Positions 1-64,000 of a stretch of 64,000 bases of DNA are shown here, one piece after another. This stretch comes from Octopus vulgaris (taxonomy: Eukaryota): assembly GCA_951406725.2 (NCBI GenBank), contig OX597820.1, forward strand, positions 15,252,001 through 15,316,000, given 5' to 3'. A program made the translations under genes and the position numbers. Numbering within the stretch: the first letter of the stretch is position 1; each line of letters starts with the position of its first letter. The notes beneath the pieces are model-generated. The model saw only the letters and a program-made list of their open reading frames with translations. It was not told the origin of the DNA and ran no database searches.

Positions 1-193
1 AATACCACTGGATGATGTGAGGGTGGATGTATGGACCATGGCTTTGAAGAGGCAGGATCCCAGTGGGCAGTTGGTAGGATTTCTGAAGTTGTAGGTGGGA
101 GCATAGGATGGAGATTGTGCAGAAGCCTGTTTAGAAAATGCAGCACACACCTCAAGAACATAAAGATGCACATGGTGGAGCACAACAAGCTTG

Positions 194-487
194 TGGAGGC
201 ACATGGCCTAGTTGTTAGAGCAGCAGACTTGCGGTCGAGGGATTGCGGGTTCTATTCTCAGACCGGGCGAAGAGTGTGCTTATGAGCGAAACACCTAAGC
301 TCCATGTGGATCCGGCAGAAGGTAATGGCGAACTTCTGCTGCTTCTTTCGCCTCAACTTTCTCTCACACTTTCCTCCTGCATCTTGCAGCTCACCTGCGA
401 TGGACCGGCGTCCCGTCCAGGTGGGGAACCTATATGCCAAGGAAACTGGCCCTTATGAGCCAGGCATGGCTCGAGAAGGAGCAAACA
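194..487 (+). mobile_element. tRNA-derived SINE (family A: tRNA head, V-domain-like segment, (AAC)n tail) with 12-bp TSD
   Basis: A-box-like TGGCCTAGTTG, B-box-like GTTCTATTCT, and CTGCGATGGACCGGCGTCCCGTCCAGG. The direct repeat ACAACAAGCTTG occurs at 182-193 and 488-499. Confidence 0.85.
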
Positions 488-1028
488 ACAACAAGCTTGC
501 ATAAAACAGTTGAAAACACAATAATAATGATTTATGATTTAAGCACAAGACTGGTGATATTAAGGGGATGACGAAAAGTAGATTTGACATCAGTGGGGGT
601 TGAACTCAGACCACAAAGAACTCGAACAAATGCCACTAATTACTTTTCTCAACAATCTGCTGATTCAACCAGCTTACCACCTTGAAATATGATAATGATT
701 TCTTAATGGATTATATTGGTGTAACAATAATAATAATAAATGCTGAGCATCTATTACTGTAACTGCATTGAAAATGATGATAAACTTCTTTGTGAATTGA
801 TGTGTTTTTGTTTTTGTATTTAAAGAAAACTGAAGATGCATCAGACTCTAAAGAAAATAAAAGCTACAATTACAACATCAGCTGTGTTAAAACAGCCAAC
901 AAAATGAAAGATGATCCTTTATACATGATGCCTGACTTTAATGAATATATTACATAAAGAAAATAGAGGGTTCTTTTTTTTTCTTTTGATGTGTATTTAA
1001 AAATAATGAAAATAATAACAGCACTCAC

Positions 1029-1180
1029 TTTTTCTGTTGAATTTGATATTTCTTCACAACTGTTTGAACGAACAAAAGTTCCTGCCCGTTGATCTAATTC
1101 AACATCCCCCAAAGCAGGCGATATTGGACTAACTTGTGCTTTGTCTTGGCTGTTGGATCTCTGTTTCACTGTTGTACTGC
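1029..1180 (-). CDS. PPFIBP1: Liprin-beta-like gene, exon F (152 nt, phase 1-0): (G)STTVKQRSNSQDKAQVSPISPALGDVELDQRAGTFVRSNSCEEISNSTEK
   Basis: Lies inside ORF 870..1226(-); ctaaatttaaag|GCAGTA...GAAAAA|gtgagt; in frame with exon E. The gene continues beyond the left edge of the window. Confidence 0.85.
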
Positions 1181-1373
1181 CTTTAAATTTAGAAATGAAA
1201 GAGAGAAAAAATATTTCAATTTCCATAAGAAAAATTTATACACATTTTAAAAGATTTAGTATGTATACGTGTGTTTTGTATTTTTATTTTCATTTGCACA
1301 GAAGTTAAGAGAAGCTAGCAGTTAAAGTAATTGCAAATGACAGTAGATAAAACACAACCGAAATTTCCATTAA

Positions 1374-1596
1374 CCCTTCTGTTACCATATTTCTGTTGAG
1401 ATGATATGTGTTTCTTTCATTTCATATAAATATAACTAAGAGTTTAATTAAATAACTTAGTTATCATTAAGCTAGTGTTAGGAAGCTTAGTGTAATGACT
1501 AAGGTTTTGTGGAAGGTTTTAATTCAGAGATTTTGAAAACAAGACATTTGTATTACAGAGCCAGAGGTAGTTTTAACCAGGTTGGTATCAAAAAGG
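1374..1596. mobile_element. piggyBac-type MITE (family P1)
   Basis: TTAA|CCCTT...AAAGG|TTAA; homologous to the copies at 7575-7794 and 56775-56991. Confidence 0.75.
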
Positions 1597-1826
1597 TTAA
1601 AACTCAAGTGAGATAGCCTTTATCTATTACTTGTTTAAGTCATTGGACTGTGGCCATGTTGGGGCACATCTTGAAGGGTTTAGCTGAACAAATTGGCTTT
1701 AGTAACTAGCTTTTAAGTCTGGTACTTATTCTATCAGTCTCTTTTGCCTAACTGCTAAGTTACAGTGGGGTAAGCAAACCAACACTGGTTGTCAAATGAT
1801 AGTGAGAATGAGAAAGACACATTAAA

Positions 1827-1880
<54 letters not shown>

Positions 1881-3654
1881 ATACACACATGTGTGATGAG
1901 CTTCCACAAAGTTTCCATCTACGAAATTCATTTACAGACCATTGGTCAGCCTGGATGTTTGCTCAAGGTTCTGCCCATTAGGATGTAACCCAAAACAAGC
2001 TCCTTAGCCACACAACTATGCTAATTGAAAAATTAGCATAGATAACCCACTAATTGAAAAAAAATCCCCAATAATAGAAAACAACAAATACCAGTGTTTT
2101 ATATGTGATTCTTCTTACTCAATGGTATCCATGAATGGGTAATTATCACTTAAATTCAGAATGTGATGGAATGGAATTGGTTTTTCAAATGACATTAGCA
2201 GAATAAATAAAATGAAATAGTTTCAACTAGTAAAAAAAAAAAAAAAGCTGTTGTTTAGCCCAAGGTCATCATCACAGATTAAACAGACATGTGACCAAAG
2301 ATATTCCAGCCATGAGCAGCTTGTCTTTTTCAGGCAGTGTGCACTCTCCAGGGTCACATTATTTTGTGTCCTGAACCTTTTTAGATAGTATGGTATGATA
2401 TGAGGGAAATTTGGTTGTTATTTCTAGTAACAGTTGCAAGAGCTTCATGTCATACCTGACCATACTTCAAGAAGTCCGGTTGTTGTTGTTGATTAACCCC
2501 AAGTCAGTATTGATTGAACAGATCTATAACCAAAGACATTTCAGCTGCAACCACCTTTTGCCCACCCACACCTAACCCCCTTTTGTCAGGCACTTTACAT
2601 TCGGAATCACATCGTCCAATGTATCTTACTCTTACCATGTTAGGGTTTAAAAAGAAAGAGATTTGGCTGTTATTTCTAGCAAGTCAAGCATTCATACTGA
2701 GGCTCCCTCATTAACTCACAGCAGGTTGAGGATTGGCTTGTTAGAAACTTATCTCTTTTCAATTACCTCAGAGACCATTTCAGTTTATATTGAGATAATA
2801 TTTGTTAGTAGTCATCCAATCAATTAATTAGCAATCTTGGACCATTTGGGGAAGGAACAAATTTGATAACTGCACATCCATTCAATTAATTATATTTACT
2901 AGCTCCAGTGCAAAACAATCATTTTTGTCACTGCCTTATGTTTTCTATCCCAAATTTTTACAGGCATGGCTGTGTGGTTAAGAAATTTGCTTTCCAACCA
3001 TACGGTTTCAAGATCAATCCCACTGCATAACATCTTGAGCAAGTGTCTTCTACTATAGCTCCAGGCCAACAAAGCCTTGCCAGTGGGTTTGACTGATGAA
3101 GTCTGTGTGTGTGTGTGAGCGTGTGCGCACATCTGTGTTACTCCGCTTAAAAACTGGTGAAAATTGGTGTCAGGAAAGGTATCTGGCCACAGAAAATCCA
3201 CCTCAATATATTCTGTCTAACCCATGCAAGCATGGAAAAATGGATGTAAAACCACCGATGATGATAAAAAAGTTGGATAGAGTAACTCATGGTTTTAGTT
3301 CTGACTCAGGACTCTGAGTTCAAATCCTGCTGAAGTCATCTTTGCCTTTCATTGGTTTGTAAAAAGGTACCCACTGCTGGGTAGAAGATTAGAGGAAATG
3401 TAATAACACAGGATCAAATGCCTTGTGATATTTATTCCAGCCCTTTACATTCTGAGTTTAAATCCCACCATGGATGACAGATGTGATCTGCTGCCCAGTT
3501 TAACACTATCCCCAGCATGTTGGTGCTTTTAGTAAAGTCTACACTGTTGCTTCATGAAAACAAAATTATTTTACTAAATTCTTTGTCATATTTAAAATTA
3601 AATGAAAGAAACACAGAGCATCTCAAAATAAATATGGTAACGAAAGGGTTAAAA

Positions 3655-3922
3655 AAGTGGTTCTCAACCATTTTTTGCATGTGGACACCCCGATTCCTTT
3701 TTTAGTCTAGTAGATCCCCATATACATTTGAAGTTTTTAAAATCCTTATATTTTTATAATTAAATATTATTAGAAATTGTATTAAAAAAAAACTGTTGAA
3801 ATATCTTGTGTATTATAGAAATGTAACAGATTTATTGCACATAAATTTTAGTAACTAACTCTTACATGGACACACCACCACCCACCCACCAAGGGTCATG
3901 CGGACCCCAGTTGAGAACTACT
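3655..3922. mobile_element. hAT/Charlie-like MITE
   Basis: Termini AGTGGTTCTCAAC ... GTTGAGAACTACTG resemble the CAGTGGTTCTCAA-type TIRs of Charlie/MER20-like elements. Confidence 0.6.
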
Positions 3923-4144
3923 GATTTAAAAGAATGTTCTGCTAACAAAATAGAATAATATTATATTTTTATAATTAAATATTATTAGAAATTGTATAAA
4001 AAAATTCTTTTGCATTGTAGAAATGTAATAGATTTATTGCACATAAATTTTAGTAACTCTTACATGGACCCTCCCCCAGGGTCATGGGGACCCCATTTGA
4101 GAACTACTAATTTAAAAGAATGTTCTGATAACAAAATAGAATAA
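3746..4144 (+). repeat. Imperfect tandem duplication (~215 and ~185 nt units) covering the MITE end and its flank
   Basis: TTATATTTTTATAATTAAATATTATTAGAAATTGT...GAGAACTACT...AAAATAGAATAA occurs at 3746-3960 and again at 3961-4144. Confidence 0.85.
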
Positions 4145-4283
4145 AAACTAATGTAAGATTTTGCAAATGAATTTCCACAGACTATTTAGTATACTAGTAT
4201 ACTAATACCATGTTGGTTTACATTTACATAACCCCCCACCCCAAAAAAACAAAACAAACAAACTATGGAATGGAAATACATAC

Positions 4284-4338
4284 CTGGTGTACTTGTGGCA
4301 CTAGGGCCAGATAAATGTTTGTCTTTTGAATCATCAGA
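4284..4338 (-). CDS. PPFIBP1: Liprin-beta-like gene, exon E (55 nt, phase 0-1): SDDSKDKHLSGPSATSTP(G)
   Basis: ttctatttgcttacag|TCTGAT...CACCAG|gtatgt; phases compatible on both sides. Confidence 0.85.
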
Positions 4339-4783
4339 CTGTAAGCAAATAGAAAAAGAAAGGTGTCATTTTTTTTAAAGAAAACAAAATTCTATACAGA
4401 TGGTAGGTTTGTATTGATTGATTAGTAAAACAGTAATACAAAATATTGATTTCATTCATTTAAGGTAGATGTATTAAAAGGCTGCATTGATTTTTCAAAA
4501 AAAATGTATTCAATTTAAGATGAATTAATTTTGGACAATATATTAAATGCAGTTTAGCTCTATAGTAAAAACTGTCTTATGTTACTATTGATCATCAGAT
4601 CAGAATTACTGAAATAGTGAACTAATTTAAATATCGAATGCTTTCAAAGAAGCCAAGCTTTGAGCTTTTGATTTTCCAGAAAGGAAATGAAATCTTCTTC
4701 ATTTTGCTAATGGAATAAAAGACAAATTATTAAAAATATAGATAGATAAAGAATTTGTTTCCAAAAATAATTGAGATAACGAC

Positions 4784-4814
<31 letters not shown>

Positions 4815-4884
4815 ACAACACTTTATATGTTAATAGAAATTGTATTAATTAGAAGAAGAAAAAAAATCAAGAAAAATCCCATAC

Positions 4885-4991
4885 CTTTGTTCCATCAGCT
4901 GTATCTTTTCCACCACTTCCAGTAGAGGGAGACATAGATGATGTGGTAGAGCTGTTATCATCTTCAAAGTTAGCCATGAGATCGTCCAGAG
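4885..4991 (-). CDS. PPFIBP1: Liprin-beta-like gene, exon D (107 nt, phase 1-0): (A)LDDLMANFEDDNSSTTSSMSPSTGSGGKDTADGTK
   Basis: ttgttgtttatag|CTCTGG...ACAAAG|gtatgg; phase matches exons C and E; Ser/Thr-rich linker. Confidence 0.85.
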
Positions 4992-5033
4992 CTATAAACA
5001 ACAAACAAAATCCATTATAACATTATATATATA

Positions 5034-5375
5034 CTAGCAAAGACACCCAGTGTTGCTCAGCTTTGTAAGGGAAAAAAATGCATTAAAAATGGGGAAAAAA
5101 ATGATGGTAAATTTTTTTTTAAATCGTTGACTCATTGTAGACATTTTAAGAGAGTTACTTCCCTTATATAATAGCGAAAAAATGCATTAAAATGGAAAAA
5201 GATGATGGTAAATTATTTTTAAAATCGTAGACTCACACTAATACCCAGAAGGGCTCGATATGAATCACGACTATAAGATACCCGGTTTTGGTTAAACTGC
5301 ACCGCAAAATGTGGGAGTAGTTAGGAATCTAAATCGTAGGAGACAGACACACAACTTCACTTTTATATATAAAGA
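5034..5375 (-). mobile_element. Non-autonomous Helitron
   Basis: Minus strand reads A|TC...CTAG|T with a subterminal hairpin-like motif; it is the reverse-complement homolog of 48547-48933. Confidence 0.85.
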
Positions 5376-6820
5376 TTAGCAGAGACACCCAGTGTTGCCC
5401 AAGAATGAAATTTTTCCTTATATTCTGAATAAAAATAATGATAATGATGATGATGACGAGGATGAGGACGATGACGACAACAACAACTGAAAATACAAAA
5501 TTTACAACTTTTATGAAAAGAGATGAATTCTACCACATATGTTGAAGGAACTTATGAAAGAGCTTCTGGGTAAACAACATTCTTTGTTTTCTGGTTTGGA
5601 GCAGAGACAAATAAGTCTTGCAAATTACCTACCCTGGAACAACCAACATAAAGGTGACCATGAAAAAAGCAAGCCAGTAGATTTCAAAGACTGACCTTGA
5701 GTTTTATTGACAGACATTGCAAAGCAAAGTCGCACTGAGAATTGTGTTCATCTGAACTCAAATTGCATGTCTGATGGTTTGATTGGAATTCTTGAACTGA
5801 AAGACTCTTCCCCAGAGGCACATCCATTGATAATGGTAGCTTCTGTCACTTTAGGTGGTAATATCTTCACAATCAACCTTGTCCCATTGCATAAGTTAGG
5901 ATCTAAATTTCTTAGAAGCATTATTGGGACTTCAGAAAAAGTTTATGTGGAGGAGTTCCAGATGGTTCAAGAGAATTAAGGAACTCTGTTGGGTAATGGA
6001 CAGCTTAATTTTCATGAAGGACTGAATCAACTGATTTGTACTTCTTAATGACTGTTGGAATCTTATTCATTAATTCATGGTTAATTCTTGCTACTGTCTC
6101 ATTTTTTGGAGCAAGAATTGCCCTTTCACACAACCATTTATGTGAATTATAATTATTACTTAAGCCTGGAAATACCCTGTTCTTCAATTCAGCTGGGGAA
6201 TTCACCATGATAGCAATATGAGCCAAACTGATATCACCATTCCCATCAAATGGTACTTTCCCATATCCTAAATGGAGGACCTATTTATTACATTGGTCCC
6301 CATGTAATAAAGCTCGCACATTAGTATTGAAGAAGAATTTTAGTACTTTATTCCACTGGTGTGAAGACTTAATGCATGCTTTTATTTCATCAGATCTTTT
6401 TCATCTCAGAATGACTGGTAATGTCTGTCTGAGGTCTCTTGGTTAAATTAATGTAACTCCTCCCATAGATTTGTTGTTGCCTCTGATGTCCTGTAAGGTT
6501 TTACCAAGAGTGCTCATTGCACTTCTATGTGACATGGTGCATTAATCTCAAATGATAAGGTGGCATTGTCAGAACCTGAATCTTTGCTTATGTTACAAAC
6601 TGGACTGTTATTTGTGACCAGGTTTAATGGTAATTTAAAAGCAGAATGTGCTGTTTGTCCTCCTGGGAGAATGGTGGCAGCAAAGCCAGACAATGGTACA
6701 GCAGCTGCAATTCTTTTTTGTTACCTTACCTTGGAGAGAAGCAATTTTGTTACAAATGTTTTACCTGTGCCACCAGGAACATCATGAAAGAAAATTCCTC
6801 TGCTTTTTTCTGGTGATTGT
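5376..6820 (-). mobile_element. Decayed Helitron RepHel fragment: Pif1-family helicase pseudogene plus 3' terminus
   Basis: Minus-strand translation gives FFHDVPGGTGKTF (Walker A, ~6759-6777), GGQTAHSAFKLP, LCERAILAPKNETV, PIMLLRNLDPNLCNGTRL, CFAMSVNKTQGQSL and HGHLYVGCSRVG...KNVVYPEAL* (stop ~5552). It carries several stops and frameshifts. A Helitron-type 3' end lies at 5377-5401. Confidence 0.92.
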
Positions 6821-7287
6821 CAAACACAACATGCATGCATGCACACACACACAGAGTATCGAATATCAGCTGAAATGGACGTGTTTGTGTGTGTGAGACA
6901 GAGAGAGAGAGCAAGTGAAGGGGTGTGTTGTCACGTATATGTACATACATAAATAAATAGGCATAAATCTCTTGTATGCATGTGTGCATGGCAGAGAGAG
7001 AGAGAACGAGAGGGAGAGCCATTTGGACACCACTCTCTCTCTCTCTCTCTCTCTCTCTATCACACACACACACACACACACATACATAGAAAAAAGATGT
7101 ATGCATATGTATTTATGCATGTACGTATTACATGGCAACACACCCCTTTACTCACGTACACACACACACATAAATGTATATAAGCGTACATCCAAAAACA
7201 CGTGTGCATGTGCCACTGACTACAAATGCATAGAGCTGAATATGGCGTACGAAAAGGAAAATAAATCAAAAATTTTTACGGAAATTA

Positions 7288-7330
<43 letters not shown>

Positions 7331-7574
7331 GAGAGAGAGAGGGAGAGAGAGAGAGAGAGAGCAAGCATTGCAGACAATGAATGAGAAGAACATGGAATGA
7401 AAAAATTGTATAAATAAAAACTATCTTGTACTGAATATTTAAATTTGTGAACTTCATAAATATTTCTTTCAGTAATTTACAGTTATTTACAAATACTGAA
7501 CATTAAAACAGAGAGTGAGAGACTTTGCCGTTTTTATGTCAATACTGGAAGTTGACATTGAGAAACCTGTTTAA

Positions 7575-7794
7575 CCCTTTCATTACTAACCCAGCCTAAA
7601 CCAGCTCTGGCTCTGTAGTACAAATGTCTTATTTCCATAAGTTTTGAATTAAAATCTTTCACCAAACCTTAGTCACAATTTATGTTCCTAACACTAGCTG
7701 AATGATAACTTAGTTATTTTACTAAGTTCTTTCTTATATTTGAAAATCATTGAAAGAAACAGAGTATCTCAAAATAAATACAGTAACGAAAGGT
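7575..7794. mobile_element. piggyBac-type MITE (family P1), opposite orientation to the 56775 copy
   Basis: TTAA at 7571-7574 and 7795-7798; TIR CCCTTTCATTACT / AGTAACGAAAGGT. Confidence 0.8.
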
Positions 7795-7982
7795 TTAAAG
7801 AAGTGAATCATAAAGTAATATCTTTTTATTTTTGATAAAAAAATTAACTGAAGATCCTATTATGTGTCCGAGGTCAAATTATTCATGCATCACAAGTATG
7901 GAAGTAACAGGTAACCATTTTCACGTGAAAAGCAAATACACACACATCTTTATTTTATCTATTATATATATATATATACAAT

Positions 7983-8275
7983 AAATGTCGCCCTTTTCAA
8001 GCCTAGCCAGGCTCATGGGCCTGGTTTCCCAGTTTCTGTAGAGTATGTGTTCCCCCCAGCTGGACAGGACGCCAGTCCATCGCAGCGTTACTCAAGAAAC
8101 GGGAAGAAAGAATGAGAGAAAGTTGTGGTGAAAGAGTACAACAGCCCCCCCCTCCCCCGTGGAGTTTTTAGGTGTTTTTGCTCCATAAACACACACAACG
8201 CCTGGTCTGGGAATCGAAACTGTGATCATCCAACTGCGAGTCCGCTGCCCTAACCACTGGGCCATTGCACCTCCA
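7983..8275 (-). mobile_element. tRNA-derived SINE family A
   Basis: Head GGAGGTGCAATGGCCCAGTGGTTAGGGCAGCGGACTCGC...GTTTCGATTCCC on the minus strand. Related copies at ~15980-16255(+), ~42093-42325(+) and ~60268-60537(-). Confidence 0.85.
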
Positions 8276-9012
8276 CACACACACATATATATCATCATCA
8301 TCATCATTTAAAGTCCGTTCTCCATGCTAGCAAGGGTTGGACGGTTTTGACTGAGGGCTGGCAACCAGATGGCTGCACCAGGCTCCAGTCTTGATCTGGT
8401 AGAGTTTCTACAGCGGGATGCCCTACACACACATATATCATCAATCATCATCATTTAACATCCTTTCTCCCTGCTGGCATGAGTTGACTGGTTTGACAGG
8501 AGCTGGAAAGGTTTCTATGGCTGGACGCTCTTGTATGTATGTGTGCATACCACTTTACAGAATATACGGGCTGCTTTTTACATGGTACCAGCACTTTTCA
8601 TGTGGTATCAGCACAGGTCCTTTTCATGCGACATCAGCATATGCATATATATTCTTTTACCCGTGTCAGTCATTTGACTGCAGCCATGCTGGAGCACTGC
8701 CTTTAGTTGAGCAAATCAACCCAAGGACTTATTCTTTGTAAGCCTAGTTTACGAGCACGTAAACACACCAGCATTGGTTGTCAAGTGATGTTGGGGGGAC
8801 AAACACAGACACACAAACATACACACGCACACATATATGTATACAACGGGTTTCTTTCAGTTTCCATCTACTAAATCCATTCATAAGGCTATAGTAAAAG
8901 ACACTTGCCCAAGATGTCACATAATGAAACTGAACCCAGAACCATGCGGTTGGTAGGCAAACTACTTACCACACAGCCACATTATATATATATACACACA
9001 CACAGAGAAAAC

Positions 9013-9154
<142 letters not shown>

Positions 9155-10252
9155 AATAATGAGGATGAATATTAAGCAAACTTTAGTTAAACACTGCATG
9201 AAAAAAACAAGATCAGTTGATTATGGAAGGTGCTATGATCTGGAAAGAAGTAGTTATGAGAAGATATGCAACCAAGTTACAAAGAAGGGTTGTTATTGGT
9301 ACTGTCCATCTCATACCAAAATGAAAAAAACAAAAAACTGCTATAATACTGCTGCTGCTGAATAGCATTATCTATCACAGTTATGTCTTATCATCATCTT
9401 TATATATTCTATTTTTTTGAACAAGAGTAAGTTTAAGCGAGAAAGTTATTTTAAGAATTTCCACTTTAAAACAACAGCTGGTGTTAAAAACAAAATAGTG
9501 TTAGATAGCACACCATATTGTCTTCCAGTTAAAATTTTGCTATGATCTTTTTCCTGCACTCATCTTCCAATCCCCACCCCAGCCTCCAAAGGGGCATACA
9601 ATTACAACCCTTCCCATACGACTCACTATCCTGTTCACAGTTAATGACAACACTTTGTACCTTAACCCTTTAGCATTTAAACCAGCTGCATCTGGCCAAA
9701 ATAGTCTACCTGTTTTATATTCAAACTGGATAGATCCAACCTCTCATTCTAAGTAAAAATATGGTTTTATATAGCTTGTCATGGATATAAGCTTCATATC
9801 TGAGTCTCAAAGCAGACCTTGAAGAGAGAGAGCAAGTCACTGAAAAGGTGATTAGAGACTGATTGTTTAACCAGCACATTAAAGAAATGGTTGATTAGTT
9901 AGTTGGTTAGGTATTTAACTAATTGAACAACAATAAAGAAGTGCTATTGAACCAGTGTCTGTGTTATTATTGGTGTAATGACCTTCCCAATACAGAAAAT
10001 ATAAAAGGTTTTATCCTTTGTTTCCATCAAATTCTTTTTTATAAGATTTTGTTCCAAACAAGGATTGAGACCACTGTAGCATAAGGGATCACAAAGAAGG
10101 AAGAGAAGGAGCTCGCTCTACAAATTTTAAAAGATATGAATTGACAAGAAGTTAAAAGGACTAAATATAGACAAGAGGAAAACAAGACAATGGTTATGAG
10201 ATCCAGAGAGCAGCAGTTTGAGGAAAGAAGTTATTAGAATACAAGGACTTGA

Positions 10253-10483
10253 AGGCGAAGAGCTGGCAGAATCGTTAGCACGCCGGGCAAAATGCTTAGC
10301 GGTATTTCATCTGCCATTACATTCTGAGTTCAAATTCTGCCGAGGTTGACTTTACCTTTCATCTTTTGGGGTCGATAAATTAAGTACCAGTTACGCACTG
10401 GAGTCAATTTAATTGACTTAATCACTTTATCTGTCCTTGTTTGTCCTCTCTATGTTTAGTCCCTTGTGGGCAATAAAGAAATA
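10253..10483 (+). mobile_element. SINE family C (GAGCTGGCAGAATCGTTAGC head; CCTTTCATCCTTTCGGGGTCGATAAATTAAGTACC-type central domain)
   Basis: B-box GAGTTCAAATTC. Homologs at ~21155-21360(-), ~36057-36185(+), ~37100-37495(-, two), ~40685-40890(+) and 56146-56377(-). The central domain resembles the conserved Meta/Nin-type SINE domains (recalled, not verified). Confidence 0.85.
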
Positions 10484-10559
10484 ACAAAACAAGGACTTAT
10501 GATTAACAGGAAGTTCAATAGAGAAAGAAAGCACCTGGGAAGTGAAGCAGGTGACATGT

Positions 10560-10787
10560 TTAACCTTTAGCCCTCAGATTACTCTGCTCTTAAATGTAAT
10601 GCTTATTTATTCACATCGTTTTGAATTAATCATGCATTATCTTGTGGCTTTGAAATTTGGATGATGTGAATGCTATTTTTAGAATGACATTGTAGAATAG
10701 GTGTGAGAGGCTGGATCTAGTCAGTTTGAACTTAAAATAGGTAGACTATTTTTGCCGGATATGGACAGTTTAAATGCAAAAGGATTA
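10560..10787. mobile_element. piggyBac-type MITE (family P2)
   Basis: TTAACCTTTAGC...TGCAAAAGGATTA; homologous to 57411-57639 and to a partial copy at ~9662-9750. Confidence 0.7.
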
Positions 10788-10789
10788 CA

Positions 10790-10930
10790 GATTTTGAGAA
10801 AGGGTACCAAACCAGAAAGTTCATCGGAATGATGACCATAGAAATATTTACAGAAAAATAACAACGAAGATGATTTTGACAATGAACCAAAGACTCCATC
10901 CCAGTAGAAAGAGGACCTGCCATGTGAACA
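10790..10930 (-). mobile_element. CR1/L2-group LINE ORF2 C-terminal remnant
   Basis: SLLFFCKYFYGHHSDELSGLVP resembles the SLFYRYFxGxCSxELxxLVP motif of CR1-group elements. A similar 3' remnant (FPRT...NSL...IFP) lies at ~25810-25915(-). Confidence 0.5.
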
Positions 10931-10981
10931 ACTCAATTTTAAATTTGATTAAGAGACATTAGACATTAAATCAAGGCATAC

Positions 10982-11066
10982 CTCTCCTTCCTTGAGCCTG
11001 TATGAGCATTTCTTCAATTTTCTTATAACGTCGTAATAGTTTTCCATAGTCTTCTAACCGGCGGTC
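10982..11066 (-). CDS. PPFIBP1: Liprin-beta-like gene, exon C (85 nt, phase 0-1): DRRLEDYGKLLRRYKKIEEMLIQAQGRR
   Basis: ttttcaatcag|GACCGC...GGAGAG|gtatgc. It continues exon B in frame (ANEEK|DRRLE) and resembles recalled liprin-beta DRKIEDLRQCLNRYKKMQD...AQG. Confidence 0.9.
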
Positions 11067-14000
11067 CTGATTGAAAATACAAAAATGAAATAGAATGAAA
11101 TATCACGTCAGAAATTAAATAAAAGTATAAAAGAAAGAAATTACATCATAGAGGGAAAACCAAAACTGGAAATTAAATAAAAGAAGATAGCAGCTAGTTT
11201 CTGGAAAGAATAAAATATAGTTAGTCTACATTACTTTGTAAAGAGCATAGGGCTGGTTTCCCAGTTTGTCTGACATATATATTCCTCCCTAGACAGAACA
11301 GATGGCCTATTGCAAGATTACTAATTTGCACCAGCTGAGTGAAATGAAATGTTTTTCTCAAGAACACAATGCATTGCCCAGTCCAGGAATCGAACCCACA
11401 ATCTTATGCTCATGAATCCAACACTCTAACCACTAAGCCATGAACTTCTACTAAAAATAAATATTCACAATAAATTTGAAAGGATACAACATAACAACCA
11501 AGAGGCTTCCACTGTGAACCAATTCAGTTTATATTAATGGCATCATCATCATCATCATCACCATCATCATTGTCATATGAATACTAAGAGTATAACTGTG
11601 ACCAGTTTACCTAGTTGACTCAGGTGTTACCTGGTCCTCATAAACAAGTATTTACTGCTGAGTAAAATTTAACTAGTTCAACTTTTTTTTTGTTCTATCT
11701 CTTATTTTTATATATATATGTATTTATTTATTGAACATATAACAAAAGCACTAAGAAACCTATAGGTGAACAATCAAAAGATTACTCATTTTGTTATAAT
11801 CTGTGGTAGAGTGGCTGCACATTTTTAATACATTCCCATAGCTTTATAGCAATTTTACGTGCACTCTTTCAAAAATATATACTCACTTGACATTATAGCA
11901 ACTTTAACTAGGACTGGGTAAGTAAAGTGCACAATTAAATGCAAATTGACTGATTTATCTAATATTTCAACTATACAGTAACACACTGTATCTGCAAAAA
12001 TGGGATTGTCATGGCTGGAATGTCTGATCAAAGGTTTGCTCAGTCAAAGTAGACCTGGGACTTAAAAACAATTCATTGTAAATGAAATGCCTTAAAATGA
12101 TTGCAAATTTGAACATCATCATCATAAGCATTTAATGTCCATTTTCCATGCTGGCATGGGTTGGACGGTTTTACTGAAAACTGGTAAGCTGGGGAGCTGC
12201 ACCAGGTTCCAGTCTGATTTGGTATAGCAAAAAGAGGAAATTGCTGAAGAATGAACAATGCAAGAGTGGCTGTGTGGTAAGTAGCTTGCTAACCAACCAC
12301 ATGGTTCCGGGTTCAGTCCCACTGCGTGGCATCTTGGGCAAATGTCTTCTGCTATAGCCCCAGGCCGACCAATGCCTTGTGAGTGGATTTGGTAGATGGA
12401 AACTGAAAAAGCCTGTGATATATGTATACATGTGTGTGTTTGTGTTTGTTCATCCTAGCATTGCTTGACAACCGATGCTGGTGTTTTACGTCCCCGTCAC
12501 TTAGTGGTTGGACAAAAAGAGACCGATAGAATAAGTACTGGGTACAAAAAGAATAAGTCCCGGGGGAGTTGCTGACTACCAGGCGGTCCAGTCTCCAGCA
12601 TGGTATAGCAATCAAATGATTGAAACAAGTAAAAGAGAGTAAAAGAGTAACAATGAAAACCAGAAGCACTGTAGATATTGTGGTTGATAATAACAGATGC
12701 AATACACTTGACATAGTGGAGTACTATGATAAAAACTGTATGTTATGCCTGGTCTGCTAGCAAATGGGCTGCCCAAACTTGTAGAAAAAGTTTTAATATA
12801 AGGACTTGAAAAAGGCTTTAAGCACCCAGTACACTCTGTAAAGTGGTTGGCATTAGAAAGGGCATCCAACCATACAAATCATACCAAAGCAGAGACTGGG
12901 GCTTGGCGCAGTCCTCTGGCTCCTGTTGAGCTGAGTCATCCAACCCATACCAGCATGGAAAACAGATGTTAAAAAAATTATTTTTCTTGTAAAATGCATT
13001 TATGTATTTAAGTGTTTGCAATGCTCTCTGTTTCTCTCTCTCTCAACTTGTTTAGTAACCAATAGTATAGTTTTGTTGTTTGTACCTAGTATGAAAATAT
13101 GAAGTTGTGAAACGTGTGACAACTAAACTGGATAAAAAAGATAGCCACTATAAACATGGTCCAAATCATCGCATCTGTTTTTTCCAGGCCCTCATGAGCT
13201 GAGCTCCTCTATTTTTCATAATCTAAATCTTGGGTAGATATCATTCATTCCACATCCTCCTCAATTTTCCTTCACCAACAGCGTACAGCACATTTTACCT
13301 ATATTTTCCATAATATCATATGTCCACACTAGTGTATAACTTCAGCTGAAGTATATACCATCTCTCTCTCTTCTTCTTCTCCTTCTTTTTCACACACACA
13401 CACACACACACAACTCACTGATGCTCAGCCTTTCCATACCATTTATATTACACATCCACTGAATCATGCCTGCATCATTTCTTTCCAGTCTCTGAAGATC
13501 TATGATTAGTGTCCGTGTCTCACTGCCATGTGACACCATACTTCTTACACATGCTTCAAATCACTTACCTTTCACACACACACACACACACAGAAAACCT
13601 TTGTTGTCAACAAAAGCAAGAACTCCCTAAATTTCTTACACACCTTCATTACTCTAACTACTACATATTCACTATACTCACCACGGGAGGTAAGAGAAAC
13701 TATTAATTACATCAACAGTTATCTGAGAAGTTCATGGAATTCATTTCATAGGTGCTCCTACTGTGTGTCAATCACATCTCTGACACCCTAGTTCTTTCTG
13801 TCAGTCTGCCAGAGATACCATTACTTGAATTAAATTCATGATATCAAATTCCTACCAAACCCCTTTCATATATGTATATATATATATATATATATTTATA
13901 TTGCTGAACCATTTCCTAAATGCCACTGAGATTTCATGCTTTTTGTTACTAATAAGCACTTTAGTCTTTGTGATGTTGGCTTTTAGGCCTTTGGACATTG

Positions 14001-17000
14001 TACAACACTTTCAGGCTTGAGAGTTTTTCAGTAACCTTTCTTTTATGAAAACAAGGTCATCATTATTTCATGTCTGTTTTCCATACTCGCATGGGTTTGA
14101 TAGGAGTTTGATAGGAGTTGGCAAGGTAAAGAGCACACCAGGTTCCATGTTTTGGCATGATTTTTTACAGCTGGATGCCCTTCCTAATGCCAACTGGATA
14201 TCCTTTCTAATGCCAGCTTTACAGAGTGTACTGGTATTTTTTACATGGCACCAGCACCACTGCTTTTTCATATGACACTGGCATCAGTGCTTTTTACGTG
14301 AATAATGACACTGAATCATCAATTTTAAGAGAATAAAATTTTCTATGCATGTTGAGTACTTTTCCTTCTGTTTATACATCCAAACACACATACACACCAC
14401 ACATGTTTGTTCATTTTACATCTATTTGTCCAAGTTTGCATGGGTTGGATGAAGACTTATCTGAGGCAGCATCATACAGCTGGATAGTTTTTTTTTTTAA
14501 GAAGTGAGATTTGAAAACCTCCCAACAAAACAGAGGGATACCAGAGGGACAAACAACACAAAAAGAGTGAAAATTAATGCCTTACAATTTAAGTGGAGGG
14601 AAAATGGACATAATATGAATGTAAAAAGGCTGTTTCATAGGTTTATCTATCTGTCCAAATCAAATAAATGCTTAAAAGATAAAGCAACCAAAAATCACAG
14701 AATGATGATAAGAATGAATGTTAACTTAAGTAGAGACATTAACTTACATCACAGTAGTCAATCAGTCTTTATAGAAGTTCATACAAATTTAACATTGAAT
14801 AGAAATGGAAATTAAAGAAGAAAATAGTTCGGTCATGTGTTAAAATTATTTCGAACATTAATTACAAGAATTAAAAAAAAAAAACCCCAGAAAACCTATA
14901 AAGAAATAGAAAAGATAAGGCAAGAACGTAATGAAACATCATCATCGTTTAGCGTCCGCTTTCCATGCTGGCATGGGTTGGACGGTCAAACACTGACAGT
15001 AAAATAACCACAAACATATATATTTATAAAACATAAATCTTTTTAATAGAGAAACTCAAAGCAGGTAAAGCTATAAATAATAGCAGGTAAATCTTGGGTT
15101 GAAAAACTCATAAGGTGGATAAAGTCAGGTTGAAGGCTGCCCAAGGGGACTCGAACATTTGTCGTATTTACAGAAGAGGTGGGTTCAAGTTCAGGCAGCC
15201 TTTGATTTCTACCATCCAAGGGCTCTTTTAATCCACTCTTTACATGCTATTAGTTAGAGCTTCATCTCCTTTGAGTATTCCACCATCAGAAATTATTTAT
15301 CTCGTGTCTCTTGAAGATCTTACACACACACACACACACACACACATACACAGCTGACTGATTTATTTTCATTAATGTATGATTTAAATTAAGAAAGTAG
15401 GATAAGCTGGAGACAGATGCCAGGGAAATACACTTGGGCTGACATTAATATTGTATTAGCTTCTCATAAAGTCTACTGAACTAGCCAAGTTGTTTAGAAA
15501 ACGAGAGGTATTAATTAGGGTTAAAATGCAACACAAATAGGTAACTAATTAAAGCAAAGAGAAAAAGCTATTAAAATTGCATTCCAGATATCTAAAAACT
15601 TCGTGAATTGCACACACTCATTTTTTTTTTTTTTTACTATTTTAAACCGAGAAAGAAAACATTTAAATTATTCCTTCCAATATAGATCAAATGTTTTGCT
15701 GATTTTAAACTAATTGACTTAATAGGTACGCACAATCTAAGTTGAGTCCCCAGTGCAGCGGATGTTCATGGTAAACACATTAAAATGAATGATAAACATT
15801 GGTGTTATTTGATTCGTTTGCACTGCAACGAAATACTTGTACAATTTTAAAAAGTACGAAGATGTAAAGGAAAAACAAAAAGGGACAAGTGTTTTGATAT
15901 TCCTTCTGATTCAATGATAGCCCATCACTAAATCAAATCATATTTTTACTTAAAATGATATACTGTACATAAACAGATGAGGAGGCGTAATGGCCCAGTG
16001 GTTAGGGCAGTGGACTCATGGTCAAAGGATCGCGGTTTCTATTCCCAGACTGAGCATTGTATGCGTTTATTAAGTGAAAACACCTAAAGCTCCATGAGGC
16101 TCTGGCAGGGGGTGGTGGCAACCCCTGTTGTGCTCTTTCGCAACGCTGCAATGGACTGGCGTCCTGTCCAGCTGGGGGGAACACATACGCCACAGAAACT
16201 GGGAAACCGGGACCCATGAGCCTGGCTAGGCTTGAAATGGGCGCATAAATAAAAAAAAATATATATCTACAGATACATTTTGCTATGTCATACATATTGT
16301 AGTACAGATAAGTCAAAATTTACTTATAAAATATAACAAGTACCAAAACACACACACGAGGTATAATGAAGGCTTTAATCAGTAAATTGTTTACTGTTTG
16401 ACACATAGCATACGTAAAAGGATAAAGATTATTTTTGAGTCAAGTAAACTCATAAGGATCAGTTTCCTGTTTTCTATGGCGTATGAATTCCTGACCTGGA
16501 CAGGACAGCAGTCCATTTGCAGGATTACTGATTTTTGAGTGGACTGGAGTAACATGAAATGAAGTGTTTTGCTCCAGAACACAATGTGTTGCTCAGTCCA
16601 GGAAGTTACAATCATACAGTCAAGAGACTAACATTCTAACCACTCAGCCACACACCTCCACCATATTCTTTTACTTGTTTCAGTTATTCGACTGCAGCCA
16701 TGCTGGAGCACCACCTTTAATCGAGCAAATAAACCCCAGGACTTACTCTTTGTAAGCCCAGTACTTATTTTATCGGTCTCTTTGGCAGAACTGCTAAGTT
16801 ACGGGGACATAAACACATCAGCATCAGTTGTCAAGTTTGGGAGACAAATGTTGGGGAACAAATGTTCAGCACAAAGACATATACATATATATATATATAT
16901 ATTATGGGCTTCTTCCAGTTTCCATGTACCAGATCCATGTATAAGGCTTTGATTGGCCCAAGGCTATAGTAGAAGACACTTGCCCAAGGTGCCAAGCAGT

Positions 17001-19770
17001 GGGATTGAACCCTGAAGCATGTGGTCGGGAAGCAAGCTTCTTACATCATAGCCACAGCATACTAAACACATGAAAAACCTTCAATGAGAAGATAATGACC
17101 ACAGGGCAGTTTTAGTCATTTTCCCATAGCTTATTTTAATCATAATTATATAAAATATATGCATTGAGTACACACAAGCATTCATATATATTGATGCATA
17201 CATGTGCATCTGTATTCATCCGAAAGTGTGTTTGTTCATTCATGCCACCTCTTCACTTGGGGATAAGCAAAGGTGAGGAAATAATACCATTTGCACACAT
17301 CACCATAGACACATATGACAGGCTTCTATATAGTTTCCAGTGGCAATTTCCATGCAGAAAGTATCGGTCATACTTATGAATGGAATTAATAAATACAACT
17401 ATATATACACACACACACACCCATGTGTAAATATACATATACAGAGACATACAGACGTTAAATGATGATGATGAAGATGATGAAAATGATGACGATGACG
17501 ATGATGATGATGATACATATACACATAGAGATATATGTGTATGTGCACAGTTATGTATGTATGTTTTAAATAGAACCATATGTTTTTATACAAGAGACTA
17601 ATGTCAAACCATTAAGCCAATAATCTAGAAATCTCTACAGCCTCACACAACACTATATAAAAAGAGAAAGTATTATGCAATAAATTTAATTGGTTAAAAA
17701 GAAATTAGTTTTAACCAAAGTATATGTTCAAATTTTTTAAATGGAAACTTGGAAATAATCTAAATTTGGTAGACCAACTATAGTAATAGTTAAAAACTAC
17801 ATATATTGTCATCTTGCTACAAAATACTAAAATGCAATCCAAAATATAAAAAGTTTTTGGTCCTTGTTTTAAATTACTTATTCACATTTCAAATGTTACA
17901 TATTTTAGGTCTCAGCCAAGTCAATAACGCAAGCTAGAGTGTGATATTCCAAGTCTACAGATTTATATAGTCATAAGTGTGTGTCTGTGTGTTGGTGGGT
18001 ATATAAATATGAATATATATATATATATACACACACACACATGTGTGTATGTGTGTGTGTGTTGATATATTAGTGATGTGAACATGAAAGGAAAGATCAG
18101 ATGCTATTTTGGATCTGGTATAATTTTGGCAGTTTCATTCAATTAGAACAGCAGCTGGTATTTAATTCCCCATGATGTCATATCACTACTTCGTTTACAG
18201 AGAAGAAGACAAGCCCATGTCTTTTATACAAAATTACATCAAGAGCAGTTTCAACAAATTTTGTTAAACAGCAGAAAAAAACAAAACAAAGGAAAACGAG
18301 AGTAAAAAAAAAAAATACTAAAAATTCCTTTCATACTGATTTTTGCAATTGAAACTAATTAGGAAGTGTTTTACTCGTACAAAACACACATATCTTCGGA
18401 TAAAAAGCACCAAAGTGTTAATGAGAAGTAATAATAAAAGATTGTCCCAAATGCTAGCAATCTGAAGAGAAATATTTATCTAGTCCTAAATAAATACTGA
18501 TGCAGGTAAGTACAGTTTACCTGAATGTTTATGTAACGTTATCTTATTAAGGAATAGACATTTTATGGCATGTATAGAAGAATTTGTATTTCTGTGGAAG
18601 TATGCTTTATGATGTGTGTATCACCATATAATTAATATATTCTGATACAGTCCAAAATGTGGCAGCAATGCTGAGGATTAAAACAACTTCTTATGAAATA
18701 CAATTATTTGCTACTTATGGAATACAATTATTAATTATAAGATACTTGGTGTAATTTTATATTACTTATATATTTTGCATTGCATGTAATTAAAAGAGAC
18801 AAAAGAAAACAGAAACGAGTCAAGGAGTCTACTGAAGGATAAAATATGAGATACATATAAGATGAGTGGCAGCTAAATGACAACATTTTAAAGTCTTCTA
18901 GACTTGTTGTAGACAGATGAAGGGTCTTAAAAGTGCAGGACACAGGATATAAAGTTTCAGTATGTTTGTATGTACAAACAGAAGAAATAGTACTCAATAA
19001 ATGTGTCAGAGAATATCTATTCATTTGAAGCTGATCTATAATCATCGTCTCCATCATCTCACAAGGGTCAGATGAAATTTGTTGAGGCAGATTTTCTATG
19101 ACCAGATGCCCTTCCAGTCACCAACTCTCACCTGTCTTTTGCAAGCTAATATCTCCCCCATAGCCAAACATCATTTCCAGAAGAATGGAAACAATATAAA
19201 ATACATAAAGTATACTCAAAGGAAGATGTTCTTATTGAGTACAAAAATCTTCTTTGAAATCATCATTCACTGATAGTTTTCCATGCTGGCATGGGTTGGA
19301 CAGTTTGACAGAAGCTGGTGAGTTAGAAGACTACAATGCACTCCAATGTCTGCTTCGGCATGGTTTCTAAGGATGGTTGCCCTTCCTTACATCAACCACT
19401 TCACAGAGTGTACTGAGTGATTTTCTATATGGCACTGGTACTAGAGAGGTCCCCCAAGTAACCTGCAAAAGAAAAGCCCTTAATTAAAGGTAGAGAGGCA
19501 TGCAATTGAGTGGGTTGGTTTTATGCCATGTGATGAGAGGTTAAAGTATGATAAGGGGACAGGAACAGGTGTTTTGCTGTAGGGAAGATATATGGTTACC
19601 CCAGTTGGAAAATAACAAGGATGGTGGTGAAGGTGTGTTAGGGCCTACCCTCAAGTTACAAGAAGGTGAAAAAAATTAAACAACATTATACATAAAATCT
19701 CCTCTCTACATCATCCAGATATTTTTTTGAAGTGCTTACAGTTTAATGTTCATAAAATTAGAACATTCAA

Positions 19771-20085
19771 TGTCGGTGGCACATAAAAAACACCATCCGA
19801 GCGTGGCCGTCTGCCAGCCTCGTCTGGCACCTGTGTCGGTGGCACATAAAAAACACCATCCGAGCGTGGCCGTTTGCCAGCCTCGTCTGGCACCTGTGTC
19901 GGTGGCACATAAAATCACCCACTACACTCTCGGAGTGGTTGGCGTTAGGAAGGGCATCCAGCTGTAGAAACACTGCCACATCTGACTGGCCTGGTGCAGC
20001 CTTCGGGCTTCCCAGACCCCAGTTGAACCGTCCAACCCATGCTAGCATGGAAAGCGGACGTTAAACGATGATGATGATGATGATG
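19771..20085 (+). mobile_element. RTE-tailed SINE-like repeat (family D) with an internal 63-nt tandem repeat and (GAT)n tail
   Basis: Units at 19771-19833, 19834-19896 and a partial third, followed by GGAGTGGTTGGCGTTAGGAAGGGCATCCAGC...CCAACCCATGCTAGCATGGAAAGCGGACGTTAAAC(GAT)n. Other copies at ~29718-30102, ~39945-40417 and ~53258-53613 (+), plus many 3' fragments on both strands. Confidence 0.85.
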
Positions 20086-20197
20086 AATGAAAAGGAAACA
20101 GTGCTTAAAGGATTTATAATTTTCCTTTTTATTGCTTGTTCTAATTTCTTTGCATAATGAACTGAGTATACGTGGGTGGGCAGGAGGGTGAGTGAGC

Positions 20198-20235
<38 letters not shown>

Positions 20236-21421
20236 ACATGTGCATGCGCTTACGTATATGTAAACATCTGCAAAAAGTATGAAAGGGAGAACTGACTAAT
20301 AAGGGAAATTTCATTATAGATTACTTGAATTGAAATTTAATCTATGCCTAAAATATGATCCAGAAAGCCTTCAGCTTAAATTCTCTATGATTTCAACAAT
20401 TATGCAACAGACATTAAACACTAGTTTATTTATACAGGCAAGAGACACTAAACAATGTAATCTGATAACTTTAAACTATTTATGGACATACTATAAGTTA
20501 CCAAGAATAGGAAGTATGGAAATGTACATGAATAGAGGGCTGGGAATGGAGGAGATATAATACAAATGTGCCTGAAGATAATCTCTCTGAACAATTAAAT
20601 TCCTGTAATTAAAATACAATTAGCCAGTTGTTTAAAACTCTATTCTCATTCAACTTAACAAAATTTGTTTCCTTGTATATATATGAATGGGGTGGCGACA
20701 CATGAAATAGCAGGATAATAGAAACTTTACAATTAGAAGATGTTTCCTCTATCAAGCAGTTCAACTATTAAAAGTTAAGAACCTACTATTTGCCAGAAGT
20801 GAGTAGAACAGTGTATATTGTCTAAAGAGCACAAAGACTAGCATTTTTGAAAGGGGTGGGAACTTGAAGTACTAATACTGAAACTAAATATTTTCATAAC
20901 GATTCAGTGTTCAATTGTTGACCATCAAACTTGATTCCAATCAGAATGTAAAAATAGTCTTTGATATAAGTTATATATTTAAAATGTGTAGAAGAAGCAC
21001 CTCTGTCAGTTTTGGCTAAGAAAAATTATGCAATCAGTTAGGGGTAACATGTAAACCTAATAAAATCAGGTATAAAGTCAAAAACATTTAAATCTGAATA
21101 AATTCCCAAGCCATACTGGATTTAATGCGAAAATGATTGCAATAAACTGATACTTATTTCTTTACTACCCACAAGGGGCTAAACACAGAGAGGACAAACA
21201 AGGACAGACAAACGGATTAAGTCGAGTATATCGACCCCAGTGCGTAACTGGTACTTATTTAATCGACCCCGAAAGGATGAAAGGCAAAGTCAACTTTGGT
21301 GGAATTTGAACTCAGAATGCAATGGCAGATGAAATACCGCTAAGAATTTCGCTCGGCATGACCGATAGTTCAAGAATTGTAGCTAAGTAGAGGGTTGCAA
21401 ACTTAATACTGACAATATGAA

Positions 21422-21453
<32 letters not shown>

Positions 21454-22208
21454 AATATACTCCCAACTGGTTGAAAGCTCTTTTTCCTTTTCTTTTCTTT
21501 ACATTGTCTTGCAAGTTACTTGGCAACCTTACTTGTAGCAGTGTCACAAAAAGGAAAAATGCCACCCAGTACACAACTGTAAAGTGATTGGCGTTAGGAA
21601 GGGCATCCTACCATTGAAACCATACCAAAATTCACACAGCTTTGCAGCTCACCAGATTCTATCAAATGATCCAATTCAAGCCAGCATGGAAAATGGTCAT
21701 TAAATGGTGGTGGTGGTGGTGGTGGAGGAGGAGGAGGAGGAAAGAGTCAGCAAAAGCGAATGATTAAGACTCACTCCAACCAATCAAAATTATTTTTGAG
21801 GAAAGGCTTTGCCCAAAATGACAAAACCCACCTCTCTTCACAGAACTGAAAGTTATCTTATTTCATGGATGTTTATTAATCTGCTTGTATACACTAACTT
21901 CATAGTTTCAAATAAGCTGGCACAAATGGGAGATAACATTAAATTTCATTATGAATAATTGCAGCAGTACTAAATGTTCTTACTTTTGAAAACTTATGAA
22001 GTAGGTATTAATATACTGGCAGCAACACCAGAGCCTGAAGTTATCTTACAGTTTGCCAAATATAAGTTAGCCTATCTTCAAATTAATAGTATCCTTCGAG
22101 GAAGATACTTCCTGTTAATACTAACCATCCTTCAGGTGGCTGATACATTTTAAATTTCTATTCCATCTAACTAAACAACCAAGGTGAAGAAAAAAATGAA
22201 TATGCAAG

Positions 22209-22262
<54 letters not shown>

Positions 22263-22321
22263 TACATACATATATATATAAAAAGACATGTACATCATCA
22301 TCATCGTTTAACGTCCGTTTT

Positions 22322-22380
<59 letters not shown>

Positions 22381-24210
22381 GATATTTATAATGATGTATA
22401 TATGTGTTATACTAGTTCTTGCTAAGATCTTTCAGTTATCTACAAGTAAGTTGGAAACTATCCACAGCACAGTGAACCAGCATAGCTTAATGGAAAATAA
22501 ATAATGTTGAATAAAGCACAAACAATAAAAAAAAAAATCTAATTTTAGGGGCATGAAATTACACACATCTAGATTGTCTTATAACTACTTGTTGGGGTAC
22601 GTTTTTTTTTTGGTGATAAGCATGATGATAAGAAAGGTGGAGAGATGAAATAAGTAATTCATCATAAAATCTTATTTTTAATATATAAACAAACACACAA
22701 AATGTATGAGATAGAATGCAATACCATGTAGATGTTGAGATTACAGTAGGTTCTAACATCCTATTCAGCTGTTAGGATTTTCTTTGCTAAGCTGGCTTAG
22801 AAACTTTACAAGTGTTGGTAATGTGTCTTCAAGAGATTTTATCTTAAGTTCTCTGTGTCTATATAAGTTATCTGTCTACTGATAATGAGTATTGGTTAAT
22901 AATTAATTAAATGTAATTTTAAATGCAAAGAATAAAAATACAATTAGTTGAATTAGAAGAAATATATGAAGTTGCTGCAAAGTAAAGTCATATGTAAAAA
23001 AATATTACAATGTAATAAAAACAATATTTTTGTATATTTAATTGTTTATCTTATTTTATATAGGAGAGAAATTAAATACCATTTTCAAAAATAGAACTTA
23101 TATGATTATATTATTTTTGTTTTGTATCAAATTAGATATAACAGTAGGGAAATAAATTACTTTTATATATATATATTTTTATATACTACCTCAACTTTAT
23201 TCAGTTGAATATTTAGGGTATTCCTGTTCTAATCTTGTATTAAATTATTTACAAACATTGAGATAAGACTAATCTTATGTATTATTATTTATAAGATGAA
23301 AAGAATACATATTTATTTTGAAAACACAAACATTCCCACATACACAGTTAATCATCTTCAATCATAAGTTCTAAAAATATTAACGAATGCATTACATTTT
23401 CGAGTAATAAACAAAACAGAAAAATGGTTCAAAAATTAAAACAAAATAAAAGTTTAAAATCAGGGGTAGAAAATAAAATGATTCTGGATACAAAAAAATT
23501 TATAATAGCAACATTAACTTTTTATATAAATACTTTTTAAAAAAGGGTTAAGAAAAACAAACCCTAGATAGTAAAAGTGGTTTTATAGTGAAACAATACA
23601 CTGCAGTAGAAAGCAGACGTGGGTAGAAAAATAGCTGGTAAAGTCTGATTATTGAAGCTGGAGTTTTTTTAAAATAGACAACCACAGCAACCAAATCAAC
23701 ATTCTTTTATTTTTTTTTCTTTGGTGTGAGCGAAGGGGACGAGAGGTGGCGGATATGAAAGAGCAACACTTATCTTTCAACATGCAGATTAAAGAATTTA
23801 ATTTTAATTTAAAAAAAAAATGAATAATGTAATTAGAAATAATGATTTTTGCCAAGACACACACAAAATATACTCCTATTTGATGAGAAGAAATGAGTAT
23901 GGTTGGTAGTATTCATGAAGGCAAAGCTAATCCTTATCAAATTTGAATTCAGACTGTAAGACCCTGAACTAGATACCACAAAACCTCCAGCCACACTTTT
24001 TTACTGAATAGCTACATTTAGATAATATTATTATAGTAGATGGATGGCTGCCTTGATTCATATCAAACTAAGCTGTACTTCCAATCATAAATGGCAATGC
24101 CCTAGCATGGCCACAGTCTTTGGGCTGAAACAAGTAAAGGAATGAAGTAACATTATGAAAACGAATTAAACAATTCACAGATATATATATATATATATAT
24201 ACACACACAT

Positions 24211-24368
24211 ATTTTTTTCTCTCCTTGTTTTTTTTCTGTGTCCCTTTCTGTAGAAGAGCGTAGGCTCAAAATGTAAAAGACTTTTTCTATTCCTGAGCGT
24301 TATACTAATACATCTGTTTGCTTTGTACACCACCTGTGTTCGTCTTTTGTTTCTTTCATGAACTCTCC

Positions 24369-24372
<4 letters not shown>
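24211..24372 (+). mobile_element. Short repeat resembling a Penelope-like pseudo-LTR, with a decayed minimal hammerhead motif, embedded in (TA)n
   Basis: CTTT-CTGTAGA-A-GAGCgtagGCTC-aAAAt-GTA-AAAG at 24244-24279; (TA)n tracts on both sides. Confidence 0.45.
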
Positions 24373-24438
<66 letters not shown>

Positions 24439-24730
24439 GATCATTTTCTATGTTACCAATAAAAATACTGAATTGGACATTTTCCCATACATTTTCATAT
24501 CAATCAGCAATATTCATTTTCTTAAGCTATTCTCATATTACAAATATATTAAATATGCCAGAAAAGAAGCTTACGAACATTTGCTATCAGCATCACCACT
24601 GTTAGATTTATTTTTTCCAGAAAAAAAGTTGGCCAGTATATTTAATGTGTAGTAATGGTAAAAAATCTAGAAAGGTTTCCATCCAAACAATAACCTCAGT
24701 AATTTGATTTTTTTTTTTAACTATACTCTC

Positions 24731-25122
24731 TCTATTACTCGTTTCAGTCATTTGACTGTGGCCATGCTGGAGCACCGCCTTTAATCGAGCAACTTGACCC
24801 CGGGACTTATTCTTTTGTAAGCCCAGTACTTATTCTATCGGTCTCTTATGCCGAACCGCTAAGTTACGGGGACATAAGCACACCAGCATCGGTTGTCAAG
24901 CAATGCTAGGAGGACAAACACAGACATACAAACGCACATATATATATATATATATATATACGACGGGCTTCTTTCAGTTTCTGTCTACCAATCCACTCAC
25001 AAGGCTTTGGTCAGCCCGAGGCTATAGTAGAAGACACTTGCCCAAGGTGCCACGCAGTGGGACTGAACCCGGAACCATGTGGTTGGTAAACAAGCTACTT
25101 ACCACACAGCCACTCCTGCGCC
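24731..25122 (-). mobile_element. SINE family B (CORE-like), near full length
   Basis: Reverse complement of the 51960-52359 copy. Confidence 0.9.
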
Positions 25123-28100
25123 TATGGTAATTTTTATTGATTTATTTTAATATTTTTTTAAAACTACTCTTCCCTTTAATAATTCGCATTGGAGTTGTTT
25201 AACAAGCCATACCTCCTTGCTGAGACACAGTAAAAGACACAACTAAGAAAGTTATAAATTGGTGGAATAACAGTTGTGAATAGCTTGACTCAATAATTCA
25301 TGTTCAGATGATATATATAACTTGTACACCTGTGTACAGTTATTTTCATGCTTGGCTGAACTCTAAACAATAACATAATTCCCAATTCAAACAATACAAT
25401 ATCTTCCAATACACACCCTATAAACATACTGTCATCCTAGTGTATTCTATGCCCTACCTATATATCACTACTTCCCAAAACCTACATACACCAAGCCTAA
25501 TTATTATTGCATACACCTAACATCTACTCTCCAGAAAAACAACTTGAGAAAAAACATTTATATATATATATATGATGTAACCACATTACTTCAGTAATGT
25601 GGATACACTCCCCATTTGTTATTTTACATTCTAAGACAGTAAGGTGTGATATGAAGGAAATTTGGCTGTTGTTTTGAGAATATCAAATGACAAAGTTAAA
25701 CATATTCGTCTGTTAAATTAAGATAGCTTCCTTTCTTTTTAGTGTTTTTTACTTCCTAAGTTCAGAGAAAGGGGCAGTGCTGAGGCTTTTGAGGTTGTCC
25801 AAGACCAGTGAGATTGATATCATTAATGTTCTTCTCGAACCTTTATAAGTGAACATCTGTAGGAAAGATATGATGAAGGAGGGAGTTTCTAGAGAGCCAA
25901 CGTTCTGGGAAGAAAGGACTGGGGTTGGAAGGATACAATGAGTGTAATGAGAAGAGAGACGAGCTTCATGAGGGAGAAGATAAGTTTAACTGACATGTTA
26001 AATTTTCACAAAATATAGTGCCTAATCTGTGCATACACATACATATGTGAGTATGTGTACATGTGTGTGTGTGGCTGAGTGGTTAGGGGGTTGCACTCAT
26101 GATTGTAAGATTGTGGGTTTTGATCCCTGGACTGGGCAATGTGTTGTGTTCTTGAGCAATACATGTCATTTCACATTGCTCCAGCCCATTCAGCTGGCAA
26201 AAATGAGCATCTTGTCCAAGAGAAGGAACATATATGCCACAGAATCCAGGAAACCAGCCTTATGAGCCTATGACTCAGGAAGGAGCTTTGACCTTTTGCT
26301 TCATGTATGTAATGTACAAACATACATATGTCATTGTTTCTTTTATAGCAGAAAAATATGAATGCACTGAATATAAGTTGGTACTGCAGGTATGCAGAGT
26401 CTGAGATATATTTAGTTAATAGCATTACATATCTGAACCTGACATCTTAGTCTGTTGATCTCACGGATGACTATAGTCATCAGAGACTATACTCAAGAAA
26501 ATATTCTCAATTTACTGAAGAGTGCAGTCAGCTACAAGGACGAATAAAAAAAGCTTCAAGCCTAGAATCACAATCTATTTTACCCTATCTCATGACAAAA
26601 CACACACACACTAGTCTTCATTGCGTTTGGTAGTAAAGTGAAAGTAGAAAGCTATAAAAGATAATGAGAAGTCAGCTAATTCTTAGTTTTACTAGAAATA
26701 AGAGATTTTAATCATAAAGATGGTGGTAAGCACCAAAAGATCAGATCAATTAAAATCACCATGTTTTACCAATTTGCACATTTTAAACAAATATTCTGAT
26801 GTTACTGACTTCTGAATGAGAAAGAATGACATTAAAAGATAAATGACTTTAAAGTGTCACAACTATCTTCATTTTGAAAATTGTGTTAGGGGAGTATGGA
26901 GACTAAGATGTAACGAAAATGAAATTCTTACAAACACATACAAATCTTATGTATATATAAACATATAAGAAATAATTAATAGTGACAGAAGCATAATTAA
27001 TATAAAAAGATAATATTTATCAGCAGTAATGGACAATTATCTCCCACTAGCAATATAAACCCAAGTGCTTATATGCACCACAAGTCTATATGAGAGGTTG
27101 TCTCATGATAAATAAAACAGTATTTTGTGTTCTAACACAACATCCACTTTTAAGGAGATAAACATTACCTATATACATGTATTTTGCTAAATACCTTTGA
27201 ACAGGGTTTGTTAACAAATAAGAACAAAGAATATCCTTGCTATAATTTATAACAAATAGGGACACTGTGTAATTAAGTGATATTATAAATATTGTGAAAA
27301 GGATTAGGACATTCTACATTTGCTGAATATATATTTCAGCAAATAGTTTTTGCTACATTTTGATTAGAAAATTTTCATTTTCCTGCAAGTTAGAACCATA
27401 ACAATCTTTCTATTAAGATTTCAGGAATACAAATTTTGTAAATCATCCAATATTGAAGAAGATTGGAAATTGAATGATCAAAATGTGAAGATAAAAATAT
27501 AGAAATGCTAATGGACCATTTGATGTCAGCATAATAATGCTTAAAATTTGAAAATGTAATGCATTGTTAAATTTTCAACAGAAGAACTGTTTCACAAAGC
27601 ATCTGTTACTTCCAACAATAAAAATGAAAAAAATTGTGAAACCAGTTACATAATTGCAAATAAATTTTTATGAAGTGAATTTTCTTAAATTGTATTTTTG
27701 AACTTTCTCTTTTCTTTACACTTTCTAGTGATGTGGAAAAAATGTTTTTCCTGTATAGTGTGTGTATGAAACAAACAAATAAGTGAAAACTTTCTCCAAT
27801 TTCAAATACAAACACATCACAAAATTAGAAAAAGAACAAAAAAAAGGAATGAAGTGTACTAAGATATTTAAATGTTATCAGGGAGAAAAGCATAGGAATA
27901 AAGGTAGAGAGGGGAGAGCCAAGTAAATATCAAGAGAATGTACATGAAAACATAAAAAGGAATGAGAGAGTGAGAGACAAAGAAAGAGGGGTTGCTTAGA
28001 AAGAGGGTTCAAAGATAACATAAAAGAGGTGGGAGAGCAGGGCTAAGGGGACAAAGCATTTGTTAGAGAAACACAGCATGGATAATGTCAACTGCAAAGT

Positions 28101-30216
28101 CTGTAAAGTTTGGGGTGGGCTATGGACTTGGCTAGTTTTGACCAATGATTATGACAAATGAGGATGATGATAACATTTCAGAAGTATAATTGAAATAATT
28201 AATTCAATTTTGTTTCATCATTTAAAAAAAAAAAAAAAAGGTTTTAGAAATATGTTTTAAATACAAAGCATACATATGTAAACAAATGAGAATAAAAAGA
28301 AAAAAAGGAAAATAGAAAGAGTCAATGAACTCATAACAAAGATTCCAATGCTCACAAGACATTTGCAGATTTTTCTGTGTCCTAACAGTTTTGTAGCCAT
28401 AAACCTGTAAACTATCCGATCAATGTTCCAGCCTCTTGATCTTTTACTTCATCTATAATCCTTTTAGAGTAAAGATATTTTTTTGTTTCTTTTAGTCATT
28501 TGATGGTGACCATGCTGGAGCACCACACTGCCTTTAGTCGAACAAATCGACTCCAGAACTTATTCTTTGTAAGCCTAGTACTACTTATTCTATCGGTCTC
28601 TTTTCCTGAAATGCTAAGTTATGGGGATGTAAACACACCAACATCAGTTGTCAAGTGATGATTGAGGGACAAACACAGACACACATGTATATATATATGT
28701 GTCTTTTAGTCTTTTACTTGTTTCAGTCATTTGACTGTGGCCATGCTGGAGCACCACCTTTAATCAAGCAACTCGACCCCAAGACTTATTCTTTTGTAAG
28801 CCCAGTACTTATTCTATCGGTCTCTTTTGCTGAACCGCTAAGTAACGGGGACGTATATATATATGACAGGCTTCTTTCAGTTTCCATCTACCAAATCCAC
28901 ACACAAGGCTTTGGTTGTCCCGATGCTATAGCAGAAGACACTTGCCCAAGGTACTACGCAGTGGGATGAGAACCCGGGACCATGTGGTTGGTAAGCAAGC
29001 TACTTACCACACAGCCACTACTGTGCCTATGTTTAAATTTGCTGAGATAGTTAATAAACTTCTCCAATGCTTTATTACTAGCACACACACACACACATAT
29101 ACACAATTTCATATATACAATACAGAAAGTTTCATAAATATTATCTGAGTGGTTATCAGCAAACTTCAGTGAACACAGTAAAAATAGAAATATAAAAATA
29201 GAGGCTTAGCATGGGGTCTTGTAACATAAATTCAGTGGTCATGCCTTGCAGTATTTATTATGAAATTCTACAGCCTGAATTAAAATTCTGCCAAGGTTAA
29301 GCTTGTCTTTTCACCTTTTTGGGGGTCAATAAATAAAGGGAATTAGCAGAATTGTTACAGAGTAACACAAAATGCTTTGCTCTGTCCTTTGCAATCTCAT
29401 GCAATGCCTGCCATAACACTGGTGCTTATCCTTCCCTTTACACAGTGTCAATGGAAATAACAGGCAACTGGCATGCATGGATAAGTGCTGGCCTTCAAAT
29501 AAATGAATAAATTGTCCTTGCCTGAGCCCATGCCATAAGAGATATATGAATCATAACAATTTGTAAAAGGCCACAAATTGCTTGTGGTGGAATTATTCCA
29601 TTTTTATGGAATATTTTACTAGGAAGCTCACTTGCTACACTGCACTTGGGAAACATTTATAGAATTATTCTGTTTCTAGCTGATCTGTAAAGGACAAATG
29701 AAGAGACATTTTTGTACGCATGACCTATTGAGTCAAGTACATCAACATCAAAAATCAAAGGAAATTGTAGTTGTGATCCCTGTGCCAGTGGCATGTAAAA
29801 AGCACCATCCGAATGTGGCTGATGCCAGCGCCGCCTTGACTGGCTTCCATGTCAGTGGCACGTAAAAAGCACCAACCGATCGTAGCCGTTGCCAGCCTCG
29901 CCTGGTACCTGTGCAGGTGGCACGTAAAAAGCACTCACTACACTCAGAGTGGTTGGCGTTAGGAAGGGCATCCAGCTGTAGAAACACTGCCAGATCAGAC
30001 TGGAGCCTGGTGCAGCCTTCTGGCTTCCCAGACCCCGGTCGAACTGTCCAACCCATGCTAGCATGGAAAACGGACGTTAAACAATGATGATGATGATGAT
30101 GACAGTCCAATGCATGGAGATAGATAACATGTGCTAGATGATGTAACAGAAGTAATGTAACTCAGAATAGACAATAAAAGAAACAATACATTAAATATTT
30201 ATTTAATTACTTGTTG

Positions 30217-30288
30217 ATCAGAGTGGTACAGTGGAAGCATGCTGGGCCCATAACCTAGAGGTCCACAGACTGAAACTAAATTCTGCTA
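30217..30288 (+). pseudogene. Initiator tRNA-Met (CAT) pseudogene
   Basis: ATCAGAGTGGTACAGTGGAAGCATGCTGGGCCCATAACCTAGAGGTCCACAGACTGAAACTAAATTCTGCTA aligns without gaps (72 nt) to the eukaryotic tRNA-iMet pattern AGCAGAGTGGCGCAG.GGAAGCGTGCTGGGCCCATAACCCAGAGGTC...ATCGAAAC...TCTGCTA. The T-arm/B-box and acceptor stem are damaged. Confidence 0.88.
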
Positions 30289-30383
30289 AGAAATAAGTAT
30301 AATTTTAGATGTTTACACATCTAAGTTGCCAAGAAATATAGCAACCATGAATATGTTTAAGGAGTCACCAACTGACTGGAGTA

Positions 30384-30601
30384 CCGTAAGCCCTCGACTA
30401 ACATGGGTGTTATGTTCCAACCCCACCCCACAACAGGTGAAAATCTGTGAAGTAGAAACAGTACTGTATATTTTTTTAATCATTTTTATAATTTGCCCAT
30501 ATCTATTTTATTATAAATGCAAAACAACACCATGGAGGAATCGGCGTAGGCTTAAATAATAAACTGCAATAGGTGAATCCTGATGTGGCGAGGGATTACT
30601 G
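30384..30601. mobile_element. pogo/Tigger-type MITE
   Basis: TA|CCGTAAGCCCTCG ... CGAGGGATTACTG|TA; 11/13 TIR match with TA on both sides. Confidence 0.7.
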
Positions 30602-31618
30602 TACAGCAAAACCCTAAAAGTGTAGTACGTAGAGATGATAACAAGAACAGGACTTTTAAGTTAGTATATAGGATTGACCTTAGTAAAGCAAAACTGCCAT
30701 TGATAGTATTTGAAATCGGGATGTACAGAATATCAAACTAAATACAACAAGGCATTTAATCTGGATCTTTATTGTTTCTGTCATGCTTTGATTTATGGTT
30801 TATCTAAAACTGAATATGTTATTTTTTTTGTTTTTGTCTTACTTTATTCTGTTGTGTTTGTAGAGAAATATGCAGTGTTTGTCTATTTTTTTTTTTGTTA
30901 GGTTGCTCTTGAAACGCATCCAAGAAAAAAAAAACAAACAAACATGCAAACTTGGTCATTCACAAAATTTAAACATAATTCCTCATCTTGCTCTTCTATT
31001 TTCCTTTTTCTTTATTCTTATCTCTTTATGTATGTATTAAATTCATGTTAATGTGTATGGGCACATACACATTAAGTAAAGTCTCCACACAGAACACATA
31101 TCATCCACACATATTTACACACACATACCAGCAAAACTTTTTCTTTTACTCGTTTTCATTACAACCACCACTACACTTTTATCTCACACACACACACACA
31201 CACACACATGCATGCACACACACACATGCATGCACACACACACACACACACACTCTAAAAACTGTGTATGTGAGTCTGTCTCCTTTAATGGCTATCCCTT
31301 GTTTTAATTTGAATAATTAATCCTCTGATGGTCCCAATGCAAATGAAATTTATTATGCAATGAAAATAATTGTAATTAATTCTGGAGAAAACAAAATTAT
31401 AATAAACAACTCAGAATTACCATTAAACATTTTTTTAAGAGGAATATTTATCAAGAGCCAACTGACCAGTTTTAACTCATTTCTCCACTGTATATATTTT
31501 GCAATAGCAAGTAATTTTGATTAGCCTCAACAAAGGATCATAGTTCTGCCAATGCTACGATCCATATCCATAACTTGTTGTTTGACTGACACTACTATAA
31601 CCCCTACCCTACATGAAA

Positions 31619-31918
31619 ACATTATTTACATTTGACGGATATTTATCCTCATCTTGTTTGTTGTTAACACAATGTTTCAGCTGATTTACTCTCCAGCCTT
31701 CATCAGGTGTCTTTGGGAATTTTCGAACCTGGGTTATCATTCCTAAGGTATTTTTCGATGTTATTATTATTATTATTCAGGTCACTGCCTGGAATTGAAC
31801 TTGGAATCTTGGGATTAGTAGCCCATGCTCTTAGCCACTATGCCATATGCCTGAGGACAAATATCCGTCAAATGTAAATAATGTACATAATTCCTCATCT
31901 CTTAAAAACAGAACTGTA
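31619..31918 (-). mobile_element. tRNA-headed, hammerhead-containing SINE/retrozyme-like element with an inverted terminal duplication (copy 1)
   Basis: Minus strand: tRNA-like head 31851-31779 (TGGCATAGTGG A-box, GTTCAATTCC B-box), (TAA)n at 31761-31777, hammerhead motif at 31711-31666. Inverted repeat 31619-31651 versus 31852-31884 (32/33 identical). Confidence 0.8.
31666..31711 (-). ncRNA. Minimal type I hammerhead ribozyme motif (probably decayed)
   Basis: GACAC-CUGAUGA-A-GGCUGG-agaguaaa-UCAGCU-GAAA-C-AUU-GUGUU: stem I GACAC/GUGUU, core CUGAUGA and GAAA, 6-bp stem II with two G-U pairs, no full stem III. Confidence 0.7.
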
Positions 31919-31929
31919 TTACCCACACC

Positions 31930-33060
31930 AAAAGTTCAAGTTCTTTCACTGTTTTATTCCTTCAAGACATTTTCCATTTTTTGCAAATTCCTTTCATTCT
32001 TCTTCACAAGCTCGTTGTTGACTGTTGATACATGATTTCAATGAAATCATTGTCACGTAGTCTTTTGAATGTGAAGATAACAATTCATAAATATTTACCA
32101 AATCAACAACCAAGAAGCAAAGATTTCTTCTAATAATAGCAATTTCATTGAGTTTGTTTACTAGATTTTTGAGAGTAGAAGACATTCAGTTACGTATAGG
32201 ATTATCCTAGACTGCTCTGATACAGGTGGCTGTCACTTCTCATGACTAGTGAACATTTTGAATTGTTTGTTTGATGTTAAATCATTTCCAAAATTCTTGA
32301 AGAGTAATAATACCTTGTCCAGTTGTAACTTCAGTTGCCTATGAGAAAGTTTGTTGAATAGAATAGGCCTAAGGTAAAAATACATGGACGTTAGTACAAA
32401 AATAATTGAGTAAGAATGACCAAGGGCACTATGAAGAATCAAAAGAACTTTGAAAACTTACTCATTTTTCTAGCAATAGCTTTATAATTTCTGGACATGA
32501 AATAATCTTTTAACAAGAACCATGACTTTTTAATCTCAACACTAAATAACTAGAAATGATTGTTTGTTGTATCCTTTGAAAGTCTTTGAGCTTATTGTTT
32601 GATCAATTTTCCTTTTGACTTCAGCTCAAAATTGCTCCCAAATAAAAGGGCTAAGCAATCTTTTGATGTATCGTAACCAGGTTGCAATGCTTCGTTTTTG
32701 CTAAGACAATTCTTAATGGGGGGAGTCATTTTCTTTTTGTGCCTTAATGGCAATTTCTTCAAAAAAAAAAAGGGTAATTTCATTAATGTTGAAAATTCCA
32801 AGAATTTTGAAATAATTTTCTTTTCTTAATTTCTTTCATCCAACTAGACACTTAACTGCAGCATCTTCATCGGCACCTTAATATTTGTCTTCTTTCAATG
32901 AAGAACAAAAGTTAAGAATTTTAATCATAAAATTATTGGAATTTGCTTCTGGTTACAAATCTTCCAACTGAAGTATTAATAGATCTTCTATTTCAACAAT
33001 TATTTGCAGGTTTAATGATGGGAAAGCTACTTCATCTTCACCTGTATCAATTCACTTTGC
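31930..33060 (-). mobile_element. Highly decayed pogo/Tigger (CENP-B-like DDE) transposase pseudogene
   Basis: Fragments in the expected order: ADEDAA, ...FFLKKLP, PGYDTSKDCLALLFGSN (cf. PGFKASKDRLTLLLGGN), FKVLLILHSALGH (cf. LLLLDNAPGHP) and ELLSSHSKD. Many frameshifts; boundaries approximate. Confidence 0.65.
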
Positions 33061-36000
33061 CCAAAATACTTTGTATTGTTAACTCACTTCTAACTTTAGT
33101 TTAGTTTTTCACCATGATCAAACATTTTAATAATGTCAAGTTTAATGTCAAGAAAGATAACTTTTTTTCTCCTTTTAGTAATTTCTACAATAGCATCAAT
33201 TTTTCATGTAGGAACAGCACAAACATGTGCATGTGTGTTAATCCTTTTTTGAATTTCAAGACACACAGTAAATTTGTAAATAAATGTATAACTCATCTGT
33301 TCACACCTGAGACTAAAAAGAAATAGAGGCACAGTAGCAAGGATGAAGAGACATTGTTGGCTCAGCAGGCCCCACGCAGGTATTTGCATGCCATTTTCAA
33401 AACAAAGTAATACTACTTTATAAGGTGAAAATTAAGGGATGGTTACAATAGACTTAATTGCAATAATTAACAGAGCATTCATTAAAACAACAGTAAGCAA
33501 AGAACAGTTATATCATCATCGTTTAATGTTCACTTTTCCATGCTTGCATGAGTCAGACTCAATTTGTGGAGGTAGGTTTTCTATGGCCAGATGCCCCTCT
33601 TGTTGCCAACCCTCACTAGTTCCCAAATAAGGTAATATTTCTCCATGACCAGACATAAGTCAGAAGATTGGAAATGAAGAATACTGCTTGCATGATTGGT
33701 GTCACTTGCAAACAACTATTATGCAATGTCAAAGAAAGGAGACAGCAACACACACACATTTTTATACATACACACGTATGCACACATATATTCATACATA
33801 CAAGTACATACAAATGTATTCACACACACACATACTCTTCTGTTAAATGAAAAATTACAAAGTTACAAATAAAAACACAAATGGATGAAATATAAACAGG
33901 ATTAAATTTGTACACAGCAGTTGAAGATTTAAAAAAAAAAAAGAAATTTTTGCAATTTTTGCTGAACAGCATAAATGAAATAAATTTCTTAGCAAATGAT
34001 AAGAAACAAGAAACTTCATCTGTTAATCTAATAACCATGTAAAGTAATATCTAAATTACAATTTAACAAGATAAAAAAAAAAATTAAGTATTTTAATTAT
34101 CATTTTACTTCTGTGCTGAAAACAATGAAGAAACTTGTTGCTTTCATTTTCTTGGTTTTTTCTCTAACGTAGTTCAAGAAATATAAGTTTACAAATTAGA
34201 AACCAAAAAAGACTTATTAAAAATAAACAGTCTTTTTTTATTTTCTTCTTCTGAAATGCCATCCAAGACAGATTTTAGTGTGGATATCTGCAAAATCAGC
34301 CAACCATTTACCCTGGCTGGATCAATTAATTTCATGCAGAAGATCCACTCTGGAAAGACCCCCAAGGAAAGCAACAGCAATAGTTAGATTAATATTGTTC
34401 ATAGTCCAGATGCCCAGCACACTTTACACTTACCCATGAAATATCTCCATTCTGGAAAAAAAATCAAGTTTAATGACAAATATCTCATTAAAAGAGAAAA
34501 GAAAAAGGAAAAAGAAAATGCTTAACTCCAGCATAATTTGTCGTTCAGAAATTATGCCTGAGTTTCTTTGGGGAAATTTACTAAAATCACTGTTATGTTC
34601 TCCTCAGATAACTTCTATTATTTTTTATAATCTAAACAAATTGTTTCAATGGTTAAGTCACTGAGTGGTATGTTACTTCTCTTAAGTCAATCTCGTTGAA
34701 AATAGTTGCTACTTCCCTCTCAAGGGTTAATGGTTGGAGTTGCTAAATGTTTTCTAAGTGTAAAACATATGCTACAGTAATTCATGCAAAAGTCTGAATT
34801 GGTTTCAGTATCTTAAATGGAGAGAGGAATTAATAGTGACAGACAACAAAGAGAGAATAACAGCAAACTCCAGTAATAACTACAGAGAACAAAACTCCAT
34901 TACATTTCATATAATGGGTTACAAGAAGAGAAATAAAACTTTTTTTTCTTAATATTTTAAATATAACTGTAAATTGAAGCTCTTCATATTCTGATATTTG
35001 CATGAATTAGTATAACAGATGACTGCTTCGCAAATGAATATTTTTGATGAGTAAAATGTTCAACCACAGAGTAAGATTGGTAGCTAATTCTTATCAGTGA
35101 GACTGAAGCAAACAGAGTAAAGTGACACATTACAATGCTTGTAGACAGCTGAAGATAAGCTTATGGTAGACATTTGGTATTAGTAAACAGTATATTAACT
35201 ACTAATATGATATGATATGCGTGACACTTATGCTTATCAGATATTATTAAAAGTGGAATGAAGTGAAATAATTACAATCAGATTGTAGACCAAATTTAAC
35301 AGTCTTTTCTATTCTATAATACTTAATATATATATATATATTTTTTTACAAACTGAACTAAGTTGAGTCAACGAAATTAGATAGACAGAAAAATAGTTTA
35401 GCCTGAAGATAACTCTCTCTTAACAGCTAAGCCAAACATCTGATTAAAAATTAGGAAATTTAACTATTTTAACTCAAACTACTTAACTGGTCACCTGTTG
35501 TATTATTGCAGTGTTTATTGTCTTTATTAATTTATCTGAGGTGGAAGAACAGGCACTTATAACATTTTGAATTATCTTGGATTGGGAATAACAATAGCCT
35601 AATGAGGTTGGAAAAGGTGAGGTTCTGTTTAAACATCAGAAAATTGATAGCTGGAAGGGAGTCCTGATGTATTGTAGCTCTGAAGAGGAAGGATCACATA
35701 AAGCATTTAATACAGGGTCTGAGAAGAGAGATACAATATGAGTAACAAGAAAAAAAAACAGATAAATTGAATTTAAGTGAAGATAGGCACTGATTTGGAA
35801 TGTCCTGAGGCTCAGAGACTGCTGTAGTTACAAAAGAAGAAAAAAAGGAAGGAGACATTAAGGAATCAAGAGATGAAATGTTAAGTGAAGATGTATTTAC
35901 CAAGAAATTACTCAGTTTTGAGATGAATTCAGAATGCATGCGTGCATGTGTGTGTGCACGCACGTCTGAATGATGATATACTAGCAGAGTGTACTGATGT

Positions 36001-36185
36001 CTTTTTTAGTGCATATCATTGGAAATACAAAGTTATATGGGTTGGATATATTCAGGACTTCATCCTTTCGGGGTCGATAAATAAAGTACCAGTTTCCCAC
36101 TGGGGTCGATGTAATCAACTTAGTCCCTTTGTCTGTCCTTGTTTGTCCCCTCTATGTTTAGCCCCTTGTGGGCAGTAAAGAAATA

Positions 36186-36218
<33 letters not shown>

Positions 36219-36469
36219 GGCTGTGAGCTGGAAGAATCATTAGCAAAATGCTTCCAGCTTCACAGCTTGAGTCTGAATTCTGCTGTGGTCAACTTTGCCA
36301 TACATCCTTTTGGAGTTGATAAAACAAGTACCAGATGAGCACTTGGGGATGTGTGTGGGTGGGGGGGGGTCAATGTAATCAACAATCCCCCCTTCTTCAA
36401 AATTTCAACCTTATGCCTATACACGAAATTATTATTATTATTGTTATTTATTATTATTATTACTATTTT

Positions 36470-37070
36470 CATTATCATCTTTCAATTCTGTTTCCATTTC
36501 TTGCCAAGTGTCTTCCTGACACCTAGGGCAGAGAAACGCACTGTATACATTGGTAGGCCATTAAAATAAAAATACCAGATTGTCCATTTACAAAGTCATC
36601 TGATAGAGAAAAAGGGGAAGAAAGACAGAGAAAAAACAAAAAAGTAAAAAAAAAAATGAAGGGGAAAAAGAGAGAAAATTCACAGTGACAATGCTCTTCT
36701 CAATATGTGTGACATACCAGTTAAAACAACCTTTTGCACTTCCTGCATGGATGGTAAGCCAGGAATCATTCTTAAATAATTTTTAGTTCCTTTTTTGATC
36801 ATTCCAAGTGCTCCTACAATCATTGGTATTGTAACCGTCCTGAGATGCCACCTCTTTTTGATTTCGATTAGGAAATCTTTATATTTTCTGAGCTTACCAA
36901 AATCTTTTGCCGAAATATTATGGTCATAGAGTATGCTCATGTCAATCAATAAACAGACTTCACTGTTATGGTCTTTCACAACAATATCTGGTTTGTTTGC
37001 TTTGATGGTCTGGTCTGTACATACTGGAAAGTCTCAAAGAATAGTTACATTTTCTCCCTCAGTTACAGCC
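36470..37070 (-). mobile_element. R4/Dong-clade non-LTR retrotransposon 3' fragment (restriction-like endonuclease domain)
   Basis: TDQTIKANKPDIVVKD...LIDMSI...KLRKYKD...IPMIVGALG...VQKVVLTGMSHILRRALSL* (stop at 36680); the 3' end runs into a (TAA)n-rich tract at ~36428-36470. Confidence 0.85.
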
Positions 37071-37916
37071 TGGATTTTATGGGGAGAGGGACAGTCAATC
37101 ACATCACCTCCAGTACTCAACTGATACTTAAGTTATTGACCCTAAAAGGATGAAAGACAAAACTGACCTCAGTGGAATTTGAACTCAGAACATAGCGACA
37201 GACGAAATACCACTAAGCATTTCACCCAGCATGCTAACAATTATGCCAGCTCGCTGCCTTAAGAATAATAATCCTTTCTACTATAGGCACAAGGCCTGAA
37301 ATTTTGGGGGAGGGGACTAGTCGATTACATTGACCCCCCCCCCCGCTCAGTATGCAACTGGTACTTAATTTATCAACCCTGAAAAGATGAAAGGCAAAGT
37401 CAACCTTGGTGGAATTTGAACTCAGAACGTAGCAAAGGGTGAAATACTGCTAAGCATTTCACCTGGCATGCTAACGATTCTGCCAGCTCACCAACTTAAT
37501 AATAATAATAATAATAAAAAAACTATTCATGAGTGCCTGTTTGTGCTGAGTCATGGATTTTTAGACAACTACACACACACACACAGGTAAATATGCATTG
37601 AGGATACTGTTGGACTCCATTTCCGAATGCAGGAGTTAATGTGTCATCAGGCAGTGATGCAGATCTATAAGTGTTTTGGTTCCTTTTACTACAACACAGA
37701 GCAGTCTAGAGCCACCTACCAATGTAGGTAAATGAAACTCCTGCACAATATGGAGCTATTTACAGTGTGAAGAGAAAATCAATGAATTATTGATAATTCC
37801 TTATATATTTCAGGTGAATCACCCCTGCAATGAATTTTTACAAACTAGATTTTTGCCACACGTTTTCTAAAGGTAAAAGTATGAGCAGTATCTGATTCAC
37901 CTGAAATAAGGAATCA

Positions 37917-38077
37917 CCATATTTTAAGGTGTATAAGGAACCCTTTTTTGTCAAAAATTAGATTTTAAAAAATGTCGGACTCTTTTATACATGGATAGTA
38001 TAACTCCTTACAAAACCTTTTTTTCCAAATTTTAAGCCCCCAGAATTCGGGGGTTCCTTATGCATGTTAAAATACGG
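37917..38077. mobile_element. MITE with ~27-bp TIRs (Tc1/mariner-pogo-like CCGTATTT terminus)
   Basis: CCATATTTTAAGGTGTATAAGGAACCC versus GGGTTCCTTATGCATGTTAAAATACGG (23/27 complementary). Confidence 0.7.
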
Positions 38078-38594
38078 TTATAAATCATTAATTTTGTCTT
38101 AACATTGTAAGAAGCTCTTATTAATTCACAATGCTTTCACTCTTCCATACTGTGTGTGGGCGCACGCGCGCATGTGTGTTAAATAACAGAAGTAAATTAA
38201 AGATAACTATTCAACAAAATAATATCAGAGACAGCCACAAATCTTGAAGGAAAAATTGGTACAGATTACCTAAAACCAGTGTTTGATTTAAATAGACCAA
38301 GTTTTAGATACACACAAACATGCGTAAACATGGAGAAGAATTATGTAACTTTCAACATAAAACATTCTGAAGGTGTCCAGTTGTTTACACACATAAACTT
38401 TCTAGGAATTAATTTTTCTAATTTTTTTTATATGCAGGGTTGAGCAACATTGAGTGAAGTTACTTTTTATGGGTTTTCAGTGTTTTTATTTTCTATTAAT
38501 TGTAAATTTAATTTAGTTTAGTTTAGGAGTGAAAGGGAAGATCCTATTAATTTAACAATTAGAATTTTCAATAATAAATAATGTAAAACAATAC

Positions 38595-38656
38595 CTTTTC
38601 CTCATTGGCTAACATCAGCGAGTCGACAGCTTTTTTTAGCTTTTCTATTTCGCTCT
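38595..38656 (-). CDS. PPFIBP1: Liprin-beta-like gene, exon B (62 nt, phase 1-0): SEIEKLKKAVDSLMLANEEK
   Basis: tttttttgcag|AGAGCG...GAAAAG|gtattg. The peptide matches the recalled liprin-beta coiled-coil motif KKAVESLMAANEEKDRKIE. The symbol denotes the PPFIBP1/PPFIBP2 co-ortholog. Confidence 0.9.
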
Positions 38657-39999
38657 CTGCAAAAAAACAAAACAAAATGAAACAAAATTACAAAACTGAA
38701 ATTACAATAAATAAATAATAAATTAACAAAAATAACGTTAGCAATAACAATAAAAAAAAATGGTTGCTTATATAATCAAGAAGTAAAGAAGAAATGTTAA
38801 GTCAAGCAATTGTATCTTTCTAAAGAAAACTAACATTATAGGTTGAAGTGATTGGAAAATTGAAATCAAAACTGAGCCCCTATCATAATAATTGCCAGCA
38901 GCAGCAGTAGGCCTCATGAGGGTGTTTTCAGCAGCTTGAGAGCAGGATCAAATTGACCAGGTTCTAACAACTCAACAGTTGAAAGAAGCAAAAGACACCT
39001 CTTTTACTCTTTTATTTGTGTCAGTCATTTGACTGTGGCCATGCTGGAGCACCGCCTTTAGTCGAGCAAATCAACCTCAGGACTTATTCTTTGCAAGCCT
39101 AGTACTTATTCTATCAGTCTCTTTTGCCAAACCGCTAAGTTACGTGGACGTAAACACACCAGCATCGGTTGTCAAGCAATGTTGGGGGGGACAAACACAG
39201 ACACATTATATACGACAGGCTTCTTTCAGTTTCTGTCTACCAAATCCACTTGCAAGGCTTTGGTTGGCCTGAGGCTATAATAGAAGACACTTGCCCAAGG
39301 TGCCAAACAGTGTGACTGAACCCAGAACCATGTTGTTCGTAACCAAGCTACTTACCACACAGCCACTCCTATGCCTATTACAACACCTGTTAATACATAT
39401 TGATCACATTAGTGCTTATATTCATGTAAAGCAACAAACACCTTTAACCAAGAGATCAGAACTTATTTCTAAGTGCTGACATAAGAATAAGTACTCTCTC
39501 TCCAAACACAATAGACCTATCAAACCACAATTAATGCTAACAGAGCAACCAGGTGTCAATAATTCTTTATCTTGTGGGAGAGGAGGAGGACAATGACTTT
39601 TACATGTACAGTAAATCTTGGGTATCACAAAACTGTAACCTAAGCTCTCAAGGAATATGAAAAGAACTTCTACATAGTACCCTTATTAAATTTTAAAGTA
39701 GTTGAATATGAGTTATTTTATGAATCTTCCACCTAGGTATAAACTGAAAGGCTCTAAAATAATGCTGGATGGCAGGGGCATGTACATGCTTTATGCCACA
39801 TCTAATATGTCCTAGAAATAACACACTACAAAAGCGGGATTGTACAATAAGCCTCAGATACCATTATAGAAAGAGGAGTTTGCATCACTGGGAACTGCTG
39901 GTTAGTGACACCCTTTTGACATCTTGAAATGGTCATAACTGCATTCGATTACTCAGTGAAGATCATGGTCATGTGAATCCAAGCAAGATCAACACAGTG

Positions 40000-40035
<36 letters not shown>

Positions 40036-40624
40036 GATGCCAGTACCGCCTGATTGGCACCTGTGCTGGTGGCACGTAAAAAGCACCATTTGAATGTGGG
40101 CAATGTCAGTCCCACTGGACTGGCTCCAGTGCCAGCGGCACGTAAAATGCACCATATGAACATGGTTGATGCTGCCCGACTGGTTTCGTGCCAGTGGTAT
40201 ATAAAAAGCACCATTCAAGAGTGGTCATTACTAGTGCCATGTAAAAAGCAGCCTCTACACTCTCAGAGTGGTTAGCGTTAGGAAAGGCATCCAGCTGTAG
40301 AAACCTTGCCAGATCAGATTGGAGCCTGGTGCAGCCTCCTGGCTTGCCAGTCCTCAGGCAAACCATCCAGCCCATGCCAGCATGGAAAATGGATGTTAAA
40401 CGATTATTATTATTATTTGTTAAGATTATATAGGACTGAGGTAACTCCTCCATGAAGTTATACAGAAATAAAAAATAGAAGAGTGCCATAGTTATCATGT
40501 GAAATTGGTTGAAATGAAGTAGACTGACATGTAATTTCTGAACCTGTGGAAGGCACGCTAGATGCCAAAATATTGTTCAACCAAATTCACATGATAACTA
40601 GGACACTCTTCTATTTTTTATTTC

Positions 40625-40657
<33 letters not shown>

Positions 40658-43600
40658 CATCATCATCATCATCATTATTATTGGGAAAGCTGGCAGAATC
40701 ATTAGCATTCTGGACAAAATGTTTAGTGAAATTTTGCTCATCTTTACATTCTGAGTTCAAATTCCACCAAGGTTGATTTTGCCTTTCACCCTTTCAGGGT
40801 CAATAAAATAAGTACCAGGTGTGCACCAGGTCGACATAATTGACTAGCCTCTACACCCAAAATTTAAGGCCTTGTGCCTATAGTAGAAAGGATTATTATT
40901 ATCATAAGTAGTAGTAGCAGTAGATGACAACTAGGGAGGAAGGAAAATTTGTATAAATTTACTTTAATTGTATCATTAACCAGACACACACACACACATA
41001 AAAAAAAAATTAATGAAGATTTATTATTTGAGAAAATTTACAATTAATTGTCAGGAAAAATTAATTTTAGAGTCTTAATTTTTCACTTCCTGAATGCTAA
41101 ATATTTATCAAGATATAAATTCTACATGGCAGAAAAGAAAAGAAGAAATAAAACACACACACACACATATATAACAAGCAAGTAAAGAAAGAGTGGGGGG
41201 GGGGGGCATATACAAATTCACTTTCAGAATTAAACAGATATGGGAAATTCTCAAAATCATTTATTTTACAAATTCCGAATATATAACGGCTTAACAAAGG
41301 ATATCAAAAAGCAATTATAAATATAAAAGAGGTCAATCAAAGTGTTAATGTAATATAATATAATATATATGAATTGCCATGGAAGTATTAGAAAAGAAGT
41401 TAAAAAGTAGAAATAAAGGTTCACTGTTGCAATAGTAATATATTCAAAAAGAAAATGATTTCTTACATAGTGTAAGATCATTCATTATTGTTAAGTGTAT
41501 TTTACAAAAGTTCTTTTGTATAAAACAGCTATGTAACACAAAGGAAGATTTTAAAATAGCAAAATTATGTATTTTTTTTCTTTAAATATATTTTCATGAA
41601 CAGTATGTCAACAATAGACTGAAGAAGGTAAAAAAACGAAATAGAAAACAGCTTAAATTTTGCGAAAGACTTCAAAACACAAATATACACAGGCATCACA
41701 AAAGTGTTAAGATGTCTGTTTATTCTATACTGGCATAGCTCGACTTGATCAATTTCTGTGAAGCAGATGTTTTTACAAGTGGATGCCTTATTCTAATGTA
41801 AACCACTTCTCCACTAAGGAAAATACAAAGACTTAGCCAAGAACAAAAACATGTGTTGTCTTAAGGAACATAGTCTTCTTTGAAAACTGAATTATTGTTA
41901 ACCAAGAGAAAAGGAAGTATTTTTAGTATTGAACCTAGGTAAAGGAGCAATCGGCAGAATTTTTAGCATGCTGGGTAAAATGCTTAGCAGCATTCCATCC
42001 ATCTTTATGTCCCAAGTTCAAGTTCAGCTGAGGCTGACATTGCCTTTCATCTTTTTAGAGTCAATAAAATAAGTACCAGTTGATGTAATTGGTGGAGGCG
42101 CATGGCTTAATGGTTAAGGTGTCAGCACCATAATCGTAATATTGTGGTTTTGACTCCTGCATCGAGTACCGCATTGTATTCTTGAGCAAAGCACTTCATT
42201 TCACGTTGCTCCAGTCCACTCAGCTGGCAAAAATGAGTAACGCTGTGATGGACTGTCCAACTGGGGAACACATACGCCATTGAAGCCAGGCCCATGAGCC
42301 TGGCTAGGCATTAAAAGGGTGTATTCATTTATATATTTTATTTTATGTAATTGACTCACCCCACTCCACTGAAATTACTGGCTTTGAGTCAGAATTTGAA
42401 ACCATCATTAAACTTAGGTGCAGACATGCTGTATGGTTAAGAAGCTTGCTTCCCAACCATGTTGATCTTGGGTTCAGTCCCACTGCATAGCATCTTAGGT
42501 GTCTTCTACTATAACCATGGGTCAACTAAACCCTTGAGAGTGAATTTTGTAGATAAAAATCTAAAAGAAGCCCATTGTAAATGAGGATCATTGTACAAGT
42601 GAGGTTGTTTGTTTCCAGTCTTCTGTGAAAAACATATCTAGCTACGTTGCCAGGAAACAGGTGTGGGTTGGCAATAGGAAGGGCTTCCAGTTGTAGAAAA
42701 TCTCAACAAATTCCAAAGTGGACATTAAATAATGATGAAATTTATTACTGAACAATTTTGGTTAAATATCATAATTCCTACAATCCAATGACAGACCACA
42801 TGTTGTGCAGTACTAAAATTACATTTATTCAGTTTCTTCTCTTGAGGAATAGGATCACAAGAATTAGAGAAAATTTTTGAACCAATCAGAATTTCATGGA
42901 TTGATACTTGTAAGACTTCAGTTAATTAAAGGTAGACTCAGCAAGTAAGTTCTCAGCAAATTCAAGACTGCAGGTGGTAGATATCATCTTCAACTGTCTA
43001 TTTCCTCTCCCTAAAAAAAAACTGAGGATTTATGGCTAATGGAAAATAAATCTTAAGCCTACTGAATTGGATATAGAAAGATATAGAATGATTTATAGCT
43101 TCAATATTTAGCAGGGGAACATGTTACTAGTTCTTATTTTATCAAGACTGGAGAAAACCCGGTGAGATTCAAACTTAGCAAAATGAGACAATTGAAGCTT
43201 ACAGATCGTTTCTCTGCCATCTGGGTGATCTATGTCACTCTTATATTTGGAATATCAGATGAATGAAGCTTATATTTTAAGATGTTTAAAAAAAGAAATG
43301 AAAAGATAATGAGTTAAAAGGACAAAGAAGACAAATAGGGGAGTTGATGGGAATGAAGTCAAAGAAAGGGGAGTGTGTGGACAGTAAGTTAGAAAGAAGA
43401 TACTAAAATATACAAGATTGGAAAAATGAAAAGAAAGGAAACTGAAAAAGATAAAGAGTGACTAGAAGAAGAATTTTTATTCCTATAAATAAATTTATTT
43501 CATAAAGAAGAATCACAAATATATTTCCCAAGAAAATATATTCAAATGCCAAAAGGACTACAAATAGTCATTCTTAAATATTTTGAACTTTTGCTGTTGG

Positions 43601-46600
43601 GAGTGTCTGCATTTACATAATCAGCAATACCTACGGAAGTGGAGGCAGTAAAAAGGAAAGAAGGAAGTAAAAGAAAAAGAATGACAAGAAGAGCTTGAAA
43701 ATGCTGTCACACAAGTTATTTCAATGAATATAATCTTTCTATAAACATACAATTCTATTTGTTTGAGGTGCATAATTGAACTAAATTGCGTTGCACTGGT
43801 TTGCAGCTGGTGACTTAAATAAATTAGCTTTATTAGCTTTGCCCTCCCACCTATCTTTACATTGTTCAAATGTTATTACTGATTTTTATTTATTTTTTTT
43901 TTACCAGTGTTAAATAGCTACAAGAGTTTCACACACTAATAAAAGAACAACAAAGGTGATTTACTACAACTTGTTTCAGTAAATGGCTTTTCATGTTGCT
44001 TTGAAGTTAATGTTTGATTTCATAGTCTCTCTCTCTCTCTCCTTATAGTAAAATTTTATCAAGACAAACACAGTGGTTACTAAATTATAGAATTTGACTA
44101 TTGATCTTCAGGTTTTCTAGTGAATTATAGTTGTTGAATTTGTTTAAGCACTTCTCCAACGAACTTTATGCTGTTTACACTGGCCAAACTATTTGAATAT
44201 AAAAGTGCAGTCGAGTATTAAGGAAAGGATTCCATTCTTTACACACCTGTAAATACCTAAGAAGCAGGAAAATATGTATAAATATCTATAGAAGCATATA
44301 AGAAGATATATACTTATAGCAAAATAATCACATCTTAATCTCTAGCGTTATTCTGCTGCAACTGCCATACCTTAATCATGGAATGAAATTGAGGACATAG
44401 TGTTTTACAGATACAGCATCATCATCAATGTTTTAATGCCCAATTTTCCATGCTTGCATGGATTGGACGGAATTCATTGAGGCAGATTATTTATGGGCAG
44501 ATACACTTCCTGTCATCAGCCCTCTGTTTCTTTTCCCCATGGCTGGAAACGTTTCTACAGAAGCTTGGAAATGAAAGACGCTGCTTATACAACAGTGACA
44601 CTTGTTTACAACATTTATATTATTTGTCAGACAAATGACTATCAACTGTTTTAAAATTAAGAGTGTGTATACGAGAAGTCAGAGGTCAGAGGTCACAGCT
44701 ATTGTACTTTAATCATTGAGACTGTGGATTGAAGTCCAGTTGTATGCACCACTTGCCTCTGATATAAAAATAAAGATGGAATGCAACATATGACATTTTG
44801 TAAAACATTTAATTTCTATACTTCTGTTGTCTCAATTAATTTTGAAAACAGTAGCAAAACAAACTGGTATTTGAACATAAATTTACATGAAATTTTACAG
44901 GGAGGTTTTAATTTCAATCACCTTGAAACAGGAAGGTTGTATCACAGAATCAGGGGTGGTTTCAAGCAGGGTGGTATCAAAAGGGTTAGAGCTTTGCCAA
45001 CATAGCTGCAGAATAGCATGATTTCATGCCATAGTTAAGACCATTTACTTTTTAGCAAAAATATAAAAATGATAAATAACTCTCACAGTAGAAGAGCTGA
45101 CAATTGTACAACAAAGAATATAGTTTTCAAAGATGGTTTCTCTTAAGATTGCAACTTCAGTACTACCTGTGTAAATCTCTCAATTTTTTCTTTTATGGAA
45201 CATTTTAATTTAAACACGAACACTTGAAAACAGGTGGTTTGCTTCTTAAAACCAGAGGTGGTGTCAGACAATTGGGTATTAAGTGTTAGATATATTAAAT
45301 GTATAACATGAAATTGAAATAAGTATTATGACCATAAAAACAAGGGTACAAACAAACTAATGACGGAGCCTCTATGTGAACTCAACCTTTTAAAAATAGA
45401 AACCAAATCTCCCTTAAATCACATTCTATAATCTTAAGAAAGGAAACACTAGACACTGTAGTCTTAGATATACTTGACCTGGACAAAAGAAGGAATTGCC
45501 ACTGTTGGAATGTTTTTGATTAAATACGTATTTAAGCCAAGCTGACCGGAGGCTAAATAACATAGATAAGTTACTGTTAGAATATTTAATACATTTAAAC
45601 GTTGACTAATATGTTCATTTTGCAATCAAGTGTGAAAGAAAACTCCATATATCATTTGCTCTTATCCTGACTTCGTCAGTGAAGTGTAACTACCATCATT
45701 CTTTGTTGAAGTAATTGAGGAAAGACCCACCAAGTATATAATCAAGGTCACACCTTAGTTGGCATAGGAAAGTAAAATTGTAAAAAAAAAATTAAAAAAA
45801 AAAAAAAAATTCACAGACATCAATCGTATGTAGAACAATAACAAAGATAATGTTAATAGTTTAAATGTATAAAGAATTTTTTAAATCTCTGTAAGTAACA
45901 AGCAAAATACCATTTCTTCTTGTGTCTGTTACTCACATATGTTGTCAGTTTTTTTTTTCCACTTTGGTCATATGATATGTAACCCATTAATCTATCGGTA
46001 GCAACATAAGTCCTTTTACTCACTTCACTTCTTTCTGGAACAGCACCTATTACCCATCTCTCTCCATAGCAGCATATGTTCCAATACTACTTTCTCTCTT
46101 TAGCTACAGTTACCCCACCACCACCACCACCACCACCACCTCTCTCTCGCCCTTTAGGTGTCTTCACGCTTCCTCTTAATTTTTTTACCTCACACTCCCT
46201 GTTTTGTGGTTTCATACACACATGCACACGCTCAGGTACACAATATTCCACATATGCACATCAAATTTTGTAATACATGATGATATAATATATGAACATC
46301 CCCTTTGAAAGAAACGCAGCTACAAAGTTCCACGTCATTAGAAATGTTAAGATGTAAAGTATCAGGTTTCTGTAGTAAAGAGACATCAGGTATATACCAA
46401 TGCATAATGTCTGTATTATTTGTATTTAGTCTACAACACACCTTCTAAGTAAAATGTACCTACAATTTACTCGTAGCTAAACCCTTTATTAATATTCCTC
46501 TACTTACGATAACCATTGGTTTTAGCCCTTCAGTAAAAAAATATTCTTAGTCAGTTTCTCTGGTTGATAAGTAGGTATTTTTCCTTGTTAACTGTGAATT

Positions 46601-48546
46601 ATAAGCATTCAATGAGAACGTTTGCTATAAGAATGCACAAATATCTAAACTTTCAATATCTTTTACACTGCATATGAACATATAGAAAGAAACTAAAGTG
46701 CTTCAGCATAAATATAAATGAAACCCAGCAAAATCATGGCAAGAACTGTCCTTTATAATATACAAGTTAATAGAAAATACAAAGGAAAACAGGTTTTGAG
46801 AATGAAACTATTGAACAGTATATCTTTTTAAAGTAACATTGTGAATAAAACCAATCAAAATAATTGCAATTATTCCTTGAAATAAAGCCTTCCAAATGCT
46901 CAGAATGCTCCACAATAATAACTGATTGTCTAAATGGCTTCATTAACAATGGAAGTGGGTGTTCCAGAAGTATAGCAGCCAGTATAAGAACAAAGCAGTA
47001 AAAGTTCAGGGAAATTTGTTATAAAAAAATGCTTTAACCATTTAACTTCTGATGGCGACACAAGAATTTTCTCTCTTCAGTGAAGAGTAGATTGCATGAG
47101 TCATGTGTAAGAAGTTTATTACTGTATGGTAATGAAGCATGACCACTGAATGCCGAGGATGAGTGAACTACCATTATCTATCCACTGGAGGAGTAATGTT
47201 CAGTGCATGAATGATTTAATACAAATGAGTTGAGAAAAACTGAGTATAGAAGGAATCAAATGTAGTATGGAAGACAGAAGCTACATTGGCACCAACATGT
47301 GGAGCAAATGGATATGATAGGGACAAGGGTGGAGGTGGGATTTGAGAAGCTTGCTTCCCAATCATATGGTCTTGGGTTCAATCACATTGCATGACACCTT
47401 GAGCCAACCAAGCCTTGTGAGTGGAATTGGTAGACAGAAACTGAAAGAAGCCTGTTGTATATGGATATGATTGGGACAAGGGTGGACACACATATGTATA
47501 TGTGTGTCTGTATTTGTCTCCCCCACTCCCAACATCGCTTGGCAACCGATGCTGGTGTGTTTGCGTCCCCGTAACTTAGCGGTTCGGCAAAAGAGACTGA
47601 TAGAATAAGTACTAGGCTTATAAAGAATAAGTACTGGGGTCGATTTTCTCGACTAAAAAGGCGGTGCTCCAGCATGGCCGCAGTCAAATGACTGAAACAA
47701 GTAAAAGAAAAAAAGAAAGAAAAAAAAAGAATAAAGTTACAGAAAGAAGTGGTGAAAATTGATTTCAGGATAGTGAACCTTGCAAAGGAAATGACTATGA
47801 CGTGATGAAACACTGCACTGGAAAAAAAAAAAAAAACTGTCTAAGATATGACCATTATCAGTATCATCATGATTATCATCATCATGAGAAAGATGACAAT
47901 GATGATGAACATGCAAGTGGATATAAATTCAGGATGGAAAAATTGTAGCTAATCAAGGCAAAGCAAAGCTGAATTTTGTTTAAATCTTAAAACGTTAGAT
48001 ATCACAAATGAGATGACATAACTGATGTATGAAGTAATGGCAGTGTCACGAAATACAAATACTGAGCCAATGAAAAATACGTTGGCAAATTCACACGATG
48101 AAATTTTTATTTTTAATTACCAGACAACTTTAAAATTACGTAGCTAGATTAAAATGTGCTCTGATAAATTTCGGTTTGAAGCAGAGATTATCAAGATGGA
48201 GCAAGGTTATATTGCTAAAGTTGGTAAACAAATTAGAGGATGGTAGAGATAGAAAAAAAAGAAAAAACAAGAACTACCAAATCAATGTATGAAAGGAAAT
48301 GATTGCATTACTGATAGAGAGAAGTTATACAAGTAAATTAGAGAAAACAGGTATATAAAGGCTGATGTAAAATGAACCGACATATCAAGATTACAGTAAA
48401 ATTTCGAATTACAGAAGAGCATTTGTTGATCTACTCAGATGTTTAATCCAGATAAGTATCTGTTACTGAATATTGGGAGTAAAATATAGAGGAGAAATTA
48501 GCATAAGAATATTAAGAATACCATACAGTCAATCAACATATGTACA

Positions 48547-48933
48547 TCTTTATATATAAAAGTAAGGTTGTGTGTCTGTCTCCTACGATTTAGATTCCTA
48601 ACTACTCCCACATTTTGCGGTGCAGTTTAACCAAAACCGGGTATCTTATAGTCGTGATTCATATCGAGCCCTTCTGGGTATTAGCGCGCGTCTACGATGA
48701 GTCTATGATTTAAAAAAAAATTTACCATCATTTTTTCCCATTTTAATGCATTTTTTCGCTATTATATAAGGGAAGTAACTCTCTAAAAATGTCTACGATG
48801 AGTCAACGATTTAAAAAAAAATTTACCATAATTTTTTTCCCATTTTTAATGTATTTTTTTGCTATAACTCTCTAAAAATGCTTATATAGTTATTTCCCTT
48901 ACAAACCCGAGCAACGCCGGGCGATACTGCTAG
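48547..48933 (+). mobile_element. Intact non-autonomous Helitron (387 bp)
   Basis: Inserted at A|T with no TSD; 5' TC; 3' CCCGAGCAACGCCGGG hairpin followed by CTAG; internal ~100-nt tandem duplication; CpGs preserved, suggesting a young copy. Confidence 0.9.
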
Positions 48934-49259
48934 TCACTTATAAAATAATATACATCAGTCCCATAAAATAATAGTCTGACCTAATAAAACTACTTAACTT
49001 CCTTTATAAATAAAGAAATAAGAAAGACTTTTGTGAAAAATGTCACATATTTTACAGCTTTACTAGTTTCTGTCACTAGACTGCAACCATACTAAGACAC
49101 AATCTTCAAGGGTCAGTCAATAATATCAATCCCAGTACTTATTACCAACTGGAATGTATTTTAACAATCTCTGTTTGTTGAACTGGTAGGTTATGGGACA
49201 TAATGGGATAAAATATAAACAACACTAGTTGATATACTGGTGCAAACATAAACATGGTC

Positions 49260-50400
49260 ACAATTTGTGAGGGAGTTGTACATGTGCTTTGTTGATATGG
49301 AGAAGGCATTGAAGAAGAGGGGTGTACTAGAGGTAATAGCAAGGGCAGTGATGAGTTTGTATGAGGGGGTAAAGACAAGAATTAGAATTGGATCAGAGCT
49401 GTCAGAGGAATTTGTGGTGAAAGTTGGTGTGCATCGGATCTGTGTTGTCACCGTTGTTGTTTGCAATAGTGGTTTATGTGGTGACAGAGAGAGCAAGAGA
49501 GGGATTAATAGTGGAGATACTGTATGCAGATGACCTTGTTCTCATGAGTGAGATGATCGAGGGATTGAGGGAGAAGTTTTTGAAATGGAAGGAGGCGTTT
49601 GAAGGCAAGGGTTTGAAGGTAAACCTCGGAAGACAAAGGTGATGGTGAGTTGGGAGGAAGGAGAAGTGTTAGTGAGTAAGGTGGATCAATGTGGTGTTGT
49701 GTATGGGATGTGAGAAATGGATTCATGGTAGATGTACGAAAATGAAGAAGGTGACTCCAAGACTGGCGAGAGAGTTTGTTTGTGGAAGATGTAAGGAAGG
49801 AGCAGGAGGGCTGGCGGAACCAGTGGAAACACTACGTAACGAAGTGGAAACAGTGAGAGGGTTTTGTTATTTGGAAGTTAGGGTAGATGTAAGTGGTGGA
49901 TGTGAAGCAGCTGTGACAGCAAGAGCAAGACTTGGCTGGGTGAAGTTCAGGGATGTGGAGTGTTGTTATATGGGAAAAGGTTCTCATTAAAGATAAAAGG
50001 AAGGGTCTATAAGAGTTGTGTGAGAGCTGAAATGTTGTACGGGAGTGAGACATGGTATCTGAGGGAGAGAGAGATGGTAATTTTGAGAAGGACTGAGAGA
50101 GCAATGGTAAATATGTGGGGTGAAGCTGTTTGATAAGAGGAGGACTCAGGACTCGATGGGGATGCTGGGGTTGGAGGAACTGGTGGAATGGTTGGCAAGG
50201 GCGAATGGAGGGAGGTGGTATGGGCATGTGTTGAGGAGGGTCATTGCGTTTGAGGTAAATGGAGTGCAAAAGCAAAGTAGACCAAGGAAAAGGTGGAAGG
50301 GACAGGTGGAGGGGGGATTCAGAAGGTTGGTTTGAAAAAGGAGGACATCCAAAACAAGGCAAAAAGGTGAGATGGTGTGAGGGCAGTTGCTATGGCATTA
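49260..50400 (+). mobile_element. RTE-clade LINE fragment (reverse transcriptase pseudogene with a PHD-like Cys/His insert)
   Basis: LYMCFVDMEKA, GSVLSPLLFAIV, ILYADDLVL, GLKVNLG, FCYL, KGRVYKSCVR..MLYGSETW and RWYGHVLRR; frameshifted and internally deleted. Confidence 0.92.
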
Positions 50401-51959
50401 AGGTAGTGTGTGTGTTTGTCCCCCAACCATTGCTTGACAACTGATGTTGGTTTGTTTACGTGCCCGTAACTTAGCTGCTTGGCAAAAGAGACCAACAGAA
50501 TAAATACTAGGCTTACAAAGAATAAGTAGGCGCAGGAATGGCTATGGGTAAGAAGCTTGCTCCTCAACCACATGGTTCCATGTTCAGTCCCACTATGTGG
50601 CACCTTGGGCAGGTGTCTTCTACTATAGCCACGGGCTGACCAAAGTCTTGTGGGTGGATTTAGTAGACGGAAACTGAAAGAAGCCCGTCATGTGTGTGTG
50701 TGTGTGTGTAGTCGTGTCTGTGTTTGTCCCCCCACTATTGCTTGACAACTGATATTGGTGTATTTACATCCCCATAACTTAGCGGTTCAGCAAAAGTGAC
50801 CAATAGAATAAGTACTAGCCTTACAACGAATAAGTTCTGGGGCCGACTTGTTCGACTAAAGGCAATGCTCCAGCATGGCCACAGTCAAATGACTGAAACA
50901 AGTACAAGAATAAAACCACATGCCATTTCTACCCAGAATTATTTCTTTCTACACATAATATACATCTATCCAAGCTATTTCAAAATAAAATTTTGAAACA
51001 TTAAAATAAGGGTAACGACAACAGTTTAATGGATAACATTCAATTATTGATATTTTTCAAGCCTGTTGCCTTCCTAAAGAAAAATATTGGTACTAGAGTC
51101 AGCAAAAATATAGCAAACAGCTCAAATAATTACAGGATATACTTTATTTATTCATGTAGAAGTCACACTGTTCTACATTTGATTCTAAATGAGAAACAGG
51201 GTGCAATTTATACACGAGGAAATGCTAAAAATTATGAAGGGAAAAATTTTGTACTAAATTAGGAGTGCAATTTATACATGAGTAAACACAGTATATTAAT
51301 TTGCAGACGCAGTGCATAATTGGTAGAGCATCAAACAAAATATCTTGTGGTGAGAAAATACCTAGTGGTATTTAATTGCATCCGATTATATTTTTAATAC
51401 AAATCCTCTCTAGTTTCCCTTTCTCTTTCATCCTTCCATGGTTGGTAAAATATATTACAAGGGAGGATATTGTTAATTATACTCTAAAAGTCAGTATTTC
51501 AGCATGGCTACAGTTCAATGACTGGAACTAATAAAAGAATAGAAAGAACTAAGACTTGCCACTTGATTCCACAAAATATACTAGGATCCAAATTCATTAA
51601 TTCAATTCTTTGCAGTCAGCAGTGGAGTTAAATACACTGCTAAAAACACACTGGCCTCCGCTACTCACGTAGCTTGAGGGAATTAAAGCTAAAAGTAATA
51701 AATAGATTCACTATCGTTATCACTGCATGATAAGGATTTCAGCGAAGCAGAACAGCAGATGGAAATAGTAATGAAAATATATGTTAATAGTGTGTGGAGT
51801 GGGGACAAATTAGAGACTGATGGCGAGGCATGAAGTTATCTTGGAGCAAACTGCTCCAGTTTGGCAATGACTTAGATATGATCAAAATGTTTACGAAGTA
51901 AACATGAATAGCTTCTTGACCACAGTGAAATTTTTTCAACTCTTAAAACTGAAGTTACA

Positions 51960-52359
51960 GGCGTAGGAGTGGCTGTGTGGTAAGTAGCTTGCTTACCAAC
52001 CACATGGTTCCAGGTTCAGTCCCACTGCGTGGCATCTTGGGCAAGTGTCTTCTTCCATAGCCTCAGGCCAACCAAAGCCTTGTGAGTGGATTTGGTAGAC
52101 GGAAACTGAAAGAAGCCTGTTGTATATATGTATATATATGTATGTGTGTGTTTGTGTGTCTGTGTTTGTCCCCCCAACATTGCTTGACAACCGATGCTGG
52201 TGTGTTTATGTCCCCATAACTTAGCGGTTCGGCAAAAGAGAGCAATAGAATGAGTACTAGGCTTACAAAGAATAAGTCCTGGGGTCGATTTGCTTGACTA
52301 AAGGCGGTGCTCCAGCATGGCCTCAGTCAAATGACTGAAACAAGTAAAAGAGTAAAAGA
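51960..52359 (+). mobile_element. SINE family B (tRNA-like head, CORE-like segment, internal (TA)/(TG) tract, (AGTAAAAG)n tail)
   Basis: GGCGTAGGAGTGGCTGTGTGGTAAG...CTTGGGCAAGTGTCTT...GCTCCAGCATGGCC...GACTGAAACAAGTAAAAG. At least ten further copies, e.g. ~1625-2020(-), 8650-8980(-), 12262-12645(+), 16665-17060(-), 28480-29027(-), 39003-39375(-), 47345-47710(+), 50528-50913(+), 56050-56658(+) and 60825-61218(+). Confidence 0.9.
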
Positions 52360-55309
52360 ATATATGGGGTAGAACACTGGCGTCTATGAAAAGAATTCTT
52401 AAAATGTTTTGATCCAATTTCAACTTGAAGTTTCCACATGTAATAAGTGTCTAGAATTGATAAGACATTATTTAAAAAATTAATAAAAAAGAACTTGGTT
52501 TATAGTAAGAGGTAGGCCAGACAACACATGGAAGGATTTAGAACAGATTAAGAGTACTGGAACTTACAGACGAAGTAATTATGAAACGAGACTGGGTGAG
52601 AGAAGCAACTTAAGCTTACACAGAGAAGCAGGCATTCAATAATGATATTTGAAATTACAAAATCTTTCTTTAAATATTCAATGAGTATTTTGAAGTCTAA
52701 TGCAGTTGGCTACATGACAGGCAACCACTTGCCAAGCTTTGGCTTCAATTATACATGCATTGTTACATATGTAAAGTTGGTCTGGTAACAATTAGAGCCA
52801 GGTGGATTTATTCAAGGGGAAGACAAAAAAGAAAAGAAAAATTTTGATGATGATAACGATTATGATTGCAATGAACATTAGAGGCAAGGTGAAAGTGTTT
52901 TTTTTTCTTTTCTTTTTTTTTGAGAAAAAAAATTTGGAAATTTGTTATAAAAAATGCTTTAACCATTTTGTTACCATATTTCCATTGAAATACATTGCAT
53001 TTGTTTTAATTAATTTTGAAAATGATGAAAAATTAATTAAAATGACATTCATTGACGAAAGGTTTTAATCTAACAATTTAAAACTGGAAGTGTATATCAG
53101 GACCAATGGCAGTCTCAGGTGTGTTGGTACCAAAATGGTTAAACAGTGAAATCTTTTAAGTCGGACAAGACTGATAATGAACAACCAATTCAAAAATACT
53201 GAGGGTATTGACTCAAAAGATTTGTTAAAACTGGAACAATTAAATTATAGAAAATGTTACCAGTGTCGCCTTACTGGCACTTGTGCCGGTGGCACGTGAA
53301 AAGACATTTGAGCGAGGTCGTTGCCAGTGCCACTGGACTGGCTCCTGTGCAGGTGGCATGTAAAAAAAACACCATTTGAGCATGGCTGTTGCCAGTACTG
53401 CCTGACTGGCCCTCGTGCCGTTGGCACTTTAAAAGCACCCACTACACTCTTGGAGTGGTTGACGTTAGGAAGGGCATCCAGCTGTAGAAACTCTGCCAGA
53501 TAAGATTGGAGCCTGATGCAGCCATCTGGTTCGCCAGTCCTCAGTCAAATTGTCCAACTCATGCTAACATGGAAAGCGGACGTTAAACGATGATGATGAT
53601 GATGATGATGATGAAAATACTGATCTACCAGCAATATAATTCAGGCCAACAATGACCAGTGACTGTCCTCTACAAGATCCTACAAGCTTTTCCACACAAA
53701 CAATATTGCATGAAATTTCAATTTTTTCCACACTACAACGTTGTAATGCTGAGCTACACAATGAAACATAAGTTTTTAAAATACACCTGGACGTACAAAG
53801 GTATACAGTTTAAGACCACAGACTATTTAAACTAGTGAAAGCACATAGCCAAGTGGTTAGGGTGTCGATCATGGTTTTGATTCCCAAACCAGCAGAGTAT
53901 TGTGTTCTTGAATGAAATACTTCATTTTATGATGTTTCTGTCCACTCAGCTGTAAATGGCCCTGCAATGACTGATCTCTCGATCAAGGGGAATGTTGAGA
54001 TTTCAGTCACTTACATGCCATGAAAACCAGGTAACCAGCAAGGTATCTCAAAAGAAATTAAATGAGAAAAATAGCCTACAACATCCAAATGATACCTGGA
54101 CAAATTCCTCCAAGAAGCACCAGACAAACCATCAACACCTGGATACATATCAATCAACAACAACTCCTTGCTCGAGTGGTCCATGGTGTCTCAAAACATG
54201 ACTTAAAAGACCTCTCTAGGTGGCGCTATTACGTTAGTCAAGGCCTGGACCATTAATTGGCCAAAACCAATCTAAATTATCTAAGTTAATTGATCAAGAT
54301 ACCTCAAATCAATATCAGCTGCTTCTCTACAACTAACCTTGTCTTGAGTTTAAGCACCCTATATAAACCTTAGGGAGTTATAACAATTGTATACTTCAAC
54401 TACAGCCTCTACAAGTCAACAAGGATGTGAAAGTCCTTACATGGTCACACAACCTACTAGAAATAGGAGGTAAATCTCCCTCAAATCAAACAATCTTTAA
54501 AATTGAAAAAAAAAAAAAGCACCTTAGATAATGTAGTTCTACAAATATTTTAAAAAATAGGAAGGTCATATGACTGAAATGTCTTTGATTATCAATCTGC
54601 TTGATCAAGTTGACCAGGAAGCAAAATAACAACTTTCTGATATACAAAAACAGATTAGGCAATCAACTTGCATGTATCATGACTGACCTGCTACAGTGCA
54701 TCTCTTACACATTCCATTCAAGTTTATATCCTCTCCTAAATAAAACTGAAACCTAATGCCTGAGTGAAAAACTACCAACACCACTTGTAGCCATATTTAT
54801 CACCAGCTCAAAATAACACAATATACTCTATTGCAAACCAGGTTACATTTATCATGAATTGATCTGTGATAACACAGGTAAGTGATCATTGAAAGGCTCT
54901 TTCTGCTTGTACTACAAAAAGGTGCCCCATCAATCACCCACAATGCACTTGCGTTTATGTGAGTATGCTGCAAGGCTGCATATTTTTTATACAGATTTAG
55001 ATATTTGCACCTATCAACAAATGATCAGTGAACAGAGGAAGTAAAAAAGTGGCTGATCCTAACAACACAGGTGAGTGTATTCTGTTCAGGGAAAAGTAGA
55101 GATCAAGAAAATACAGGACAGTGAAAGCTTCACTGTTGTGGGTTGTAAGTTTGGGGTCAATAAATTTACTAATTATTTAATTTTTTAACTGAACCATTGT
55201 GGTAAATGAGGAGAAATGTGCTACTATATGCTACAATTTTTATTGGCACAGTGAATGATTTAATTGGTGGAACACTGGCCAAAATATTCAGCAATTTCTT
55301 TATTGATGT

Positions 55310-55580
55310 GTTTGATTCCTGGTGGTACACTGTGTTCTTGAGCAAGACACTTTATTTCACATTGCTCCAGTCCACTCAACTGACAAAAATGAATTGTACC
55401 TGTATTTCAAAGGGGCCAGCTTTGTCATTTTCTGAGTCTCACTGAGTCCCCCTGAGAACAACATTAAGGGTACGTGTGTCTGGGGAGTGCTTAACCACTT
55501 GCATAGTAATTCTACAAATAGGCTGTTCCTATGATCAGACCCGCTGGAACCCTTGTCATCGTATCCGGCAGAGCGCCAGT
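55310..55580 (+). mobile_element. CORE-type SINE with a distinct 3' tail (family E)
   Basis: GTGTTCTTGAGCAAGACACTTTATTTCAC..GCTCCAGTCCACTCA CORE-like block; a homolog at ~63770-64000 runs off the window end. Confidence 0.7.
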
Positions 55581-56145
55581 GTATACATGTATGTCTGTCT
55601 TCATATTTTAAGTTGAAATCTGAGGGTGGTTTTGCTTCCATTCTTCCAGGGTCAATAAACAAATACTTACTAGTCAAGCACTGTGGCTGATCTAATCAAC
55701 TACATTGCCACTCTTCAAACATTGTGGCTTTGTGCTGATATTAGACATCATCATCATTATTATTATTATTGTTACTAAAATAGCTTAAACAACTATAGTC
55801 ATTATTGTTGTTTATTTATGTTCTTTCAGATGCAGCCCATATTGTTGGAAACCATACCAAGATATTCTTCTCTAAAAATAGGATTAAGAGAAAGAAAATG
55901 GCAAAATGAAACACTGTTTGTTCTTTTAAATGTTTTGAGTTGGACTAAACTATCCTGTCTAACTCATCCTAAATAATCTTCTTAATAACTTACAGAGAGC
56001 TACTTTCTTTTCTTCAATGATTTTTTTCTAAGTAATATATAGTAGATGTAGGCAAGGCTGTGTGGTTAAGAAGCTCACTTTACAATGCTGTAGTTACAGG
56101 TTCAGTTTCACTGTGTGTCACTTTGGGTAAGTGTCTTCTATTATA

Positions 56146-56377
56146 TATTTCTTTACTGCCCGCAAGGGGCAAAATATAGAGGGGACAAACAAGGACAGAC
56201 AAAGAGATTAAGTCGATTACATCGACCCCAGTGCGAAACTGGTACTTTTATTTATTGATCCTGAAAGGATGAAAGGCAAAGTTGACCTCGGCGGAATTTG
56301 AACTCAGAATGTAATGACAGACGAAATACCACTAAGCATTTCGCCCAGTGTGCTAACGTTTCTGCCAGCTCGCCACT
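56146..56377 (-). mobile_element. Family C SINE nested in a family B SINE, 10-bp TSD
   Basis: TTCTATTATA at 56136-56145 and 56378-56387; the family B sequence resumes seamlessly after the insert. Confidence 0.88.
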
Positions 56378-56774
56378 TTCTATTATAGCCCCAAGCCAAC
56401 TGATACCTTGTGAATGAATTTGGTAGATGGAAAATGTGTTGAAGCCAGTCATATACATAAGTGTGTGTGTGTGTGTGTGTGGCAACTGGATGTTAGTTTG
56501 TTTATGTCTCCTTAACTTAGTGGTTTGGCAAAAGAGACCAACAGAATAAGTACCTGACTAAAATAATAAGTAGTGGGTCTGATTTATTCAACTAAACCCT
56601 TCAAGGCAATGCTCCAGCATGGTTGCAGTTGAATGACTGAGACAAGTAAAAGACAAAAGATAGTATGTAAGCCACCACTAATTAATCTGTTCTATTTTGG
56701 ATGCTTAGAGCTTTCAAAATTGCTAAGGAGAGCAATCTGGGATGCTGCCCAATGCTTACAAAAGAGATCTTTAA

Positions 56775-56991
56775 CCCTTTCATTACTGTATTTATTTTGA
56801 GATTCTCTGTTTTTCTCTCAATTATTTTAAATATCACAAAGAATTTAGTAAAATAACTTATCATTAATCTAGTGTTAGGAACATTAATTGTGACTAAGGT
56901 TTGGTGAAAGATTTTAATTCAAAACTTATGAAAACAAGACATTTGTACTATAGAGCCAGAGCCGGTTTCAGCCAGGTTAGTAACGAAAGGG
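56775..56991. mobile_element. piggyBac-type MITE (family P1), best-preserved copy
   Basis: TTAA|CCCTTTCATTACT...AGTAACGAAAGGG|TTAA (12/13 TIR, TTAA TSD). More decayed copies at ~3500-3651, ~44780-44988, ~52960-53142 and ~58560-58742. Confidence 0.88.
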
Positions 56992-57410
56992 TTAAGAAGA
57001 TTCAACTAAATCGAGAAAATAGATATCAAGAAAAGGAAACAGTAATTGTAAAACATCTGCTCCCGGAAGATATATTTCTTATGTTACAACACAGTTAAAA
57101 TACGCCAGAACCAAGGAAGAAATTTCTACATGGTTACTTAACTTACTAGAAACAGCAGCCAAATTTCCTTCAAGACAACCATACGGTCTTATTTGAAGAA
57201 AAGTTTACTTTATATAGTCTCATATAAAAATCACCACTGAAACTAGTAAAGCATTGATTCAGAATATGTATCCATAATTGCAAGATTATCTATCTATGTA
57301 TCAGTTAGAAATCCAACCAATGCCAGAATTACTAACTTTGGTAGGTTTTCAGAGAACTAATGTTAGTTTAAGTATTTTAGGATGTTGGCTATCACATCAA
57401 AGGGTACTCA

Positions 57411-57639
57411 TTAACCGTTTAGCATTCAGATTACTCTGTCAAGTTGAACACTTAATTAACCACAAGGTTTTGAATGAATTATGCATTATATTTGTAGCTT
57501 TGAGATTTAGGTGGTGTGACTGTATGCATTTAGAATGACATTGTAGGGTAAGTGTAAGAGGCCAGATAAGGACAGTTTGAGCATAAAGCAGATAGCATAT
57601 TTGGATTGGATATGACTGGTTTAAATGCTAAGTGGTTAA
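57411..57639. mobile_element. piggyBac-type MITE (family P2)
   Basis: TTAACCGTTTAGCATT...AATGCTAAGTGGTTAA. Confidence 0.75.
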
Positions 57640-60600
57640 TCTAATATTTTCTCACCAGCATTGTTTTGAATTGTTAAGAAAAATAAGAGTCACCTCTCAA
57701 TAGCTCAACTCATGAAACAAAACATTAATAAAAGAGAATGATGACACATCGCTACTGAAGTCAAATGGAAAAATGCTTAAATAACAAAGGTTTTTATTAG
57801 ATTGCATTAACGAGCTCACAATTTTACCATAGGCAAAAGCTTTCAACAAATTCATGTTCTTCTCAAGCAAGATGTTTTTCAACGATTTAATGCCATAAAA
57901 TTACAGAAAATATCAGCATATTTCACATATGCCAAAAGTAACCATTTAGAAATTAATAATATACATAAAAAAAAAACACAAGTAAAAATTCCTTTCAAAT
58001 TTAGGTTGTATCAACAATTTCTACCCAACATCCTAAATATTGCCTACTTTATTTATGTATTGAACAACTTATACAAATAAACTGAATGCCTCTTTGTTCT
58101 ATAATCCTTTAATCAAACTGTTTTTCAGGTCAAATCAGATTGTAAACACTGTGATTAACATGACCTTCGTGTGTAGTAAATAAACTAGTTTCTTTTGATG
58201 AGAGCACAAGGCCTATTTAAATAGAAAGTAAGTATACTCAACCGAATTGACTCTAGTTTGTTATTGACAGTTATTTGATCAACACCAGCAATATTTGAAC
58301 TCTCAATAAGGAGGAGAAATTTAATTGACAAAAACTGAAAAGCAAGGTGATCCATTGTTTAAATCAGGGTGTACAGAACCCCTTGTTACAAGGTAAAATT
58401 TTGACCATGTTCAAATGTTAAGCCAACCCTTGACAAAGTTCTCTAAAAATCCATATAGTAAAAAATTAGTTTAAACCTTAAAACCCAAACAAGAATTTAA
58501 TATAGTTGCCTTCAAGACCTCTTAAAACATAAACAAATTTCCTTAAGTTCTTTCATCTGAAATACACTGCCTGTTTCAATTAATTTTGAAAATAATGAAG
58601 AATTTAGTAAAATTTATTATTAAGATAGTGTTTGGAACATAATTTAACATGAAATTTTGAATAAAAAGTTTAATTTCAAACAGTTTTAAAACAGATTATA
58701 TAACAAGGGGAAGTCTTGAGTAAGCTGTATCAAAAGGGTTAAGTTATAATGCATGTCTTATATTAATTAAGAATCAAAATACTTATGGTGTATCATATTC
58801 TTATTGCAAATTAGCATTTAATATTTGTTTTCCTTCCAGCACTCATTTTCAAAAAATCTATTTGAAGACATTACTGTCATACCAGGTATTTGTTATTGGT
58901 GACAAACAGACAGATGATAAGACAGACGTGTTGTTATAAATTACATAGAAACCTACATAATGAACATAAAAACATGACAAATTTACCTATATCTTGGAGC
59001 AATATTTAGTTTCTTTGCTTATTTTGATTGAAGGTTTTAAAATCAATTTTGCAAAGTGCAACACAATAACCTCTTCTGAACTGACTAATTTTCATAAAAG
59101 AAAGGAGTTACTAAGTAAGTCCTTTGTTCATTATAAATTGGATACACGGTGTATATGCATGTCATACTTGTGAAGATTTTGGTTGTAGTTCATAAAAAAT
59201 CCAACCTTGAAAGTTATTATTTAACTAAGCATATAAAATAGCAACACATGAAAGGAATGCTACATTTAAATGAGTCAGCATTTTAAAAAGAGTTTTTATG
59301 CAATCAAATTTCAAAAGATATTAAAGAAACTACTTCCATAAAGCAAGCAAGTTATGAAGTATATGAGCTAATTGCAAAAAAATTGAAATCACACATGAAA
59401 GGTAAGTTAGTTAAAGAGCCAATAGTTATTGCTACACAAATTTTCAATTCTAGCAATATTAGCTTGCCTGAAAATATTAGTTTATCATGGAGGACAGTTG
59501 CTGACCATAAAAAAAGACAGGACAGTATACAATAATATTTAAGTATTCTTGAACGAAACTTTTTTTTAGAATTTCTATTTTATGCAATAGCAGTAGAAGA
59601 AACAACAAAATGTTGTGTATGTAGGACAACTGGTTTATTTTTATGTGGAATAATGCCAGACTTTATCATACAAGAAGCTTTACTTATTGAAGCACAGAAC
59701 TACTACAAGAGGTGGAGACCTTTTTTCTGAGTCACATTAATAGTAAATCATTTTAAATAACTCTATCAAAAGCTTAGTGGTATAATTACATATAAAGTAA
59801 TGATAGGATCTCAAAAAAAAAAAATTAATTTTAATCAAGAAATTATTAAAGAATCCTCAACTGGATTCTAATATTTTAATAGTGCTTTGTTACCTTGTTG
59901 ATCAACAAAATATATTCATAAGATATAAGGCATTGGACAACAGAATTTATAGAAATTTTGAGGGATCCAAGAGTGGAAGGGGAAATAAAACTGAATACTC
60001 TATTACAACTTAATATACTAAATATTTACTCAACAAGGACAAAACAGTTGCTTTGTACAGAGTAAAAATAAAGAGTTCTCGCTGTCCTAAGATTTGTATG
60101 TTCATTCGAGGTAATATAACTGAGCTAAATGGGAGAAACAGTGATGAATGGAGAACCAATAGATGCATGAAGGAAGCAAGAATAATCATGATAGGCCAAA
60201 GTGACAAGTATTGATAGAGTTGAAGAAACTGGGTGGGTGGCAAGGAAACCAAGATATAATGTATTTTATTTATGCGCCCTTTTCAAGCCTAGCCAGACTC
60301 ATGGGCCCGGTTTCCCAGTTTCTATGGCGTATGTGTTCCCTGCCAGAAACAGGAAGAAGAGTGGGAGAAAGTTGGGGCGAAAGAGTACAACAGGGATCAC
60401 CACCCACCCCTGCTGGAGCCTCATGGAGCTTTAGGTGTTTTCGCTCAATAAACACAGAATGCCCAGTCTAGGAATCGAAACCGCAATCCTCCGACCGCAA
60501 GTCCACTGCCCTAACCACTGGGCCATTGCGCCTCCACAATATAATGTATACCTAAACAGTAAAGAAGCTAAATAAAGGAGATTTAGCATTGCTTTAAGGA

Positions 60601-61247
60601 TGAGAGGAAGACCACTTTTCAATTTTAAGTTTGTGTGTTATTAGGGAGAAAAGTATCCAGAATGACATCTCTGTGCTTTTCTTCAGTAATAATTAAAGAT
60701 TGATGAAAATATAATGAGAATCTGCAGAATGAGGAATCAGTAAGATAGTCAGAAACTACCAAGAGTGGAGCTGACAAAAGAGAGTCCAGCGACTTAAATT
60801 TTAGTGCATAAAATTATTAATAAGGTATGGCTGTGTGTTTATGAAGCTCACTTTGCAACCATGTGGCTTCAGGTTCAGTTCCACTGTGCAACACCTTTGG
60901 CAAGTGTCTTTTACTATAGCCCTGGGCTGACCAATGCCTTGTGAGTAAATTAGGTAAAGGAGACTATGTGGAAGCCCATCATATATATATCATGTGTGTG
61001 TGTGCGCATATGTTTGTGTTTCCTCTCCCCATCACTTGACAATTGGTGTTGGTTTGTTTACATCCTCATCACCTAGTGATTCAGCAACAGAGCCCAGTAG
61101 AATAAGTACAAGACTTCTTTTTTTTAAAAAAGTACAGGGTCAATCAGCTTGATGAAAACCCTTCAACGCAGTGCTCCAGCATGGTTACAGTCTAATGACT
61201 GAAACAAGTAAAAAAATAAAAGATAAGATGAAGACAAGTAAAGTATT

Positions 61248-61984
61248 TGTACATTATTTACATTTGATGGATATTTGTCCTCATCGTTTTTGTTGTTAAC
61301 ACATTTCAGCTGATATACTCTCCAAGCCTTCATCAGGTGTCTTGGGGAAATTTCGAATCTGGGTTCTCATTCCTAAGGTATTTTCTGATGTTGTTGCTAT
61401 TATTATTATTATTATTATTCAGTAGTATATTTTTTATATCGTGCTTTCACTTCACTACCGAGCGCAGCTCTGTGTGCCTTGGGTATGTGCTGTGATTTGT
61501 TGTGATGCTCTGATGGTTATTGTATGGAAAGTGTTCTGTGTAGGATGTGTGCAGTGCCCAGTAGTGCAATTTTCTGTATGTTATATGTGTTTGTAAGTCC
61601 TGGTGTTTTTGTTATGTATTTGTCTGAATATTCTTTTATCATGCCTAATGCACCTATTATGATAGGAATTGTTTCTGTTTTTAGATTCCACATTCTGGTT
61701 ACCTCTATTTCCAGGTCTTTGTATTTTGAGAGTTTCTCCATTTCTTTTAGAGACACGTTGTCATCCGCTGGTATTGATACATCAATTAGAAAACATTTTT
61801 TTTCTTCATGATCTCTGACAACTATATCTGGTCTGTTGGCCTTAATTTCTCTATCTATGTGTATTGGCATATCCCAGAGTATGGTTATTATTATTATTAT
61901 TATTATTATTCAGGTCACTGCTTGGAATCGAACTCGGAATCTTGAGGTTAGTAGCCCGTGCTCTTAACCACTATGCCATATGCC
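61248..61984 (-). mobile_element. tRNA-headed hammerhead element (copy 2), interrupted by a Dong insertion
   Basis: 61248-61419 and 61885-61984 are collinear with 31619-31851. Hammerhead remnant at 61299-61340 (ACAC-CTGATGA-A-GGCTTGG...TCAGCT-GAAA-TGTGT); B-box GTTCGATTCC intact. Confidence 0.85.
61420..61884 (-). mobile_element. 5'-truncated R4/Dong-clade retrotransposon (RLE domain plus 3' UTR) inserted in (TAA)n
   Basis: Uninterrupted frame ILWDMPIHIDREIKANRPDIVVRD...LIDVSIP...EKLSKYKDL...IPIIIGALG...IQKIALLGTAHILHRTLSIQ* (ORF 61517..61870); (TAA)n tracts on both sides. Confidence 0.92.
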
Positions 61985-62149
61985 TGTGGGCAATTATGTA
62001 TTGGAAAGTATTGCTTGAAAGTAGCAGATTATGTAGTAAACTCTTTTAGAATGAGAGGAAGGTGTGATAGCCTTATGACTGTCTGACGTAATAGTACCAT
62101 AATCAACAGTGACAATGATAAAGATATATTAGAGAAATAATTATAGTTT

Positions 62150-62620
62150 GGGCTTCTGCAAAGGTATTGGAAACAAAGGCTTTCTCTCATCATGTAAAAA
62201 TCAAGAAGCATGTTTGAAGAATGTGATGCTGTGTAGCAGAAAGTTTTTGTCATTTAAAGTAGATCAGCAGAAGCTGGAGCGAAACGGGCCAGGTATGATC
62301 CTTTGGATGTGTAATTTAAGTATGCATAAAAGCCAGAGCAGAAATGAAGTGAGAGAAACAGCTGGCTGTGAAATGTAGTGAACAATGGATGCAGGAGAGA
62401 TGGCCATGCTGGTATGGACATATAACATGAATGGACAACACATGATAGGTGCAAAGTGTTGTGTGCTGTCAGTGAAATGTATTAGTGAAAGAAGACCAAG
62501 GTGGGATATGGGGACAGAAATGATGAGGTCAGATCTTAGAATGCAATGCCTTACAGACAAGGTAACAAATGATCAAGACACATAGCAAATTACTGTACAG
62601 CAAATCCATCTAATCAAAGC
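62150..62620 (+). mobile_element. Old RTE-like LINE 3' remnant
   Basis: Degenerate motifs KLERN..MILWMCN, WYGH-like TGGTATGGACAT and RRPR..W; a similar decayed remnant lies on the minus strand at ~13200-13800. Confidence 0.5.
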
Positions 62621-63012
62621 CAAAAAAAGGGGAAAAAAGCTAAAAAGAAACTATTTAAATTGTTGATGATAATATATATTAAAATTATTTAAGTGTTTTT
62701 TAAATATCTATTTTAAAACAATAATTAAATGAAGGGAATAAACAAAATTGAAAAATAACTTTTTTCTTTTTCTTTTCTGGAATCAGCAAATTAAAAAATT
62801 CTTTCAAATTAAAAATAAATCAATTAATGAATATGTAGACTATATCTACATTTAGATTACAAACAAACAGATTAGTAAATTAAATGGATTAATGGCTGAC
62901 GTGAAGAGCAGGCAGCAATATTAAAAAATAACAAGAGTTTGATTAAATAGGATAGTGAAAGGAGGATGAAGAGGAAGTGGAGGAGGATGAGGAGGAAGAC
63001 GTTATTTCTTAC

Positions 63013-63075
63013 GTTTTTTCTTAAGTCTATCTAAGGTACGCTCTCGTTCTAGAGGGCGGTTATTGCTGACGTCCC
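63013..63075 (-). CDS. PPFIBP1: Liprin-beta-like gene, internal coding exon A (63 nt, phase 1-1): (G)DVSNNRPLERERTLDRLKKK(Q)
   Basis: Minus strand reads tttgtttcag|GGGACG...AAAAAAC|gtaaga, with a polypyrimidine tract and an open frame. The terminal C joins the AG of the next exon to give CAG (Q) in frame. Assignment to this gene rests on frame compatibility, not recognised homology. Confidence 0.75.
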
Positions 63076-64000
63076 CTGAAACAAAACAAACAACAAACAA
63101 GTGAAATTCACTCTAAAACAAGAATAAACAGAATCGAGGGGGAAAAAAAAAAACACTTATAAGAGAAATAAAGTATAAATAAAGAGTTCTTATTCTGTTA
63201 AAAACAAGAATTTTTTTGAAAGTTACCAGTAATTTCCTTATATATAAATAATGAAAAATAGTATTTTTTTAAACATGACAAGATAAAAATTTGGCAGAGA
63301 AAAAAACCCCAGATAAGGTGTTTCAAGATTATCGTCATACAATGTTCACTAACATTTTGGAAAATATCACATAATATCTCCCACCATCCATCTCTCTTGC
63401 ACAGACAGAGTTATTATTACTATAATATGCCTGATGTAAGTATATGCATATAAAATGATATATAACACTTTTAAATAAACAGAAATGAAAAAAAAAAAAA
63501 ACAATACAATGACACTTATTGGTTAAAATTGTCAGTTGATGTCATATCAGTAGTATTTTTCGACAAAATATAGTTTTTCCATAACCAAAATATTAAATGT
63601 ATTATGCATATCACCATGAGGGAGCACATATGGTCATCCTATCAATAACATTGTTTCCATACAAAAAGAACGTTATAACCTGCTGCCATGTTTAGTTAAT
63701 TCCTGGAGGTGTTTTTAAAGTCACACCCATGAGGTGGGGGAGAGGCCCATGCATAAATGTAATGCATGTGGCTAAGTGATTAGGGTTTTCGGATCATCAT
63801 AAGGGCATGAGTTCAAGTCTTGGCAGCATGTTGTGTTCTTGAGAGCAAGACACTTTATTTCATGTCACTCCAGTCCACTCAGCTGGCAAAAATGAGTTGT
63901 CCCTGTATATGTAAGGGACAGCTTTGTCACATTCTGTGTAATGGTGAGTTTCCTTGAGAATTACAGGAAGGGTATGTGTGTCCTGCAAAATGATCAGACA

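Follow-up and report, generated by a model that had tools for sequence, protein, structure and literature searches.

The window analysed here is a 64,000-nt stretch of the Octopus vulgaris genome. On its minus strand lies a repeat unit that consists, from 5' to 3', of a tRNA-like head, a (TAA)n tract, a spacer and a hammerhead layout and ends at 31619, in the order of parts that a sequence-only reading had described. A second copy is present at 61248-61984, as that reading also had it. The features of both copies, in window coordinates, are as follows.

31852..31918, plus strand: inverted second arm, with the last 33 nt of the body and a Penelope 'tail' of ~33 nt; assigned as a head-to-head junction with the forward arm from the tail match and the 33-nt repeat
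31776..31851, minus strand: tRNA-derived head, covering tRNA +2 to about +62 and closing with a short stretch that is not tRNA
31835..31845, minus strand: predicted Pol III A box, from sequence; A-box-like in 58 of 75 heads
31791..31800, minus strand: predicted Pol III B box, from sequence and family majority; one CpG-type change here
31761..31775, minus strand: (TAA)n tract of variable length, where other elements frequently land
31712..31760, minus strand: spacer; in the family majority it carries the first ATG of an 836-codon frame
31666..31711, minus strand: minimal type I hammerhead, here with two decayed CpGs
31711-31707/31670-31666, minus strand: hammerhead stem I
31706-31700, minus strand: hammerhead core, with its GAAA at 31678-31675, minus strand
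31698-31693/31684-31679, minus strand: hammerhead stem II
between 31671 and 31670, minus strand: predicted hammerhead cut
31619..31665, minus strand: 3' part of the pseudo-LTR (pLTR), terminating as the short (tail-less) class of 3' end
61909..61997, minus strand: second copy, ORF-side leader of about 13 nt (61985-61997) and tRNA-derived head
61418..61886, minus strand: 5'-truncated LINE 3' end in the TAA tract of the second copy; restriction-like endonuclease region by translation
61248..61390, minus strand: second copy, spacer, damaged hammerhead and 3' part

The locus is a small example of the insertion pattern of its family, a full solo arm joined to a 67-nt opposite arm. The 33-nt inverted repeat with one mismatch (31852-31884 against 31619-31651) had been recognised earlier, but the inverted piece extends further than was then thought, to 67 nt (31852-31918), because it also contains the ~33-nt family tail that is absent from the forward arm. 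No target duplication was seen by eye around this copy. Rfam scans of the window and four loci gave no hammerhead and no tRNA match, ARAGORN called no tRNA in the whole window, and a relaxed ARAGORN run on one head returned only a spurious call on the opposite strand. These misses are expected, as the hammerhead is minimal and the head lacks an acceptor 3' strand. No host gene could be named from a crude exon scan of the window.

In the second copy 3 nt are missing from the hammerhead's stem III palindrome, and the TAA tract is split by a ~470-nt LINE 3' fragment, which we take to be Dong/R4-like from a motif and the TAA target; Pfam assigned this insertion to no family. The same LINE 3' end occurs in 10 fetched loci at 89-97% identity (L012, L039, L046, L057, L068, L073, L074, L175, L178 and L278). 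In the window, as in L012, L175, L178 and L278, it was seen within the TAA tract. The 3' ends of two more repeats lie directly 5' of the TAA tract (L092, L140, L144, L168, L176 and L180; L132 and L146). This recurrence of repeat 3' ends marks the tract as a landing site for several elements. Both the LINE 3' end and the tRNA head finish with CTGAA followed by (TAA)n, an ending that suggests the head may itself have arrived as a small TAA-targeted tRNA retrocopy.

Other repeats are present in the window. A fragment of a different LINE with a restriction-like endonuclease lies near TAA repeats at 36680-37033 (minus strand), and decayed RT-related coding fragments at 49191-50389 are presumably RTE-like, judged by their motifs. 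Helicase-like frames at 6005-6280 (minus strand) carry a motif by which we take them to be Helitron-like. Positions 5073-6280 and 48546-48860 hold an inverted pair of about 300 nt, 90-97% identical and 43 kb apart. Further abundant dispersed short repeats (e.g. 16664-17055, 39000-39381, 50382-50915 and 52092-52359) often contain an internal microsatellite; BLAST showed the other dispersed short repeats of the window to be unrelated to the pLTR unit.

The unit is the terminal repeat of a coding Penelope-like element

Several copies of the unit run upstream into coding sequence. A 97-residue query taken from this sequence gave 150 scored matches among 2,656 candidates. Head and/or body follow downstream on the same strand in 29 of the 30 endonuclease loci listed (one being the query's own locus), at a spacing of about 220 nt or more, and the inverted piece lies upstream in 14 of the 30. 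RT motifs were found upstream of the endonuclease region (Pfam RVT_1, E 1.6e-9, in the natural copy L102), and the protein has 291 protein relatives. After the RT, the C-terminal translation shows a pattern like the endonuclease of Penelope-like elements (PLEs), and the homolog P0002, from a sister family at 60-70% protein identity, has the same domain layout. We take the endonuclease to be of GIY-YIG type on these motifs and the domain order; Pfam gave no family for the endonuclease region and no GIY-YIG match on P0001, L068 or P0002, and a PDB sequence search returned 0 matches. The domain order, with no Neptune-type Zn-finger linker evident by eye, points to a Penelope/Poseidon-type protein.

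Body and tail lie directly upstream of the ORF N-terminus in L092, L094 and L118, and L118 carries a pLTR at both ends of the ORF. A tail-ORF junction pattern had 172 matches at up to one mismatch; among 30 of these, L304 and L305 contain head, body, tail and ORF, and L307 a true tandem junction. The majority element is 2,792 nt long with a single 836-codon open frame, whose first ATG sits in the spacer, so that the frame passes through the hammerhead. In the master, the ORF stop is followed after 28-34 nt by the tRNA head, and then come (TAA)n, the spacer with its ATG, the minimal hammerhead, the tail and the next ORF. As it flanks the ORF on both sides, the unit is the pLTR of an autonomous Penelope/Poseidon-type element of the same genome.

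The Penelope partner with a shared 3' end that had been anticipated from the window thus exists in the same genome, and the link of the family to Penelope elements holds. The idea of a separate non-coding SINE does not, since the partner shares the whole unit including the head: the unit overlaps the ORF start and is no SINE with a borrowed tail. What we found is a whole unit inside a coding element, not a non-coding lineage sharing only its 3' tail with a partner. The label 'retrozyme' also fits poorly, as head-to-tail arrays are rare; no more than 3 of 96 arms were flagged as tandem, with isolated arrays in L013 and L299.

Those arrays differ in form. L299 has three headless units at 1507-2364 (oriented), each a body, a tail and 81 nt of ORF start, and is retrozyme-like. 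L013 has full units head-to-tail, and L302 and L311 are dimers with 40-81 nt of ORF start.

ORF-linked and short copies share variants. At the free hammerhead position N7, a T/A variant occurs in 5 of 15 ORF-linked copies, against 23% in the general sample. A variant common to long and short copies fits descent of both from shared masters, and there may be some solo masters besides the coding element.

Family size and insertion signature

Searched for exact matches, the 2.8-Gb genome showed the pattern of the intact hammerhead 1,917 times, a 28-mer of the spacer 5,053 times and a pattern from the head 2,616 times. Each reversed control gave 0, which excludes chance as the source of the family. 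The exact hammerhead pattern was present in 3 of 96 spacer-anchored arms and the exact spacer in 3 of 30 hammerhead-anchored arms; from these small counts, the family comprises very roughly 50,000-60,000 arms. Nine arbitrary 10-kb genome stretches contained 0 copies. A run search returned the stretch in at least 20 entries from 11 studies and 6 organisms, with no RNA data among the entries listed. The spacer-anchored sample used below has 96 arms from 90 loci. It accounts for 96 of the 100 matches listed first, all on one contig.

Most genomic copies are solo pLTRs, and many are two arms head-to-head, often with a 9-15-nt target duplication. The inverted piece was present at the 5' end of 48 of the 96 spacer-anchored arms, a recurrence expected from the window copy. 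In 68 two-armed insertions, the tail was carried by one arm in 61 cases, by neither in 6 and by both in 1. A flanking duplication of at least 8 nt accompanied 26 of the 68, and 19 of these 26 measured 11-15 nt (raw counts with no shuffle background). An inverted 5'-truncated copy and a one-sided 30-40-nt tail are described for PLEs (PMC8557442). The hammerhead, the inverted 5' arms, the one-sided tail and the 9-15-nt duplications are all known Penelope traits.

The hammerhead decays like its surroundings

The conservation of the hammerhead was scored on the 96 spacer-anchored arms, which are thus unselected for the ribozyme. Their majority sequence has the full core (CUGANGA and GAAA-C-G-U-H), a 5-bp stem I, a 6-bp stem II, an unpaired base before stem II and the palindrome AACGTT. 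Reverting the two CpG positions of the window copy, as had been proposed, was right: the majority is an intact minimal type I hammerhead with AACGTT. This layout matches the minimal hammerheads described for PLEs (PMC4209133). Individually intact hammerheads were found in 20 of the 96 arms, the copies being decayed descendants of few masters, and the sole common core variant outside CpGs is T to A at N7 (23%).

The CpGs of the hammerhead keep C/G at 74/81% and 86/64%, and CpGs outside it at 80/83% and 82/75% (96 arms pooled, sense-intronic copies included with the rest). The two changes in the window copy can be put down to ordinary CpG decay, which is not accelerated in the ribozyme relative to CpGs elsewhere, and the suggestion that decay of the ribozyme had been favoured by selection finds no support.

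In the predicted monomer fold, stems I and II form and part of the core is paired, in line with a weak, dimer-dependent cleavage. The ends of the inverted arms lay within about 11 nt of the predicted cut site in 7 of 48 cases and exactly at it in 0, and we do not claim that these arms begin at the hammerhead cut. A metagenome scan gave only 9 distant loci. A distant PLE on a metagenome contig (L281) has the same hammerhead layout with different stem sequences. Its hammerhead lies at about 2380-2430, about 200 nt past the ORF match; it has 15 runs of T4, and in the 420 nt inspected of its T-rich 3' UTR we saw no tRNA head.

The tRNA head and the 5' wall

Aligned without gaps to tRNAs of the genome, the family head matched tRNA-Arg(TCG) best, at 38 of 59 positions (z 9.5 against shuffles); the parent may differ, as the comparison covered 30 tRNAs called among 31 fetched, of seven isotypes only. 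The head is collinear with the tRNA from +1, and the earlier description of it as tRNA-like can be sharpened to tRNA-derived. In the majority sequence both of its Pol III boxes, A and B, are undamaged. Every one of the 30 head-anchored loci goes on into the TAA tract, and among them we saw no parental SINE that joins this head to a different body; 6 of the 30 were without a body within 1.4 kb.

The 5' ends of the copies form a wall at the start of the head. Position +1 is preserved in 75 distinct heads, of which 61 end at -6..+1 and the other 14 extend into sequence from the ORF side. Of the 30 head-anchored loci, one reaches far into the ORF and two end at -20 and -26. Among the 61 headed arms of the spacer-anchored set, 37 begin between -20 and +7 and 18 inside the head (+10 to +47), and 8 arms extend into the ORF (including L148- and L156). 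The three counts (75 heads, 30 head-anchored loci and 61 headed arms) are of overlapping loci and not independent. Position -6 lies 13 nt upstream of the A box and is a purine preceded by a pyrimidine, a combination typical of Pol III starts.

The wall also coincides with a palindrome, GCCC-AC-GGGC, which spans -6..+4 and extends imperfectly in the master. Mirrored fold-backs were found in 6 of the 75 heads, and 55 of the 61 stops are unmirrored. Template jumps from the ORF start in L300, L311 and L018 reach a head close to -6 and involve no fold-back, which speaks for a genuine RNA 5' end at this place. At the ORF-head junction of ORF-linked copies, e.g. L200 1335-1345 (minus strand), the 14 nt upstream imperfectly mirror the first 10 nt of the head; this resembles a decayed fold-back and may record the capture of the head.

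The 2,792-nt majority contains 0 sense-strand T4 runs, where synonymous shuffles predict 2.9. The probability of none was 0.030 under synonymous shuffling, 0.022 under codon-order shuffling, and 0.004, 0.046 and 0.16 under Markov nulls (0.16 for order 2). As a Pol III signature this absence is only suggestive, since GGGG is likewise absent from the majority element and four Dong-like control stretches are T4-poor too, with one T4 each. In RNA reads from 3 runs of one study on one organism, the two strands had about equal coverage (the library being of unknown strandedness and size selection). They showed no pile-up of starts or ends and no discrete transcript, which such a library may not retain, and the pattern fits read-through of many copies.

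Transcription and origin of the copies

We interpret the unit as a pLTR whose tRNA head is the likely Pol III promoter, and the window copy as a decayed solo insertion, likely made by the RT and endonuclease of the element (probability roughly 0.6). Under this interpretation, Pol III would start at about -6 in the upstream pLTR, and its RNA, meeting no TTTT, could run through the whole element. The element protein would nick AT-rich DNA and start reverse transcription from two internal sites, one on either side of the tail, as in Poseidon of Anolis. In that element two internal RT start sites enclose the tail, each DNA strand is cut and then extended, and the template requires the first 172 nt of the ORF (PMC11167929). 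By this analogy we infer an internal-priming step for the octopus element. Priming at the first pLTR-ORF junction would copy 235-270 nt to the RNA 5' end and leave a solo, SINE-like copy, and priming at the later junction would yield ORF-bearing copies. Two cDNAs primed on opposite strands would give the inverted pair. The hammerhead would be of the usual Penelope kind, probably weak, dependent on a dimer or on protein, dispensable for insertion and decaying neutrally afterwards; that of Anolis Poseidon is described as protein-assisted and dispensable for insertion (PMC11167929). Against this interpretation stand the RNA reads with no discrete transcript, the coincidence of the wall with the palindrome and the 18 headed arms that start inside the head. 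An uncapped Pol III RNA would also make a poor mRNA, so that Pol II read-through may be the source of the protein. The complete scheme, an autonomous Penelope element with a captured tRNA-type Pol III promoter, a terminator-free 2.8-kb sense strand and tens of thousands of SINE-like by-products of internal priming, is a tentative one to which we give somewhat less than even odds.

Solo units and short dimers could instead be masters in their own right, transcribed by Pol III and copied in trans, that is, an independent Penelope-dependent SINE or retrozyme. Solo heads do exceed ORF-linked heads (61 and 14 of 75), the deleted dimers and trimers with 30-430 nt of ORF start (L299, L300, L301, L302 and L311) are candidate non-autonomous masters, and L013 holds its head-to-tail array. 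However, the variants of the short copies are common to ORF-linked ones, tandem junctions were flagged in just 3 of the 96 arms, and all 30 head-anchored loci enter the TAA tract, with no other body seen. The ends of solo copies also lie at the tail or short of it, whereas Anolis Poseidon is described as needing template past its priming sites (PMC11167929). We consider an independent lineage unlikely.

The head might also be a passenger in Pol II or read-through transcripts, with the 5' wall being a Pol II start or a hot spot of RT fold-back and template switching at the palindrome. The position of the palindrome at -6..+4, its imperfect extension in the master, the 6 mirrored junctions among 75 and the RNA-seq data with no discrete transcript would suit such a head, and a promoter in the pLTR is the usual assumption for Penelope elements (PMC11167929). 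Yet 55 of 61 stops are unmirrored, jumps to unrelated templates land at the same place, and the majority keeps both boxes, A and B, intact; a hairpin would, moreover, be expected to stall the RT on entry and not at its far base. A passive head is thus quite unlikely in our judgement.

Relation to known elements

In the aspects described for Penelope/Poseidon elements of Anolis carolinensis (PMC11167929) and for PLEs with minimal hammerheads (PMC4209133, PMC8557442), the octopus element is a conventional relative. These have a single ORF with an N-terminal domain, an RT and, at the C terminus, a region of GIY-YIG type (putative in the octopus element), a pLTR that overlaps the ORF start, AT-rich targets, a 30-40-nt tail at one end and an inverted 5'-truncated partner arm. 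Their minimal type I hammerhead likewise has a long stem II, a short stem I and an unpaired base before stem II. Unlike them as described, the octopus element has an A/B-box head and (TAA)n between stop codon and hammerhead, 5' ends that pile up at tRNA +1, and no sense TTTT.

The Sm-alpha and Sj-alpha repeats of Schistosoma, as presented in PMC6765202, resemble the octopus unit in being short and dispersed with a Pol III-type promoter followed by a hammerhead. They are described there as non-coding and often tandem, with no autonomous partner named. In contrast to Sm-alpha, the octopus unit lies within a coding element, is mostly solo or head-to-head, and has a minimal rather than a canonical hammerhead. 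The metazoan non-LTR retrozymes are also pLTR-related, with a type I hammerhead and a proposed mobilisation by PLEs, but are described as non-coding and defined by head-to-tail tandem units, an arrangement rare in the octopus family; the words 'tRNA' and 'promoter' are absent from the main text of that paper (bioRxiv 10.64898/2026.07.22.740005). PLE-derived retrozymes, minimal hammerheads in pLTRs and the Pol III-plus-hammerhead repeats of Schistosoma are thus already known. The unusual part is a predicted tRNA-type promoter inside the terminal repeat, with a sharp 5' wall that appears, from the sequences compared, to be of its making.

The Cassandra TRIMs of plants, which are 5S-derived, non-autonomous and of the LTR class, likewise have part of a Pol III gene within their terminal repeat. 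The octopus tRNA-SINEs OK, OR1 and OR2, described by Ohshima and Okada in 1994, are reported to have an Arg-tRNA origin. They are tRNA-derived short repeats like our unit, as cited in PMC4758252 and PMC4824008, where OR1 and OR2 are given as CORE-SINEs. Compared by citation only, OK may be the same as the octopus unit, or the unit may be an unclassified library entry. The octopus repeat annotation, in the portion available to us, lists Penelope, Dong-R4 and hundreds of unclassified SINE families, with no description there of a tRNA-headed Penelope (PMC13282606), and the sequence may well be in a repeat library under another label. In the titles and abstract openings of the papers listed by literature searches, no tRNA-headed pLTR and no Penelope-dependent tRNA-SINE was described.

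Implications

The hammerhead and the inverted ends alone would be ordinary for Penelope elements, and in an annotation the octopus copies would be filed as unclassified SINEs. Their tRNA-headed pLTR is a possible model for hammerhead repeats such as Sm-alpha, and one short sequence makes two questions testable, the start point of Penelope transcripts and the role of the hammerhead in the pLTR. SINEs are usually viewed as arising when a Pol III gene is fused to a LINE tail. A Pol III-type head inside the terminal repeat of an autonomous element would let a Penelope element give rise directly to a SINE-like family. If this is true, a SINE would have been born within its own partner, in the Penelope class, for which we found no SINE partner in the literature.
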